Origin: Nitrospirota bacterium
GTDB lineage: Bacteria; Nitrospirota; Nitrospiria; SBBL01; JAADHI01
DNA length: 64,000 bases
Direction: 5' to 3'
Assembly (NCBI GenBank): GCA_029261195.1
Contig: JAJDBU010000059.1
Coordinates: 147,299-211,298, forward strand
Below are positions 1 through 64,000 of this stretch, piece by piece. Below the pieces are notes generated by a model that saw nothing but the letters and a program-made list of their open reading frames with translations, was not told the DNA's origin and searched no databases. Made by a program: the position numbers and the translations under genes. Position 1 is the first letter of the stretch. Every line of letters starts with the position of its first letter.

Positions 1-1121
1 TGTGGTGAAATCAAAAGATCCTTCGTGGTTTCCCGGAAGCAGAAGCGCGAGAAGACCAAGTCGGAATTTGTTGGCGACGGCGCGTCAACAGAGATATCCA
101 GTGTGCGATCCAAGACATCTCGCAAGGATTCGGAAGCGACATGCCATTCCTGACGCACATGCCGGACGTGCAAATCCATCGGACCAATGCACCAACGTCC
201 CCGATGATCTCGTGGGACGGAAAACCTGCCCCACCAAGGTTTGACAGCAAGCCGTTGTGGGCCCACGATCTCGTCTTTCAAATCATTCAATTCTGATTCT
301 CCCCATCTTAAGGGATTAGACCCTATCCACAAAAAAGTAAAAAAAAAGAATAGCAGAAAGCAAGATCCAGTGCTCAAAAAAAGAGTCAATCGTCCTTCGT
401 CGACGCCCTTTCCTCAAACAAAACAAAGCCGCCAATCCGGACGCAGCGCAGACAGCATTCGTGAAATTTGAGCCGATGCCCATGGCAGGAACCGCAGCCG
501 GTCATCATCTTTTCGGGATTCGGGGCATCGTCAATCGCTTTGTCTTCCCATATATGTAATGCCTGCTTTCCCTTTGACCACAAAATTCCTGTTCTTCAGA
601 TACAATACTTTGCCCGCAGGACAGATGGGTCGTCCCAGCTTGTGAGCTGGGCATCTTCGCGCTTTCATTGTCGGTGATGTTGCTTTTGATGAGCTTGCCG
701 CTTTTTCCAGTTCTATCTTCGTTCTCTAATAGAAATTGTTTGATCTTTTCTGATTTTTTCCGGAGTTTTCTCAACTGCTTTTCTCTTTTTTCTTCTTCCG
801 ATTTTTCTGGTGTCGCGATCTGATCTTCTGCCCGGTGTCGCTTCAGGATATGACCGATGACTTTCTCTGGTTTTTCTTTTTTCTTTGCAAGGTCGGACTT
901 TGTGCCACTCCATTCTTTTGAGGCGTTTGGCGGATTCGATGTGATTTTAATCGGATCTAGATTGAATCCTAAAAATGTGCAGGAGCGAGATTTCTCATTT
1001 TGTTATCTCATGGAAATGGCCCAGCTTGGAAAGCAATTAAGAGTTGGCGGATATCGCAGCTGCCCGGTCACTGGGCCAAGCCGATATTGACAGCTCAGCG
1101 TCCCATCTCTACAATCCGCCC

Positions 1122-2186
1122 ATGTTTACAACCGTGCAATGGAAAGAGGGTGGTGTTCGCCTGCTAGATCAACGACTTCTCCCCGGAGAAGTCGTTGATC
1201 TAGACTGCAAGTCGGTCGAGCAAGTTGCTCAGGCCATTGAGTCACTCGCAGTTCGTGGTGCCCCTGCAATCGGCATTACAGCAGCTTACGGCGTCGCGCT
1301 TGCCGCGCAGAAGATCTCGGCTGAGTCATTTGATGCGTTTTATTCAGCGCTTCTTCCGAGTTGCAAACGACTCGCCGCAACAAGACCCACAGCCGTCAAC
1401 CTTTTCTGGGCCATTCAACGGATGAAAGAGGCCGCACAATCTCAGGCCCATCTTCCAATAGCAGCAATCAAGAAGCATCTTTTAGCCGAAGCCGACGCCA
1501 TTCTTTCTGAAGACATTGCGATGAATCATGCCATCGGGCTTTGGGGTGCGGAACTCATCAAACCTAACTGGACCATTCTGACCCACTGCAACGCCGGGGC
1601 GCTTGCGACCGGGGGTTACGGCACAGCCCTGGGTGTGATTCGCGGTGCCTGGGAGGCACATAAAAATATCTCGGTCTATGCCGATGAAACCCGACCAATT
1701 CTCCAGGGTGCTCGTTTGACGGCCTGGGAGTTGATGCAGGATGACATTCCGGTCACACTCATCACCGACAACATGGCTGCTCATTTTATGCAAAAGGGAA
1801 AGATTAACTGTTGCGTGGTCGGAGCGGATCGCATCGCAGCCAATGGGGATGTCGCCAATAAAATCGGTACCTATGGTCTGGCCATCCTTGCTGAGGCCCA
1901 CGGCATCCCGTTTTATGTAGCTGCGCCAAGCTCAACGGTCGACATTCAAATCACCTCCGGAGCCGAAATTCCAATTGAAGAACGCGACCCTCGTGAAGTC
2001 AGTCATCTCGCAGGAGTCTCCATAGCGCCGATAGGCGTTGCAGTCGCAAACCCCGCTTTTGACGTCACCCCCGCAAGATTCATTACAGGCATTATTACGG
2101 AAAAAGGCTGCTTCAAACCGGAGCAAGTCGGACAAACAATCGACCGGACTCCAGCACTAAAAAACAACAAAATACCGCCCTCATAA
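1122..2186 (+). CDS. mtnA: S-methyl-5-thioribose-1-phosphate isomerase (eIF-2B alpha/beta/delta family)
   Basis: ORF 1044..2186 carries family motifs VRGAPAIGITAAYG, THCNAGALAT and VGADRIAANGD. The ATG at 1122 (MFTTVQWKEGG) fits family N-termini better than the TTG at 1044. Confidence 0.85.
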   Translation: MFTTVQWKEGGVRLLDQRLLPGEVVDLDCKSVEQVAQAIESLAVRGAPAIGITAAYGVALAAQKISAESFDAFYSALLPSCKRLAATRPTAVNLFWAIQRMKEAAQSQAHLPIAAIKKHLLAEADAILSEDIAMNHAIGLWGAELIKPNWTILTHCNAGALATGGYGTALGVIRGAWEAHKNISVYADETRPILQGARLTAWELMQDDIPVTLITDNMAAHFMQKGKINCCVVGADRIAANGDVANKIGTYGLAILAEAHGIPFYVAAPSSTVDIQITSGAEIPIEERDPREVSHLAGVSIAPIGVAVANPAFDVTPARFITGIITEKGCFKPEQVGQTIDRTPALKNNKIPPS

Positions 2187-2220
2187 CAACCCCCAATAGT
2201 CCCTGATCTCTCCCCCTCAA

Positions 2221-2250
2221 TTGACAATCTGGAGAATCCTCGGATAATAT
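2221..2250 (+). promoter_or_regulatory. sigma70-like promoter candidate upstream of apbC
   Basis: TTGACA (2221-2226), an 18-nt spacer, then TAATAT (2245-2250). It lies 27 nt upstream of the ATG at 2277, which has a GGAG Shine-Dalgarno. Confidence 0.4.
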
Positions 2251-2276
2251 AAACCCTTTTATTGCGGAGCCTCACC

Positions 2277-3188
2277 ATGTCTACAAAAGAAAAAGACCTT
2301 AAATCTATTCTTGGCAAGTTGAAGTATCGTGACGATGCCAAGGTCATGAAACAGATTGTCGATAACACCCTCCAGGTTAAATTGCGCATGGGCAAGGTGA
2401 AGCGCAAGTTGGTCGTCATGAGCGGCAAGGGCGGGGTGGGAAAAAGTATGACCACCGCCAATCTTGCATTGGCTTTCGCCCGAGCTGGCCACAAAGTCGG
2501 TGTACTGGATGTTGACCTCAACGGACCCTGCATTCCAAAGATGTATGGCATGAAAGGCCGCTTCGAAATTACTCCCGACGGCGCGATCCCCCCCGTCGGA
2601 CCCTATGGCATGAAGATCGCCTCAATGGATTTCTTTTTAAAGGAAGAGAATTCCGCAGTGCGATGGAAGGGTTCAATGGAGCTTTCTCCCGTTTGGCTCG
2701 GCCTCATGGAAATGAATGTGATTCGGGAATTTTTGGCCGACATCATCTGGGGTGACCTCGACTACCTCTTGATCGACCTTCCGCCCGGTGCCGCCGCAGA
2801 TAAACCTCCTGTCATTGCAGGCTTCATTCCAGAACTTGACGGCGCAGTGGTGGTTGCGACGCCTTCACAGGTGACCCAGACCGTCGTCAGAAAGTCCATC
2901 CACTACGCACGAGATGTCGGGCTGCCCATGCTAGGCCTCATCGAAAATATGAGCGGCGGCATTTGTCCGGAATGCAATACGACTGTACCGTTTTTTGAAG
3001 GCGGTTGCGAAGATCTTTGTGCTGAACTGGATCTTCCCCTCCTGGCGAAAATTCCTTTTGATACCTGCTTGTCAAAGGCATGTGACACTGGAAAGCCGCT
3101 GGAGGAAGATCATGTAATTTCTTTAAATTTTGCCGGTGTGGCCTTACATATTCAAAACTTCCTTGAATCAAAAACAACACTTGTTTAG
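2277..3188 (+). CDS. apbC: Mrp/NBP35/ApbC-family Fe-S cluster carrier ATPase
   Basis: Deviant Walker A MSGKGGVGKS, DVDLNGP, and a C-terminal CPEC (CxxC) motif. The ATG at 2277 is preferred over the TTG at 2262. Confidence 0.85.
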   Translation: MSTKEKDLKSILGKLKYRDDAKVMKQIVDNTLQVKLRMGKVKRKLVVMSGKGGVGKSMTTANLALAFARAGHKVGVLDVDLNGPCIPKMYGMKGRFEITPDGAIPPVGPYGMKIASMDFFLKEENSAVRWKGSMELSPVWLGLMEMNVIREFLADIIWGDLDYLLIDLPPGAAADKPPVIAGFIPELDGAVVVATPSQVTQTVVRKSIHYARDVGLPMLGLIENMSGGICPECNTTVPFFEGGCEDLCAELDLPLLAKIPFDTCLSKACDTGKPLEEDHVISLNFAGVALHIQNFLESKTTLV

Positions 3189-3197
3189 GAGAATCCA

Positions 3198-3986
3198 ATG
3201 AAATTTGTCTGCATGAAGTGTGAAAGTTTTATGTCATTTGAAAAGGTTCAGACCCCCGCCGAGCAATCGCTGGGCGTCATGTTTGCCTGCCCGACCTGTG
3301 AAGCGAAGGTTGCCATGGTCACCAATCCGGGAGAAACCGCAATGGTTCAAGCCCTGGGCGTTAAACTTGGCGGAAAGACCCAAGCTTCGGCTCCGATGGA
3401 GTTGACCCGGGAAAGCCTGAAAGAAGCACCGGAAACACTGGAGCATACTTCCGCTTCCGCTCAGCAGGAAATGTTAAAAGCCGAAACGGCCAAGTCAGAG
3501 GAATCCAGTGAGGGCGGCTGTCCCTTTTCCAGCATGGTTTCCCAGATGGGTGGTGGCATGCCCGCAGGGATGCCCGAGATGCCGACTGGCATGCCGGAGA
3601 TGCCCAAAGAGGGTTCCGGTTGCCCGGTATCGATGCCGTCCTCAACATCGGCACAGACAGAACTGAACTGGTCTCCCGAAGCTGAAGAGCGTATTGAAAA
3701 AATTCCGACCTTCATGCGCCCGATGATTAAGATGGGTGTTGAAAGCTACGCCCAGAAGAACAATATCGCAGTCATCACCCCCGAAGTCATGGAAGCCTCC
3801 AAAAATGACAAGGGCGATCTCGAGTGGTCGAAAGAGGCCGAACAGCGCCTTGACAATATTCCCGCTTTTGTCCGCCCGATGGCGAAAAAAGAAATCGAAC
3901 GCATGGCCAAAGAACGGGGCGAAAGTGCAATCTCCGCTGAACTCTTAGAAGAAGCCAAGGGGAAATTCATGGGCATGGGCTACTAA
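3198..3986 (+). CDS. Zinc-ribbon protein with two PCP-reductase-type (protochlorophyllide reductase subunit B C-terminal-like) domains
   Basis: N-terminal CxxC...CxxC (CMKCE, CPTCE). A Met/Pro-rich linker (GMPAGMPEMPTGMPEMP). Two repeats of W(S)xEAExRhxxIPxFxRPM, typical of the PCP_red domain. Confidence 0.6.
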   Translation: MKFVCMKCESFMSFEKVQTPAEQSLGVMFACPTCEAKVAMVTNPGETAMVQALGVKLGGKTQASAPMELTRESLKEAPETLEHTSASAQQEMLKAETAKSEESSEGGCPFSSMVSQMGGGMPAGMPEMPTGMPEMPKEGSGCPVSMPSSTSAQTELNWSPEAEERIEKIPTFMRPMIKMGVESYAQKNNIAVITPEVMEASKNDKGDLEWSKEAEQRLDNIPAFVRPMAKKEIERMAKERGESAISAELLEEAKGKFMGMGY

Positions 3987-3999
3987 CGAAGCCTTGTGA

Positions 4000-4704
4000 T
4001 TGAGTGATTGGATGGACGCACAAAGCTACATCAAAGGCCTTGAAGATGAAATCCTGCACCACGAGGCCGTCCATCACCCTTTTTTAAAACGCTTTGCCTC
4101 CGAGTCATTAAGCCTGGAGCAAATTCGGACTTTCGGTCTGCAGCATTATCAGTTGGTCCGAATCTTCGTCAACTACATGACGAACCTGCTGCCTCTTATT
4201 CCGGACAAAGAGGCAGCAGATCTTTTCCGAACGGTTTTCGATGACGAGTTCGGGCAGCATACTATTTTCAGGAGCCACCCGGCCCTTTATCGGAATTTTT
4301 TAAAAGGGCTGGGCCTCCCTGAAGAGGCCTGGGGCCGTGTTGCCTTTCTTCCTGAAACCACACTATACATTGAAGCCCACAAAAAGTTGACCCGGGATGA
4401 AGATTTTCTCATTGGTTTAGGCGCAGTCGGCCCTGCCCATGAATTCGCGATTCCGACGATGTTTGAATACCTGATTTCAGGTTTTAAAAACAACACGGAC
4501 TTAAGCGATGAGGTTATGGAATATTTTGACTTTCATATTGTTCAAGACAAAGAACATGCCGTCGTCTTCAACCAACTGATCATCCGGCACATCGAAACGC
4601 CCGAATCACAAAAATTGCTTCGCGAAGGGGCAATGCGGTGCTTAGCCTTTAGAAAAGCCTTCTGGGACGGCCTATATCGAGCCGTTTTCGGCGAATCTCT
4701 CTAA
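4000..4704 (+). CDS. Iron-containing redox enzyme family protein (heme-oxygenase-like fold)
   Basis: All-helical 234-aa ORF with HHPFLKRF, LQHYQLVRIF, DDEFGQH and HPALYRNFLKGLGL, a layout typical of the heme-oxygenase-like (PqqC/TenA-related) family. TTG start at 4000; alternative ATG at 4012. Confidence 0.55.
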   Translation: MSDWMDAQSYIKGLEDEILHHEAVHHPFLKRFASESLSLEQIRTFGLQHYQLVRIFVNYMTNLLPLIPDKEAADLFRTVFDDEFGQHTIFRSHPALYRNFLKGLGLPEEAWGRVAFLPETTLYIEAHKKLTRDEDFLIGLGAVGPAHEFAIPTMFEYLISGFKNNTDLSDEVMEYFDFHIVQDKEHAVVFNQLIIRHIETPESQKLLREGAMRCLAFRKAFWDGLYRAVFGESL

Positions 4705-4737
4705 AGCCCTGTTTCTCTCCTCACTTCAGGATTTTTT

Positions 4738-5982
4738 ATGCCGGTGACTCTGCAAGATATTCGCGATTCCGCCGATGTCCTCTCGGGTAATATCGTCCCG
4801 ACCCCCTGTTTACGTTCAACAACGCTTTCCGAAATCACCGGGGCGGAAGTTTATCTCAAGTTTGAAAACCAACAATTTACGGCTTCTTTTAAAGACCGCG
4901 GTGCCTGGGTCAAGCTCTGCAGTCTCAACGCAAAACAGAGAGAGAATGGCATTATCGCCATGTCTGCCGGAAACCATGCACAGGCAGTCGCCTATCACGC
5001 AGCACGTTTAGGCATTGAGGCCACAATCGTCATGCCGAACCACACGCCCAATGTGAAGGTTGCGCGCACCCGTGGTTTTGGTGCAGAAGTCATTCTGCAC
5101 GGAGACAGTCTGGAGAAATCCTTCCACTTTACGCAAACACGCGTTGAAGAACGTGGACTCCAACTCATTCATCCCTATGACGATGCACAGATCATTGCAG
5201 GACAGGGCACCATTGCCCTTGAAATGCTTGAGGCCCAGCCTGAACTGGAAGTGCTGCTTGTACCTGTCGGTGGCGGGGGACTGATTTCCGGTGTCGCCAT
5301 TGCCGCCAAGGCCATCCGGCCGGAGATTGAAATCATCGGTGTTCAGACCCGGAGATTTCCGGCGGTACAACAGACCCTTTCCGGAAAGCCAATTGAGTGC
5401 GAAGCAATCACCATTGCAGACGGCATCGGCGTAAAGGCGCCAGGGATATTAACTCTGCCCATCATTCGGGAGCATGTCTCCCGGATTCTACTTGTGTCAG
5501 AACGGGAGATTGAAGCCGCAGTCTTGCTCTTCCTGGAAGTCGAAAAAAGCGTCATCGAGGGAGCGGGTGCCGTCGGACTCGCCGCACTGCTCAATCACGC
5601 TGAGCGCTTCAAAGGGAAAAAAGTCGGCTTGATTCTATCCGGCGGCAACATCGACATGCTGACGCTTTCATCCATTATTCAGAGAGGGCTTGTTCGATCA
5701 GAACGCCTGATTCGCCTCCATGTCAGCATCCCCGATATCCCGGGAGGTTTAGCCGAGGTGACGGCCCTTTTTAAGCGATCCAAGGCCAACATCATTGAAA
5801 TCCACCATCAGCGTACCTTTACGACACTTTCTCTCAGATCCGCCGACGTTGAATTTGTTCTCGAGACACTCGGCCCCGAACATGTGCGAGAAATTCAGGA
5901 AACACTGAAACAAGCCGGCTACCGGACCGCCCTCGGCGGCAACGAAGAAATGAAAACACCGGGACTTCACTCAAACCTCTGA
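4738..5982 (+). CDS. ilvA: Threonine ammonia-lyase (short form with C-terminal ACT-like domain)
   Basis: PLP-lysine motif FTASFKDRGA, MSAGNHAQAVAY, and the glycine loop VPVGGGGLISG. Confidence 0.85.
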   Translation: MPVTLQDIRDSADVLSGNIVPTPCLRSTTLSEITGAEVYLKFENQQFTASFKDRGAWVKLCSLNAKQRENGIIAMSAGNHAQAVAYHAARLGIEATIVMPNHTPNVKVARTRGFGAEVILHGDSLEKSFHFTQTRVEERGLQLIHPYDDAQIIAGQGTIALEMLEAQPELEVLLVPVGGGGLISGVAIAAKAIRPEIEIIGVQTRRFPAVQQTLSGKPIECEAITIADGIGVKAPGILTLPIIREHVSRILLVSEREIEAAVLLFLEVEKSVIEGAGAVGLAALLNHAERFKGKKVGLILSGGNIDMLTLSSIIQRGLVRSERLIRLHVSIPDIPGGLAEVTALFKRSKANIIEIHHQRTFTTLSLRSADVEFVLETLGPEHVREIQETLKQAGYRTALGGNEEMKTPGLHSNL

Positions 5983-6042
5983 GCCGTCCCGACTCCCTCT
6001 TCATGTCCTCAAATAATTCTCTCACATGGTATACTTGACCCC

Positions 6043-7437
6043 ATGGCATATAGAACCCGATTTAACATTTCCCTAGTAAAACCGCCTGTTTTCCTTAAAC
6101 TCGTCGCACTGATTTTTCTCCTAAGCGTAGCGCTCAAAACTGACTTATCGGCAAAAGACTACTCGCTCCACCACCTCATCCAGACAGAAGTCGCCTATCG
6201 CTACCAAAATTCACCGGCTTTTACAAAACTGCTTAATTATTATCAACTCGAAGTCCGCTACGATTACAGCCCTTCCCTGATTTTTTCAGCGATCAGCAGG
6301 CTAAGCTACGATGCGATTTATGATCTGAAAGACCTCTCTTCAATCAACCCCTTTCAAGACCGCTTTCAATCGACCGAGCCCCGAGAAATCTCTGAGGTCG
6401 ATTCCTTTGACGCCGATTTCAGGGAACTGTATGCCGATATTTATTTTGATAAGGTCGATCTCAGGCTCGGCAAGCAGATTACGCGATGGGGTGTGATTGA
6501 AGGGTTTCGCATCACCGATGAACTCAACCCGCAGGATTTCAGCGAATTCATTCTTCGTGAATTAAGCGATAAATACATTCCAATCTGGATGGCCAAGGCA
6601 GATGTTTATTTTGAAAACATGGCCCTGGAGTTGGTCTGGATTCCAGAGTTAATCTTTAATCGCCCCGCTGAACCCGGAACGGAATGGGAAGAATTTCAAC
6701 TGCCTCCGGGACTCGACAAACCACCGAGAACATTTGGAAATACGGAATTCGGCCTCCGCATGACCACACATCAACTCGGAACGGACTTCGCCTTCAGCTA
6801 TTTAGATGCCTGGGATGATTTCCCCACTGCTTCCCGAACCATCTTCGGTTTGAACACCGGACTTTCAGAGCGTTCAACTGATTTTGTGCCGCGCTACCAT
6901 CGCCTGCACATACTCGGTTTTTCCTTTTCCAGAACTGTCGGGCCGAACGTCATAAAAGGGGAACTCGCCTATGTCTTCGGAAAAAACTTCGGAACACTAC
7001 CCTTCGATGCTGAGCCGGCGGACGGCATTTCGGATATTGAGGAATTGGAACGACAGCATTTAAAATACGGCCTCGGCATCGACACCCGTCTTCCCGGACA
7101 CATCGAAACATTCATTCAATTCTCTCAGCAGATCATTGTGGATTACAATGATCTGATCATTGCCGACCGGGTGGAAAGCGGCGCCAGCCTCTTGCTGCGG
7201 AGGGAATTTCTTCACAAGCGACTCCTCTTCCGGGTGTTAACGCTCTACATGCTCAATGACAAGGAAGCGATGATTCGCCCCCGTATTTCATATCAGTGGA
7301 ATGACGGCTTAAAAATTTCCTTTGGGGTCGATTTGTTTGAAGGCACCCCTGGAAGGGTCAATGAAGACGATCTGCACTTCATCGGATTCTTTGATGAGAA
7401 TGACCGGGTTTATACAGAAATTCGCTATCAGTTTTGA
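6043..7437 (+). CDS. Outer-membrane beta-barrel protein, DUF1302/alginate-export-like
   Basis: Signal-peptide-like N-terminus, alternating beta-strand pattern, LRLGKQITRWG motif, and a C-terminal aromatic residue (IRYQF). Confidence 0.5.
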   Translation: MAYRTRFNISLVKPPVFLKLVALIFLLSVALKTDLSAKDYSLHHLIQTEVAYRYQNSPAFTKLLNYYQLEVRYDYSPSLIFSAISRLSYDAIYDLKDLSSINPFQDRFQSTEPREISEVDSFDADFRELYADIYFDKVDLRLGKQITRWGVIEGFRITDELNPQDFSEFILRELSDKYIPIWMAKADVYFENMALELVWIPELIFNRPAEPGTEWEEFQLPPGLDKPPRTFGNTEFGLRMTTHQLGTDFAFSYLDAWDDFPTASRTIFGLNTGLSERSTDFVPRYHRLHILGFSFSRTVGPNVIKGELAYVFGKNFGTLPFDAEPADGISDIEELERQHLKYGLGIDTRLPGHIETFIQFSQQIIVDYNDLIIADRVESGASLLLRREFLHKRLLFRVLTLYMLNDKEAMIRPRISYQWNDGLKISFGVDLFEGTPGRVNEDDLHFIGFFDENDRVYTEIRYQF

Positions 7438-7544
7438 GACAACTGAATCGTGTTTAACTGCTTACTGCATTGGCTGCACAAGCTCATGAGGATTTTCGAT
7501 TGGTAAAATAGATTGCCTCCCCTCCCTATCAGGAGTAATAAAAA

Positions 7545-9335
7545 ATGACTGATAATAAAAGCGATACTAAGGCAACTCAAGGCCCCGCATCTGTTCAAGC
7601 GAAGAAGAACAAAAGCAAAAACATTATCATCTGTTCGGATGGCACCGGCAACCGGGGGGGTGTTGGGCCGAGTACGAATGTTTGGCGTTTATACAATGGT
7701 ATCGACTTAAATCATCAACAGCGAAAGCAGATCACCTATTATGACGATGGTGTCGGCACGGAAGACAGTAAGTATTTGAAGATGCTGACGGGTGCAATGG
7801 GGCTTGGTTTTACGAGAAATGTGAAGCAGATCTATAAATTTCTTGTACTCAACTATGTCGAAGGAGATGACATTTATCTCTTCGGATTCAGCCGGGGCGC
7901 TTACACCGTCCGAGCACTCTCTGCCTTTGTTACAAGTTGCGGCGTCATCAAAGATGCCAAAAGACTGGATGATCAGCAACTCACAGATGCTGTTGATCAA
8001 CTGCTTGAAACTTATCATCAGCGACCCCGCCTACCTAAAGAAACATCCAAGCCGTCGAACGATGTCCTGAAGAAATATATGCAAGAGGTCCGAACACATA
8101 TAGAGACCAATTTCAAACATCCAAATTATACAAACCATCAAGATAAGCTGATCGGAACGAAGATAAACACAATCGGTGTCTGGGATACCGTTTCCGCCAT
8201 TGGACTGCCTTTTGAAGTCCCATTCAAAGATTGGCTGCTCAAGAAACGATTTCAATTCAAATTTAGAGACTACGCGCTATCTCCCGATGTCGCTCATGCC
8301 TACCATGCGCTTGCAATTGATGATGAGCGGCTTTCGTTTCACCCTGAAGTCTGGGACGAATCGGTCGCAAGAAAAGGTCAGATAGAGCAGGTCTGGTTTT
8401 CAGGGATGCATTCCGATGTCGGCGGCGGCTATCCAAAACAAGGACTTGCCCATGTGACATTGGAGTGGATGATAGCGAGAGTCAAACCCAATGGTCTGTT
8501 TTTTCAAGACGGCTTTGAGGATGAAGTCAAACGTGAGGCCGATGTCCATGCAAAGCTGTATGACTCACGTTCAGGATTCGCTGCATTCTATCGCTATGCC
8601 CCGCGCAACATAGAAGCGCTCTATAAAAAAGCATCTGGTTCTGGTGCCACCCACATCAATGTGCATGAATCTGTCTTCGACCGCATTGGTCGCCGGACAG
8701 GGAATTACAACCCCGGAAACCTCTTACCCGGAAGCAAGCTCGACATTCATGTCACCCCAGGCGGGATCAAACCGAGTCAAGCGCAAACCTTACAAAACAA
8801 GATCAATCAGCTCAAAACAAAAAGAGGCAGCCAAGGGGACCCCGCTGCCCCTTGGGTTGAAAAACGAAAAAACCTCCACTGGGCTTTTGTCGTGACGGTC
8901 TTGATGGTCATCACTGCCTTTGTGGTATTCATGATATTCCGATTAGATTTAGAAAAGCACAGCTTACAGGATGCAGGAGAGGTTCGTAATTTTATAAATT
9001 GGATCGTTTTACTCTTGGCCTCAGTCACTATGTTGTATGCCAGCTTCAAGCTCAGATCCAAAAAAAAGATGTTTTCGCTGTTAGTGATGTGGGGGGTGGT
9101 ATATGGCTTTAAATTCATACCTAAAGCCATTTCAGAAATACTCCTGTTTATATTGCCTGATATTGTCGCAGAAGCAATTATCTATTTTGCGGGAAACCAC
9201 CCTCAATATTTGGCACTTGTCCTCTCTCTTTTTATACTGGGTTGGGTATTGCGAGAAAGATATCGAGAGGAATGCAGTCAAATTTACGAAAACGCCTGGG
9301 AAACCCTTCATTTCATGAATGACACAAGGGGCTGA
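7545..9335 (+). CDS. DUF2235 (Tle1-like alpha/beta hydrolase) fused to a C-terminal multi-pass membrane domain
   Basis: IIICSDGTGN start, nucleophile elbow GFSRGA, GVWDTVSAIG, and HSDVGGGY (Ser-Asp-His layout of the DUF2235/Tle1 family). The last ~170 aa contain about 4-5 hydrophobic helices. Confidence 0.7.
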   Translation: MTDNKSDTKATQGPASVQAKKNKSKNIIICSDGTGNRGGVGPSTNVWRLYNGIDLNHQQRKQITYYDDGVGTEDSKYLKMLTGAMGLGFTRNVKQIYKFLVLNYVEGDDIYLFGFSRGAYTVRALSAFVTSCGVIKDAKRLDDQQLTDAVDQLLETYHQRPRLPKETSKPSNDVLKKYMQEVRTHIETNFKHPNYTNHQDKLIGTKINTIGVWDTVSAIGLPFEVPFKDWLLKKRFQFKFRDYALSPDVAHAYHALAIDDERLSFHPEVWDESVARKGQIEQVWFSGMHSDVGGGYPKQGLAHVTLEWMIARVKPNGLFFQDGFEDEVKREADVHAKLYDSRSGFAAFYRYAPRNIEALYKKASGSGATHINVHESVFDRIGRRTGNYNPGNLLPGSKLDIHVTPGGIKPSQAQTLQNKINQLKTKRGSQGDPAAPWVEKRKNLHWAFVVTVLMVITAFVVFMIFRLDLEKHSLQDAGEVRNFINWIVLLLASVTMLYASFKLRSKKKMFSLLVMWGVVYGFKFIPKAISEILLFILPDIVAEAIIYFAGNHPQYLALVLSLFILGWVLRERYREECSQIYENAWETLHFMNDTRG

Positions 9336-9442
9336 TTCTGGAGACAAATAACCCTCGACCTACAATCCCTTGAAAGAAGAGGTCAGGGCAAGTTAAAATG
9401 AAGCATGATCGGGATGTTGTATGATCATATGATGAGGGGATT

Positions 9443-9877
9443 ATGGTATTTTCGATCAAAAAATTCGGTCTTGACGGGGCTGCTCTTGTTCAGGGACTTG
9501 TTTCAAAAACCAACTGGACTGAAGATCTCAAACGCGGATTGAGCGTTCTTCAGTCAGGAGGACTTGCGGTTGTTGATCGCTCCTTTTCTGAAGTCGAACT
9601 GTATAAACTTCGAGGCCAATTGGATCAATGTGAAAAAAATCTGGATGAATGTTTCCAGACACTCGGGAAAAAAAGCATGGCGCATTGGAAAAATCAGCAG
9701 GAATTGGATGACAAAGAAAAAGAAAAAATCTTTGCTCAAATTGAACGATTCAAAACGGAAAAAGAACAAATACTTGCTTCAATTGCCGCACAAAAAACAC
9801 CCATTGATTCCAGCCCTCCTGAACCCGCTCCATCAAATATCCAGAAAGAGACCTCCGAAACCCCGTCTCTCGAGTGA
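9443..9877 (+). CDS. Hypothetical coiled-coil protein
   Basis: 144-aa ORF that is K/E/Q-rich with heptad character. Its stop overlaps the GTG start of the ppx-like gene (GTGA). No family recognised. Confidence 0.4.
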   Translation: MVFSIKKFGLDGAALVQGLVSKTNWTEDLKRGLSVLQSGGLAVVDRSFSEVELYKLRGQLDQCEKNLDECFQTLGKKSMAHWKNQQELDDKEKEKIFAQIERFKTEKEQILASIAAQKTPIDSSPPEPAPSNIQKETSETPSLE

Positions 9878-10848
9878 ATCCCACTCATTCGGACAGACCA
9901 ATCTCGCCTCTTGCTTCAATCGACATGGGAACAAACACCTTTCGTCTGCTCATCGCAGAGATGGCAGAAATAAAGGGGAGGGTCTGTCTCAAACCACTGT
10001 ATTCAGAAAACCGTATCGTCCGGCTGGGAGAAGGGTTTTCGGAGAAAAAAATAATCCGGCCCGCCGCGATTGCGCGTGCCTTGAATGCCTTGCAGGCCTT
10101 TCGGAATGTAACTGAGCAAGAGGCCATAACGTCTGTAATCGTCACTGGAACGAGCGCAATCAGAGAGGCTGAAAATCAGGAGGCCTTTCTTTCCCTTATC
10201 AAAGAAAAATGCGGCCTTAAAATTGAAATACTCTCCGGGCAGGAGGAGGCGCGCTTGACCCTTACGGGGGTCAAACTGGTTTTTCCAGAAGCAGAAAAAG
10301 AGAATGATTCGACTGTCGTCATCGACATCGGAGGCGGTTCGACCGAATTGATCCGGTCAAAAAGGGGGCAAAACCCCTTTCTTCTGAGCTTAGGTCTTGG
10401 CGCTGTCACCCTGAGTGAAAAATATCTGCACGGCGACCCGCCGACTTCAGTTGAAATAAAACAACTCAAAGCCGAGATCGATCTCACCCTCTCTAATATC
10501 GCACATCATTTTCCAAAAGACTGCCGCTTTGCCGGAACAGCCGGAACGGTGACCACTCTGGCCGCAATCGATCAGCTTATGACGCATTACGACCCGGACA
10601 AGATCAATCATTATCAGATGACCCAAGCACAGATTGCAGGGATTTTGGAAACCCTCTGTGCTCTGCCGAAGGAAAAACGGAAAAATCTTCCCGGTTTAGA
10701 AAAGGGCAGGGAAGATATCATCATTGCAGGAACGCTGGTGCTTTTGAATGTGATGGAAAGGTTTAGCTATGACCTGCTTCATGTCAGTGATTACGGACTA
10801 CGAGAAGGCGTTTTAATGGATCAATTTGGAAATCAAGACGCATCATGA
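9874..10848 (+). CDS. Ppx/GppA-family phosphatase (exopolyphosphatase-like)
   Basis: ASKHA-fold motifs: IDMGTNTFRLLIAE, GTSAIREA, and VIDIGGGSTEL. Confidence 0.8.
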   Translation: MNPTHSDRPISPLASIDMGTNTFRLLIAEMAEIKGRVCLKPLYSENRIVRLGEGFSEKKIIRPAAIARALNALQAFRNVTEQEAITSVIVTGTSAIREAENQEAFLSLIKEKCGLKIEILSGQEEARLTLTGVKLVFPEAEKENDSTVVIDIGGGSTELIRSKRGQNPFLLSLGLGAVTLSEKYLHGDPPTSVEIKQLKAEIDLTLSNIAHHFPKDCRFAGTAGTVTTLAAIDQLMTHYDPDKINHYQMTQAQIAGILETLCALPKEKRKNLPGLEKGREDIIIAGTLVLLNVMERFSYDLLHVSDYGLREGVLMDQFGNQDAS

Positions 10849-10915
10849 ACACTTTTTTTAAGTGACAGCTCAGTACGGGGCATTATAAAATGACAGCCTT
10901 TTTGGGGAATGAAGC

Positions 10916-12040
10916 ATGAACGATATCTCATTTTTAACCGGCTTAAGCAGATTACAAATGCGCATGCTGGACATCTGCCGTGTAATGGCCGAAGACGAAA
11001 AAGCGTTTATCGAGGCCAAAGATTTCCTGCAAGTCTTTACAAGTGCCGAATGGGATATGGACGACGAGACTTTTGAGGAGGAATGCGAGGCCCTGGAATG
11101 CGAGATTAGAAATATCGACGATTACCCGCCTGAAAGTGTCGGCTACGCCTTCCGTCTTCTTTTGCTTATGGGACTTCCCTGGCGTTGCCGCTACCCCTAT
11201 TTTGACCTGATTGGCGCAATCGGGGATTATCATGACGAGATTCCCTTCGGGCCTGCTTCTGTCGAACTCAGACTCTCAAAATATGCAAACTTCATCCTGC
11301 CGACAGAAAGAGAACCCCTGCTTCCGATGGCACTTTTAAACGGCGCTTCCCTTGCGGACGGCACTGAGATTCCGGCACATAATCTGGAAGAACTCTGGAT
11401 CGCCATAGAACATCTTCGCCAGAATCCGGATATCCCCCTCGACGACCTGATGGAAATTTTACCCGGTCCGGATTTCGCTGCGGGAGGCGTAGTCGGAGGG
11501 CTTGAAGCAATCCACAGCCTCTATAAAACAGGGGAAGGCACTTTGACCTTGAGAGCTCGGATTGATGTCGAGATCGAAGGGGGACGAACCCGCGTTGCGA
11601 TCCGTTCTCTTCCTCAAGGGGTATTGATCAAAACTGTGCTGGATCAGATTCGTCTATTGTCTGCAAAAGAGGCCTTCCCGCTTTACAAGCTAAAAGATAT
11701 TTCGGCGGGCATGCAGATTGGCATTGTTCTGGATGTTTCACCCAAAGTCTGCTCAGAACAATTAAAGGAGATCCTGTTTCGTGAGACAGACTTGGAGGTG
11801 ACCCGCACTTTTCGCTGTGGTTTTAAAGATCCATTCACCTGGTCTGAAACGGGAAACCTGCTCTCAATTCTTAAAGAAGCGGCACTGCAATGCCCGACGG
11901 CATGGAAAAGAAAAGACGGCCAGCCCAGCGAAGTCCTCCCGTCATTTAGCGATATTCTGGAGCACGGGGGCTATAAAAACCCCTTGAGCCGACTTATTGA
12001 TGGACGTCGGTCGAGAGTGTTAAGGATGGCCGCATCATGA
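10916..12040 (+). CDS. GyrA/ParC N-terminal-domain-like protein lacking the catalytic tyrosine
   Basis: Colinear with GyrA: [22 protein letters not shown] matches [33 protein letters not shown] matches [24 protein letters not shown] matches AYRTGRGKVYIRARA. The MRYTEIRL active-site stretch reads ASVELRL, with no Tyr. Confidence 0.55.
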   Translation: [374 protein letters not shown]

Positions 12041-12981
12041 AAGCCATTGTTTTTGCTACAGATCACTTGAACTCAGATTATCGCCTCAATGGCCTCAGTA
12101 GTTCTTTTTTAAATTTGCAGGGAAGGCCCATCCTGCTCTATGTACTTGTCGCCTTGAATCAATTGTCTGATATCGACGAGATCGCCATCGTCGGGCCACC
12201 CTCACAGATTATGCGCGTCCTCGAAGCCGCCCTCTTTGAAGTTCCCTTTTCAAAAAAAATCACCGTTCTACCGCAAAAAAAACAGCTCCTTGAGGATCTA
12301 CAGTCCGCAATATGTGGAGAAGCACAGCAAGCGCCTGATCCCCTACAGGTTTTGCCGACAGACGAAGCGGTGCTTTGTCTGCCAGGTAACATTCCATTGA
12401 TTACGACTGCCGAAATTGAGGCCTTTCTTGCGGATTCCGACATGACCTCTTATGACTATTGTATCGGGATCACTGAGGAAAATGCGCTGCGTGCCTTCTA
12501 TCCGGAGGGCGAGAAATCCGGTATCAAAAACCCCTGTATTCAAGTACAAAACAAATCCTTTCGTCTGAATAATCTTCACCTCCTTTACCCTTCTCGCATC
12601 AGCAGAGTCGTACAGGAGCAGCCTAATGCGTCGAAAAATGGAATCGGGTCAGGGTCTAGTACGCTACCGCTCTATATATCTGCATTATTGGGCGGAGGAC
12701 TCCGTAAATCAGATCAAGCTCATGAACTCGTATTATCCCTGTCTCATCAGAACAGTTCTATTGAAATGCTTGAAGACTGTTTATCCGAGATAAGCCAAAT
12801 AAAACTCAAGTTCACGGGACGCTGGAAAGGCGGGGCCGCATTAAATATTAATGATGAAGCTAGCTTTCAAGCAGTTTCAGAGCGAATCGATGATTGGCGA
12901 ATACTGACTGAGGATCTGAATCAAACAGAAGAGGGGAAGAAACAGTGCCCCACTTCGGGCCTTGCCTGTAAATCGGAATAA
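12037..12981 (+). CDS. Nucleotidyltransferase-fold (MobA-like NTP-transferase) protein, degenerate
   Basis: Its start overlaps the upstream stop (ATGA). The N-terminal beta-alpha-beta (KAIVFA...LQGRPILLYVL...EIAIVG) and LCLPGNIPLIT resemble NTP_transf_3 proteins, but the glycine-rich NTP loop is not conserved. Confidence 0.35.
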   Translation: MKAIVFATDHLNSDYRLNGLSSSFLNLQGRPILLYVLVALNQLSDIDEIAIVGPPSQIMRVLEAALFEVPFSKKITVLPQKKQLLEDLQSAICGEAQQAPDPLQVLPTDEAVLCLPGNIPLITTAEIEAFLADSDMTSYDYCIGITEENALRAFYPEGEKSGIKNPCIQVQNKSFRLNNLHLLYPSRISRVVQEQPNASKNGIGSGSSTLPLYISALLGGGLRKSDQAHELVLSLSHQNSSIEMLEDCLSEISQIKLKFTGRWKGGAALNINDEASFQAVSERIDDWRILTEDLNQTEEGKKQCPTSGLACKSE

Positions 12982-13052
12982 TGCTGTGGCTCTGAAGGGG
13001 CGACCCGGTAATGAACCAAACAAGAGACCGCTGGAAAAGGAGGAATGAAATA

Positions 13053-13394
13053 ATGGACCTATCGGAAAAAACCTGCACCGCCTGTCGCGTAGGTGCGCCT
13101 TTGGCGACGGAAGAAGAAATCGCCTTATTTTTACCCCAGATTCCAGAATGGAAGATCGTCGAGGTGGCAGGGGTCAATCAGCTCCGTCGGGTTTATGCCT
13201 TTGCCAATTTTGTGGATGCACTGGCTTTTACGAACAAGGTGGGGGCACTGGCGGAAGAGGCAGGTCATCATCCCGCCTTGCTGACGGAATGGGGACGAGT
13301 GACGACTTCCTGGTGGACACACAAGATCAAAGGGCTGCACGTGAACGACTTCGTCATGGCGGCTAAAACTGATCTGTTATTTCAGGCGCTCTGA
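13053..13394 (+). CDS. phhB: 4a-hydroxytetrahydrobiopterin (pterin-4a-carbinolamine) dehydratase
   Basis: EEAGHHPAL...W and W(W)THK motifs. AGGAGG Shine-Dalgarno lies upstream of the ATG at 13053. Confidence 0.85.
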   Translation: MDLSEKTCTACRVGAPLATEEEIALFLPQIPEWKIVEVAGVNQLRRVYAFANFVDALAFTNKVGALAEEAGHHPALLTEWGRVTTSWWTHKIKGLHVNDFVMAAKTDLLFQAL

Positions 13395-13430
13395 AAACGG
13401 TTTATTTTTTTGGGGTGTTGCGGAATTGGG

Positions 13431-13946
13431 TTAACCCACCCACTGTGAGATGGCACTGTAGCCTTTGGCAATATCTTGGGCGATGTTGATTCCGTTCTTA
13501 ATCCCTTTCACTGCTTTATGCAGCTTGGAATCTTTGTTTTCCAGTGCTTCGACTAAACGCCCTAAGCGCTTGGCGATGCCTTTCTTTTTGACTTCTTTTG
13601 GGTTCTTGAAGTTTTCAGCTTGCTCTAAGGCGATTGCGGCATTTTGGAGTTCTTTGGCTTCTTCTTCATCCCCTGCTTGTGTGAGGGATTGAGCCAAATC
13701 GTTTAAATCGCCCTGTAAGCCGATATTGCAGTTGTTGAAATTGAAAGTCGTATGTGTCGATTTATCAGCAATCAATTGATTTGCCTGTCCGCCTAACATC
13801 AAATTTTCAGTCTTTATGTCGTAATTATTAACCGTTTGGCTCAGATTGATTTTTTGTTTAGTAATGTATTCATAGAAAGGAACACTGTCTTTGGATTGAT
13901 TTAGAATCATGCTATCGGGTAACCACACTGGATGTTTCACCTCCAC
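13431..13946 (-). CDS. Hypothetical helical protein coupled to the Roc-COR GTPase
   Basis: 171-aa ORF overlapping the upstream stop by 10 nt. A GGAGG lies inside the overlap. Possible starts are GTG 13946, GTG 13928 and ATG 13910. The C-terminal half is K/E/A-rich and helical. No family recognised. Confidence 0.5.
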   Translation of the reverse strand: MEVKHPVWLPDSMILNQSKDSVPFYEYITKQKINLSQTVNNYDIKTENLMLGGQANQLIADKSTHTTFNFNNCNIGLQGDLNDLAQSLTQAGDEEEAKELQNAAIALEQAENFKNPKEVKKKGIAKRLGRLVEALENKDSKLHKAVKGIKNGINIAQDIAKGYSAISQWVG

Positions 13947-15985
13947 TTCTCGGGTATTTCCCCATAGCGCTCGATCCGATACTGCAACTCAGGCTTTTCG
14001 CTTTTGTAGCTATTAAAAATATCGTTGAGTGTTTCTCTTAATGTACTGATGTAGTTGGTTTTATCTGGGCCTTTCACTGAAACCGTGATGTCCCGATCTT
14101 CTTCCCGTACCAATGCCATACTTCCTTTGTCATCTTTTAGTAGCACACCATAACGCCAGACAACATATTTTCCTTTTTCTCTTTTTATTTGCTGATTGTG
14201 GCGGACGATGAAACGGGAAATCGTGTTGGGCGGCAAAGCTTGTTCTGCTTTGTATCGCAGCATCAAGCTTTCTCCTACAGGGAAATCGGGCAGTTCATTG
14301 GGGCGGTCTTCATTCAATAAATGAGGAATGACGAGTTTTTTTTCTTCCTTTGTTTCATAGGCCAACTCATAGTGTTTCATCAGCTTAAAAAGGAAGGGAT
14401 GTTTATCCTTTGGGTGGCGATTGCCGTCTTCTTTAAATACGACTTCAAACTCATCTAAAGTCAGTGAATACTTTTTTTCTTCATTGACCCAGTTGATGAT
14501 TTTATAGACACCGTGACTGATCCATTCGGGGTTCAGTACTAGGGTATCGATTTCCTTCATACCGCCGTACCACAAACTGACACCCAGATAATGCAGGTCT
14601 TTTAATATTTCATGGACATTGGCGATCTTATGTTTTTCTGCGATCTGGCGAAACTCATCTAAAGTGATGTGTTCTTGCCCCTTGTTCTTATCATTCTTGT
14701 CAAAAAGCTTTTCTAGTTCTTCTTTAACAAGGTAGTAGTTGGTGGGGATTTCTTGATTTTCCCAGGAGGGATTGGTTTTTATATAGTCTGCAACCTTATG
14801 GCGAAAGGCTTCTAGTTTCGTTTTGTCGTCTTGAATCGAAAAGGTGTAAACGCCCGCAATTGGATAGTTTTCTTTTAAGGTATTGATTTTAATATCTACA
14901 CTGTGTTGGTCACGTTTGTTGACTAAAATAATGGCTTGAGAATTACCTCCGTAATTTTTCATATGGTTGAGCCAATATTCCAACCTGTTTCTCTCTTCGG
15001 TTCGTCCATCATAGACCATGATATAAAGGCAGCGTTCTGATAAGAAAAATTGATGCACGGCATGGCTCACTGTGTGGCCTGCAAAATCCCAAATGCGTAC
15101 ATTAATATTATCTTCTTCCAATACCCACAGCGTCGTATCAACGCCTGCCGTGCTCTCATCATCCGTGGTCATGGGTGCATCGGGATCAATCAATCGTCTT
15201 GCGATACAGGTTTTCCCCGACCCTTTATCACCCAGGATAATAATCCGAGCTTCGTTGAGCCGCACCGCGCCTTGCGTTTCTAATGCTTCCAAATAGTTGG
15301 CGACTGCGGCAGCACCTTGCTCGCGGATTTCTTTTGGTACATTGATACGTCTTTCTAAGGCTTGTTGGTCTAGGACTAATCCACTATCAAAAATGCTCTG
15401 ATACAGGCGGCCCCAGTAGGCACAGCCTTCGTTTTTAAGCGCTTTTTGAAAATGATCCCAAGTCTCACAATACCAGTCAGTCGACTGACCTTGGTGCTCT
15501 CCTAGCTTTTTTTGTATATTCTTTAAATCTTGTAAAATTATAGATGCTAAATACCTATAATTTTGGGCATACACAGCGGCCGCGCGGGTGACGACCTTGG
15601 CTGCCTCGGTTTCTCCTTTAAGGTGGTGGGAGTGGCTCGCGTAGAAGACAGCTTCGGAAGCGACGGTGGCAACCTCTGCTGCCCCGATAGCCCCGGCGGT
15701 ACGAGCAGAGATGGCTGAGACGGAAACGGCGTCATAGGCGGAGAAGGCGTAGGCGGTGTAGAGGTGGCCGCCAAGGGTGGCTCCGTAGGCACACAGATCT
15801 AAAGCATAAAAAATACGCTGGATATGTCCTTGCCGATTTTTTTTAGACCAATAGTTGAAATCTCCCTCACTCCCCAAAAATGGCAAAGCCCGTACCGCAC
15901 AACGCCATGTAAAGTGTATAATTTGATCACGATCAAGTTGTTTTAATTCTTGTTCTATTTTTTTCTTAAACTTTTCTCTGTCCAT
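13937..15985 (-). CDS. Roc-COR (ROCO-type) small GTPase with an unassigned N-terminal helical domain
   Basis: G1 GDKGSGKT, G3 WDFAGH, and G4 NKRD. A COR-like region follows (LKDLHYLGVSLWY...LVLNPEWISHGVYKIIN). The first ~245 aa are Ala-rich, helical and contain no LRR. Confidence 0.75.
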   Translation of the reverse strand: MDREKFKKKIEQELKQLDRDQIIHFTWRCAVRALPFLGSEGDFNYWSKKNRQGHIQRIFYALDLCAYGATLGGHLYTAYAFSAYDAVSVSAISARTAGAIGAAEVATVASEAVFYASHSHHLKGETEAAKVVTRAAAVYAQNYRYLASIILQDLKNIQKKLGEHQGQSTDWYCETWDHFQKALKNEGCAYWGRLYQSIFDSGLVLDQQALERRINVPKEIREQGAAAVANYLEALETQGAVRLNEARIIILGDKGSGKTCIARRLIDPDAPMTTDDESTAGVDTTLWVLEEDNINVRIWDFAGHTVSHAVHQFFLSERCLYIMVYDGRTEERNRLEYWLNHMKNYGGNSQAIILVNKRDQHSVDIKINTLKENYPIAGVYTFSIQDDKTKLEAFRHKVADYIKTNPSWENQEIPTNYYLVKEELEKLFDKNDKNKGQEHITLDEFRQIAEKHKIANVHEILKDLHYLGVSLWYGGMKEIDTLVLNPEWISHGVYKIINWVNEEKKYSLTLDEFEVVFKEDGNRHPKDKHPFLFKLMKHYELAYETKEEKKLVIPHLLNEDRPNELPDFPVGESLMLRYKAEQALPPNTISRFIVRHNQQIKREKGKYVVWRYGVLLKDDKGSMALVREEDRDITVSVKGPDKTNYISTLRETLNDIFNSYKSEKPELQYRIERYGEIPEKWR

Positions 15986-16056
15986 TTTTTTTGTTTTGCT
16001 TTATGACTTTGAAGTCATTGGTTGCCATATGACAAGGTCTTAGATCTGCCACCTTG

Positions 16057-17601
16057 CTAATTCCAGTGTCGCCAGCCTTTCAAATAATAGCTCAAGATCA
16101 GCGGACGATCGAGGGAGCTGTATTCAATGTTTTCTTCGATAAGGTCTTTCGCAAAGGTAAATAAAGAACTTGCGATCTTGTCCTCAAGGTAGCGCGTCGG
16201 TACTTCAATCTGAACAGAATCCGTATCCAGTTGCGCTTCAGAGGCTAGCACAAAACCCCAATCTCCAAAAGAAGGGATGTAGAGGTGGTAGGGATGGGTC
16301 TTCATTCCAGCTTCGGTGATTGTCGCATTGATGCACCAGAAGGCCTTTTTCGCAAAATAAGGGCTGGTTGCCTGCGTGAGAAAGATGCCCCCTTTATTCA
16401 GGCGTGAGCGGATCAGTCGATAAAATTCCCGGCTGTAAAGCCGCGAAAGAGACACGTTGTTCGGATCGGGCAGGTCTGAAATGATGATATCAAAAGGCTC
16501 TTTGACCTCTTTAAGGAAAACAAAGGCGTCTTCATTAAATATCGTGACTCGCTTGTCCTCAAGGCTTTCCCGATTCATTTCTCTGATGTACTTATTTTTC
16601 TTAGAGATTCGGATGATTTCCGGGTCGATATCGACCAGGGTAATCGATTCGACATCGTCATATTTCAGCATCTCCCGCACAGCAAGTCCATCTCCTCCGC
16701 CCAAAATGAGTATGTTTTTTCGTCTTGGTGCGAGGCTGAGTGGAATATGAACAAGGGCCTCGTGATAGCGGTATTCGTCAACGGAAGAGAATTGCAGGTT
16801 GCCGTCCAGAAAGAGGCGAACGTCGTCTTTTGCTTTGGTCAAAATGATCTTTTGGTACTTGGTTTGTAAGGAAAAAATAATCCGGTCTTCGTAGAGAGAG
16901 CTGCTCCACGCTTTCATGAGAAAAGGGGCCGTTAAAAAGAGGCCTGCGAGAACAATGCAAACGGCAGTCGATGCAATAGTATAAAGCCGTCTCCGGCCAA
17001 GATTAAGCTCATCTTTAAAACACCAGAGGTTCATGAATCCGATGCACATATTAATCAAACCGAAAAAAAGAGAGCTTTTAAATGTGCCTAAAAAGGGGAG
17101 GAGGAGAAAGGGGAAAAGCAGGGTGGCAATCAAGGCGCCCAGGTAATCAATGGAGAGTACGTTAGATATATTGATTTTCAAGGTGTAGTACTGCTCCATG
17201 ATACGTGTGAGCAGAGGGATTTCAAGGCCGATCAGTGTGCCGATGGAGAGAATCATGAGCACCATGAAGAGTGTGTAGGACTCGGTGTAGGCATAACAGA
17301 AGTAGAGAATGGGCACGGACATGCCGCCAAGGAAGCCCAGTGCAATTTCGACTGCGATGAATTTAGAGAGCAGGTTTGTTTTGATGAGACGTGAGATGTA
17401 GGAGCCGATGCCCATGGCCGCCATGTAAAGGCCGATGGTAATCGAAAACTGTTTAACGCTGTCACCTAAAAAGTAGGAGGACGCGGTGCTGATGAGCAGC
17501 TCATAGATAATCGAGCAAAGCCCCGCGATAAAGATTGAGGCCACCAGAATCGAGATTTCTTTTTTCGACTCTGCTTGTGTAAGCTGTGTCGTATGGTCCA
17601 T
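16057..17601 (-). CDS. Membrane-bound polyamine aminopropyltransferase (spermidine-synthase-like)
   Basis: About 7-8 N-terminal TM helices, then the SpeE core: ILILGGGDGLAVRE, VDIDPE, and IISDLPDP. The ATG at 17601 overlaps the upstream stop (TAATG). The longer ORF to 17751 is rejected. Confidence 0.8.
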   Translation of the reverse strand: MDHTTQLTQAESKKEISILVASIFIAGLCSIIYELLISTASSYFLGDSVKQFSITIGLYMAAMGIGSYISRLIKTNLLSKFIAVEIALGFLGGMSVPILYFCYAYTESYTLFMVLMILSIGTLIGLEIPLLTRIMEQYYTLKINISNVLSIDYLGALIATLLFPFLLLPFLGTFKSSLFFGLINMCIGFMNLWCFKDELNLGRRRLYTIASTAVCIVLAGLFLTAPFLMKAWSSSLYEDRIIFSLQTKYQKIILTKAKDDVRLFLDGNLQFSSVDEYRYHEALVHIPLSLAPRRKNILILGGGDGLAVREMLKYDDVESITLVDIDPEIIRISKKNKYIREMNRESLEDKRVTIFNEDAFVFLKEVKEPFDIIISDLPDPNNVSLSRLYSREFYRLIRSRLNKGGIFLTQATSPYFAKKAFWCINATITEAGMKTHPYHLYIPSFGDWGFVLASEAQLDTDSVQIEVPTRYLEDKIASSLFTFAKDLIEENIEYSSLDRPLILSYYLKGWRHWN

Positions 17602-17855
17602 TATTTCCCGGCGCGTGGCCCGCCACCCTGGCGACTCGAACCGCCGGTACTGCCGGATCTGACGCTGGGTGATCCGTAGTAGCGAGGTCCGCCGAAATAC
17701 CAGAAGGATGGTCCATAAGCATAACCGCCGTAGTATCCCGGATAGCCCCAACCCCGAAAACTGAGCGAAAACAGGAAGACATAAACCAGAACCAGAGCAA
17801 TGATGACGCCAAGAAAGACACCACCACCTTGGTTATTTAAGGGGCGTTTTAGCAT
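17601..17855 (-). CDS. Small membrane protein with Gly/Tyr-rich tail
   Basis: 84 aa with one TM helix (GVFLGVIIALVLVYVFLF) and then a G/Y/S-rich low-complexity tail. Translationally coupled to the spermidine-synthase-like gene. Confidence 0.5.
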   Translation of the reverse strand: MLKRPLNNQGGGVFLGVIIALVLVYVFLFSLSFRGWGYPGYYGGYAYGPSFWYFGGPRYYGSPSVRSGSTGGSSRQGGGPRAGK

Positions 17856-17897
17856 CTTGAGTTTTTTATTTCTGATTTCAATTTTTTCTTCCTAATT

Positions 17898-18461
17898 TCA
17901 ATAGGGACGACCATAAGATTTTAAGGAACTCACGCTTGAAGCGGCAGCCATTTGATAGAGGATGACACCCAGAATTAATGCAATCACACCAGCGGTAAAA
18001 AGCGGCACAGAACTGCCCCCTTTCTGTTTTCCGATGATCTGAATGCTTCCAGTCACCTGGCTGACCTGTTCCGCCTCAAATCCGAGATAATAAGTCCCCT
18101 TTTGAAGCAAGACCTTGATCGTATAGTCGGTTTTACTTTCCGACCATGAGCCGCCGTCGTCATAGCCTGATTCGGCCCAGAATTCCTCTCCGAAACTGAA
18201 AAGGTGGTTTTTCTGTTCGTCAAGTACGGAACCTTCAACCTGGTTCCATGCACCGCTACTTCTGATATCCTGTGCGACGGTGATCTGGTAAACGGTTCGG
18301 TCTTTTTCAATCATGATCGGCCCGACGATTCCTCCCTTCGGGGATAAAATTTCAGAGATCTCGCCGCCGGTTGAGACATTAAAAAAAAGGGCCGATACAA
18401 AACTCAAAATGGCAAAAGCAATCAAGGCCATCGCCGCCTGTTTTTTGTCTTTATTGTTCAT
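17898..18461 (-). CDS. Hypothetical bitopic membrane protein
   Basis: 187 aa with N- and C-terminal TM helices flanking a ~130-aa soluble domain. Sits inside the pspA cluster. No family recognised. Confidence 0.55.
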   Translation of the reverse strand: MNNKDKKQAAMALIAFAILSFVSALFFNVSTGGEISEILSPKGGIVGPIMIEKDRTVYQITVAQDIRSSGAWNQVEGSVLDEQKNHLFSFGEEFWAESGYDDGGSWSESKTDYTIKVLLQKGTYYLGFEAEQVSQVTGSIQIIGKQKGGSSVPLFTAGVIALILGVILYQMAAASSVSSLKSYGRPY

Positions 18462-18487
18462 TTCTTCTCTTTTGGGGTATCACCAAA

Positions 18488-19348
18488 TTAAGCCATTGTA
18501 AAAAGTAGAATGACTGAAAAAGAAATTGCTGCAACCATTTCAAGTAAACCTGCACCTAGGTTGCGATCATTTTGAATCTCATGGTTGAGAGAAGCTTTAG
18601 GCATCATAATCCTGTCGAAAAAGAACCGGACCATCGGTAGGAGAACAAAGACCAAAAGAACATCCATCGCAAAAACAGAAAGATTATGACCCCAGTCGAC
18701 AAAGTGTCCCGAGGACCCTTTCATGAGGATGATGCCAACCGCAATTAAGGTCCCGCCGAAGGCGACCCCTGCCGCGATGTTGTCCCGTTCAATCTCATCA
18801 TGAATATCAAAAGGAGTGACCCAATTGTAGATCTTTGTAAACAGGATGAGTGCAATCTGTCCGAGCGCAAAAAAGACGAGCAGGGTATGAATGCCTCCCC
18901 CTTCACCGTGAATGGAGCCTGCCACAATCAATCCGGATGCGAAGTAGGAACCAAACTGAACTGCGCCGGTGCCGGCGTTTCGGTCTTCGATAATCTCTTT
19001 GACGTTTGAAAAGCTGTGCAGGATGAAGCGGTCGTTGATTAAGCGGGAGAGATTCAATAAAAAGATCCCTAGGAATGAGTAGCCCCCGACGACCATCAGG
19101 TCGTTTAGAATCCCCTTTGAAGGACCTAAGAGGCTGCCGACAAAGATGATGGTCGTCGCGCCCAGATAGCCTGCCATGCTGGTTGCTAAAGCGACGTTGT
19201 CTTTTTCGTGCAGTTCTTCATCAATTTTATAGGGGGTGAAATAGTCATTGATCATTTTAGAAAGCAGGAGGACGAGCAAGTAAAGCAGGATGAGACTGCC
19301 ACCATGCAGCAGTTCGTAAGCGATGCCTTCTTCATAACCTTCCATCAT
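18488..19348 (-). CDS. DUF350 (YjfL-like) membrane protein, duplicated domain
   Basis: Polytopic membrane protein with two DUF350-type motifs: DNVALATSMAGYLGA and DNIAAGVAFGGTLIA. Confidence 0.6.
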   Translation of the reverse strand: MMEGYEEGIAYELLHGGSLILLYLLVLLLSKMINDYFTPYKIDEELHEKDNVALATSMAGYLGATTIIFVGSLLGPSKGILNDLMVVGGYSFLGIFLLNLSRLINDRFILHSFSNVKEIIEDRNAGTGAVQFGSYFASGLIVAGSIHGEGGGIHTLLVFFALGQIALILFTKIYNWVTPFDIHDEIERDNIAAGVAFGGTLIAVGIILMKGSSGHFVDWGHNLSVFAMDVLLVFVLLPMVRFFFDRIMMPKASLNHEIQNDRNLGAGLLEMVAAISFSVILLFTMA

Positions 19349-19354
19349 TGCTCC

Positions 19355-19999
19355 CTATTTCTTGAGACTGAAAACCGTAAGCTGGTGAGCTTCGATTTCT
19401 TCACTGTAGGAGACATCATAGGAGCCATCGGCCCATTTTTCAACACCAATGAACTTGTCTTCGTCATCGTTCTCAAAGTCCCAATAATAGTAGCGCTCGC
19501 CTTGAGACTCGTCTCCGTTCCGATAGAATGTCGCCTCATCGGAATCTTCGTAATTATAGGTCTGCCCTTCGAAACGGACTTTCCCTTCTTCATCGTCATC
19601 GATTTGCTTTAAGTCCTTTTTCGACAGACCGATATCACGGAGTTTGACTTTTTTGAGGGTGATCGACAAGGCCAAGTCGTCTCCTTCTTCGAGGTCGATC
19701 CAGACTTTACCGTTAATGGATTCTCCTTCCAGCTCATACCAGGACGATCCCTCGTCTCGATAAAGATGTTTGGCGAGGATGCTGACATCGAACTCTTCCA
19801 TCTCAGCGCCAATGCCGGAGACGTGAATCATCCCTCCTGCGGCGACATTTTCTATGCGAAGGTCATCTTTTGCGTAGGCAGTGGGACGCTGAGTGGAAGC
19901 CTGGGTATTTGAGCCTTCTTCATTCTCAGATGTGCGCTTTTTCAAAAAATAATAGGCCAGACCACCTATGCCGAGCAATAAAAGAATCGTGCCTGTCAT
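19355..19999 (-). CDS. DUF4178-like protein with N-terminal membrane anchor
   Basis: N-terminal TM (ILLLLGIGGLAYYF), then an acidic beta-rich repeat with W/Y-E-L signatures (SSWYELEGE...VWIDLEE; YYYWDFEND...VEKW) typical of DUF4178. Confidence 0.6.
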   Translation of the reverse strand: MTGTILLLLGIGGLAYYFLKKRTSENEEGSNTQASTQRPTAYAKDDLRIENVAAGGMIHVSGIGAEMEEFDVSILAKHLYRDEGSSWYELEGESINGKVWIDLEEGDDLALSITLKKVKLRDIGLSKKDLKQIDDDEEGKVRFEGQTYNYEDSDEATFYRNGDESQGERYYYWDFENDDEDKFIGVEKWADGSYDVSYSEEIEAHQLTVFSLKK

Positions 20000-20025
20000 T
20001 TCCTCACTACCTCTCTGATGTCTGT

Positions 20026-20733
20026 TTATGTAATGCCCATCTTTGCTTTCAGGTCGGCCAGACTGGCATTCCCGCTTGAAGAACCACTACCGGTCAAAGC
20101 GGCGTTGATTTCGTCATCGACACTTTTGTCCACTGCGGCAATTTCACCATAGGATTCGGCAAGGGCCTCATCTTCCTCGACTTTTGACTTCATCTTTTCG
20201 AGCATGGCGATGGTGCCGGAGGAATCCACCTTTGCTAACTGCTCATTGATCTTGCGGGTTGCTGCCGCCGTCTTTGCCCTGGCACGGAGGGTGATGAGGT
20301 CATTCTCGTGGGTTGAAACGGTCGATTTCAGTTTTTCGACATTGCGTTGAAGCTGGGCCGACATTTTGTCCTGCTTCTCATAGTCTGCAATGAGGCGCAC
20401 CGCCTTGTGGCTCGCATCTTCTTTTTTGGACAAGGCATCTGAGGCAAGTCGTTCGGCATCGGCTGCCGGAAGCGAACCCTCCTGCATTTTTTGAAGGAGC
20501 AACATCGCCTTCCGTTCATAATCGGCGGCCAGACGCTTGTTTTCGTCCGCTTCTCGTTTCAGGCGAATCGTCACCCCTTTGACCTCGGCAAGAGAGCGCA
20601 AGGTGTCCTGCATATCTTTTTTAAGATCTCGAATCCCCTGTTCAGTCATCTTGATCGGATTTTCAAACTGGTCAATCACGCTATGGGCCTCTGACTGTCC
20701 CACCTTAAATAAACGCTGAAAAATACCTGCCAT
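20026..20733 (-). CDS. pspA: PspA/IM30-family membrane-stress protein
   Basis: MAGIFQRLFKV...ENPIKMTEQGIRDL N-terminus and long coiled coils, characteristic of PspA/YjfJ/Vipp1. Confidence 0.85.
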   Translation of the reverse strand: MAGIFQRLFKVGQSEAHSVIDQFENPIKMTEQGIRDLKKDMQDTLRSLAEVKGVTIRLKREADENKRLAADYERKAMLLLQKMQEGSLPAADAERLASDALSKKEDASHKAVRLIADYEKQDKMSAQLQRNVEKLKSTVSTHENDLITLRARAKTAAATRKINEQLAKVDSSGTIAMLEKMKSKVEEDEALAESYGEIAAVDKSVDDEINAALTGSGSSSGNASLADLKAKMGIT

Positions 20734-20829
20734 GATTTTTTCTCCTTACACTAATCGCGGTTAATTGTCTTTGCGTAATAAGTAACCTTAGTATGTAAAT
20801 CGCTTTGACAGAAAATCAAGCCACTTCAT

Positions 20830-21225
20830 CTAGTTCTTACTGAACGCAATCAGCTCATTTGCATTTTCTGCCAGGGCGAGACTTAGGGCATTGATTGAAC
20901 CCTCCAGCTCGTTCCGGTCCAGATTTTCCACTTGAAGCGTGTCTCGAAACAGAATGTTAAGCCCCTCCTCGTCCAGCACAAAGGCCCCGTGTACCAAAGT
21001 CCGGTTCAACTGAAGCAGGCGTTTATAAAACGAACTGGTGTCCTGGGGTGTCGACATAATCATCTGTTCGATGATCAAAATCGGATCTTCGCAGTCGATG
21101 ATGAGGTTGTTGATCCCTTTTTCTTCATCGTTGATCACCACCAGTTCCTCACCCTCATCTTCACTCGAAATCGAGAAACCCAAATCCATTAAATACGCTT
21201 TGACTTTTTCAAAATTTCCTGACAT
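20830..21225 (-). CDS. YjfI/YbjN-like (DUF2170-type) small acidic protein
   Basis: 131-aa acidic protein directly upstream of pspA, in the position YjfI holds in the E. coli yjfIJKLMC operon. Its profile resembles a putative sensory-transduction or chaperone fold. Confidence 0.45.
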   Translation of the reverse strand: MSGNFEKVKAYLMDLGFSISSEDEGEELVVINDEEKGINNLIIDCEDPILIIEQMIMSTPQDTSSFYKRLLQLNRTLVHGAFVLDEEGLNILFRDTLQVENLDRNELEGSINALSLALAENANELIAFSKN

Positions 21226-21280
21226 TCCTTTGTTCCTCCCTTCAAAAATAGTTCCACTAGGGGCGTATTGCTATACTCCC

Positions 21281-22318
21281 CTAGGCCTGCCTGGCAAATG
21301 TTGGCCGGTGCTCCGAGATAATCACCAGGCGATCATCTGCTTTAATCGTATATGAAACCGGTGGATTGGATAAAAAATTATTAGTATCCTGCGACTCGAC
21401 GGCAAGGACAATGACATTGTGCTCCTCTTTGAGCGTAGCGAGCACCTCAATAAATCGCCGGCCAACCAAGGATTCCGGCGGCAGAATCTTATAAAGACTG
21501 TTTCCGAAGCGATGACTGACCAGCTCTGTAATAATCCGCGTAATCCCGTGATCAAGCGCTGCCTGAACCAAAAGACTACTGCTCAATTCCCCGATGACGA
21601 TGATTTCATTTGCTCCCGCTCGTTGACAGTGCCGTGTATTTTTCGCGTCGGTCATCTCGACACAGATATAGACATCGGGATTGTGCTCCCGGATCGTCAG
21701 GGTACTGAAAACCACCTTAGCGTCTCTTGAGTAGGAATCAAGTCGATCATCCGAAACAATGAGCACTGCCGAGGCCTCTGCCAAGTTAGCCTTTTCAAGA
21801 TTTTCTTCGTTGACTTCTCCCGATATAAAATAGCACTGCTCCTCTTCGAAAGGTTTTTCACTCAGATCGGCGATTAGGACGATCGCTTTGTCCTCAAGCT
21901 TTCGGTCGGCCCGCATCTCCTCGACAATTTCCTTAACCTCATAGCTCCAGCCGCAGATCAAAAAATGGTCTGTGACGCTGACCTTATTCAGGCCTCTATC
22001 CTCTCTCAGATTTCCCTCCACAAACATACTGGCCACCGTTGCCGTAAACATGCCGAGCAGGCCGATGCCAAAGACCATGACAACTACGCCGGTAATGCGC
22101 CCGCCGACCGTTATCGGAGTGACATCACCGTAACCCACCGTTGTGATCGTGACAAAACTCCACCAAATGGCATCAGTGATTGAAGACATTTTTTCAAAAT
22201 AGTTTAAGCCTGCTGCGCCTAAGAGCAAGATGCCTACGGTCAATATAAACAGACGCCCTATTTTACTCCGAATCATGGAATAAAAGCGATTTTTGATTCG
22301 GCGGCGTTTAGTGGTCAT
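21281..22318 (-). CDS. Two-TM potassium channel with RCK (TrkA-N/TrkA-C) domain
   Basis: Selectivity filter TTVGYGD and a Rossmann-type RCK segment (FLICGWS). Confidence 0.85.
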   Translation of the reverse strand: MTTKRRRIKNRFYSMIRSKIGRLFILTVGILLLGAAGLNYFEKMSSITDAIWWSFVTITTVGYGDVTPITVGGRITGVVVMVFGIGLLGMFTATVASMFVEGNLREDRGLNKVSVTDHFLICGWSYEVKEIVEEMRADRKLEDKAIVLIADLSEKPFEEEQCYFISGEVNEENLEKANLAEASAVLIVSDDRLDSYSRDAKVVFSTLTIREHNPDVYICVEMTDAKNTRHCQRAGANEIIVIGELSSSLLVQAALDHGITRIITELVSHRFGNSLYKILPPESLVGRRFIEVLATLKEEHNVIVLAVESQDTNNFLSNPPVSYTIKADDRLVIISEHRPTFARQA

Positions 22319-22509
22319 TGCTCAGCATGGGATGGCTATGGCTCGGATGGAAAGATACTATCATGGATCATGTTCTAGAGAAACGGCTCGACCTTGTCAA
22401 TATTCCAATCTATTTGTTGAACACAAATGACACATAAAAAAAGAGGGAGCGACAATCGACCCCCTTTTTAGGTAGTTTTATCCCTTTCTTAAGTTCCGGA
22501 CAATCAATC

Positions 22510-22539
22510 TTGACAGCACTCCCGTGCTTATCCTAAAGT
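22510..22539 (+). promoter_or_regulatory. sigma70-like promoter candidate; would give a leaderless or near-leaderless mRNA
   Basis: TTGACA (22510-22515), an 18-nt spacer, then TAAAGT (22534-22539). The ATG at 22548 lies only 8 nt after the -10 box, and no Shine-Dalgarno is present. Confidence 0.35.
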
Positions 22540-22547
22540 GTCGCGCT

Positions 22548-23084
22548 ATGAACATCGTCTACTTTGATCTTGAGACGCAAAAAGGGGCCGACGAAGTCGG
22601 CGGTTGGGGTAATAAACACCTGATGAAGATCTCCTTCGGGGTGACTTATTCCTCTAAGGATGATGTTTATAAAGGTTTTGAGGAAGAAGACATGCCAGCG
22701 CTTGTCTCTGAACTTGTCGGGGCTGACTTGGTGATTGGCTACAACAACATCAACTTCGACAATGCCGTCTTAGCCCCCTACACCGATGTTAATTTGGCTA
22801 AACTGCCCACCTTGGACTTGATGGTCGATCTCCGCAAGATTTTAAAGTTTCGCCCCAAACTCGATACCCTGGCGCAGGCAACACTCCATGTCGGAAAATC
22901 GGCTGATGGTCTGATGGCTCTGACCTGGTTTCGTCAAAAGGAATTTGCAAAGATTGCGCTTTATTGTAAACAAGATGTGCAAGTGACACGCGATCTCCAC
23001 CGCTTTGGCTGTAAGCACAAATTTATTTATTACACCGACAGGATGAATCGCCTAGCTAAAGCCCCTGTAAACTGGTCCAAGTAA
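22548..23084 (+). CDS. RNase H-fold 3'-5' exonuclease-like protein (DEDD type)
   Basis: Exo I-like motif VYFDLET and GYNNINFD (Exo II-like). Standalone domain of about 178 aa. Confidence 0.55.
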   Translation: MNIVYFDLETQKGADEVGGWGNKHLMKISFGVTYSSKDDVYKGFEEEDMPALVSELVGADLVIGYNNINFDNAVLAPYTDVNLAKLPTLDLMVDLRKILKFRPKLDTLAQATLHVGKSADGLMALTWFRQKEFAKIALYCKQDVQVTRDLHRFGCKHKFIYYTDRMNRLAKAPVNWSK

Positions 23085-23105
23085 AATAAACGGGTCACAC
23101 AAAAA

Positions 23106-23885
23106 ATGATCCCTTTTCCCCGTATCGACCCGGTCTTCTTCCGAATCGGCCCGCTTGCTTTTCGCTGGTATGGCATGATGTATGCCATCTCCTTTGTCAG
23201 CGCTCTTTTTCTCATTCGTCGGGTCGCCCTTCGGAAAAAACTCAAGATTACTCAGGAACAGATCTCCGACCTGATGCTTTATGTTGCTCTGGGTGTCATT
23301 CTTGGCGGGCGCATCGGTTATGTGCTCTTCTACAATTTTATGTTTTACCTTGAAAACCCCTCTAAAATCATCGCCGTCTGGGAGGGAGGCATGTCCTTTC
23401 ATGGCGGCATGATCGGAGCGATTGTCGGCGGCATCCTTTATTGTAAAAAACAAAAACTTGTCGTCTATGAAGTTGCCGATGTTGCCATCGTGAGTGTACC
23501 GATTGGTTTGGCGCTCGGGCGGATCGGGAATTTCATCAATGGTGAACTCTTTGGTCGACCGACTGACCTGCCCTGGTGCATGGTTTTTCCGGGGGGAGGG
23601 GAGACCTGCCGGCATCCTTCTCAACTTTATCAGGCTGCACTAGAAGGAGTAACGCTCTTTCTAATCCTCTGGTTTCTTTCAAAAAAGAACTTGGCAAGGG
23701 GCGTCGTCTTCTGGTCTTTTATTTTCTTCTACGGTATTTTTCGATTCATTGCAGAGTTTGCCAGGGAGCCCGATGCCCACATTGGACTCATGGCCGACGT
23801 GCTTTCCAGAGGACAACTCTTAAGTCTGCCCATGGTGTTTTTGGGACTTGTGATGGTTTGGCGGTGTCGCTCGGTCGATCAATAG
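23106..23885 (+). CDS. lgt: Prolipoprotein diacylglyceryl transferase
   Basis: IGPLAFRWYGMMYA, GGRIGYVLFYN, GGMSFHGG, and RIGNFINGEL. Confidence 0.9.
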   Translation: MIPFPRIDPVFFRIGPLAFRWYGMMYAISFVSALFLIRRVALRKKLKITQEQISDLMLYVALGVILGGRIGYVLFYNFMFYLENPSKIIAVWEGGMSFHGGMIGAIVGGILYCKKQKLVVYEVADVAIVSVPIGLALGRIGNFINGELFGRPTDLPWCMVFPGGGETCRHPSQLYQAALEGVTLFLILWFLSKKNLARGVVFWSFIFFYGIFRFIAEFAREPDAHIGLMADVLSRGQLLSLPMVFLGLVMVWRCRSVDQ

Positions 23886-23897
23886 TTATTCCTGAGT

Positions 23898-24632
23898 TTA
23901 ATATTCGACTTTAACAAGGAAGAGACCGTGGGGGGGTGCTGTTAAACCGGCAGCCCGGCGGTCCAAGGCCGCAAGGATGTCGGGCACTTCGTCCGCAGAT
24001 CGTTGTCCGCGTCCGACTTCTACGAGAAAACCCACCATGTTTCTCACCATGTATTGCAAAAATCGGGTAGCCTCCAGGGTGATGGTAATCTGATCACCCT
24101 CTTTTATTATCCTGAGTTGTTTGAGGTCTATCAGGTGGTTCTTTACCTCAGAACCTGCGGCACAAAACGAAGTAAATAGATGTTGACCCCTCAAGGCTAA
24201 AGCCGCCTTGGACATCTGTTCCAAATCAAGCCTCTGCCTCAAGAACCACGCTGTCCGGTGAGTAAAAGCGGAGCGTTGTAATCCATTGTGAATGATATAG
24301 CGGTATTGTTTATTTTTGGCGGTATGTCTTGCATGAAAACTGTCATCGACCTGCTCTGCAGTATTGATGACAATATCAGGAGGGAGAAGCGCATTTAAAG
24401 CCCGGGGCCAATCTTCCGCTTGAAACCGTCCATCCGACAAAAAATGGGCAACTTGTCCAAGGGCATGGACCTTTGCGTCGGTGCGCCCGGCCCCGTATAC
24501 GGTGATGTGTTTTTGTGTCAGCCGGCTTAGTGCGGTCTCCACCTCACCCTGCACGCTTGGAAGCCTTTTCTGTCTCTGCCAACCGTGGTAGTTGCTACCG
24601 TCATAAGCCAAAGTCAGCTTAATGATCGGCAA
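23898..24632 (-). CDS. truA: tRNA pseudouridine(38-40) synthase
   Basis: LAYDGSNYHGWQRQ and the catalytic GAGRTDAKVHA. Confidence 0.9.
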   Translation of the reverse strand: MPIIKLTLAYDGSNYHGWQRQKRLPSVQGEVETALSRLTQKHITVYGAGRTDAKVHALGQVAHFLSDGRFQAEDWPRALNALLPPDIVINTAEQVDDSFHARHTAKNKQYRYIIHNGLQRSAFTHRTAWFLRQRLDLEQMSKAALALRGQHLFTSFCAAGSEVKNHLIDLKQLRIIKEGDQITITLEATRFLQYMVRNMVGFLVEVGRGQRSADEVPDILAALDRRAAGLTAPPHGLFLVKVEY

Positions 24633-24633
24633 C

Positions 24634-25794
24634 TTAGTTTCCGATCATTGAGGACTGGATGTAGGCTGCAAGTCCCTTAAACAGGGCTTCTGCAGCTTGC
24701 TGTCGATAATTTTTGCTCCGAAGCCGTTTCTCTTCACTGTGATTGCTGATAAAACTCAATTCGGCGAGGATTGCGGGCATTTCGGTATGAGAAAGCACAT
24801 AAAAAGGCGCTTTCTTGACACCTAATGCCGGTGTCGGATATTTGGAGATCAATGTTTTTTTTATGGCGTTGTTTGTGAAATGGGCCAGTTCGAGTGAGGC
24901 GTTTTGCGTAAATTCTCTTTCCAGATCATTTAGAATCATCTTCTGCAAATTGCTTGCGGCCTTGTGGGACGCAGCATTTTCCCGCCGTGCAGTGGCCAGC
25001 GCCCTTTTACTGGATGCCCGCCCAAGCAGATAGACCTCAATGCCTTTGAGTCTGCGTGAAGCGGCTGAATTGACATGGACGGAAATAAAAAGATCTGCAT
25101 GGTTTTCATTGGCAATCTGTGTCCGTTTTTTTAGAGAAATAAAGACGTCACTGTTTCGTGTCAAGATCACCTTTTTCTTCAAACGTTTTTCAACCAGCTC
25201 TTTCAGGCGACGAGAGATATCCAGCACGATATCTTTTTCTTTTAAACCCTTGCGGCTTGTCGCACCCGGATCTTTTCCTCCGTGCCCCGGATCGATGACG
25301 ATGGTCTGGATTTCAAATGGATTGGCAGCCGCAACTGGAGGATAAAGGTCAAGTACGAGCCGGTTCGGTTTTTTAAGCAACATGGCTTTATGTGCGCCAA
25401 GGTGTTTGTAAGTGAGTGAAAGTTCAACTTGCCCCTTTCCGTTCTGTTTTGCCTCTATTTTTTTAACCAACTTCCCTTTAACTGTATGGGAAGGCCTCTG
25501 GCTCAAGGACTCTCCAAGGCTTGCCTGACTCAGTTGAAGCACAAGCTTTTTGACCTTGCTGATTCGCTTAACCTGATAAAAAACGGGGTGACTGAGGTCG
25601 ATCACAACCCGGGTCCGTTCCGAACTGTTGGAGGAGCGAATTTTCTTGACCACTGAAACCGGCTTCACTTTGGATGTACGAGCAAAGAGCGTAGGGGGAG
25701 GCTTTTTCAGGGGGAAGGCTTCAGCACTTGCACAAGGAGGGCTGCCAAGGGAAAAAGCAAGGGAGAAAATAAGAACTAAAAGAAGTCGTTTCAT
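24634..25794 (-). CDS. N-acetylmuramoyl-L-alanine amidase with N-terminal AMIN-like domain
   Basis: Signal peptide, then the Amidase_3 core: IVIDPGHGGKDPGA, FISVHVNS, and LAELSFISN. The ATG at 25794 (MKRLLLVL) is preferred. Confidence 0.85.
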   Translation of the reverse strand: MKRLLLVLIFSLAFSLGSPPCASAEAFPLKKPPPTLFARTSKVKPVSVVKKIRSSNSSERTRVVIDLSHPVFYQVKRISKVKKLVLQLSQASLGESLSQRPSHTVKGKLVKKIEAKQNGKGQVELSLTYKHLGAHKAMLLKKPNRLVLDLYPPVAAANPFEIQTIVIDPGHGGKDPGATSRKGLKEKDIVLDISRRLKELVEKRLKKKVILTRNSDVFISLKKRTQIANENHADLFISVHVNSAASRRLKGIEVYLLGRASSKRALATARRENAASHKAASNLQKMILNDLEREFTQNASLELAHFTNNAIKKTLISKYPTPALGVKKAPFYVLSHTEMPAILAELSFISNHSEEKRLRSKNYRQQAAEALFKGLAAYIQSSMIGN

Positions 25795-25870
25795 GAATTT
25801 AGGGCCATAAAATAGCCGCAAATCAACGAAGTTGTCAATTTTAAGATAAACTCAGCATAATGTGGACAAC

Positions 25871-25910
25871 AAAAAAGCCCCCCACCCAAACCGGATGAGG
25901 GGCTTTTTTT
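25871..25910 (-). terminator. Rho-independent terminator after clpC (bidirectional in appearance)
   Basis: AGCCCC...GGGGCT stem with an inner CATCC/GGGTG helix. A/T runs flank it on both sides, giving TTTTTT after the hairpin on the minus strand. Confidence 0.6.
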
Positions 25911-25937
25911 AAAAAGCTATTTTGTTTGAATTTAAGA

Positions 25938-28370
25938 CTAAACCTCGGCTAAGGCCTCTGCTTCGATAAAGTCGGGCGCGTTGTCCTTTAAGGTCGCAAG
26001 TATTGAACAACCTGCCTTGAATCTCCCTTTTAAAATCTGTTCCGATAAAGGGTCTTCTATGTTCCTCTGAACACATCTCCGCATCGGACGGGCACCGTAG
26101 ATGGGGTCATAGCCTTCCTGTACCAGCCAGTGGAGGAGTTCGTCACTGACATCAATACTAATCTTTTTTTCAAGCAGCTTTTCGTTCAACTCCTGGACTA
26201 GAATCAGAATAATCTTTTCAAGGTGCTTCTTTTCTAGAGGATGAAAGACAAGGATGTCATCAATCCGGTTTAAAAACTCCGGATTAAAGGCCTTTTTCAA
26301 CTCGGCTTGAACCGAATCTTTCATTTTTCCGAGGACACTGTAGTCCGAGTCCTCACTCTGGAAACCGAGTGAGCTGGTTTTCCCAAGCATCCGTGTACCG
26401 AGATTGGAGGTCATGATGAGTACCGTGTTTCTAAAATCGACCTTCCGACCCAAGCTATCCGTCAGATAACCGTCATCAAGCACCTGAAGCAGGATGTTAA
26501 ACATATCCGGATGGGCCTTCTCGATTTCATCAAAGAGCACAACAGAGTAAGGTCGTCTTCGGACCTTTTCTGTCAACTGTCCTCCTTCTTCATATCCGAC
26601 ATAACCCGGAGGGGCACCGACCAGCCGCGAGCTTGAAAATTTTTCCATGTATTCCGACATGTCGATGCGGATAAGGGCTTCATCGGTGTCAAAGAGAAAC
26701 TCCGCAAGGGCGCGGGCAAGCTCTGTTTTTCCAACACCGGTTGGACCTAAAAAGATGAAAGAGCCGATCGGTCTGCGATCCCCTTTTAGCCCGGCACGGG
26801 AGCGTCTGATGGCACGGGATATGGCCGTGATGGCCTCTTCCTGCCCGATAATCCGGCGATGTAATTCGTCTTCCATGTGAATCAGTTTCTGCGTCTCCTC
26901 TTCCTCAATCCGGAAGAGGGGAATACCTGTCATCTTTGAAACCACACAGGCGATCTCTTCCCGATTGATCTCAGGACGGTTTTTCTCCTGTTTACTTTTC
27001 CACTCTGTCGTCGTCTCGCCAAGGACGGTTTTGACCCGCTCCTCTTCTTCACGGTAGCGGACGGCTTCTTCAAAATTTTGAAGCCGAATCGCCACTTCCT
27101 TGTCACGGACAATTTTTTTCAATTCCTGCTCAAGGATTCTCAGTTCTTCCGGTCGAGAATAGGCCTTCAATCTTGCCCTGGAGCCTGCTTCATCAATCAC
27201 ATCAATCGCTTTATCGGGCAAGAAGCGGTCTGAGATATAACGGTTGGAAAGCCGAACTGCTTCATCAACCGCCTCATCCGTAATGGTGACCCGGTGGTGG
27301 GACTCATATCGATCTTTCAAGCCTTTAATGATTTGGACGGTTTGAGCCGAGGAGGGAGGCTGGACATGAATCGCCTGAAATCGCCGTTTTAAAGCGGAAT
27401 CCTTTTCGATGTGCTTGCGGTATTCATCAAGGGTTGTTGCGCCGATGCACTGCATTTCGCCACGCGAGAGCGCCGGTTTCATCATGTTCGAAGCATCAAT
27501 GCTGCCTTCGGCCGCACCCGCTCCAACCAGGGTGTGCAACTCGTCAATAAAGATGATGATATTTCCGGAAGTGAGGATCTCCTTCATCACAACCTTGAGC
27601 CGCTCTTCAAACTGTCCACGATATTTTGTGCCTGCGACAAGAGAGCCAAGATCCAAGGAAATCACCCGACGATTAAAGAGGTTTTCAGGAACATCCATTG
27701 CGACGATCTTCTGGGCTAAGCCTTCTACGATGGCTGTTTTCCCAACGCCGGATTCTCCGATCAAAACAGGGTTGTTCTTCGCTCGGCGGCTTAGGATCTG
27801 AAGAACACGTTCAATTTCATCCTGACGACCGATAACCGGGTCAAGGCCCCCTTCACTCGCCATCTTCGTGAGATCACGACCGAACTCATCCAGTGCAGGT
27901 GTACTGCTCTTGCGATCTCGTTCACGCGGTGCCGATTTTCTGAGCAGATTGATGGTCAACTGTCGGGCCGTCAAGAGGTTCCCTCCCAGACTGCGCACCG
28001 TTTTTCCACCGATTCCGTCCTCTTCTCTCAGCACACCCAGTAAGAGATGTTCGCTTCCGATATAATTGTGCCCGAGCAGCTTTGCTTCTTCGACAGCATA
28101 TTCAATGACCTTTTTAACCCTCGGGGTAAATGGGATCTCACCAAAGGTCATTGTGTTGCTGCCGCTCGGAAGGTTTCGCTCGATTTCAAGCCGAATCTGC
28201 TCGACTGAGAGCCCCATCTTTTTAACGACGGCAATCGCAACACCATCTCTTTCCCTCAAGATGGCCAAGACAATATGCTCCGTCCCCAAATAATCATTCT
28301 GGTGCCGTTCTGCTTCTTCCCGGGCCAGAATAATGATCTTTCTTCCCCGATCCGTAAATTTCTCAAACAT
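25938..28370 (-). CDS. clpC: ATP-dependent Clp protease ATP-binding subunit ClpC
   Basis: Clp N repeats ([26 protein letters not shown]), two AAA+ modules ([16 protein letters not shown]), and a UVR-like linker. Confidence 0.9.
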
Positions 28371-28476
28371 CCCTATGCACCACCTTTTTTGAGGTTATTT
28401 TTGTGGAAACTGACATCCTGAAATCCCTGCCATAACGCTTCATTTAATTGTATCCACGGCAGATTTGGATGTCAAG

Positions 28477-28518
28477 GTGGATCTAGGACCCGTGTAAGAC
28501 CTGTGGATCTAAGACCCG
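28477..28518. promoter_or_regulatory. Direct-repeat operator candidate in the clpC / mpsC-like divergent region
   Basis: GTGGATCTAGGACCCG (28477-28492) and GTGGATCTAAGACCCG (28503-28518) match at 15/16 with a 26-nt period. A third TAAGACC lies between them. Confidence 0.35.
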
Positions 28519-28531
28519 ATGAAGCTGGCGA

Positions 28532-28561
28532 TTCAAAAAAAGAGGGCCTTTGTGGTATAAA
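28532..28561 (+). promoter_or_regulatory. Extended -10 promoter candidate for the mpsC-like gene
   Basis: TTCAAA (28532-28537), an 18-nt spacer ending in TGG, then TATAAA (28556-28561). GGGAGG Shine-Dalgarno precedes the ATG at 28612. Confidence 0.3.
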
Positions 28562-28611
28562 AGTCTGATGCTCGGAATAGCTTATCATCCAAAAGGGAGG
28601 CCTGAGGTAAT

Positions 28612-29005
28612 ATGCGGAAAACAAAAGGCGAATCGGAGGCTGAAATCAGTAAGGCCTTCATTCACTTTGAAAAAGATTTTATGGGCCGGGGTCCGACGGC
28701 ATGTAAAACCTATAAAAACCTATATATGGATGACATCATTCTCGTCCGCCTAAAAGGCGTTTTGACCCCGGCTGAGCAGCATTTGTCAAAGAATTCGGAA
28801 GGCAGAGAGTTAATCAAAAGGGTGAGGGCCAACCTCATTGAAAATGCCAGAACACTGCTGGCAGAGGTGATTGAAAAGGTGGTTGCCGTGAAGTTTACAA
28901 GCCTCCATACCGACATCAGCACCAAGACCCAAGACTGGCGAACGAGTAATCATCTTCACACTCACTGAAAACCTGGAAGCCCGCTACACGACACTTTCCT
29001 CTTGA
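28612..29005 (+). pseudogene. DUF2294 / MpsC-like protein gene, frameshifted by a 7-bp tandem duplication
   Basis: The N-terminal 105 aa match the MpsC family (EAEISKAFIHFEKDFMGRGP...VRLKGVLTPAEQHL...SLHTDISTKT). The expected continuation GERVIIFTLTENLE is encoded at 28937..29005 in another frame. CCAAGAC is duplicated at 28922-28928 and 28929-28935. Confidence 0.7.
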
Positions 29006-29179
29006 CCTCAGTATTTTGCCCATTGTTTAATATCTTCAGCGGATGACTTTCTGAAATCCCTTATTTAATCAGGGAAGTGGGACAGTCAGCCGCCGCAATA
29101 TATAAACTCGAACTTTTAAATAAAATCGACAAGCCACTATGGATCTCTTGTTATTTGAGGAAGGCCGGAGTGGAAGGTG

Positions 29180-29219
29180 GGCCGGCAAAACTTTGATCAA
29201 AGGAATGCTGGCTTTTTTT
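29180..29219 (+). terminator. Rho-independent terminator / attenuator candidate 30 nt upstream of dabB
   Basis: GCCGGCA (29181-29187) pairs with TGCTGGC (29206-29212), including one G-U pair. Inner CTTT/AAAG helix with a GATC loop. Followed by TTTTTTT (29213-29219). Confidence 0.6.
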
Positions 29220-29248
29220 ATACCCTTTTGAATTAAGGACCCGCTCTC

Positions 29249-30979
29249 ATTCAAAACGTCGTCGCCACCCTCTCAATTCTGATTCCCCTTCTCCCGCTAC
29301 TAGCGGGTCTCCTGATTCCAACCCTGGGAAAGCGAATCGGTGAGCGTGTCTACCTTGTCGGCCTTACCGCGCAGATTATCGCCTTCTTCACAAGCCTGCT
29401 GGCGCTCTATCAAGTGAGTGTCGGTGCGGCCATCCAGATCAATCCCCTGTCCTTTCTGGAAAACGGTATCATGCACGCAGGTCTTTTCATCGATCGCCTG
29501 GCTGCTGTCATGATGGTGCTGGTGACTTCGGTCAGCATTGTCATCCATGTTTTTGCCTCACGTTATCTTCAGGAAGAACAAGGCTTTACCCGCTTCTACA
29601 CCCTGCTCTCGCTCATTACCTTTACGCTGCTGGCCCTGGTTGCAAGCCCGAACCTGCTGATGCTCTTTGTCTTCTGGCAGCTACTGGGCTGGCTGCTTTA
29701 CTTGCTGCTGGCCTACAACATCACCCATCTTCCAAGCGCTCAGGCGGCCTTTAAAACCCTGATTATTCTTCGTGTCGGAGATGTTTTTTTTCTGGGCGGC
29801 GTCATCCTGGCCTATCTTATTTTCGGGACCCTCGATTTTCCCCTACTCTTTGAGAAAGCTGCGGCAGGTCCGATTCCACTTCCTCTTCTTCCGGGAGGCT
29901 TGCTCTCCATTGACGCAGTCACGGCCATCACCCTGCTGATTTTTGTGGGGGCGATGAGCAAGTCGGTCCAATTCCCCTTCCATGTCTGGCTGCCCGATAC
30001 CATGTATGGCCCCTCTCCGGTCTCGGCCCTGATGCACGCGGGTATTGTGAATTCCGGCGGATTTTTATTGAATCGCTTAGCCCCCCTCTACGGGCTTTCC
30101 TCTCCCAGCCTCCACGTGGCCTTTGCGGTCGGCGCGTTCACGACCTTCCTTGGGGCGATCATCATGCTCACTGTGAACGATGTCAAAAAGATGCTCGGCT
30201 ACTCGACTATTGCACAGATGGGCTACATGATCATGGAGTGCGGATTGGGCGCCTTTGCCCTGGCGATCTTCCACTTCATCGCCCACGGCTTGTTTAAAGC
30301 GACCCTCTTTTTAAGCTCGGCCAGCGCCATCGGCGCGGCCCGGAAGGAGCCAAAATTCCCGCATCACGGAGTAGACGATGCCATACCCCCTGCGCCATTC
30401 TCCGTCCTGACCTGGAGTACCGGGCTTGTTACGACCCTCCTGCTTCCCCTGCTTATTTTATTGTCCGCCCATGATCTTTTTCATATCCCGCTGGTCGGGG
30501 CAGGAGCGCATGGGGCCGTCATCTTTCTCTTTTTCTCCTGGGTCACCTCGTCACAGGCCATCCTCAGCCTCTACCGTCTCAATGCAGTGTCCTCCTGGAA
30601 GGTGGCGGGAGCGATGGTGCTGACGCTGATCCTCATTGTATTTACTTACCTCTGGGCGGGAGAACTCTTCACCCATTTCCTCTATCCCGATCCGGGCCTG
30701 GCTGCCTATTATTTTGAGGTCGCAGCATTGCACCCGCTTTTATTCGACCTTGCCATCATCGTTGCGACCTTAGGTACCGTCCTCATCTGGGTCAATCTCT
30801 ACGCCGAGGCCCACGGAAAACGACGAGAGAAACCGGCTTGGATGTCCGCGCTTGAAGAAAAGACCTATGTGTTTTGCATGAAGGGCTTCTATATCGACGG
30901 ACTCTATCAGCGCCTGAATCAAAAAGTGCTTCATGTCATCCAGGTGATTGATAAACGCTATTTGGCGAGGATTCCATAA
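29249..30979 (+). CDS. dabB: DabB / MpsA-like proton-conducting membrane subunit (NuoL/MnhA family)
   Basis: Typical antiporter-like core (WLPDTMYGPSPVSALMHAG, GYSTIAQMGYM). The frame is open from 29237 and encodes a canonical NuoL-type N-terminus (ILIPLLPLLAGLL) upstream of the GTG at 29414. The only start-like codon there is ATT at 29249, 10 nt after AAGGA. Confidence 0.7.
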   Translation: MQNVVATLSILIPLLPLLAGLLIPTLGKRIGERVYLVGLTAQIIAFFTSLLALYQVSVGAAIQINPLSFLENGIMHAGLFIDRLAAVMMVLVTSVSIVIHVFASRYLQEEQGFTRFYTLLSLITFTLLALVASPNLLMLFVFWQLLGWLLYLLLAYNITHLPSAQAAFKTLIILRVGDVFFLGGVILAYLIFGTLDFPLLFEKAAAGPIPLPLLPGGLLSIDAVTAITLLIFVGAMSKSVQFPFHVWLPDTMYGPSPVSALMHAGIVNSGGFLLNRLAPLYGLSSPSLHVAFAVGAFTTFLGAIIMLTVNDVKKMLGYSTIAQMGYMIMECGLGAFALAIFHFIAHGLFKATLFLSSASAIGAARKEPKFPHHGVDDAIPPAPFSVLTWSTGLVTTLLLPLLILLSAHDLFHIPLVGAGAHGAVIFLFFSWVTSSQAILSLYRLNAVSSWKVAGAMVLTLILIVFTYLWAGELFTHFLYPDPGLAAYYFEVAALHPLLFDLAIIVATLGTVLIWVNLYAEAHGKRREKPAWMSALEEKTYVFCMKGFYIDGLYQRLNQKVLHVIQVIDKRYLARIP

Positions 30980-30980
30980 A

Positions 30981-32180
30981 ATGAAAAAGGTCGCCCTGGG
31001 AATCACCCTCGCAACGCACATCGGCCTTTCGGTCTTTTTATCCGGAGGGACGACTTCATTGATGACCCCGCTTGTCCTCCTGCTTCCCCTTGCGGCCACG
31101 TTCACGCTTCTTGCCGCTGATGGACATCTGACGGACAGGGCAGAGCTGCTCACTCTCCTACTCCTTCTGTGTCTTGGCCTGGGCTTCATGATGCTACCAG
31201 GCGGGGCGAGTCTTCTTGCCCTGGGTGGGGTTTTCATTGTCTTGATTGTGCTGCTGTTTCGAGAACAAAGCCGGTCCCGTTTTTCGGTACTTTGGGGTAT
31301 CGGACTCTATGGATTCGCACTGGCGGCCCTCTTTGCCTCTTTTGCAGTCTCTTCCCCGACAGCATCTACTCTATTGTTCATAGCCTATGCCATTCTTCTT
31401 CCCACTTGTCCGCTGCATGGGGCATCCATCGTGTGCGCAAGTCGTCTGCGGGGGATTCCGCCTAATTTTCTTGCGCTCTTTTTGCCGATACTGGGACTGC
31501 ACGGAGCCTTGGGTATCCTCCCCGACCTACCCTCTGCACTCATGAATGTCGTGTCTGTTTTTGCCTTGATCGGCGCGCTTTACGGCGGCATTCGGGCAGT
31601 GGTTCAAACCAACATCCGCCATCGATTGGCCTATGCCGCACTCAGCTTCTGGTCGATTCTCTGGTGGTATCTTGCCTCTCCCGGCATGGAGGCAGCGACG
31701 GCGATGCTTTACCTCTGCGCCCTCGGTCTTATCATGCAGGGACTCTTTGTCAGCGTACAACTACTGGAAAAACGTCATGGCCTGCTGAATCTCGATCAAT
31801 TGGGCGGACTGGCTCAGGTCATGCCTCGTTTCGGTGTCTTATTGAGTCTGCTGGTTGCAGCAGGCATGGGCCTGCCCCTCTTCGGTTCTTTCACAGCCTT
31901 GCTTGCCATGGCGACCTCTCCGGCAACCACACTTTCATGGGGTTTTGTGCTTGTCCTCCTGGCCTGGCTCCTGTCCTCCTGGCATTTTCCCCTTTTCATG
32001 CAGCGCATTCTCATGGGTCCGCCGAAACCCGATAGAATCTACCGCGACCTGGACCGAAGCGAAACCCTTTCTTTAACTCTAATTGTCGTGATGATCGTGA
32101 TACTGGGAATTGCGCCACAAGTCCTTATCGGCTCAGCACAGACACTTTCCGTTCAGAAGGCCAACTCCCGGATAAAATAG
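30981..32180 (+). CDS. Second, short antiporter-like (NuoM/NuoN/MrpD family) membrane subunit
   Basis: The ATG at 30981 lies 1 nt after the dabB stop. Core motifs: RHRLAYAALSFWS, LGGLAQVMP, and GLPLFGSFTALLAM. About 12 TM helices. Confidence 0.6.
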   Translation: MKKVALGITLATHIGLSVFLSGGTTSLMTPLVLLLPLAATFTLLAADGHLTDRAELLTLLLLLCLGLGFMMLPGGASLLALGGVFIVLIVLLFREQSRSRFSVLWGIGLYGFALAALFASFAVSSPTASTLLFIAYAILLPTCPLHGASIVCASRLRGIPPNFLALFLPILGLHGALGILPDLPSALMNVVSVFALIGALYGGIRAVVQTNIRHRLAYAALSFWSILWWYLASPGMEAATAMLYLCALGLIMQGLFVSVQLLEKRHGLLNLDQLGGLAQVMPRFGVLLSLLVAAGMGLPLFGSFTALLAMATSPATTLSWGFVLVLLAWLLSSWHFPLFMQRILMGPPKPDRIYRDLDRSETLSLTLIVVMIVILGIAPQVLIGSAQTLSVQKANSRIK

Positions 32181-32182
32181 AC

Positions 32183-35100
32183 ATGGCTGAAACAAAGATG
32201 AACAAAAAAACAAAGAACGCCTACGACGATTCCGCCCGAATGGGCTTGAGGGGGCTCGTCCGTATCGCCGGTGAAATCAATTCAAGCGTTTGGCCGATGA
32301 CCTCCTTCGTCACCAATAACCCGCTGCATTCCCTGGAATATCTCGATTTTGAAGAAGCCATCCGTCTGGGTCGTGAGCGGATCGGCGGCTTAGGCTATCT
32401 CTCAAATACATTTTACCGGGACTATTACCGGTCCGGGCGTATTCTTTTGGAAGACATCGATCAGGCCCTTAAAACACGGGTACAGGATGAAAGCATTCAA
32501 CTTGGAAATCGCGAATTGAGCCATAAAGAAGTCCTTCGCATCCGCCTTCTTGTCCCGACGGCTCCGCCGAAAACAGCGGCCGCAGACATCCTGCTTCAAA
32601 TTGCAGAAGACGCAGGCGGCCTGAAAAAACTGTCGGAAAAACTGAAAGGGACCATCAAAGCCCCATCAATCGAAGAACAAATCGCCGCCATGCAAAAAGC
32701 GGATTCGGGCAAACTGGCCCATCACCAAAGCCTTTCCCGATGGTGTGACGAAAGTTTCGGGACGGAGATCTCCGAAAAAATCAACAAGGAAATGACCCAT
32801 TGGTGCGGGGCTTTTTTGGATGAGGGACAGGCCCCCTGGGAAATGCCCGGTAGAGAACAGGGCTTTTACACGGCATGGAAACGCGCCGCACAAGAGTATT
32901 GTGAGGGTAGCGGTATCCGCAATATCCGGGAGAAGATCAGCCGTCTTTCAGAACATGCTGAATCTGCTGTGCTGGAAAGCCTTGATCTGCTGGGGATTCC
33001 ATCGTCTGCACGGGAAGCCTACCTTTCACTTCATCTTGCCGCGCTTCCCGGCTGGACGGCCTTTGCCAAGTGGCGGTCACGGCAGACTGAATATGAATGG
33101 CAGAAGGCTTATCCGATTGATCTGGTTCAGATGCTGGCCGTTCGTTTGTGGTATGAGCGGGAATGGGTATTAACGCTTTGTGATGAAAAAATCCGTCCGG
33201 GAGATGAAAACGCCTATGGGACGATTCTCACCTACATGGAACAATGCTCCGCAGCACATTTTTTCAGAAAGGAAGGTGTTGCAGGCCACTTGCCCGCCTG
33301 GCTTTCAGAGGAGGTTGATCTTCTGCTTTATGCCGATCTCTCCCGACAGACAAAAGGCTGGGATCAACTGGCCGCAGACTACGAAAACGAAGAGAGCCCG
33401 GATCGAGACCGCCTTGCCTGTCTTTCCGCTGCCTGGCAACTCACGGCCCTTGCTTATGAACTGAAGATCAATGCTGAACACCTGCACGACCTCCCGACGG
33501 ACAGGCTCTTGACCCTGCTTGCCTGGCTGGAAGACTTCCCTGAATCCCGACACGGACCCTATTGGCTGGCGGCTTTTGAGGCGGGTTATCGGCGGACACT
33601 GATCGAAAAATTGCAACGAAATATCGTCAAAAGTACGGAACGAAATGCGACATCTTCAAATGGCCGTCCCCTGGCCCAGGCCATCTTCTGTATTGATGTC
33701 CGTTCGGAACCCTTCCGTCGTCAACTGGAACAGGTCGGTCATTACGACACCTACGGCTTTGCCGGTTTTTTTGCGGCCTTCATCCGTTATCGCGCCTTTG
33801 GCAGCCACCACGACACCGACCTCTTCCCCGTGGTGATGGAAGCCAAGAATGTCGTCCATGAAATCCCCAGAATCTCTGAAGAAAAACACGTCTCCCGTCA
33901 CCTGGCCGGAACAAAACTCCTCCATGCGGGACACACCCTTTTTCACGACCTGAAAGAAAACGTCATCACCCCCTATGTCATGGTCGAATCCATCGGCTGG
34001 TTTTTCGCCTTTCCCTTTTTCGGGAAAACCTTCTGGCCCGTGCAATATGCAGCCTGGGTCAAGCGCCTGCTGAAACGCTTTGCCCCGCCCATCGCCACCA
34101 CTCTAACAGTGGATAAATCAAGTAAGGCGGAGGTGGAAGAAATCATCATTTCCGAACAGTGTGTGACGATTCGTCAGGCCCTTCGAGCATGGCTTAATCG
34201 ATCGGTCAGTGATGTTCCCCACAATCGGATTGAAGCCCTGCGTGAATGGGCCTTGAGCGGAAGTTTGTCGCAAGCGGAGGGTAGGAAAAAAACACATCAG
34301 AAGACCCTGAGCCTCTTTAAATCCAAAGCAGACGCAAGCGCCTTTGTTGAAGAACTCAGCAAGCGCTATCGGATCACTCCCGGATGGTCTTCGGCCCGAA
34401 TGGAGCAGGTGACACGGACAGGTTATACGGTGAAGGAACAGGCCTTTACGGTCGAAACGGCCTTTAGGGTGATGGGGCTCACGGACAATTTCGCCCCTTT
34501 TGTTCTGCTTTGCGCCCACGGCAGCAGCAATGAAAACAACCCCTTCGAGGCGGCCCTCGACTGCGGGGCCTGCGGCGGAAATCCCGGTGGCCCCAATGCG
34601 CGGGTTTTAGCGGCGATGGCGAACAAACCGGCCATCCGAAAATTACTCGCCAAAAAAGGACTGCTCATCCCGGAAGACACCTGGTTTATCGCCGCTCAGC
34701 ATGATACAACCACGGATGAAGTCAGCCTTTTTGACTTGGAAGAACTCCCCTCAAGCCATCATGAAGCGCTTTCCCGACTCAAAGACGATCTAAAAAAAGC
34801 CGCTCTGCTGAACAATGCAGAACGCTGTCGCACCCTGTCCAATCTTAAGACCGACCTTTCTCCGGAAGAGGCCTCAAAAGATGTGCAAAAACGCAGTAAG
34901 TCCTGGAACCAGGTAAGACCTGAATGGGGACTTTCAGGCAATGCGGCATTCATCATCGGTCATCGCGATTTGACGGAAGGTCTTGATTTGGCGGGTCGAG
35001 TCTTTCTTCATTCCTACGACACAGAGGCCGATCCGGAAGGCGCAAAGCTCGAAATCATCATGACCGGCCCCCAGGTGGTGACCCAGTGGATCAGCATGGG

Positions 35101-35443
35101 ATACTATTTTTCCATCGTCGATAATGAGGTCTACGGAAGCGGAAACAAGATTTATCATAATGTGGCCGGACGGATCGGGGTCATGTACGGGGCAAGCAGT
35201 GATTTGAGGACGGGGCTGCCCTGGCAGAGTGTCAGCAGGGACAACCGTCCCTATCATGAACCCATGCGCCTGCTGGTTGTCATTGAGGCTCCGAGGGCAC
35301 GCATTGACCCGATTATCGCGAGGCATCAAATTTTACAGCGTTATTATCACAATCGTTGGGTGAATTTAGTCGCCCTGGATGCGGGCTGCTTTTATCAATA
35401 TCTGCCGAGTGGCGAGTGGGTACGGGTACAAAAATCACCGTAG
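32183..35443 (+). CDS. dabA: DabA / MpsB (DUF2309) inorganic-carbon pump subunit
   Basis: 1086 aa with beta-carbonic-anhydrase-like metal-ligand motifs FCIDVRSE and CAHGSS...LDCGACGG. Starts 2 nt after the preceding stop. Confidence 0.85.
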   Translation: MAETKMNKKTKNAYDDSARMGLRGLVRIAGEINSSVWPMTSFVTNNPLHSLEYLDFEEAIRLGRERIGGLGYLSNTFYRDYYRSGRILLEDIDQALKTRVQDESIQLGNRELSHKEVLRIRLLVPTAPPKTAAADILLQIAEDAGGLKKLSEKLKGTIKAPSIEEQIAAMQKADSGKLAHHQSLSRWCDESFGTEISEKINKEMTHWCGAFLDEGQAPWEMPGREQGFYTAWKRAAQEYCEGSGIRNIREKISRLSEHAESAVLESLDLLGIPSSAREAYLSLHLAALPGWTAFAKWRSRQTEYEWQKAYPIDLVQMLAVRLWYEREWVLTLCDEKIRPGDENAYGTILTYMEQCSAAHFFRKEGVAGHLPAWLSEEVDLLLYADLSRQTKGWDQLAADYENEESPDRDRLACLSAAWQLTALAYELKINAEHLHDLPTDRLLTLLAWLEDFPESRHGPYWLAAFEAGYRRTLIEKLQRNIVKSTERNATSSNGRPLAQAIFCIDVRSEPFRRQLEQVGHYDTYGFAGFFAAFIRYRAFGSHHDTDLFPVVMEAKNVVHEIPRISEEKHVSRHLAGTKLLHAGHTLFHDLKENVITPYVMVESIGWFFAFPFFGKTFWPVQYAAWVKRLLKRFAPPIATTLTVDKSSKAEVEEIIISEQCVTIRQALRAWLNRSVSDVPHNRIEALREWALSGSLSQAEGRKKTHQKTLSLFKSKADASAFVEELSKRYRITPGWSSARMEQVTRTGYTVKEQAFTVETAFRVMGLTDNFAPFVLLCAHGSSNENNPFEAALDCGACGGNPGGPNARVLAAMANKPAIRKLLAKKGLLIPEDTWFIAAQHDTTTDEVSLFDLEELPSSHHEALSRLKDDLKKAALLNNAERCRTLSNLKTDLSPEEASKDVQKRSKSWNQVRPEWGLSGNAAFIIGHRDLTEGLDLAGRVFLHSYDTEADPEGAKLEIIMTGPQVVTQWISMGYYFSIVDNEVYGSGNKIYHNVAGRIGVMYGASSDLRTGLPWQSVSRDNRPYHEPMRLLVVIEAPRARIDPIIARHQILQRYYHNRWVNLVALDAGCFYQYLPSGEWVRVQKSP

Positions 35444-35532
35444 GGGCAGACCTGCGTGTCTGCCCGGTTTTGGATCGGACATGAGAGGGCCAACACATAG
35501 GTTCGCCCTCTCTACAGTAAAGGAAAAATCAT

Positions 35533-35871
35533 ATGAACAGTTTAGTGCTTCACCCGATGAAAGAGGTCCGGGTGATTGTTCCGGGCGAACATCAGGGTTT
35601 CGTAATTGAAATATTTGATGCCCTCCATATTTCGGGCTACACCATCATCAAAAATCTGGCAGGGAAAGGGCATCATGGTCTCCACACCTCCCATACCATG
35701 TTTGATGAGACGGAAAGCCGCCTGATGATTATGACAGTCGTTTCAGAAGAAAAGGTGGCACCCATCCTTGCAGGCTTGGCCCCGCTTTTCGGCCGCCATT
35801 CCGGCGTGATGTTTGTCAGCGATGTTTCAGTCAGCCGCCTGGAATATTTTTCCGAATCATCGAAAAAATGA
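35533..35871 (+). CDS. P-II-like small regulatory protein
   Basis: 112 aa with a beta-alpha-beta layout (KEVRVIVPGEH...GYTII...GKGHHG...MIMTVV), as in the P-II-family proteins often encoded beside DAB genes. Confidence 0.55.
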   Translation: MNSLVLHPMKEVRVIVPGEHQGFVIEIFDALHISGYTIIKNLAGKGHHGLHTSHTMFDETESRLMIMTVVSEEKVAPILAGLAPLFGRHSGVMFVSDVSVSRLEYFSESSKK

Positions 35872-35886
35872 TGTTTCATGACTTAA

Positions 35887-36312
35887 TCAGCCCACCTTGA
35901 TGAGGAGGTCCGTAAGGTGTTCCATGCCATCACACTCGACGATAACACAGAATATGTCGTATATTTCTCCTGATTCGCCCGTATTAAATTCAATGTGAGT
36001 CCGTCTATTCAAATCGGAAATCGTTCCACTTTCGATCTCTTCATCAGAATCAAACAGGAGAACGAAGGCATGTTTTTCCCCCGGTTTTCCGACATGTTCA
36101 AATACGAGTTTTACAGATCGTCCCTTAGGAACCTCAATGAGATTATTAAAAGATTTCCCGTTTCTGTCATAAAAACCATCTTCGTTTACTTTTATGATGA
36201 CTTCAATTTGAGCAGGGACCGCCCTGACCTGAAAAGGGTATAAGGTCAAAGCCGTGGCACAGAATAATAATACTATTGCCAAGAGACCAATTTGCGTACG
36301 CCCTCTTTTCAA
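35887..36312 (-). CDS. Secreted cupredoxin-like protein (paralog 1)
   Basis: Signal peptide, a beta-rich domain, candidate ligands HAFVLL, and C-terminal FCVIVECDGMEH. About 60% identical by eye to the product of 50939..51358. Confidence 0.6.
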   Translation of the reverse strand: MKRGRTQIGLLAIVLLFCATALTLYPFQVRAVPAQIEVIIKVNEDGFYDRNGKSFNNLIEVPKGRSVKLVFEHVGKPGEKHAFVLLFDSDEEIESGTISDLNRRTHIEFNTGESGEIYDIFCVIVECDGMEHLTDLLIKVG

Positions 36313-36360
36313 TCGACCTCCCTAATCACGACCTCTATTGCTGAGCATAGGGATTGAAAA

Positions 36361-36681
36361 TCAAACCCTGGACAAACTTTCGAGATGTTTCTTCGCCTCC
36401 CTGTCATAAAGTTCCTGAGCCTCCTTAATATGAAGGCAGTCCTTATCACAGGTGATCACCCCTTCTCCCCCGGAGAAATGGCTGCATGTTTCTGCATCCA
36501 AGCCGGTTTTCCTTTTTGGATCCCGAAAAATATTTACGAAAAAACCGACACGGTATTCCTCTTTATGAACAGGGCAAAGAATTTTCTTAACGGTAATCGG
36601 TTTTTTAATGCTAACGATCACCGCAAACAATAAAATAAAAACCAGTGTCAGAATGTTCGCCACAATAAAAAACAGGTCCAT
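36361..36681 (-). CDS. Membrane-anchored 4-Cys protein
   Basis: 106 aa with an N-terminal TM helix, then the Cys pattern C-x32-C-x12-C-x3-C. No family recognised. Confidence 0.45.
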   Translation of the reverse strand: MDLFFIVANILTLVFILLFAVIVSIKKPITVKKILCPVHKEEYRVGFFVNIFRDPKRKTGLDAETCSHFSGGEGVITCDKDCLHIKEAQELYDREAKKHLESLSRV

Positions 36682-36784
36682 TTCTTCCTCCTTTCTCCTT
36701 TAGGAAACTCTGATATCACCAACCAGGCTCGACCCGGAGTCCCTGCTTGCTTGTCCTCCTTATCATTTGTGCCAATCTTCTGCA

Positions 36785-37348
36785 TCACTTCGCCTTTTTC
36801 CTAATCAAGTCGGCATCGCAACAGGGGTATGAAGCTTCACTGGTCAATCGGTTAATGATGAAAGAAATGAAATTATCTCGGCAGACAAAGATGAGCATCG
36901 CGAAACTGACCAACAAAAAGATCACCGACGTTGCATAATAAAACTCTTTCCAAAAGGGCAACAGGCGGGAAAGCCCCCCCGGCGCGGCGCGGCCTGCACC
37001 ACTTAAAGAGACAAAACGGGCATCGGTGGAAGATGGCAAAACACCTGCGTCGATTTCCTCGCCCCTCTTCGTTTCTAATAACCTGATCTTCTGTATAATT
37101 TCCTCTCGCTTCTGACTTAATACCTCCACCTGCTCCCAGAATGCTTGAACACGGAGATCCTTTTGATAAACACTGTACTCCGAAAAAAGCACCGCCTCTT
37201 TTTCAATGATTTGACTCAGGTGATCATAGGGTGTAAGGGACGCTTCGCGGATCGACCCATCCCCTGTGGCACCAATCGCCCCGGAAACGCTGCTCAAAAA
37301 CACAGCCAGTATCAGTAAATAAGGCATCGCCCCTACCGCTTTTTTCAT
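36785..37348 (-). CDS. Hypothetical secreted coiled-coil protein with C-terminal TM helix
   Basis: The ATG at 37348 is preceded by GGAGGGG. Signal peptide MKKAVGAMPYLLILAVFLSSVSGA and a C-terminal hydrophobic helix. Confidence 0.45.
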   Translation of the reverse strand: MKKAVGAMPYLLILAVFLSSVSGAIGATGDGSIREASLTPYDHLSQIIEKEAVLFSEYSVYQKDLRVQAFWEQVEVLSQKREEIIQKIRLLETKRGEEIDAGVLPSSTDARFVSLSGAGRAAPGGLSRLLPFWKEFYYATSVIFLLVSFAMLIFVCRDNFISFIINRLTSEASYPCCDADLIRKKAK

Positions 37349-38006
37349 AGTCGCCCCTCCTATTTTAAATTCCGCACAGCCCTCCCTCCCTGCCCCCGAA
37401 ATAGAGCAAAAATGATACCGAATTGTCTGTAGGCCGTGCATATATTTAGCTTTATTTTCAATTACTTAAATGATTGATGGCGTATTCAGTGTGGCTAATT
37501 TCCACAACTTGTAGAAGAAATATCCTCAGAGCGAATCAGATTCCTGTGTTGTTCTTTAAGCGAGTGATTGAGTTGGAGAGAAAGAGGATTTTATTCCGGT
37601 GCCGGAACGAAATAGAAGGAGAAATCTTGCGTTTGATTCTGTCCCTGATCTTCTAAAATCATAAGATTTCTCCCTTTGCTCGAAATGACAAGGCTACCGC
37701 AATTTCTTAACCGGAAGTGACTGACTTTTATAGCATTGCTGAATTTTGTTAAGAAAAAATATGCGCAAGATGTGACATCCCGGAAACGAATACGTAAATA
37801 TGAGCGTCCATTTTTACACGCACTGTAGCTATATGCCACACTCGTATGAGTTCCCTCTTGTAACATATTGAATATATGTATGAAATTAAGGTGAATCGTC
37901 GGAGGCTTAGGCATTAAATTTGCTTATTCAGGGGCTGGCAGACTAAGCAATTGCCGGAGAGAGATAAGGAGTCCTAAACAGAAACAATCACGATGGGGAG
38001 GAAGCT

Positions 38007-38450
38007 ATGCGCCAAGTTGACTATCTTGTAGGGAAGCACGACTTTGAAAAACTGGAGGCATACCAATTTATGCAAGGAAGTGTGAGTACCTGCTTTCAAG
38101 GAACAAAGGCAGAAATGGCTGCCATGGCCATCACAACAGGGCATTTTGGAAGTCTGCCTGTCGTCGATGAAGGGAAGCGGCTTGTCGGAATTGTGAGTGA
38201 GTTTGATCTCTTAAGGGCTCTTCGTGCGGGCAAAGATCTTGACAAGGTGACCGTACAAGAAGTGATGACCCCGCAACCGGTTTCTGTCCAGGAAGGGGCA
38301 ACGGCCGACGATTTGATGAAGGTCTTGGAAGAGAATCACTTTATTCGGGTTCCAGTGGTTGATGATACCAATAAGGTCGTAGGCGTTGTTTCCCGAACAG
38401 ATATTTTACAGGGATACCTCTACGCCGATGTTAACGAGATGCCGTGGTGA
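38007..38450 (+). CDS. CBS-pair domain protein
   Basis: Two CBS motifs (GSLPVVDEGKRLVGIVSEFDLL and IRVPVVDDTNKVVGVVSRTDIL). GGGAGG Shine-Dalgarno. Confidence 0.8.
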   Translation: MRQVDYLVGKHDFEKLEAYQFMQGSVSTCFQGTKAEMAAMAITTGHFGSLPVVDEGKRLVGIVSEFDLLRALRAGKDLDKVTVQEVMTPQPVSVQEGATADDLMKVLEENHFIRVPVVDDTNKVVGVVSRTDILQGYLYADVNEMPW

Positions 38451-38511
38451 ATGTCATCTTCCAGGAGGATCGCTTAAGAACATCCTTCTTGATGCGGTCT
38501 CGTCATTCAAT

Positions 38512-38581
38512 AAACAACCCTTGATTTGCCTGTAAAAGGTTGATGAAAATGCTAAATGGCAATTCAGGGGTTGTTTTTTTT
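38512..38581 (+). terminator. Terminator candidate after the CBS gene
   Basis: AAACAACCC (38512-38520) pairs with GGGTTGTTT (38568-38576) around a structured loop (TTGCC/GGCAA). Followed by a T-run through 38581. Confidence 0.4.
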
Positions 38582-38726
38582 CTGGTGAAATAGATATACA
38601 TGAACCCGTCAAGCTCGACGAGGAGACGCGACGCGTGATGGGTGGTTTTCAGATGTCATACCAGATTGATAGATAATACTAAATACGAATGTTTTTGTAG
38701 TATTACGTCATTGAACTATTTTTAGT

Positions 38727-39227
38727 TTGGATGGAATCTTGCGAAAAAAAGTATATGTGTTTGACGAAGATGCGGGCACACGCGCCATTTTATGGAAAGC
38801 GTTTGATCAACGGGGCTACAAGGTAAGCACTCATTCGAGGCCTGGAGCCTGCCCTGACACTTTTCAGACTCAACTTGATTGTATCTCAGGTCGTGCTTGT
38901 GGCGATTTTGTTGTCACAAGCGTTGATCTGCCTGAAGCTCCACGATTAGAATCTATAAAAGAATTGATTATAAAAAGGGCCTGTAAAGTAGAAAATATTG
39001 CTCTGATGTCATCAACATGGACAGATTCTGAATTGGAAACTGCCAAAATGCTTGGCTGTAAGGCACTCTGGAAGCCACTGACTGTGGGTGCAGTGGCTGC
39101 ATGGATAGATGTTTGTGAAAAAAGACAGCTAGGGCGAGGGAATGAATGTTTCAAGCTACAAAAATCAGTTCGTGTCGCTTCTTCGACATGCAAGATACTG
39201 ATGTACATAGCGATTTTTATAGCTTGA
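38727..39227 (+). CDS. Orphan receiver (CheY-like) domain protein, atypical
   Basis: TTG start. REC landmarks are present in order: KVYVFDED, VTSVDLPE, ALMSS and WKP. A Cys-rich insertion is present, and the region is A+T-rich. Confidence 0.4.
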   Translation: MDGILRKKVYVFDEDAGTRAILWKAFDQRGYKVSTHSRPGACPDTFQTQLDCISGRACGDFVVTSVDLPEAPRLESIKELIIKRACKVENIALMSSTWTDSELETAKMLGCKALWKPLTVGAVAAWIDVCEKRQLGRGNECFKLQKSVRVASSTCKILMYIAIFIA

Positions 39228-39245
39228 AGAGAAAATGAGAGAGTT

Positions 39246-41573
39246 TTATTCCGGTACCGGAACGAAACCGTCCCTCAGTTCTTCCGGCCCCACCGTTACT
39301 TTTCCGCCATTGCTTTGCATGAATGCAATGATCGTCAGTAGTTCCTGCTCTGAAAGCCCGATGGGCGGTTTATTGATGACGGGCATTTGTGCTGAAAACT
39401 CAACCGGCTTTCCAGCATCGAAGTCCAGTTTGACATAGGCCGCAGGCTTGACCAGCGCCTCATGGATAAACTCACGGGTTAATCGCGCCCCCACCCCGGA
39501 AAGGTTCGGACAACGACCTTGGCCCGGACCGATGGCGTGGCACAAGGCGCACTGGCCCTTGCTGTAGAATATTTCCTGCCCGATTTGAACCAGATCATCT
39601 TTGGTTTTAATCTTTGTCAGATCCAGGGCCTTCTTTTCGGGAGGTAAGCCGATCTTCTGCGGCACTTGGTAGCCGATATAGGCGTAGGCGAATAAAAAGA
39701 CGCTGACAACGCCGACGACTTTCAGAATCACAAAACGGGGACGACCGGCATCCTTTGCAGTATCTTTTCGATGCTCAGGCCGATGCTCACCAAAGAGATC
39801 CACAAGATACATCAAGACAGAAGGAATAAAAAAATAGCGTGTAGAAAAGCGATTGAGGCGTATCGTGTGTGAAGTCCAAAAAATAATGCCGACTAAAAGA
39901 AAAAAAATCGCCGTACTCATCACAAAAAGGGCGGAAGCGACCCCTAAAGTCGGCGTATAAGCATAAGCAGAGGTATCTTCCATGACCCCATAGATATGCC
40001 AGTGCACACGCGATGCGGAACGGGCATAGCCCATCATGGACATGGTTAAAACGACGAAGACCGCATTGACGATCAGCGCATACTGGGAGCGTTTCGGCAT
40101 CACGCCCCACTTCATTTCATGTGTCAGTTTTGCCGACCTGAGAGAAAGGGCCGTCAGCGGTGTGATCGTACAAAGAACGAAGAGAACCGCGAGGACCTGA
40201 GCCACGGAAAGCACATTCACCCGATAGACAGAGGGAACGAAATAACCGTAAACCCCGAGCCAGATGATGTAGACCACTGCGCCGCTAATCAGAACAACCG
40301 TAAAAATATTCGCCGCCTTCCCCCATTTCACCGTCACCACCTTGTCTGCACGCCAATAGAGGATGAAGCAGATGAAGGTCGTGATAATCATGAGGTTCAC
40401 AGCCGTCAACTTGGCCGACATCACCCCGAAGACTCCAAGCAGAGGATGGTGCGCCCCCCCCATCGCCCTTTCCTCGGCAACACTGGCTACAAGAGAATGA
40501 GGCGTCAGCCAAACCGCAAAAGAGCCGACTAAAACCACGAGCATAATGACAATGGGCATCTTGTACTTTTGGGCGGAGGAAGTTCGATAGGCGATCCCCT
40601 GCCAGAAATAGTAGTTTGCCCCGACGAAAAGCACGCCGATGAGCACCGCCTGGAGGATGAAAAGCCAGGAGAGGATGCCTCCCATGAGCATAATCCCCAT
40701 CTGCTGGTTATATTCATAGATTTCGCGCATCAGGTAGTAGCCCGCGAAAGGCATCGGAAGGATCCCGAAAACACCGATAAAATTTCCGGTATAGCCCATC
40801 CAGTCGTAATGTTCCCGCTCTTCCTGTGTTTTTGCGCCTAAATACGCAACCCCGGCATAAGCACCGCAGACAAAGCCTCCCAGAACAATATTGCCGACAA
40901 TTCGGTGTATATTCACGGGCCACCATGTCGGGTTGTTCATGGCGGCCCAGGCCCGTTCCCACTCCCCTAATTCCGGATTCAAGACCACGGGGCTTGCCTG
41001 GAAGGAGAGAAAACCACTCGGAAGACACATCACCGCAAATCCGAAAAGATTGAGCATCACCCCCCAAAAAACATGAAGGGCTTTTCGATCCTTCCATTTT
41101 TCCCACTTGGACCAATAGTAGTAGATCGAGGTTGTCTCGCCTATAAACAGGCCGAGATAGACGTAGTAGGCCGGCTTAAAGATGCCTGTCATCACGCTCA
41201 TGAGTTCAGGATAAAAAACGAGGAGCGTAAAAAGAAAAAGCATCCCAAGCGTTGCAGTCGTTGCAAAACAGGCGACGATCAGGTCGGTAAATTCCTTGGC
41301 GAGACGGTCATAGCGTTTTTCACCGGTTGAAATGCCGATGATTTCGACAATGAGGACAAATATGGGCACACCCAACACGAATGCGCCGAATAAGATGTGC
41401 AACTGGGCTAACATCCAGATCAGATTACGGCTGCCGATGCCAGCGATATCGCGATAACGCACAGCAGAGCCGGTCTCCGCAAAGACCACTGTTGAAGGGA
41501 GCAAGAGCAGCGCCATTAAAAGGAAGACCGCCCAAACAACTGAATTATTATATTTTTTAATTGAATTTCTCAT
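39246..41573 (-). CDS. Cytochrome bd-like oxidase subunit I homolog fused to a C-terminal class I cytochrome c domain
   Basis: CydA-like N-terminal helices (AQLHILFGAFVLGVPIF; NPTWWPVNIHRIVGN) and about 14 TM helices. The C-terminal domain has CALCH plus a distal Met (AQMPV). No cydB-like gene is adjacent. Confidence 0.7.
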   Translation of the reverse strand: MRNSIKKYNNSVVWAVFLLMALLLLPSTVVFAETGSAVRYRDIAGIGSRNLIWMLAQLHILFGAFVLGVPIFVLIVEIIGISTGEKRYDRLAKEFTDLIVACFATTATLGMLFLFTLLVFYPELMSVMTGIFKPAYYVYLGLFIGETTSIYYYWSKWEKWKDRKALHVFWGVMLNLFGFAVMCLPSGFLSFQASPVVLNPELGEWERAWAAMNNPTWWPVNIHRIVGNIVLGGFVCGAYAGVAYLGAKTQEEREHYDWMGYTGNFIGVFGILPMPFAGYYLMREIYEYNQQMGIMLMGGILSWLFILQAVLIGVLFVGANYYFWQGIAYRTSSAQKYKMPIVIMLVVLVGSFAVWLTPHSLVASVAEERAMGGAHHPLLGVFGVMSAKLTAVNLMIITTFICFILYWRADKVVTVKWGKAANIFTVVLISGAVVYIIWLGVYGYFVPSVYRVNVLSVAQVLAVLFVLCTITPLTALSLRSAKLTHEMKWGVMPKRSQYALIVNAVFVVLTMSMMGYARSASRVHWHIYGVMEDTSAYAYTPTLGVASALFVMSTAIFFLLVGIIFWTSHTIRLNRFSTRYFFIPSVLMYLVDLFGEHRPEHRKDTAKDAGRPRFVILKVVGVVSVFLFAYAYIGYQVPQKIGLPPEKKALDLTKIKTKDDLVQIGQEIFYSKGQCALCHAIGPGQGRCPNLSGVGARLTREFIHEALVKPAAYVKLDFDAGKPVEFSAQMPVINKPPIGLSEQELLTIIAFMQSNGGKVTVGPEELRDGFVPVPE

Positions 41574-43117
41574 GTCACATGCCTTAAAAACGCAAGGCGT
41601 TTAACCAAACACATAAATACAGCGCTTCCTTTTCTGTAGAAATAATCCGTATCCAGACTGATCTGCTTTTCCGGCTTCAACTTCTTCAAGAACAGCATAA
41701 AGGCCAAGAGCGTAAAACCCAGATACTGAAAGGCTTCAACGAGGTGGCCCATCGTGTAGGGATGATAGTCCATTGGATGGGGCAGCATGTCATAGAGCAA
41801 TCCGGGAAAAAGGCCAAAAGAGACACAGATCAATGCAAGAATTCTCATTGCCCACAACATGTGAGCAGGCGGATCTTTCGCCGTAATTTTCCAGCCTTCC
41901 CCCCGAGCTTCTCCAAGAAAAATCGTATAGATGAGTTTCAAGGGTGTCAGCCAGGTCCCGCAGGCGGCAAAGACAAGCATCAATATCACCCAGCCCTGAT
42001 GTGCTTCAGCCGCAGCTGAAACAACAATCGACTTGCTCACAAATCCCAGAAGCGGGGGCAGACCCGCAATGGAAAAGCCCCCGATCACGAACAGAAGAAA
42101 GGTCCAGGGCATACTTTTGTAAAGCCCTCCCAGCTCGCTTTGCTTTCGCCCTCCCGTCATGTGGGTGACGGAACTGATACCCATCATGAGCAGGGCCTTA
42201 TAAATAATATTAGTGAACGCGAGGGAGACCGCGCCGTTGATTCCCAGCGCAGTGCCGATACCGATCCCTGTAATCATGTATCCGTTCTGACTGATCAGAT
42301 GGTAACACCAGGCCCGTTGACAATTATTTTCATTGACCACATACATCACGCCGTAAACCGCCATAACGGCCCCCAGGACAATCAGGATGGGCGTTCCGGG
42401 AAAACCGCGAATCAAGGCATAAATCGCCGTCTTTGTTGTAAAGACACTCAGAAAAATTACACCGGTCAATGTTGCTTCGGGATAGGCATCTGCCAGCCAG
42501 GCATGAACCGGCGGCACTGCCGCGTTAATCAGGAAGCCCATGAGCATCATGATCGGGCCTAATCCCATTTGCGGAAAAGCATCAAATGTGATTCCGCCAC
42601 CACTCGCGACATGCATCGTAATCCCGCCAAGCAGTAAAATTCCGCCGGTAATGTGAACCAGCATATAACGCATGCCGGCAGCATTAGACGCTTTTCCCCC
42701 CCGTAACCAAATCAAGAAGACAGAGGAAAACGAAGCAATTTCCCAGAATAGAAAGAAGGTAAAGAGGTCGCCCGCAAAGACCGCACCCACTGCACTGCCG
42801 ACGTAGAGCAGCGCGGCCATATGTTCACGGCAATCTTTCACATGTAAAGCAAAGACAAAGCTTGCAAAAGCACTCACCATAAAAACAGCGCCGAATCCTA
42901 GGCTTAATTTGTCGACACGACCGAAGATCAGGTCATGACCGATAAAAGGAAGGACACCATGTGTTCCCTGCGAAGCGGAAAGGATTGCAAGCAAGCCCAG
43001 CGCTGGGATCGAAAGCAGCAGCGCAGAACGGCTTCTTCCTTTTACAAGGGGAAGAAGCGCTGCGCCAAGATAGAAGAACAGGGAGGGTTGCACCCACTCA
43101 ATCATCGTTATTCTCAA
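41570..43117 (-). CDS. MrpD/NuoN-type antiporter-like membrane subunit (2)
   Basis: Proton_antipo_M-type core: FFLFWEIASFSS, PVHAWLADAYPEA, and GGLYKSMPWTF. Its stop overlaps the bd-like oxidase start (ATGA). Confidence 0.75.
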   Translation of the reverse strand: MRITMIEWVQPSLFFYLGAALLPLVKGRSRSALLLSIPALGLLAILSASQGTHGVLPFIGHDLIFGRVDKLSLGFGAVFMVSAFASFVFALHVKDCREHMAALLYVGSAVGAVFAGDLFTFFLFWEIASFSSVFLIWLRGGKASNAAGMRYMLVHITGGILLLGGITMHVASGGGITFDAFPQMGLGPIMMLMGFLINAAVPPVHAWLADAYPEATLTGVIFLSVFTTKTAIYALIRGFPGTPILIVLGAVMAVYGVMYVVNENNCQRAWCYHLISQNGYMITGIGIGTALGINGAVSLAFTNIIYKALLMMGISSVTHMTGGRKQSELGGLYKSMPWTFLLFVIGGFSIAGLPPLLGFVSKSIVVSAAAEAHQGWVILMLVFAACGTWLTPLKLIYTIFLGEARGEGWKITAKDPPAHMLWAMRILALICVSFGLFPGLLYDMLPHPMDYHPYTMGHLVEAFQYLGFTLLAFMLFLKKLKPEKQISLDTDYFYRKGSAVFMCLVKRLAFLRHVT

Positions 43118-43123
43118 ATTTCA

Positions 43124-44662
43124 TCAGCCTGTCACCTGTTTAATCAGATCCAGAAAAAGGTCCGGGAAAATCCCCAATAGAATAGAAAGTGCAGCCGTCA
43201 CGCACAAAGGAATCACACAAAACAGGGGCTCCTTCACTCGGATTTCAGGCACAGGGAATTCAGTCCCCTCCAAGCCTCGCCCTCCGCCTTCCTCAAGGCC
43301 ATCTTTGTCCCCTGCAAGGGCAAGCGACAGCCTCTTGTCAGGCGCCTTAAAAAAAGCCTGATGGACAATCGGTAAAAAATAAAAAGCGTTTAATAAACCA
43401 CTGCTGAGCATCACAAAAAACATGGGCGCCTGATTGGCCTCAACTGAACCCAGCAACAAATACCACTTGCTTAAGAAGCCGGCAGAGGGTGGCACGCCAA
43501 TCATGCTCAAGCTTGCAATGGCAAAGGCCCCCATCGTCCAGGGCATCTGCCGACCCATGCCATTGAGTTGAGACACCTTGGTCTTTTGCGTCGCCACATA
43601 GATTGCACCCGCACAGAAGAAGAGTGTGATTTTAGAAACCGCATGATTGACAATGTGTAAAATACCGCCGGTCAGCCCGCTGGAGCTTAGGAGCACCGCG
43701 CCCAAGACCATGTAGGAAAGCTGACTCACCGTAGAATAGGCAATCCGTTCCTTGAGGTTATCCCGCGACAAGGCATAGATCGATGCCATAATAATCGTAA
43801 AACCGGCGAGGGTGCTGGCAATTGATCCGACATTCAGGGTCTTCAGCAGGTCCACACCGAAGGTATTGAGGACAACGCGCAAAATACAAAATGCTCCGGT
43901 ATTCACCACTGCAACGGCATGCAGGAGCGCACTGACCGGTGTGGGGGCAACCATGGAAGCAGGTAACCAGGCAGAAAAAGGCATCAGCGCCGTCTTGGTC
44001 GCGCCGAAGAGGAAAAGGAAAAAAATAAGGACCAGGGTGCTTGATGCCATATCCGCAGGGAAAATGCCGCTTGCCGTAAAATCAAGTGTTCCAGCGTGGT
44101 AGTAGCTTAAGAAAATGGCGATTCCCAGGAAAACCTTCGAGGGCGCCATCAGATATAAGAGGTACTTATTCCCTCCAAGCCAGGCCTCCTTTGTTTCATG
44201 ATGCACGACCAGAGGGTAGGTAAAGAAGGTAATCAGTTCATAAAAGAAAATGAGCGTCAACCAGTTATTGGAAAAAGCCGCCCCCATGGTCGCAAACAGC
44301 GTCACTGCAAAAAAGAAATAGAAGCGGGTCTGTGAATGCTCATTGAGGCCGCGCATATATCCGATAGAGTACAAGGTGGTCAAGATCCAGGTAAAGGAGG
44401 AGACTAGGGCAAAAAGCAGCCCCAGGCCATCCACCCGGAAGCCCGTGGGAACAGAAGGCCATATCGTGAAGAGGGTATAACGAAGGGTTTTCCCCTCAAG
44501 GACGGGGGGGATCATGCTCAGCACAGCAAAAAACATCAAGACCCCTGCCACAAGGGAACATCCCTCCCGAAGATTTTTATGCTTCCGGGTGACAAGGATC
44601 AGCAGGGCCCCGATAAAAGGGATCAATGCTGCGACAAAGGGTTTGATGGATTCCATTTCCAT
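43124..44662 (-). CDS. MrpD/NuoM-type antiporter-like membrane subunit (1)
   Basis: FFYELITFFTYPLV, FSAWLPASMVAPTPVSALLHA, RIAYSTVSQLSYM, and LNGMGRQMPW. It sits 6 nt upstream of the next gene. Confidence 0.75.
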   Translation of the reverse strand: MEMESIKPFVAALIPFIGALLILVTRKHKNLREGCSLVAGVLMFFAVLSMIPPVLEGKTLRYTLFTIWPSVPTGFRVDGLGLLFALVSSFTWILTTLYSIGYMRGLNEHSQTRFYFFFAVTLFATMGAAFSNNWLTLIFFYELITFFTYPLVVHHETKEAWLGGNKYLLYLMAPSKVFLGIAIFLSYYHAGTLDFTASGIFPADMASSTLVLIFFLFLFGATKTALMPFSAWLPASMVAPTPVSALLHAVAVVNTGAFCILRVVLNTFGVDLLKTLNVGSIASTLAGFTIIMASIYALSRDNLKERIAYSTVSQLSYMVLGAVLLSSSGLTGGILHIVNHAVSKITLFFCAGAIYVATQKTKVSQLNGMGRQMPWTMGAFAIASLSMIGVPPSAGFLSKWYLLLGSVEANQAPMFFVMLSSGLLNAFYFLPIVHQAFFKAPDKRLSLALAGDKDGLEEGGGRGLEGTEFPVPEIRVKEPLFCVIPLCVTAALSILLGIFPDLFLDLIKQVTG

Positions 44663-44909
44663 GCTTGTTCTCAGATCCTAACTTTAGGCTGCCTTCGCGG
44701 CAGAGGGCCACAACGCTCAGTCTGCTAAACAGACGGGCCAAACAACCTACGCTATCACAAAACTAAAGCGATGTTCTATCGGCTTGGAAGGGTCTCATAT
44801 TTCAGCTTGAGTCATCACTCTCATTGAGAGTCGAATCTCAAACACAGCCTTTAAAAGGCGACGAGACAGGTCAAACTTGAAACACTGACATCAGCTCACT
44901 CAGGTTTGA

Positions 44910-45356
44910 TTAGAAACCCGATTGCCGGCCGACGGTTGATTCAACATAACAGTCAAGAATATCTCTACGTGCAACGATACCAATCAATTTCCCTTTAGGG
45001 TCGACTACGGGTACGCGGATGAGGTGTCGCGCCTGGAGAAGGTCAATCACCTCCATGACCGGCGTCTCTTCCTCAATGGTGACCACTGACTGCGTCATGA
45101 CCTCTGAGGCGGGAGTCTCACGCAGATATTTCCCTTTCATCAAGGCATTTAGAATATCGAATTCACTCACAAGGCCGATCAGCATCCTTTCCGAGTTAAT
45201 GACCGGGATGCTCCCAAAGCCCCTTTTGAACAATGTATCCGCGATGTCATGGCAGGAAGTCTCTTTATCGACGGAAACAACATTTCTTTCCATCAAGTGA
45301 GAGGCCTTGACCTCGGCCATGCTTTTTCCACCCACGCGAAAATCTGTTAGTCGCAT
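44910..45356 (-). CDS. CBS-pair domain protein (tandem paralog B)
   Basis: The ATG at 45356 follows AAGGAG. Two CBS motifs (GSIPVINSERMLIGLVSEFDIL and IRVPVVDPKGKLIGIVARRDIL). Confidence 0.8.
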   Translation of the reverse strand: MRLTDFRVGGKSMAEVKASHLMERNVVSVDKETSCHDIADTLFKRGFGSIPVINSERMLIGLVSEFDILNALMKGKYLRETPASEVMTQSVVTIEEETPVMEVIDLLQARHLIRVPVVDPKGKLIGIVARRDILDCYVESTVGRQSGF

Positions 45357-45382
45357 CGTCAAACTCCTTTTTCTATTGTCGT

Positions 45383-45844
45383 TCAAACATCATGTTTAAA
45401 GCCAGGGAGCGGCCCGAAGCCTGATTTGGCATAACATCCCAGAATATCTCTCCGCGAAATAATCCCGATCAAGATCTCTTCGGCATCGACCACCGGTACC
45501 CGGATAAAGTGTTTAGACAGAAGGAGGTGTATCACCTCCTCTATCGGCATCTCCTCTGTAATCGATATAACGGGCTTCGCCATGATCTCAACAGCGAGTG
45601 TCTCGCGCAGATCCATTCCTTCTTTCAGCGCTTCCATGAGGTCATATTCACTCACAACCCCGATCAACTCCTTTTTATGGTTGGTGATCGGGATACTGCC
45701 AAATCTCCCTTTAAGCATGGTCTCTGCCAGCACATTGCAGTAAGTCTCTTTACCAAAGGAGATCACCTCTCGATTCATCATGTGGGAGGCGGTCATCTCC
45801 GTCATGCTTTTTCCCCCGACACGGAAAGCCAGTCGTTGATTCAT
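45383..45844 (-). CDS. CBS-pair domain protein (tandem paralog A)
   Basis: The ATG at 45844 (MNQRLAFRVGGKSM) is chosen by alignment with paralog B (MRLTDFRVGGKSM). Two CBS motifs. Confidence 0.75.
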   Translation of the reverse strand: MNQRLAFRVGGKSMTEMTASHMMNREVISFGKETYCNVLAETMLKGRFGSIPITNHKKELIGVVSEYDLMEALKEGMDLRETLAVEIMAKPVISITEEMPIEEVIHLLLSKHFIRVPVVDAEEILIGIISRRDILGCYAKSGFGPLPGFKHDV

Positions 45845-46316
45845 AGCTGCTATCCTTTCTCTCTTTATATGATTTGTTGAGACGTGAACACCTGAAAACT
45901 CAGTACGACCTTCATCAGTACGACCTTCAGTTGATGAACTTACAAGCGATCTGTCCCCTACCTCCTGCTTCACCCTGAGGCCAAAATCCTTCAAGGACAG
46001 CATCAGCGTGGTACTCGTCAAAATAATTCCCGCTTCATTTGGAGAATTGCGACTTGCGATCATAACATAGACCGCAATAGTCAGGCCAATCAGAAATTAA
46101 AAATCTACACTTAGAATAAGAATAAAAACAATGACTTAAAGTCTGAAAGTCCAGGACGATCTGGAGGCGATTTTGTGATGTTGTCTAAAGGTGTCCATCT
46201 GCGTAGATTCAAAGAAATACTGTTAGACATTTTTATTGACAAAAATGTCCTGAACTCACTTGAGTCTTTCTGATTCTCTCTAGCTCATTACGCGGGATTC
46301 TTGATTTCGCGCGGCC

Positions 46317-48254
46317 CTATCTTCCGCTGAAAAACCAGCCGAGCAGTCCGACGAGTACACCGAACACGGCCAGCCACATCCGCACCTGGGTGGATTTTCG
46401 CGTTCTTTCGGTATTCTGAGCCGCAATCAAATTGAGGTAGTTTGAACTGGTCCGCAGGAAGGCCGTGTAGTTCTTCATCATTTCCTGAGAAATCGATCTT
46501 AGATTATCCAAACCCGTGAGATATTTGCAGCGGAGGACCGCAGTGCGGGAGGTGTTGGCGAGAAGATGCGCTTCTAAAAGTTCCGTCAAATCGCCAAAGG
46601 GGGAAACCAACCTGGCGCGCGCCATGAACGAGGTGGCTTCCGCAATCCATTTTGAGAATTCTGCTTCGACCTCGTGTTTTTCCAGTTTTAATGTAAGTTG
46701 TTCCCGACGTAGCTCCTTGATGCTGTGATGCCCGCTTTCATCTTTTTTCATCCAGGAAAGAAACTGACTCCTCCAGGACAGGGTTGCGGATGGATAGCTC
46801 ACCATCTGTTTCACCTTGATGTTGAGCTGCTCAAAAACAAAAGCCCCCTCATTGTGAATGGCGCGGGTAAACAAACGCTGCGCCCTGGCGGCGGTATTAA
46901 TGATGTTGATGACGATATGCACGGCTTCGACTACGCCGAAGCGGAAGGCCATTTTATCGCGTTCATCATAATCCAGGACACACCAACCGCGCCTTGCGAT
47001 ATAAACAATGCTCCCGCTTGCGCCATAAATGTTTCTTTTGCTCAGATAGCGGTCGATATGATCAAACTTGTTTAGAAAAGCGGGGGTTGTTCGCCCCGCA
47101 GCCACAACGAGATATTTTTCCATCATTTCTTTTTTTCCATCAGACAAGTCGTCTTTGGCTGTTTCCGTCTTGAAAATAATGGTCCCAATGTAGGGTCTGG
47201 AGCAGGTCAACCTTTTGTCACGGCCATATTCCGGGAGGGTCTCCCATTGACCAGACTCAAAAGTGAGCCTTCTGAGTCCAAGTTTTTTCAAGGCATGCAC
47301 AATGACACGATCAATTTTATTTCTGAAAAATTCTGCATGGACAAGCAATTCCCCGATTTTTTGCCCGTGAGTGTCGCTTCGACGACGGATGAGTTCCGGA
47401 TGGCAAATTGCGCCCAGCAGTTGGTCAGCAGATATCTTATCCCGGTTTTGAAGTCGAATATTCAGCGAGACAAAGCCATATTTCCATATCGTCACTTCAA
47501 TGCTGGAGATACCTTCATAGGCCTCATATCTTTCCGAAAGGGCGAAAGGGCAGTCTGTGAAGTGTGTAGTGCCTTCATGAATCGGTATTGTGAATTCGTC
47601 GTTTGCGGCGCTTTTGCTCTCAAGACTGATCTGAAATTGGGTGAGAATGATTTCACTTAAAAACTGGTCGCTGAAATAGGCAGTGGCTTGAGCGCTTCTT
47701 AAATTACGAAAGTGAATTTGGTACTGCTCGTCGGTTTCATTTTTCTCGTTTAATAAACCGGGATAGGTCTGTGCTAAAAGGCTTCGATTGAGCGAAATAA
47801 GATCGACCCATTCCTGTTGTTGATCCATTGAAGTCGCACTTGAGGCCTTGCTGTAGTCTTTTTCCGAGCGAAAGCGGTTGCTGATCAAAAATTGATTCAG
47901 TTTGTTGCTCAAAATCGTTTTTAGAAAGTTCTCAGAATCTCCGGAGGCCTGACATTGATTCAGCTGCTGTCGCATGGAAGGGGAGAATTGCCGCTGGAGG
48001 TAATGGGAGAGAGGGTCGCTTCCAGTGCGGATTTGATCCCATAATTTAAAGGCTGAAAGGATGTCATCCCCGCAAAAGGGCGGAAGGGATTTTACGACAA
48101 GCGGATCCCTGATAAAGTCATCCTGCTCGAATGTCGAGGATTCAATCTTTGTGGATATGCGGCCGCCAAGGTAGTAATGATAGGTGAAATTGAGTTCCAG
48201 GCCTTTCGGCGGCATCTGAAGGAGATTTTCTTCAAAATCATTTTTTGCTGTCAT
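46317..48254 (-). CDS. Large hypothetical tail-anchored membrane protein (645 aa)
   Basis: The long ORF is trimmed to the ATG at 48254, 20 nt after the pdxH stop. It has a single C-terminal TM helix (MWLAVFGVLVGLLGWFF). No family recognised. Confidence 0.6.
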   Translation of the reverse strand: MTAKNDFEENLLQMPPKGLELNFTYHYYLGGRISTKIESSTFEQDDFIRDPLVVKSLPPFCGDDILSAFKLWDQIRTGSDPLSHYLQRQFSPSMRQQLNQCQASGDSENFLKTILSNKLNQFLISNRFRSEKDYSKASSATSMDQQQEWVDLISLNRSLLAQTYPGLLNEKNETDEQYQIHFRNLRSAQATAYFSDQFLSEIILTQFQISLESKSAANDEFTIPIHEGTTHFTDCPFALSERYEAYEGISSIEVTIWKYGFVSLNIRLQNRDKISADQLLGAICHPELIRRRSDTHGQKIGELLVHAEFFRNKIDRVIVHALKKLGLRRLTFESGQWETLPEYGRDKRLTCSRPYIGTIIFKTETAKDDLSDGKKEMMEKYLVVAAGRTTPAFLNKFDHIDRYLSKRNIYGASGSIVYIARRGWCVLDYDERDKMAFRFGVVEAVHIVINIINTAARAQRLFTRAIHNEGAFVFEQLNIKVKQMVSYPSATLSWRSQFLSWMKKDESGHHSIKELRREQLTLKLEKHEVEAEFSKWIAEATSFMARARLVSPFGDLTELLEAHLLANTSRTAVLRCKYLTGLDNLRSISQEMMKNYTAFLRTSSNYLNLIAAQNTERTRKSTQVRMWLAVFGVLVGLLGWFFSGR

Positions 48255-48273
48255 CGGTCTGTCGTCATTTTCA

Positions 48274-48912
48274 TTATGGGGCCAGTCGTTCGATGTGCCA
48301 TAGATCATCAGGCTGTGGCGTATAAACGAAACGATCATGGAGGCGGTCGGGGCGTCCTTGCCAGAATTCAAAAAGTCCGGGAACAATCCGATAGCCTCCC
48401 CAGAAATCGGGAATCGGTATCGAGCCTTCAGAAAAGCGTTTCGTGAAGGTTCTGAACTGGTTCTCCAGAATCTTTCTTGAGGAAATGACGCTGCTCTGGT
48501 GAGAGATCCAGGCCCCGAGTTGGCTGCCTCTCGGACGGGAGATGAAGTATTTGAGCGATTCCGCTGTGGGTATTTTCGATGCCGTCCCGAGTATTTTGAC
48601 CTGACGGTCAAGACTTAACCACGGAAACAGGAGGGCGACCTGTTTATTTTCTTCGATCTGCAGGGCTTTTTCACTCGCATAATTCGTAAAAAAGACAAAA
48701 CCACGCTCATCGAAAATCTTGAGCAAAACCGTCCTGAGGGTCGGCATCCCGGATTTTGATGCCGTCGCCAAACTCATTGCATTCGGATAATCGATCTTTG
48801 AATCACAGGCCTCCGTAAACCAGGTTGCAAACTGTCTGACAGGGTTTTGATCAAGATCAGTTTTCTGAAGGCCTTCCCGTTGATGTTCTTTTCTTATGCC
48901 ACTGATATCCAC
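48274..48912 (-). CDS. pdxH: Pyridoxamine 5'-phosphate oxidase
   Basis: RTVLLK, FVFFTNYASEK, and FEFWQGRPDRLHDR, with the C-terminal ERLAP. Confidence 0.9.
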   Translation of the reverse strand: MDISGIRKEHQREGLQKTDLDQNPVRQFATWFTEACDSKIDYPNAMSLATASKSGMPTLRTVLLKIFDERGFVFFTNYASEKALQIEENKQVALLFPWLSLDRQVKILGTASKIPTAESLKYFISRPRGSQLGAWISHQSSVISSRKILENQFRTFTKRFSEGSIPIPDFWGGYRIVPGLFEFWQGRPDRLHDRFVYTPQPDDLWHIERLAP

Positions 48913-48915
48913 TGA

Positions 48916-50580
48916 TTAATCCCGCAAAGCGGCATGAACAATGTCCTGTGCTTCCTCTTGAATTTTTTTGAGATGTGCAAGACTTTGGAAACTTTCTGCA
49001 TAGATCTTGTACACATCTTCCGTCCCTGAGGGACGGGCTGCAAACCAGCCGTTTTCCGTGACAACCTTTAAACCGCCCAGAGCGGCCTGATTTCCAGGGG
49101 CATGCGTTAACTTCATTTGTATCATTTCACCTGCCAGGGTTTTTGCTTGAATCGCATCTACAGAGAGCCGTTTTAATTTCTCTTTCTCCTCCCGCGTTGC
49201 GGGGGCATCGATTCTTTCAAAAAAAGGTCGTCCGAACTGTTCTTCTAATGCCTGATACTGTTCGCCCGGATCACGTCCTGTTCTTGCGGTCATTTCGGCA
49301 GACAGGAGATTCAGGATAATCCCGTCCTTGTCCGTTGTCCAAACCTGTCCATTTTTCCGAAGGAAAGAAGCCCCGGCGCTTTCTTCTCCTCCAAAGCCCA
49401 GTGCACCGGTCAAAAGCCCTTCGACGAACCACTTAAATCCGACGGGAACTTCAACAAGGGTCTTCCCTAAATCGGCAACGACCCGATCAATCATCGCACT
49501 CGATACCAGGGTTTTACCGACCGCAATGTCCGCTTTCCAATTGGGCCGATGTCGATAAAGATAGGAGATGGCCACCGCGAGGTAATGATTCGGATTCATT
49601 AAGCCTGCGCTTTTGGTCACAATCCCGTGGCGGTCACTGTCGGGATCATTGCCAAAAGCGATATCGAATTGATCTTTGAGTTTAAGAAGGTTTGCCATTG
49701 CATAGGGCGAGGAGCAATCCATGCGAATTTTCCCGTCTTTGTCCAGAGGCATGAACGAAAAAGTCGGATCAACAGTGGAATTGACGATTTCCAGATTGAG
49801 TGAATAGGCCTCGGCGATGGGCGCCCAAAAGTCGACAGCGGATCCGCCCATCGGATCGACCCCGATTTTGAGATCGCTTCCGGCAATGAGTTCCATATCG
49901 ACGACATTTTTTAAATCCAGTATATAGGGACGGACGAAATCGTAATATTGTGTCGTTTCCGACTTCAGCGCTTTGTCAAAAGAGATTCTTTTAACATCTT
50001 TCAGACCGCTTTGAATGATCTCATTCGCACGGTTTTGAATCCACGTCGTCACCTTTCCATCAGCGGGGCCCCCATGCGGCGGATTATATTTAAACCCGCC
50101 ATCTTCCGGAGGGTTGTGAGAGGGCGTAATGACGACGCCGTCTGCAAACCCGGCTGTTTTTCCCTGCCCGCCTATTTTATCATGGTTGTAAGTGAGTATG
50201 GCGTGCGATATCACAGGAGTCGGGGTGTAGCCCAAACCGGATTGAATCCGAAGCGTAATGCCGTTTGCGGCAAACACTTCGACTGCGCTTACCAGGGCGG
50301 GCTCTGATAAGGCGTGGGTGTCCATCCCGACAAATAAAGGGCCTTTAATCCCTTCCATCAAGCGGTACTCACAAATCGCCTGAGAGATGGCCAGAATATG
50401 GGCTTCGTTGAAACTCTGCTTTAAAGAAGACCCGCGATGGCCTGAGGTCCCGAAGGCGACCTGATGATTCGGATTATCGGGGTCGGGCTCATTCGCATAA
50501 AAGGAAGTCACGAGTCGGGGGACATTAAGCAATTTTTCGCGGGGGCAGGGTTGACCTGCGAGTTCATGTAAAGGCATCAT
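48916..50580 (-). CDS. pgm: Phosphoglucomutase (alpha-D-glucose-phosphate specific)
   Basis: Active-site loop [15 protein letters not shown], metal loop [10 protein letters not shown], and GGEESAG. Confidence 0.9.
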
Positions 50581-50938
50581 CTTTCCTCTGAGTGATCATT
50601 TAATCAGTTTTCTACTTGAGCTTATTCTATTCCCATAATGTACACCTTTAGGGAATTGACCTCAAAATTAATTTCAGTCAAAATGTCGGGAGTGATGCCT
50701 TGGTGGGACTATCGCTCTCGCTTCGAGTGGCCGACGATTCCAGGCAGTGGCCCCAACAAGGTGAGAGAATAAGTCTTTAATAATCAATTTGTTTTATGCA
50801 AATGACGGCCTTGTTTTTTCAGGAAAAAGGACTATATTTATGGTGTAGAGCGAAAAAAGGAAGACCGCTCTTTTGAGGCGAGTTGTTCTGATTTTCTTTT
50901 TAAATTTCAGTCATCTAAACAGAGTAGAGGGTACAATA

Positions 50939-51358
50939 ATGAAAGCGTCAAGAATGTCAATCGTTGCTTTGTTCACGGCAGTCCTATTCACGGGTTTAAG
51001 TGTATTTCCATCTTTTTTAACGGCAGGGACTTCTCCGATTGAAGTCCTGATTAGAGTCACCGACCAGGGCTTTTTCGATGCAGAGGGCCGCTCCCTCAAT
51101 AACCTCATTAAGGTGCCAAAGGAGCGGAACATCAAGCTCATCTTTGAGGGCGCGGGAAAACCTACGGAAAGACACGCCTTTGTCCTATTATTTGACTCTG
51201 ATAAAGAGATAGAAAGCGGGCGGATTGACGATCAAAACAGACGGACGCAGATTGAGTTTACCTCGGGCGAGGCGGATGAAACCTATGACGTTTTCTGTGT
51301 CCTCGTCGATTGCGATGGCATGGAACATTTGACAGATCTCGTCATCATGGCAATTTAA
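50939..51358 (+). CDS. Secreted cupredoxin-like protein (paralog 2)
   Basis: The ATG at 50939 (MKASRMSIVALF). Carries the same HAFVLLFDSD and FCVLVDCDGMEH motifs as 35887..36312. Confidence 0.6.
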   Translation: MKASRMSIVALFTAVLFTGLSVFPSFLTAGTSPIEVLIRVTDQGFFDAEGRSLNNLIKVPKERNIKLIFEGAGKPTERHAFVLLFDSDKEIESGRIDDQNRRTQIEFTSGEADETYDVFCVLVDCDGMEHLTDLVIMAI

Positions 51359-51903
51359 TGAAGGCCATGGAGACGCAAGCGATGTCGCAAAAAATGATTT
51401 TACAGGTGATGGTGATTGTTGCAGTAAGCCTCATATTGAGTCAGGGCAAGGCCTTTTCTGCAGAAGGGAATGAAAAACCTTTAAAGCCGGTTCCTGCGGC
51501 CTACGCCGATAAGCTTATGCCGGAAGGCTGGTGGACGGATGCGAAGATCATTGAAGAGGGAAAGAAGATCTTTGAGACGACAGTCTTGGAATACGAGTTT
51601 AAGCGAAAAAAACGCATTGCCAAAGAAGGCTGTTCAAGCTGTCATGGCATTGACATCAAAAAAGATCGCCCCAAAAAGAGAGGGTCGCCTGATTTCAGAA
51701 TTGCCGAAAGAGTCAACCGTTTTTCAGAGGCTTACTGGTTCTGGCGGGTTGCGGAAGGGGTTGCCAAAACGCGTATGCCCCCTTGGAAAAAGAAACTTTC
51801 CGAGGCGGAAATCTGGAAAGTCATTGCCTATCAGCACACTTGGTCTCACGGAAACACCTCTGCCATACACGACCACAAGGAAATAGAACACCCTGTTCGG
51901 TAG
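51358..51903 (+). CDS. Monoheme c-type cytochrome
   Basis: Its start overlaps the preceding stop (TAATG). Signal peptide, CSSCH heme site, and a distal Met in TRMPPW. Confidence 0.7.
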   Translation: MKAMETQAMSQKMILQVMVIVAVSLILSQGKAFSAEGNEKPLKPVPAAYADKLMPEGWWTDAKIIEEGKKIFETTVLEYEFKRKKRIAKEGCSSCHGIDIKKDRPKKRGSPDFRIAERVNRFSEAYWFWRVAEGVAKTRMPPWKKKLSEAEIWKVIAYQHTWSHGNTSAIHDHKEIEHPVR

Positions 51904-51932
51904 AGGCACAAAATTTTGTGCCTCTACGTTTT
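51900..51932 (+). terminator. Rho-independent terminator between convergent cytochrome c and typA genes
   Basis: Perfect 28-nt palindrome GTAGAGGCACAAAATTTTGTGCCTCTAC (51900-51927), followed by GTTTT. Confidence 0.55.
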
Positions 51933-51953
51933 GTCCCTACCCTGTAAACCCTT

Positions 51954-53798
51954 TTAGCTCGTACTTTTTTTCGCCGCCCGTTTCCGGTCATTTTCATTCA
52001 GATGTTTTTTCCGAAGTCGGATGGATTTCGGCGTGACTTCAAGTAGCTCATCCTCCGCCACAAAAGAAATCGCTTCTTCCAGACTCATCTTTTTAGGCGG
52101 GGTCAGGGTCAATGCCTCGTCAGCACCGGAGGAACGCATATTGGACAACTGTTTCTTTTTGCAGGCATTGACGACCAGGTCATTGCCTCTGGAATGCGCT
52201 CCGATCACCATGCCTTCGTACAATTTTTCACCCGAACCAATGAATAACTGGCCTCTCTCCTGAATGTTATGCAGCGAAAAAGTCACCGATTCCCCTTTTT
52301 CCAATGAGATCAGCGCACCCTTTGTTCGGGAGGGGATCTCACCTTTAAAGGGCAGGTAGCCTGAAAAGACATAGTTCATCAGGCCGGTGCCACGGGTTGC
52401 GGTCAAAAAGTCGGAGCGATAGCCGATGAGACCACGGGAAGGCACATCAAAGGTCAGACGGGTATTGCCACTGTGGGAAGTCCCCATATTTTTAAGCTCC
52501 CCTTTACGCCGCCCCAGGGCCTCCATGACCGGGCCAATATAAGTGTCCCCGACATCAATGGTCAGGTGTTCAATTGGCTCTTGTTTTTTTCCGTCAATGG
52601 TTTTAAAAATAACATTCGGGCGGGAGACGGCAAACTCATAACCTTCGCGACGCATGGTTTCAATCAGGATCGAAAGATGTAATTCTCCACGACCGGAAAC
52701 CTTGAACACTTCAGTCGAATCCGTTTCTTCCACGCGCAAAGCCACGTTGGATCGAAGCTCTTTCATTAGGCGATCTCTGACTTGACGACTGGTGACATAC
52801 TCCCCTTCCAAACCGGCAAAGGGGGAAGTGTTGACCATGAAATTCATTGAAATCGTCGGCTCCCCAATCTCAATTGAGGGCAGGGCCTGAGGATCTTCGG
52901 CACTCGCAAGGGTTTCCCCGATTTGTGGCGCTTCAAATCCGGCAATGCCCACGATCTCACCCACCTTGGCCTCTTTCAGATCAATTTTTTTAAGCCCTTC
53001 ATAACCGAGGAGACGGGTAATCTTTGATTTGATCACACCACCGTCTTTCTGAACCAAAGCAACTATTTCTCCCTGACGTACCTTGCCGTGGTTGATCCGC
53101 CCTAAAGAAACCCTCCCGATGAAGTTGTCATATTCGAGTGAAGAAACGAGCATCTGAAAAGGAGCGTCTTCATCACCGACGGGAGCCCCAACCCTGTCGA
53201 GAATCATCTCAAAGAGAGGTTCCAGATTGGAATCGGCATCTTCAAGATTGAGTTTACAGGTGCCTTGCTTGGCCGAGGCAAATATCACGGGAAAGTCGAG
53301 CTGTTTGCCTTCCTCATCCAGTTCAAGGAAAAGGTCGGTGATCTGATCGGCCACTTCAAGCGGAGTGGCTCCCGGTCGGTCAATTTTGTTGATCACGACG
53401 ATTGTTTTAAGTTGAAGGTCGAGGGCCTTTTTTAAAACGAATTTTGTCTGAGGCATTGCTCCTTCGAAGGCGTCAACCAGGAGCAAGACCCCATCGACCA
53501 TCTTAAGCGTCCGTTCAACCTCGCCGGAGAAATCGGCATGTCCGGGAGTATCGACGATATTGATTTTGTATTCCTTGTAATGAATCGAGGTGTTTTTTGC
53601 CAGAATGGTAATGCCCCGTTCCCGCTCCAGCTCGTTGGAATCCATGACGCGTTCCACAATCCCTTCACGGGCGTGAAAGGCCCCACCCTGCTGGAGCATT
53701 TTGTCCACCAGTGTGGTCTTGCCATGATCCACATGGGCGATAATGGCAATATTGCGGATATCTTCTCTTGCTTTTATGTTTGCTTCTTGTTCAATCAC
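51954..53798 (-). CDS. typA: Translational GTPase TypA/BipA
   Basis: [18 protein letters not shown] and NKID, with EF-G-like domains. Confidence 0.9.
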
Positions 53799-54033
53799 TT
53801 ACATACCTCGAACATCATCACAGCAACGCACAGGTCACCAAGGGTTAAAATTCCTTCCTCAAAAATCCAATCGGGTTGGGGGGTTTTGGAGAAGACGGGT
53901 TAAACAGAATAAAATCGGAGCAGTGTAACAAGTGTTCTCCCCCTAATCAAATGATCTCTATGCCGTATTTTTTTGCGTGAAAAAAGTTTGACAATTTTGC
54001 TGCTACATCAAATGATAGCAGAATGTGTGAACT

Positions 54034-54972
54034 TTGGAATTCATCCGAGTGACGGATACAAACAATTCCACCCTCTTGCTACTGACCCTCCTTCGCTGGT
54101 TTGATATTGTCGGGGTCGTGCTCTTTGTCGGAGCCGTGTCGTTTCGGGAAATAACTTACTTGCCCGCTATCCCTGCGGTAAAGGATAAGACCACACGAAA
54201 GCGAATGTCGGCCGGGGAGGCGGGTTATCCCGACCAGCGTATCCTCTACTACTTAGGCGGACTACAGCTCGCCAGCCTGGCTTCCCGGGTGTTTCTGATG
54301 GAAGGCGATATCGGGCTTGCCTGGGACGAAGCCGACTTTGGAGCGATTTGGGTGGCTAAATTATTTGTGATTGCTCTTCTCTTGCTCCTCGTCCGTTCCA
54401 GAGTCCTTTGGAAAGGCCCTCTTCTCTTTGCGCTGTCCACCCTGCTTTGTCTTGCGGGGAGCCTCAGCGGTCATGCCTTTGCTTCAGGGGCGATCTATCT
54501 CGTCTTAGGTGATTGGCTGCATTTTACCGCCGTATCGGTCTGGGCCGGGGGCTTGCTCCCCCTTCGTGACGCCGCCCGTCGGAGTCGGGAATACTTGGAA
54601 ACGACCGAGCGAGCGGCCTTTCTCGCACGCTTGATCGAGGTCTTCTCGATCTGGGCAATTCTTTGTGTCGTCACGATAGTGATGACCGGCAGCTTTAAGG
54701 CCATGATCTACCTTGAGCCTGCGGACAATATTTTTGAGATTCCTTATGGAAGGATCCTTTTTACCAAGTTGTCTATCGTTTCAATTGCCATAGGCCTTGG
54801 CGGGGTGAGTCGATTCTATCTCTTCCCTCGTCTGCAAAAAATCGAAGCCTCCACATCAACGGCGCTTGAGCGACTTGAAAAACAACTCTACGGGGTGTTG
54901 ACCGTGGAGTTTTTTTTTGTCGCCCTCGTCCTGATTTTTGCCGCCCTTTTGACACAGACTCCTCCCCCCTGA
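54034..54972 (+). CDS. CopD-family membrane protein
   Basis: TTG start. Eight hydrophobic helices and an N-terminal LLRWFDIVGVVLFVG-type segment, as in CopD/YcnJ C-terminal domains. Confidence 0.5.
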   Translation: MEFIRVTDTNNSTLLLLTLLRWFDIVGVVLFVGAVSFREITYLPAIPAVKDKTTRKRMSAGEAGYPDQRILYYLGGLQLASLASRVFLMEGDIGLAWDEADFGAIWVAKLFVIALLLLLVRSRVLWKGPLLFALSTLLCLAGSLSGHAFASGAIYLVLGDWLHFTAVSVWAGGLLPLRDAARRSREYLETTERAAFLARLIEVFSIWAILCVVTIVMTGSFKAMIYLEPADNIFEIPYGRILFTKLSIVSIAIGLGGVSRFYLFPRLQKIEASTSTALERLEKQLYGVLTVEFFFVALVLIFAALLTQTPPP

Positions 54973-55042
54973 AAGAAATTGTCTTCCCTGTCATGAGCAA
55001 GGTATACTGCCTGTTCCTCTTGTTTGCCTTTGAAGGATCTTC

Positions 55043-55717
55043 GTGCTACCACTCAAAGATGACCTGCCGACGCGTACTTTTCCCCTTGTGACGCTTGGCT
55101 TAATCGCCGCAAATATCTATGTTTTTTTCCAGGAACTTTCGCTTGGACCGCGAATGGAAGCTATGTTTTTTACTTTCGGGGCGATCCCTTTCGAGTTGAT
55201 GCACGGGGTTGAACTCGGCAAGGATTCGGTCCCTATTCTCGCCACCCTTTTTACCTCAATGTTTATCCACGGCGGTTTTTTTCATGTGGGCGGGAACATG
55301 CTCTATCTCTGGATCTTCGGCAATAATATTGAAGATGCAATGGGGCATGGCCGCTTCATCTTTTTTTACCTCATCTGCGGGGTCATCGCGGCCTACTCCC
55401 ATGCCATATTCGATGCAAATTCAAAGGTCCCGATGATCGGGGCAAGTGGTGCGGTTTCGGGTGTACTCGGAGCCTACATCCTACTTTTTCCACAGGCGAG
55501 AGTCTTGACGGTCATCCCGCTCGGCATCTTTTTCCCCATTGTCAAGATTCGCGCTTTTTATGTACTCGGCTTCTGGTTCGTAGCACAGTCTTTAAATGCC
55601 TTTTTAGGGGCAAAAGGAGGGATTGCCTGGTTCGCCCACGTCGGTGGTTTTGTTGCGGGGATGCTCTTGATCTTTTTTTTCAGAAAGCGGCAGCCACGCT
55701 GGAAGCGGTATTTGTAA
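55043..55717 (+). CDS. Rhomboid-family intramembrane serine protease
   Basis: HGGFFHVGGNMLYLW, catalytic GASGAVSG, and AHVGGFVAG. Confidence 0.85.
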   Translation: MLPLKDDLPTRTFPLVTLGLIAANIYVFFQELSLGPRMEAMFFTFGAIPFELMHGVELGKDSVPILATLFTSMFIHGGFFHVGGNMLYLWIFGNNIEDAMGHGRFIFFYLICGVIAAYSHAIFDANSKVPMIGASGAVSGVLGAYILLFPQARVLTVIPLGIFFPIVKIRAFYVLGFWFVAQSLNAFLGAKGGIAWFAHVGGFVAGMLLIFFFRKRQPRWKRYL

Positions 55718-55784
55718 TTAAAGAGGGCTTGAAGTGAGATATTTCATTATTCCATTTCCTGTTCCCTGCAAACCAAAAAAAACA

Positions 55785-56198
55785 CTAAGGGGCCTCTTCT
55801 GTCCCTTGATGGGCTGCAAACTGCCCTAAGCCCCCAAAGAAAGACCAATTGAGCCAAATAAACTCCGGCTGAAGCGTGGGTCGGTAACGGGCTGGAAAAG
55901 GGAGAGGAAATGTCACTGTTTCATATAGTCCTGAACCCGTGCGAGCCATGGCCATCCCTACCCCAAAAATCGGACCATACAGAACCCCTGTCACCAGGCC
56001 TTTTTCTACGCCGATCACATAGATACCCTGGAAAATTTCGATCCAGCCCGTTGAAATATTGACAACGCCGCGAAGCAGTTTGCTGCCTGCATTATTGTCG
56101 ATGTGATTGGCAAATGATGGGGGTGGGAAGGATAGGATAAGAAACAAGGTCAGGCTCAAGAAAAAAAATTCCGTAATTGAGTTTGCCTTGCGTAACAT
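55785..56198 (-). CDS. Exosortase-system-associated small protein (TIGR04073-like)
   Basis: Signal peptide, then KLLRGVVNISTGWIEI and GSGLYETVTFPLP, the typical pattern of this family. Confidence 0.5.
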   Translation of the reverse strand: MLRKANSITEFFFLSLTLFLILSFPPPSFANHIDNNAGSKLLRGVVNISTGWIEIFQGIYVIGVEKGLVTGVLYGPIFGVGMAMARTGSGLYETVTFPLPFPARYRPTLQPEFIWLNWSFFGGLGQFAAHQGTEEAP

Positions 56199-56245
56199 AA
56201 GCGCCTCCTCCTTTCACGAATTTTGGTTTTCCCAAACGACTCTTT

Positions 56246-56512
56246 TTACATATTCTGACAAACTTCTCTTAGCTGCCCGATAAGTTTTTCCAGATCCGGC
56301 ACGCCTATTTCACAAATCTTTCCTTCTAAAACAAAAGTCGGGGAGATGAAAATACCAAGCGACTGGGCTCTCGCACGATCTGTTTGATCCGATTTCCGGA
56401 TAATCAGCATAACGCCTGATACCGCCTCCACCGCCTTTTTCGCCACCTTAATTGCAGCATCACAAGACGGACATCGTTGGGAAATAAAGACCTCAAGAGT
56501 CATCATGTTCAT
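56246..56512 (-). CDS. Small thioredoxin-fold protein
   Basis: 88 aa with a CPSC (CxxC) motif near the N-terminus of a beta-alpha-beta fold. Confidence 0.6.
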   Translation of the reverse strand: MNMMTLEVFISQRCPSCDAAIKVAKKAVEAVSGVMLIIRKSDQTDRARAQSLGIFISPTFVLEGKICEIGVPDLEKLIGQLREVCQNM

Positions 56513-56819
56513 AAAATACCATTTTTATTAGAGAGCGAAATGTAGTCTGGAATACCAGAAGGAGAACATTCCTATCCACCTCGAAATACAAAGACTTTAA
56601 TTTAAGGGCAACTTTTTAATCCCAATTGTATGCTTCGTTACATTACGCCCCCCTTAAGCCCCCTATCCTAAAGAGGATCGGATCAACCCGATTGCCTTAT
56701 CTGGAGAAGGAATGAAGTCCAGCGTCAGAAGAATGATTTTTATTAAAAAGAGTCAGGCATCCTTTTCGGAAAAAAATGTCTGACAAAGGTTTCGTGATCA
56801 ATCAAAGGAGGAAAGAACA

Positions 56820-57422
56820 ATGAAGAAAACATTACTTTTCATGATGCTCGGTGGGGTTTCCCTCTTGGGCATCAGTGCATGTTCATCCATGGGTGGACAG
56901 CCCGCGATGGCAGAATCGGGTGGCTCGGAAATGAGCATGGATATGGGGGCAGACTCCTATCTCATGCCGCCCGCCAAGGTGAAAATGATGATGAAGATGA
57001 TGATGTCAATGAAACCGGACACCTTGTCGGCAGGCATCAAACGGGGAGAAAAACTATTTTACAATGAAAAACTTGGAGGGAATACCAGTCGAAAAAGCTG
57101 TGGCACCTGTCATGAGGGTGGGGGAACGGTCGGTGGCGCGGCTCAAATGAAGTGGAAAGGGATGACCATGAAGGTGAATATTCCGACGCTTAAGGGTGCT
57201 GCTGCCCATTTTCCAAAACCCATGGGTCCCATGAAGGCCTTAGTCGATCTGGAGAGCATGAATAATATGTGCATCATGACTTTCCTTAAAGGACGACCCA
57301 TCAACAAAAACACGCAACAATCCATTGATCTGGCGGCATACGTCACCTCCTTTAGCAAAGGAAAACGTCTAGAGCCAGGCAAAGAAAAGACCGTACCCCG
57401 CCCTGTTCCGGGTGCGATGTAA
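56820..57422 (+). CDS. c-type cytochrome lipoprotein with Met-rich segment
   Basis: Lipobox LLGISAC, Met-rich KVKMMMKMMMSMK, and heme site CGTCH. Confidence 0.65.
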   Translation: MKKTLLFMMLGGVSLLGISACSSMGGQPAMAESGGSEMSMDMGADSYLMPPAKVKMMMKMMMSMKPDTLSAGIKRGEKLFYNEKLGGNTSRKSCGTCHEGGGTVGGAAQMKWKGMTMKVNIPTLKGAAAHFPKPMGPMKALVDLESMNNMCIMTFLKGRPINKNTQQSIDLAAYVTSFSKGKRLEPGKEKTVPRPVPGAM

Positions 57423-57499
57423 ACGAGAATAATCTTCTGAAATACGGGGAGGGATATATTTTGCGATCCCTCCCCTACAAGTGAAAAAGGAGGTTCAGT

Positions 57500-58159
57500 A
57501 TGCGATACAAAGATAAAGTCAGTTTCGGATTTATTCTGCTCTTATCCATTTTCATCTCCATCGGCTTGATTGCATCGTTCCCTTTCCAGGCTTCGGCTGA
57601 AGGAGACGAAGAACAAATGGATTTCACCGGAGATCCCGTTGCCGGAGAAAAACTTGCGAAAGAGCTTGACTGCTTTCAATGTCATGTCATCGGAGATGAA
57701 GGGGGCGATGTCGGCCCACGACTCACGAATGTGGGATTGAGACGCTCTAAAGATTGGTTATTCCAATGGCTTGAAGATCCCAGCAACAGTCGCCCCGCAA
57801 CGGGCATGCCTGCCTTTGAATGGCAGTCGGAAGAAGAGATCCTCAATATCATTGCCTATCTCTATACCTTTCTTACTCCGGTTAACAGCAAAGAAATCCT
57901 TAAGGAAAAAAATCTGATCAAAGCCGGAGAACGGCTTGTAGAGGCCTATGACTGCCGGGCCTGTCATACCATCAAAACAGGGGGGAGAGATATCTATCCC
58001 AATTTGACCCATGCAGGTGATAAACTGAAACCGGAATGGGACAAAAAATTTCTAAAAGACCCCTCTGCCTGGGATATCTATACTTTCATGCCTAATTTCC
58101 ATCTGACTGATCAGGAAATTGAAGCGATTGTGTCCTATGTTTTGAGTCCAAATAAATGA
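57500..58159 (+). CDS. Diheme c-type cytochrome
   Basis: Signal peptide and two CxxCH sites (CFQCH, CRACH), each followed by a Met-containing segment (GMPAF, FMPNF). Confidence 0.75.
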   Translation: MRYKDKVSFGFILLLSIFISIGLIASFPFQASAEGDEEQMDFTGDPVAGEKLAKELDCFQCHVIGDEGGDVGPRLTNVGLRRSKDWLFQWLEDPSNSRPATGMPAFEWQSEEEILNIIAYLYTFLTPVNSKEILKEKNLIKAGERLVEAYDCRACHTIKTGGRDIYPNLTHAGDKLKPEWDKKFLKDPSAWDIYTFMPNFHLTDQEIEAIVSYVLSPNK

Positions 58160-59133
58160 TCAGACCCGCTCCCGCTTTACCCCGAACATTACTTTTTCTC
58201 TCTGTCCTGCTTTTGCAAGGAATGCTCGTACTCTCATGCACGAAGCAGGATGAAGTGAAAGTCGAACCGGAAGTTGCGTCCTCATGGAGCCTTCAGGAAA
58301 GCGGAACAACTGTAAATCTAAGCAGTGTTGTTTTTATCAATCATCGACAAGGCTGGGTCGCGGGAGAAAAAGGAACGATCCTTTATACAGAAGATTCCGG
58401 GAACCACTGGATAAAACAAGAGAGCGAAACAACACATGATCTCTTTACCATCGATTTTGTTAATGAGAAGACGGGATGGGCTGCCGGGGCCGAAGAAATT
58501 ATTCTACACACGAATGATGGTGGGCAGACCTGGTTGAAGCGATCACCCTCAGGCGCTCAAACCATTCTTGATCTTGATTTTTTAGACGAGAAACAAGGCC
58601 GTGTCCTGGGCACCTTTCCCGATATCCGGAAAACAAGTGATGGCGGGCAGCAATGGGAGGCAGAATCTACGGAAGCAACTTCCAACTGGACCAGCCTGTT
58701 TTTTCTGGATGCACAAAACGGCTGGGCCACCAGTATGCGGGGCGATATTATCCACACCAATGACGGCGGGCTTACCTGGATCGGTCAGATTAGAATTATT
58801 GTTCCGCTTTCCGGTATCTATTTTGCCAATTTGAAGCAGGGATGGGCCAGTGGCCCCGGCGGGAGACTTTTTTCGACATTAGACGGTGGAAAAAACTGGG
58901 ATGAAAAAACCTCGGGAACAGCGGCCGATCTTTGGGGACTCGCTTTTTCCGACCCATCAAGCGGTTTTATCGTTGGCGCGGGGGGCTTAATTCTGAATAC
59001 CACTGATGGCGGAGCACAATGGCAACAAAACATTTCTGCGACAAAAGAAGACCTTTGGAATATCAGTTTTCCAGACGTCTCACATGCTTGGGCCGTGGGC
59101 CACGGCGGCACCATTTTAAGTTATCAGCCCTGA
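58156..59133 (+). CDS. Ycf48/BNR-like beta-propeller lipoprotein
   Basis: Its start overlaps the upstream stop (ATGA). Lipobox LVLSC. Six Asp-box-like repeats: SGNHW, DGGQTW, DGGQQW, DGGLTW, DGGKNW, DGGAQW. Confidence 0.7.
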   Translation: MIRPAPALPRTLLFLSVLLLQGMLVLSCTKQDEVKVEPEVASSWSLQESGTTVNLSSVVFINHRQGWVAGEKGTILYTEDSGNHWIKQESETTHDLFTIDFVNEKTGWAAGAEEIILHTNDGGQTWLKRSPSGAQTILDLDFLDEKQGRVLGTFPDIRKTSDGGQQWEAESTEATSNWTSLFFLDAQNGWATSMRGDIIHTNDGGLTWIGQIRIIVPLSGIYFANLKQGWASGPGGRLFSTLDGGKNWDEKTSGTAADLWGLAFSDPSSGFIVGAGGLILNTTDGGAQWQQNISATKEDLWNISFPDVSHAWAVGHGGTILSYQP

Positions 59134-59189
59134 AGTTTTCTGTGAAGTTTTCATGAAGTCCATCTTCTCAGCCTCTGAGATGAAGTGAA

Positions 59190-59432
59190 ATGAAACAATC
59201 TCTTTTTGACTGTTGTAAAAAATCGATCAAGGTTTCTTTGGTCGTCGGAACGATACTCAGCCTCGTCAATCAAGGCGATGCCATTTTAAATAATACGCTT
59301 AGTCTTCAAGACGCTCTGCGGATCTTCTTCAATTTTTTAATTCCCTTACTTGTATCAACATATTCGAGGCTTGCCCTGTTAAAAGAGATGAAAAACCTTC
59401 AGAAACAGATCGACTCAAAAAAGGGAAGCTGA
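59190..59432 (+). CDS. NrtS-like small membrane protein
   Basis: 80 aa. KVSLVVGTILSLVNQGD and a second hydrophobic helix resemble the NrtS family. Confidence 0.45.
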   Translation: MKQSLFDCCKKSIKVSLVVGTILSLVNQGDAILNNTLSLQDALRIFFNFLIPLLVSTYSRLALLKEMKNLQKQIDSKKGS

Positions 59433-59702
59433 GTGCGTGACCGCAATGATGAGTTGATGACAAAGACTTTTAAGACATTACCATATTGCAGGGGGCTATG
59501 CATATCTGTAGGATATTGTCCTTTAACGCTTGAATCGCATGTCAAATATTGTTTGAATCTGCATCCATGTGTTTGAAAAACGATCATTAAAACCCGGCAA
59601 GGCCTTTCTCTGGCGCTTATGACGATGTATTCTATGCTGAACTCAGGGCAACAGATTTTTTTAATTCAGACTTAATCAGAGTTTCCAAAAGGAGTCTACG
59701 AA

Positions 59703-60020
59703 ATGAATATTCATCGGGTTAGTGTGGAAGAAACGCAGCAATTAATGTCAGATGGAACGCTGACCATCCTGGATATTCGTGATGAACAGTCTTATGCGGA
59801 AGGCCATCTGCCCGACGCGATTCATATCAAAGAGATCAATATCGACGATTTTATAGAAAATCAAGACAAGGATCAGGGCCTCTTACTCTATTGCTATCAC
59901 GGACATTCCAGTATCTCGGCAGCGGGCTATTTTGCCGAAAAGGGTTTTAGGCTCTGCTACAGCATGGACGGCGGATATGAAGCCTGGCCTCCGCCCGTGT
60001 CCGGAAGTAAGGCGCAATGA
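59703..60020 (+). CDS. Single-domain rhodanese (GlpE-like sulfurtransferase)
   Basis: Active-site loop CYHGHSS, and ILDIRD...YAEGHLP. Confidence 0.8.
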   Translation: MNIHRVSVEETQQLMSDGTLTILDIRDEQSYAEGHLPDAIHIKEINIDDFIENQDKDQGLLLYCYHGHSSISAAGYFAEKGFRLCYSMDGGYEAWPPPVSGSKAQ

Positions 60021-60415
60021 AGCAATCCCCCGAATGGCTTAGTGGGACGGCAATCGTCTTATTCGATGCGCTTTGTCCGCTTTGTACGCACACCGTCTCC
60101 TTCCTCATGAAGCGGGACAGCAAACATCTACTCACATTTATCTCGATGCATTCTGAGACAGGGAAAAGCCTGATGGAAAAATATGGCCTTACCCTGGAGA
60201 TGGATACCTTTGTCTTGATTCAAGGCGCTAGCGCCTTGATTCGGAGTGATGCGGTGTTCGGCATCGCCAGACAGCTTGGCGGGGGCTGGATTTTTTTACG
60301 TTTTTTTTCAGTCATTCCTCGGTCCCTTCGTGATGCCTGTTACGCCTTTGTTGCCAAGAACCGCTATCGGTGGTTTGGCCGCCATAAAAGCTGTGTGCTG
60401 CCGTCGGCCCGGTAG
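60017..60415 (+). CDS. DCC-family thiol-disulfide oxidoreductase (DUF393)
   Basis: VLFDALCPLCTHTV (DxxCxxC). Its start overlaps the rhodanese stop (ATGA). Confidence 0.7.
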   Translation: MKQSPEWLSGTAIVLFDALCPLCTHTVSFLMKRDSKHLLTFISMHSETGKSLMEKYGLTLEMDTFVLIQGASALIRSDAVFGIARQLGGGWIFLRFFSVIPRSLRDACYAFVAKNRYRWFGRHKSCVLPSAR

Positions 60416-60499
60416 GAATCAAAAGTCAAATTTTTCCACTGTCTCAAATGGGGGGAAATTTTGATGATGACAAGTTTTTGCCTTTGCTTGGTGCATCGT

Positions 60500-61219
60500 T
60501 CATTTTTTCCCGAAGTCTTTGAAAAGGCCCTTCTTCTGATCGGTAAAGCGGGTAAGCTCCTTGTTCTTTCCGACAAGGATGAGCACATCCCCTTCTTCTA
60601 TGCAATACGCATCATCAGGATTAAATATAAGTCGATCCTGTTCCTTCCTCCAGGCAAAATTCTTTGACGCACCGTCCGCTTTTTTGATGGCAAAGAGGTT
60701 CAAACCCCATTTTTCTGTGACATTCAATTCACCGAGTGAAACATCAATAAGGTTCTTGGGTACTTCCCATTGCACAATCGAATGGGTCGGTGTCAGCTCA
60801 ATATAGTCCAGAATGGCATTGCCTGAATAGGTCTTCCCGAGCCGCCGTCCCATTTCCTGTTCAATAAAGATCACACGGCTGGCTCCAACAAGATGCAGAA
60901 TGCGCTTTTCCCTTTCCGTATAGGCTCGAACAATAATCTCGCTCAGCCCCAACTCTCGCAAGATGACGGTCGTCACCACACTCGCCTCCAAATTTTCACC
61001 AATGGCAATAATGGCCGCATCGACATCATTCGCTCCGACCGACTTGAGGGCCTCTCCGTCCATACCGTCAAGTTGAACGGCGTGACTGACGCGCTCCTTG
61101 ATTTCTTCAACTTTATCTGCGCGTTCATCGACGGCAATCACTTCAGCCCCCTCAGCATAGAGGGTCTCAGCGAGACTCATCCCGAAGCGGCCCAGTCCAA
61201 TCACCAAAAATCGTTTCAT
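60500..61219 (-). CDS. trkA: Trk/Ktr potassium-uptake NAD-binding subunit
   Basis: VIGLGRFG Rossmann motif plus a TrkA-C domain. Confidence 0.85.
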   Translation of the reverse strand: MKRFLVIGLGRFGMSLAETLYAEGAEVIAVDERADKVEEIKERVSHAVQLDGMDGEALKSVGANDVDAAIIAIGENLEASVVTTVILRELGLSEIIVRAYTEREKRILHLVGASRVIFIEQEMGRRLGKTYSGNAILDYIELTPTHSIVQWEVPKNLIDVSLGELNVTEKWGLNLFAIKKADGASKNFAWRKEQDRLIFNPDDAYCIEEGDVLILVGKNKELTRFTDQKKGLFKDFGKK

Positions 61220-61275
61220 AATGCTCCTTTATTAAAATGCGAAACAGGTTCACAGTTCACGGTTTATGACCTTAA

Positions 61276-61354
61276 GCGTCATTCCCGCATGATCCTAGCG
61301 GGAATCTATCTGCTGAATGCGATGGGTTCCGGCTACAAGATTACCGGAATGACG
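61276..61354. repeat. REP-like nested palindromic element in the trkH-trkA spacer
   Basis: ATTCCCGC/GCGGGAAT (61281-61288 with 61298-61305). CGTCATTCC/GGAATGACG (61277-61285 with 61346-61354). TTCCGG/CCGGAA (61328-61333 with 61344-61349). Confidence 0.45.
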
Positions 61355-61403
61355 GCAATGTCGGGCTTATTAGCTTATCTTCAAAAAGGTGTAAACCCAA
61401 TCT

Positions 61404-63182
61404 CTAACCAATAATAACCCGTTCCTGAGGATAGGTATATTTCCCCTTGCTGACCCGTTCGGCCAGACTGAAGGCCAGTGTCAGGGGGCCGATTCTACCG
61501 ACAAACATAGTCAGGGTAATGATTACTTTTCCGACAGGGCTCAAGCTTGAGGTGATTCCCGTTGATAGACCCACCGTATTAAAAGCCGACACCGCTTCAA
61601 ACATTAGCGCCTTGAAACTACCCTCCTCCGTTGCAAGCAGCAATAATAGAAAGATGGCAAGCAGCGCTGAAGAGATAAAGGCAATTGAAATGGATTTTTT
61701 GACCGCAAGCGGAGAAAGACTTCTTTCGAACAGGCTGACCTCTTCCCGGTGGCGCAGCATCGCCCTCAAGGTCGCAAACATGACCCCGAAGGTCGTTGTT
61801 TTGATTCCCCCTGCAGTGGATGCAGGTGAACCCCCGATCCACATGAGCAGCATCAGCAAAAAGAGGCTTGCGCCTGAGAAGCTGCCGAGATTCAGGGTGT
61901 TAAAACCGGCCGTTCGTGCCGTGACGGAATGAAAGAAGGCCGCGAGCCATTTGTCAAACCACGAGAGTCCGGCCAGGGCATTGTTGTATTCAAGAAGATA
62001 AAGTCCGATCGTTCCGATGAAAAGAAGCGAGGCCGAGATGGAAAGCACCATTTTAGAGTGAAAACTGAGCCGCCAGGCCGCTCGTCCTTTATTGATGATG
62101 GGATAACTAAGCAGGTTGTTCAGCACCGGGAAACCGACGCCACCTAGAATAATCAGGAAGACAATAGTGAGATTGATCGCGATGTGTCCCGTATATCCCT
62201 CTAGATTGCTCGGGATGAGGGAAAACCCCGCATTGCAAAAAGCCGAAATCGAATGAAAGACTGCAGTAAAAAATGAGCTGCCTTCGGGAAGAAAGACCCA
62301 CATCAAAAAGGCGCCGACAACCTCAATACTGAATGTCATCATCAAGATCAGTCCAATCTCTTTCCGCACCGTACCGATGGACTCTGTTTCGAGCACCCCT
62401 TGCAATGCAACCTCGTCATGGAGCTTGATGCGCTTATGGGAAATGAGGGAGAACAAGACACCGAAGGTCATGATGCCAAGTCCTCCGAGTTGAATCAAAA
62501 CAAGAATGACCCAAAGGCCGCTTGGCCGGTAAAACTCAGAAATTGGCCCTAGCGCCAGGCCTGTGACCGTGCTTGCAGAGGTGGCGGTAAAAAGGGCGTC
62601 GATGATTGAAATTTTTGAAGGATCGATCACCATCTGCGGAAGAGAAAGCAGCAAGGTGCCAATCAGAATCAATACAACAAAACCCATTAAAAGTGTTTGA
62701 GCCGGTTTTAAGCTGATGCGGCTGAAAAGGCCTGCAACGACATTGAATCTGAGGACATAGATCAAGAGGGAAGCACTGAAAAAAATGATACTGTAGGCTT
62801 GATAGGGTTTCGCCATTGGGCCGGTTAGCCCTTCCCAGATTGCGTGCAGAATCAAGCCCTTTTCAACATAGAAAAGTAGGGAAATTGCAAAAAGAGCGAT
62901 GGGAATCAGTTTTTTCTTCCAGGAAAGACGTCTGAATTTCAGTTGAAGATATCTTTCCTCAAAGACCAGTTTGACCAGAACGCCAGCTTGCAGAAACATA
63001 GCAAGCACCTTGCAGGGAAAAGGTAGCCAGGCGGAAAAGTCGAGAATAAGAGAAAAGAGCAACATCCCTGCAGTAGAGAAAACCTTAACCCCTCGTAAAG
63101 AGTTTGTCAGTGAGACAAGTAAAGCTTTAGGGAAAAACCGGGAAAAGGCCGCTAAAATTTCTCGAAAATCAAAATTTTTCAC
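61404..63182 (-). CDS. trkH: TrkH/KtrB-family potassium transporter with N-terminal extension
   Basis: Four MPM-type repeats with filter-like segments (TATSASTVTGL, ISAFCNAGFS, VTARTAGFN, FNTVGLSTG). About 150 extra N-terminal residues with about 4 TM helices. Confidence 0.8.
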   Translation of the reverse strand: MKNFDFREILAAFSRFFPKALLVSLTNSLRGVKVFSTAGMLLFSLILDFSAWLPFPCKVLAMFLQAGVLVKLVFEERYLQLKFRRLSWKKKLIPIALFAISLLFYVEKGLILHAIWEGLTGPMAKPYQAYSIIFFSASLLIYVLRFNVVAGLFSRISLKPAQTLLMGFVVLILIGTLLLSLPQMVIDPSKISIIDALFTATSASTVTGLALGPISEFYRPSGLWVILVLIQLGGLGIMTFGVLFSLISHKRIKLHDEVALQGVLETESIGTVRKEIGLILMMTFSIEVVGAFLMWVFLPEGSSFFTAVFHSISAFCNAGFSLIPSNLEGYTGHIAINLTIVFLIILGGVGFPVLNNLLSYPIINKGRAAWRLSFHSKMVLSISASLLFIGTIGLYLLEYNNALAGLSWFDKWLAAFFHSVTARTAGFNTLNLGSFSGASLFLLMLLMWIGGSPASTAGGIKTTTFGVMFATLRAMLRHREEVSLFERSLSPLAVKKSISIAFISSALLAIFLLLLLATEEGSFKALMFEAVSAFNTVGLSTGITSSLSPVGKVIITLTMFVGRIGPLTLAFSLAERVSKGKYTYPQERVIIG

Positions 63183-63324
63183 AATAAAAGTTCTGCTCCA
63201 AACGACAGGCAGTTTACCATAATTAATAAAATGCGGAGGGGAAATAGAAGGGAACTTGCAGCGCTGAAAACAGAAAGGGACTGGAAGCGGTCTGATGTTT
63301 TAAGAATGCCCCGGAACGTCTTTT

Positions 63325-63363
63325 GCTTTGTGTCCTTCACCAAAGTGGTGAAGGACACAAAGC
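63325..63363. other. Perfect 17-bp hairpin abutting the 3' end of tRNA-Pro
   Basis: GCTTTGTGTCCTTCACC (63325-63341) pairs with GGTGAAGGACACAAAGC (63347-63363), with a 5-nt loop. No U-tract on either strand. Confidence 0.6.
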
Positions 63364-63367
63364 ATGG

Positions 63368-63444
63368 TGGTCGGGACGACTGGATTTGAACCAGCGACCT
63401 CTCGCACCCCAAGCGAGTGCGCTACCAGGCTGCGCCACGCCCCG
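63368..63444 (-). tRNA. tRNA-Pro (anticodon GGG), CCA encoded
   Basis: The reverse complement reads CGGGGCG TG GCGC AGCCTGGTA GCGC A CTCGC TTGGGGT GCGAG AGGTC GCTGG TTCAAAT CCAGT CGTCCCG A CCA. This is a cloverleaf with anticodon loop TTGGGGT. Confidence 0.9.
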
Positions 63445-63458
63445 ATGATCCCCATGAA

Positions 63459-63776
63459 TCAACTTAACAAATGGAGTAACTCTTCTAATTCTTTTTTCAC
63501 ATAAGTGAGCGTGTGATGAACATCGTTACGATTTTCTAAGCGAGGCGAAGACTTCAGGCGCTTTCTTGCTCCGGGGATGGTTAATCTCTCCTGATAGAGC
63601 AAGCGTTTGATTTCGACAATCAGATTAATTTCTCTCTTGGTGTATGTCCTTTGGTTCCCTTTGCTTTTTCTCGGATGCAGTGTCGGAAACTCGGTTTCCC
63701 AAAACCGGATCACATAGGGTTCAAGCCCTGTTTGCTGGCTGACCTCACTGATTTTGTAAAACAGTTTTTCCTGCAC
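63459..63776 (-). CDS. MerR-family transcriptional regulator
   Basis: N-terminal HTH (YKISEVSQQTGLEPYVIRFWETEF) and RTYTKREINLIVEIKRL. Confidence 0.8.
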   Translation of the reverse strand: MQEKLFYKISEVSQQTGLEPYVIRFWETEFPTLHPRKSKGNQRTYTKREINLIVEIKRLLYQERLTIPGARKRLKSSPRLENRNDVHHTLTYVKKELEELLHLLS

Positions 63777-63781
63777 GCCAT

Positions 63782-64000
63782 TTATTCGTTGACAGACTGT
63801 TTAAAAAGCTGGCTCGGCCTGAATGTCACGACGCGACGGGGAGTGATGCCGATTTCTTCTCCCGTTTTGGGGTTTCTCCCCTTTCTCGCCTTTTTTTCTC
63901 GTACGACAAAGTTTCCGAATCCGGCGATTTTAACGGTCTCCCCTTTTTGCAAGGTTGCCTTGATTTCATCCAGCACCATGGTCAGCACATCTATAGACTC
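63782..64000 (-). CDS. ihfA: Integration host factor alpha subunit (5' end outside the window)
   Basis: [38 protein letters not shown] closely parallels E. coli IhfA. The frame stays open to the window edge ([13 protein letters not shown]), so the real start lies beyond 64000. Confidence 0.85.

What the first reader, a model, noticed from the sequence alone, without database searches (positions are those of the whole stretch)
39246..44662. Cytochrome bd-like oxidase fused to cytochrome c, translationally coupled to two MrpD/NuoN-like subunits
Seen in the sequence: three minus-strand genes are packed head to tail, with a 6-nt gap at 43118-43123 and an ATGA overlap at 41570-41573. The first two are ~510-aa antiporter-like proteins with Proton_antipo_M-type cores. 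The third is a 775-aa CydA-like polytopic protein ending in a CALCH cytochrome c domain. The window contains no cydB-like gene, no other Mrp subunits (A, B, C, E, F, G) and no Nuo subunits. Established knowledge: CydA normally works with CydB. MrpD/NuoL/M/N-type subunits are the ion-translocating modules of Mrp antiporters and complex I. bd-like oxidases without CydB have been discussed as unusual terminal oxidases in Nitrospira-type genomes. Inference: this operon could encode an undescribed redox-driven ion pump, or a reverse-electron-flow device, joining a bd-like/cytochrome c redox module to antiporter-like channels. Two CBS-pair genes lie immediately upstream on the same strand and could be energy-sensing regulators. 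With DabB and its partner, the window holds four antiporter-like genes within 16 kb, none in a canonical nuo or mrp operon.
Basis: partly seen in the sequence, partly recalled or inferred. Interest (0 to 1): 0.8.

Follow-up and report, generated by a model that had tools for sequence, protein, structure and literature searches.

The report
bd-like oxidase with antiporter-like subunits
Three tightly packed genes encode a cytochrome c-fused, bd-like (OR-N2) oxidase and two complex-I/Mrp-type ion-channel subunits; this is a stripped-down second copy of the uncharacterised "TO_2" respiratory complex already proposed for manganese-oxidising Nitrospirota, so it is real and interesting but not undescribed.

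Summary
The three minus-strand genes exist as described. Two corrections apply. The real MrpD2 start is the ATG at 43105. The "6-nt gap" holds an 8-codon remnant of a deleted 85-aa gene that nearly all related clusters keep.

The 775-aa protein has a CydA fold and belongs to the OR-N2 subfamily (NIDE0901-like). Its haem-ligand equivalents H59 and H223 are conserved, it has no quinol site, and it carries a fused C-terminal cytochrome c. OR-N enzymes have no CydB.

The organism is a Nitrospiria MAG near marine Ca. Manganitrophaceae. There, bd-like plus two MrpD-like subunits is published as "TO_2".

New findings:
- The pairing also occurs in some Nitrospira, in Nitrospinota-labelled vent-metagenome contigs and in one gammaproteobacterial MAG. 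It was found in only 10 of 80 species-representative loci.
- MrpD1, the small ORF and MrpD2 are homologous, gene for gene, to the module that replaces NuoL in "green-type" complex I.
- All 18 MrpD-linked oxidases have a core-cytochrome c fusion through an R..F…YFF linker. None of 45 MrpD-less loci has it.
- The window copy belongs to a paralogous, CBS-flanked lineage without cytochrome c/EB_dh/bc partner genes. In one MAG it coexists with a full cluster. It is under purifying selection (dN/dS about 0.1).

Function remains inferred.

The parts
43124..44662 (-). [quoted passage not shown] It has no long lateral-helix extension.
   Evidence: Pfam 1e-47 plus the N-terminal domain. NCBIfam NF006236 scores 665.6 bits against a cutoff of 663. 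The alignment to M. smegmatis NuoL 8e9g_L shows TM5 E142, TM7 K223, TM8 H248, TM11 H336/H340/K344 and TM12 K399 all present. It is 51% identical (E 9e-158) to the first MrpD-like subunit of a NuoL-less complex I operon.
43098..43124 (-). 8-codon mini-ORF (MKFENNDD*). It is the remnant of a deleted 85-aa two-helix membrane protein gene that lies between MrpD1 and MrpD2 in relatives.
   Evidence: DNA and protein comparison with L089 and L007 shows a 231-nt in-frame loss with GATGAA microhomology at both ends. No copy of the 85-aa protein is found elsewhere in the window.
41570..43105 (-). MrpD2: 511-aa MrpD-type antiporter-like subunit (true ATG at 43105). Its stop overlaps the oxidase start (ATGA).
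   Evidence: Pfam 6e-38. NCBIfam NF009310 scores 604 bits against a cutoff of 564. E122, K225, K303 and K358 are conserved. The TM7 Lys position is Asn194, which is invariant in 119 of 119 family members. It is 51% identical (E 4e-177) to the second MrpD-like subunit of the complex I operon L092, but lacks that protein's ~84-aa C-terminal extension.
39246..41573 (-). OR-N2-type cytochrome bd-like oxidase subunit (about 14 TM helices) fused to a C-terminal periplasmic monohaem cytochrome c.
   Evidence: Pfam. AF2 model with pLDDT 80.6 and pTM 0.82. The top 10 Foldseek PDB hits are all CydA. H59 aligns to His21 and H223 to His186 of Geobacillus CydA, Y139 to E101 and E146 to E108. This matches the OR-N2 row of the Murali et al. 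table.
39828..39860 (-). Linker motif R572-LNRFSTRYFF-582 between TM13 and the cytochrome c anchor helix. It is specific to MrpD-linked OR-N2 proteins and is a candidate docking element.
   Evidence: It is present in 18 of 18 MrpD-linked loci and absent from 45 of 45 MrpD-less loci. In canonical Nitrospira the ORF stops before this point and the cytochrome c is a separate gene.
39249..39626 (-). Cytochrome c domain (residues ~650-775), with C675xxC678H679 at 39537-39551 and a likely axial Met730.
   Evidence: Pfam Cytochrom_C 1e-5. It matches the dihaem protein 7zs0 at 4e-13. C675, C678, H679 and M730 are invariant in 72 sequences.
44910..45356 (-). CBS-pair protein (~148 aa from the ATG at 45356). 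It is a possible nucleotide-sensing regulator.
   Evidence: Pfam CBS x2, 7e-29. Its orthologue sits at the same position in L089. dN/dS is 0.12.
45383..45844 (-). Second CBS-pair protein (~153 aa from the ATG at 45844). It resembles the first in sequence and may be a tandem duplicate; the two were not aligned to each other.
   Evidence: Pfam CBS x2, 1.6e-25. Its orthologue sits at the same position in L089. dN/dS is 0.19.

Best explanation
The locus is a paralogous, minimal copy ('type B') of the OR-N2 bd-like oxidase plus antiporter module known as TO_2 in Ca. Manganitrophaceae.

What is shown:
- The oxidase has a CydA fold, the two axial-His equivalents, no quinol site and a fused periplasmic cytochrome c.
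- MrpD1 and MrpD2 carry complete sets of buried charged channel residues.
- The genes are translationally linked and under purifying selection.
- The pairing recurs in distant lineages in two gene orders.
- The MrpD1-small ORF-MrpD2 unit is the same module that substitutes for NuoL at the distal end of a complex I variant.

What is inferred:
- The three proteins form one membrane complex.
- Electrons from a periplasmic c-type carrier enter through the fused cytochrome c. They pass to the b-type haems of the CydA-like core and reduce O2, taking protons from the cytoplasm.
- The resulting charge and protonation changes spread laterally into the MrpA-like and MrpD-like subunits. Each of these moves one H+ (or Na+) outward.
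- This would turn a non-pumping bd-type oxidase into a pumping one.
- The MrpD-specific linker helix (residues 572-582) is the likely contact element.
- The two CBS-pair proteins may tune the complex to adenylate status.
- This copy has no cytochrome c/EB_dh/Rieske/cytochrome b genes of its own. It probably uses soluble or shared carriers, some of them encoded by the full cluster elsewhere in the genome.
For: Identity of the proteins.

OR-N2 ligand pattern and operon description.

Published TO_2 description (bd-like plus two MrpD-like subunits plus periplasmic and membrane cytochrome b).

Full clusters around 83-85% identical orthologues. The same pairing in Nitrospira Kam-Ns4a, in Nitrospinota-labelled contigs and in a gammaproteobacterial MAG.

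Module homology to the complex I operon L092 (51%, 35% and 51% identity for the three genes, against 25-28% for non-corresponding pairs).

Channel residues invariant in 119 homologues.

The window proteins deviate at only 3 of 121 and 3 of 214 highly conserved columns, the same as controls. dN/dS is 0.085-0.11.

The linker/fusion motif tracks MrpD presence in 18/18 against 0/45 loci.

Type B as a clade (window, P0003/L089, P0043/L094). Coexistence with a full cluster in assembly GCA_046756925.1. CBS genes conserved in L089.
Against: - No OR-N enzyme has been purified. O2 reduction, haem content and any ion pumping are unproven in the papers read.
- Known antiporter-like arrays are driven through a dedicated input module (NuoH/A/J/K, or MrpB/C/E/F/G). 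None is encoded here.
- The E. coli E99 proton-channel position is Tyr.
- MrpD2 lacks the canonical TM7 Lys (invariant Asn).
- This copy has lost the small subunit that nearly every other cluster keeps, and it lacks the acidic C-terminal tail of the type A oxidase.
- Pairwise dN/dS at dS of about 1 cannot exclude recent relaxation of selection.
- Physical association of the three proteins was not tested, because no multimer prediction was available.
- The motif-MrpD correlation rests on only about 2-3 phylogenetically independent contrasts.
Confidence: 0.5

Rival explanations
1. It is the same complex run the other way. Inward flow of H+/Na+ through the two antiporter-like subunits drives an otherwise uphill electron transfer from high-potential cytochrome c towards a lower-potential acceptor (reverse electron flow or bifurcation). 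This would support CO2 fixation from Mn(II)- or nitrite-level electrons.
For: Yu et al. proposed this for TO_2. The organism's relatives are high-potential lithoautotrophs that need reverse electron transport. A Dab CO2-uptake operon lies in the same window. The homologous MrpD module belongs to complex I variants discussed as reverse-running.
Against: The proposed low-potential branch needs the membrane cytochrome b/Rieske and EB_dh partners. These are present in type A clusters but absent from this copy and from the whole window. Without them the only redox centres are the c haem and the CydA-like haems.
Confidence: 0.2
2. The redox protein and the antiporter-like pair are co-regulated but not energetically coupled. 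The MrpD1/MrpD2 pair would act as a cation/proton exchanger, or as a scaffold for ion homeostasis. It would be gated by the CBS proteins, with the bd-like/cytochrome c protein serving as a plain non-pumping oxidase or as an O2/redox sensor.
For: CBS-pair domains commonly regulate ion transporters (family names listed: MgtE, ClC, ProV). There is no recognisable coupling (E-channel-type) module. MrpD2 has Asn instead of the TM7 Lys. The window is rich in ion-transport genes, including TrkAH and a K+ channel.
Against: A two-subunit MrpA-N/MrpD pair without MrpB, C, E, F and G is not known to work as an antiporter (own knowledge of Mrp genetics). The pair is never found beside OR-N2 without the fusion/linker motif. 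Start/stop overlaps link all the genes. The same module is a redox-driven pump part in complex I.
Confidence: 0.15
3. It is a redundant duplicate on its way out. After duplication of part of the full cluster, this copy lost its cytochrome partners, its C-terminal tail and now its small subunit. It no longer assembles into anything functional.
For: The conserved 85-aa gene is deleted. All partner genes are absent. A full cluster coexists with a type B copy in a related MAG.
Against: All three long ORFs are intact. dN/dS is 0.085-0.11 against L089. There is no excess of substitutions at conserved sites. The type B arrangement persists in three diverged genomes (about 84-87% identity). The deletion preserves the overlapping stop/start architecture.
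Confidence: 0.1

Closest known systems
TO_2 terminal oxidase complex of Ca. Manganitrophaceae (Yu & Leadbetter 2020; Yu et al. 2022, PMC9040806)
   Same: A bd-like oxidase is encoded with two MrpD-like subunits. The phylogenetic neighbourhood is the same: BipA is 72-76% identical to Ca. Manganitrophus/Manganitrophaceae. Orthologous trios 61-85% identical sit in full clusters (L007, L090, L093, L012).
   Different: The window copy lacks the periplasmic (EB_dh) and membrane cytochrome b, the Rieske protein, five cytochrome c genes and the small 85-aa subunit. It is preceded by two CBS-pair genes. It belongs to a separate paralogous clade with a shorter oxidase C-terminus. The published claim that TO_2 is restricted to this family does not hold for the core module.
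OR-N2 / NIDE0901-like 'bd-like' putative terminal oxidase of Nitrospira and Nitrospina (Murali, Gennis & Hemp 2021; Mundinger et al. 2019)
   Same: Same subfamily: 14 TM helices, the H/H/H ligand pattern, Tyr at the E99 position, no Q-loop and no CydB. Identity is 49-60%.
   Different: In canonical Nitrospira the core and the membrane-anchored cytochrome c are separate genes, there are no MrpD-like neighbours, and the R..F...YFF linker is missing.
Complex I variants in which two MrpD-like subunits replace NuoL ('green-type' complex I, Chadwick et al. 2018, as described in PMC9040806)
   Same: MrpD1, the small 2-TM protein and MrpD2 are homologous gene for gene and in the same order (51%, 35% and 51% identity with L092). 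The TM7 Asn of MrpD2 is invariant in all 119 family homologues aligned, which include longer, likely complex I-type members.
   Different: There the module is attached to NuoM/N and driven by NADH:quinone chemistry through NuoH/A/J/K, and MrpD2 carries an ~84-aa C-terminal extension. Here the redox partner is a CydA-like haem protein and the extension is absent.
Canonical cytochrome bd quinol oxidase CydAB(X)
   Same: CydA fold (Foldseek probability 1.0). Equivalents of His19 and His186 are present.
   Different: No CydB, no quinol-binding Q-loop, and the E99 equivalent is Tyr. There are five extra TM helices and a fused cytochrome c. The electron donor is presumably cytochrome c, not quinol.
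Mrp (Mnh/Sha) Na+/H+ antiporter
   Same: It contains MrpA-N-like and MrpD-like subunits with the conserved buried Glu/Lys/His residues.
   Different: Only two of the seven subunits are present. MrpB, C, E, F, G and the MrpA C-terminal domain are absent from the window.

Membership tests
Cytochrome bd superfamily (CydA-like subunit I) | CydA fold / Pfam PF01654 match | tested here: met
   PF01654 scores 63.2 bits against a cutoff of 26.2, covering only the N-terminal half of the profile. The top 10 Foldseek hits are all CydA, probability 1.0, TM-score 0.48-0.58 normalised to the target.
Cytochrome bd superfamily (CydA-like subunit I) | His19 (E. coli) axial ligand in TM1 | tested here: met
   H59 aligns with His21 of Geobacillus CydA 5doq_A. 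It is invariant in 72 sequences.
Cytochrome bd superfamily (CydA-like subunit I) | His186 ligand of haem b558 | tested here: met
   H223 aligns with His186 of 5doq_A and is invariant.
Cytochrome bd superfamily (CydA-like subunit I) | Met393 second ligand of haem b558 | tested here: inconclusive
   No pairwise alignment reaches this region. M385 is invariant and N393 nearly invariant. They lie at about the spacing of M430/N434 in the OR-N2 reference of Murali et al..
Quinol-oxidising bd oxidases (qOR: CydAB) | Q-loop/quinol site, Glu99 proton-channel residue, CydB partner | tested here: not met
   The E99 equivalent is Tyr139. The Pfam match ends before the Q-loop region. No CydB is found in the window.
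OR-N2 subfamily (Murali et al. 2021) | 14 TM helices; H/H/H pattern with Tyr at E99 and Glu at E107; no quinol site | tested here: met
   The AF2 secondary structure shows about 14 long helices between residues 48 and 636. H59/H167/H223 spacing is 108/56, against 114/56 in the reference. Y139 and E146 match.
OR-N2 subfamily (Murali et al. 2021) | Operon with several cytochromes c and an EbdC/EB_dh homologue | tested here: not met
   These are absent from the locus and from the 64-kb window. They are present in type A relatives.
TO_2 complex (Yu et al. 2022) | bd-like oxidase encoded with two MrpD-like subunits | tested here: met
   Orthology to clusters in Ca. Manganitrophaceae-labelled genomes (L012) is shown.
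TO_2 complex (Yu et al. 2022) | Periplasm-accessible cytochrome b and membrane cytochrome b in the same cluster | tested here: not met
   tblastn with the L007 EB_dh, cytochrome b and Rieske proteins finds nothing in the window.
Mrp antiporter | Seven-subunit set MrpA-G | tested here: not met
   Only two Proton_antipo_M proteins are present. No MnhB, MnhC, MrpE, MrpF or MrpG families were found in any window ORF of at least 90 aa. ORFs shorter than 90 aa were not scanned.
Antiporter-like subunit (NuoL/M/N, MrpA/D) | TM5 Glu, TM7 Lys, TM8 Lys/His, TM12 Lys/Glu on the central axis | tested here: met
   MrpD1 has E142, K223, H248, H336/H340/K344 and K399. MrpD2 has E122, K225, K303 and K358, but Asn194 at the TM7 Lys position. 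That Asn is a family-wide trait, 119 of 119.
NuoL-replacing MrpD module of 'green-type' complex I | MrpD1-small 2-TM protein-MrpD2, contiguous with nuoJK and nuoMN | tested here: not met
   The module genes are homologous. However, no nuo genes are adjacent, and the small protein gene is deleted in the window.

The most novel reading that the evidence does not exclude
The CBS-flanked trio is a self-sufficient, minimal redox-driven ion pump. A cytochrome c-oxidising bd-type haem protein would directly energise two complex-I-type antiporter subunits, with no E-channel/Mrp input module, no accessory cytochromes and not even the small subunit. Adenylate-sensing CBS proteins would switch it on or off. 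That would be the simplest known way of wiring a redox reaction to antiporter-like pumps. It would also be a natural experiment on how such modules are recruited, because the same module is found on complex I and on an oxidase.
Probability: 0.25. Interest if true: 0.75.

Novelty: new variant of a known kind. Interest (0 to 1): 0.58.

Why it matters
How redox chemistry is coupled to the antiporter-like subunits of complex I, Mrp and the membrane-bound hydrogenases is still debated.

An oxidase of the bd superfamily is classically non-pumping. One that has recruited the very module which replaces NuoL in some complex I enzymes would be an independent and much simpler instance of that coupling. 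A three-protein version such as this one is an attractive target for heterologous expression and cryo-EM.

It also bears on how Mn(II)- and nitrite-oxidising Nitrospirota, living on very high-potential electrons, extract or spend membrane potential.

Three results give concrete handles for experiments and correct a published distribution claim: the linker motif that tracks MrpD presence, the gene-for-gene homology to the complex I module, and the existence of two paralogous cluster types.

Tried and rejected
- **Canonical CydAB or a rearranged cydB/mrp operon.** Rejected. No CydB, Mrp or Nuo families occur in any window ORF of at least 90 aa, and the protein is of the OR-N2 type, which has no CydB.
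- **TM7 Lys-to-Asn in MrpD2 as a sign of decay.** Rejected. The Asn is invariant in 119 of 119 homologues.
- **Pseudogenisation of the trio.** Not supported by dN/dS or by conserved-site deviations. A recent relaxation of selection cannot be excluded.
- **Promoter and terminator scans**. Promoter-like sites were at the shuffled expectation (13 against 11.9); terminator-like sites were about twice it (28 against 13.6) but mostly lie inside coding sequence. Neither helped to set operon boundaries.
- **Window's own contig.** A look-up of the window's exact protein gave no record, so the rest of the 238-kb contig and the genome could not be examined for a full cluster.
- **Metagenome scan**. It produced no further type B loci.
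- **Papers not held.** Chadwick et al. 2018, Yu & Leadbetter 2020 and the ISME J version of Murali et al. were not in the library. I relied on the bioRxiv version and on how other papers describe them.
- **Supplement search for the TO_2 gene lists**. It gave only generic MrpD annotations.
- **Dab operon as part of the same system.** Rejected. It is a separate, known MpsC/DabB/DabA/P-II unit on the other strand, 3.4 kb away.

Full report
**1. Observation**

The three minus-strand ORFs are present at the stated coordinates. Pfam assigns Proton_antipo_M to both ~510-aa proteins, and Proton_antipo_N as well to the upstream one. It assigns Cyt_bd_oxida_I (residues 49-289) and Cytochrom_C (residues 663-754) to the 775-aa protein. 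Both antiporter-like proteins pass NCBIfam equivalog cutoffs for "antiporter subunit D" models: NF006236 at 665.6 against 663, and NF009310 at 604.3 against 564.

The ATGA overlap at 41570-41573 is real. The "6-nt gap" is not. Orthologues of the second protein all begin MIEWVQPS, which is the ATG at 43105. The sequence between the MrpD1 stop and that ATG is an 8-codon mini-ORF, ATGAAATTTGAGAATAACGATGATTGA (43098-43124).

Pfam scans of all 58 non-overlapping ORFs of at least 90 aa found no CydB, no other Mrp subunit and no Nuo subunit. That is a separate, known inorganic-carbon uptake system.

**2. Organism**

The window's BipA is closest to unnamed metagenome proteins at 93-94%. Its closest named hits are a hydrothermal-vent metagenome protein (80%), "Nitrospiria bacterium" MAGs (78-79%) and Ca. 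Manganitrophaceae / Ca. Manganitrophus species, including Ca. M. noduliformans (72-76%). All other lineages are at or below 67%. The window therefore comes from a Nitrospiria genome next to, or within, the marine branch of Ca. Manganitrophaceae.

**3. The oxidase**

The 775-aa protein has thousands of homologues (4685 with E ≤ 1e-5 among the candidates scored) in Nitrospirota and Nitrospinota-labelled metagenomes.

Alignment to Geobacillus CydA (5doq_A) gives these equivalences:

| Window residue | Geobacillus CydA | E. coli CydA |
|---|---|---|
| H59 | His21 | His19 |
| H223 | His186 | His186 |
| Y139 | Glu101 | E99 |
| E146 | Glu108 | E107 |

This is exactly the pattern tabulated for the OR-N2 subfamily by Murali, Gennis and Hemp: 14 TM helices, H99/H213/H269, Y183 and E190. 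They describe OR-N2 as lacking the quinol site and as sitting in operons with several cytochromes c and an EbdC homologue.

In a 72-sequence alignment H59, H167, H223, H376, M385, H526 and C675/C678/H679/M730 are invariant. An AlphaFold2 model built on that alignment is confident (pLDDT 80.6, pTM 0.82). It shows a signal-like N-terminal helix, about 14 membrane helices and a C-terminal cytochrome c domain. Its ten best PDB matches are all CydA chains.

The Nitrospirales literature treats the NIDE0901-like OR-N2 protein as the putative cytochrome c-oxidising terminal oxidase, still without biochemical proof. Lack of CydB is therefore normal for this subfamily.

**4. The antiporter-like subunits**

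MrpD1 aligns best with NuoL/MrpA-type chains and keeps the complete set of axis residues:
- TM5 E142
- TM7 K223
- TM8 H248
- TM11 H336/H340/K344
- TM12 K399

MrpD2 aligns best with MrpD/NuoM-type chains. It keeps E122, K225, K303 and K358, but has Asn194 where MrpD of B. pseudofirmus has K219. That Asn, like the four charged residues, is invariant in all 119 homologues examined, so it is a family trait and not decay.

**5. Precedent**

Yu et al. (2022, PMC9040806) describe terminal oxidase complex TO_2 of Ca. Manganitrophaceae. [quoted passage not shown] They state that it is restricted to that family, and they propose either motive-force generation or its dissipation to drive uphill electron transfer.

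**6. Neighbourhoods**

The closest cytochrome-flanked relatives (83-85% identical oxidase; L007/L008, L090, L093) share one gene order:

two cytochromes c - MrpD1 - 85-aa ORF - MrpD2 - oxidase - two cytochromes c - cytochrome c/EB_dh - hypothetical - Rieske - cytochrome b - hypothetical - multihaem protein

A genome labelled Ca. Manganitrophaceae (L012) has the same set.

The core is also found, in the order oxidase - MrpD1 - small ORF(s) - MrpD2 - cytochrome c - cytochrome c/EB_dh - cytochrome c, in these sources:
- Nitrospira sp. Kam-Ns4a
- a Rifle Nitrospira MAG
- a Hainich Nitrospiria MAG
- hydrothermal "Nitrospinae" and HyVt contigs
- a Tara MAG
- one MAG labelled Gammaproteobacteria

So the published restriction to Manganitrophaceae does not hold for the core module.

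The module is nevertheless a minority state. It appears in 10 of 80 GTDB species-representative loci and in 2 of 26 informative metagenome loci. N. moscoviensis, N. defluvii and about 45 other informative loci lack it. In a neighbour-joining tree the MrpD-linked oxidases form two coherent clades, separate from the large MrpD-less Nitrospira clade.

**7. Origin of the module**

MrpD2 homologues at 50-63% identity occur in Omnitrophica, Delta- and Gammaproteobacteria and Gallionellales. One such locus (L092) is a complex I operon with this order:

nuoJ - nuoK - MrpD-like (485 aa) - 87-aa ORF - MrpD-like (587 aa) - nuoM - nuoN - nuoA-G

This is the architecture in which two MrpD-like subunits replace NuoL, described as "green complex I".

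| Window or relative gene | L092 counterpart | Identity | E-value |
|---|---|---|---|
| MrpD1 (window) | first MrpD-like (485 aa) | 51% | 9e-158 |
| 85-aa ORF (from L089) | 87-aa ORF | 35% | 6e-16 |
| MrpD2 (window) | second MrpD-like (587 aa) | 51% | 4e-177 |

Non-corresponding pairs are only 25-28% identical. The three-gene unit is therefore a portable distal pump module, used both on complex I and on OR-N2 oxidases. The oxidase-linked MrpD2 lacks the ~84-aa C-terminal extension of the complex I version.

**8. A marker of the association**

I compared MrpD-linked and MrpD-less oxidases. A segment after TM13 (R572-LNRFSTRYFF-582 in the window) is conserved in all 18 non-identical MrpD-linked proteins from informative loci and absent from all 45 MrpD-less ones. 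Those 45 do not include L013 and L015, sisters of the Manganitrophaceae-like clade, which were classed as uninformative because of their short upstream flank. In both, the cytochrome c gene lies directly before the oxidase and no MrpD hit was found, and in the alignment they have gaps at residues 580-582.

In canonical Nitrospira the oxidase ORF stops just before this point, and the membrane-anchored cytochrome c is a separate gene. Fusion through this linker is thus tied to presence of the pump module, which makes it a candidate contact element.

The caveat is that only about two or three phylogenetically independent contrasts underlie this correlation. The regex-based Fisher p-value (8e-10) overstates its strength.

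**9. What is special about the window copy**

*No partner genes.* It has none of the cytochrome c/EB_dh/Rieske/cytochrome b partners next to it. tblastn with the L007 proteins finds only a homologue of the 174-aa cytochrome c at 51382-51897 (+), and an unrelated dihaem cytochrome c near 57.6-58.1 kb. Two CBS-pair genes precede the trio instead.

*A separate clade.* The same CBS-CBS-MrpD1-(85-aa ORF)-MrpD2-oxidase order occurs in L089, from another Nitrospiria MAG. The window protein, the L089 protein (P0003) and a third protein (P0043) form a clade, sister to the cytochrome-flanked clade. All three have short C-termini without the acidic tail.

*Coexistence with a full cluster.* P0043 lies on JBHHXH010000025.1 and is followed by housekeeping genes. 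A full cluster lies on JBHHXH010000029.1 of the same assembly, GCA_046756925.1. So "type B" is a paralogous partial duplicate that coexists with a full cluster in at least one genome, assuming clean binning.

*Loss of the small gene.* Among clusters that carry this MrpD2 type, the window alone has lost the 85-aa gene; the L001/L009/L011 sub-lineage, where a different 604-aa paralogue replaces MrpD2, also lacks it. The loss is a clean in-frame 231-nt deletion between GATGAA microhomologies, and it leaves the overlapping stop/start signals intact.

*Selection.* Despite this loss, dN/dS against L089 is 0.11 (MrpD1), 0.09 (MrpD2) and 0.085 (oxidase). The window proteins depart from columns conserved at 95% or more no more often than controls do.

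**10. Mechanism**

Shown:
- a CydA-type haem protein with a periplasmic cytochrome c entry point;
- two antiporter-like subunits with intact central-axis residues;
- tight translational linkage;
- co-inheritance across lineages;
- homology of the pump module to a bona fide redox-pump part.

Inferred:
- a single complex in which cytochrome c oxidation and (probably) O2 reduction at the CydA-like haems drive H+ or Na+ export through MrpD1 and MrpD2;
- CBS proteins acting as adenylate-responsive modulators.

I put about 0.5 on this forward-pump reading. The reverse, gradient-consuming reading of Yu et al. gets about 0.2; it is less likely for this copy because the low-potential branch (cytochrome b/Rieske/EB_dh) is missing. 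Uncoupled co-regulation gets about 0.15, and a decaying duplicate about 0.1.

No OR-N enzyme has been characterised biochemically. No E-channel-like input module is encoded. No multimer model could be computed here.

**11. Verdict**

The locus is a new variant (minimal, CBS-linked, lacking the small subunit) of a known but uncharacterised kind of respiratory complex.

Noticed in passing
window 28612-35871 (+): This is an MpsC-DabB-DabA-P-II inorganic-carbon uptake operon with an extra ORF. The NuoL-like DabB (29414-30979, 521 aa) is followed, with a 32-nt overlap, by a 410-aa ORF (30948-32180). That ORF matches only the C-terminal half of NuoM-type profiles. DabA is unusually long (1086 aa against a 747-position profile).
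   Followed up: partly
window 38007-38450 (+) and 38727-39227 (+): A third CBS-pair gene and a 166-aa ORF with no family hit are convergent with the trio. The 166-aa ORF ends 19 nt from the oxidase stop codon.
   Followed up: no
window 46317-48611 (-): A 764-aa ORF directly upstream of the CBS genes has no Pfam or NCBIfam match. It is not conserved beside the L089 cluster, where a TPR protein on the opposite strand occupies that side.
   Followed up: partly
L001, L009, L011 (e.g. L001:8153-9967): In one sub-lineage of full clusters the second MrpD is replaced by a different 604-aa NuoL/MrpD1-like paralogue. It is 31% identical to the complex I MrpD1 and only 25% identical to the window MrpD2. 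The small ORF is absent.
   Followed up: partly
L033 (N. moscoviensis), L042 (N. defluvii) and ~40 other Nitrospira loci: In canonical Nitrospira the OR-N2 core ends after TM13 (…FIFWVATMGDKAK*). The membrane-anchored cytochrome c (MSEV..LQLIGL…VPQMASLPP) is a separate downstream ORF. In the MrpD-linked forms the two are fused.
   Followed up: yes
L019 (CAMYNL010000009.1, 'uncultured Gammaproteobacteria bacterium FO_Gamma_078.1'): A complete oxidase-MrpD1-small ORF-MrpD2-cytochrome c/EB_dh cluster lies on a 179-kb contig binned as Gammaproteobacteria. This points to horizontal transfer or mis-binning.
   Followed up: no
window 13937-15985 (-) and 7545-9335 (+): The window also carries a bacterial Roc-COR GTPase (682 aa) and a T6SS Tle1-like phospholipase-domain protein (596 aa).
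   Followed up: no
window 51310-51903 (+): A monohaem cytochrome c here is 63% identical to the 174-aa cytochrome c that immediately precedes MrpD1 in full clusters. In the window it is 6.6 kb away on the opposite strand. It could be a relic of the rearrangement, or the electron donor for the trio.
   Followed up: partly
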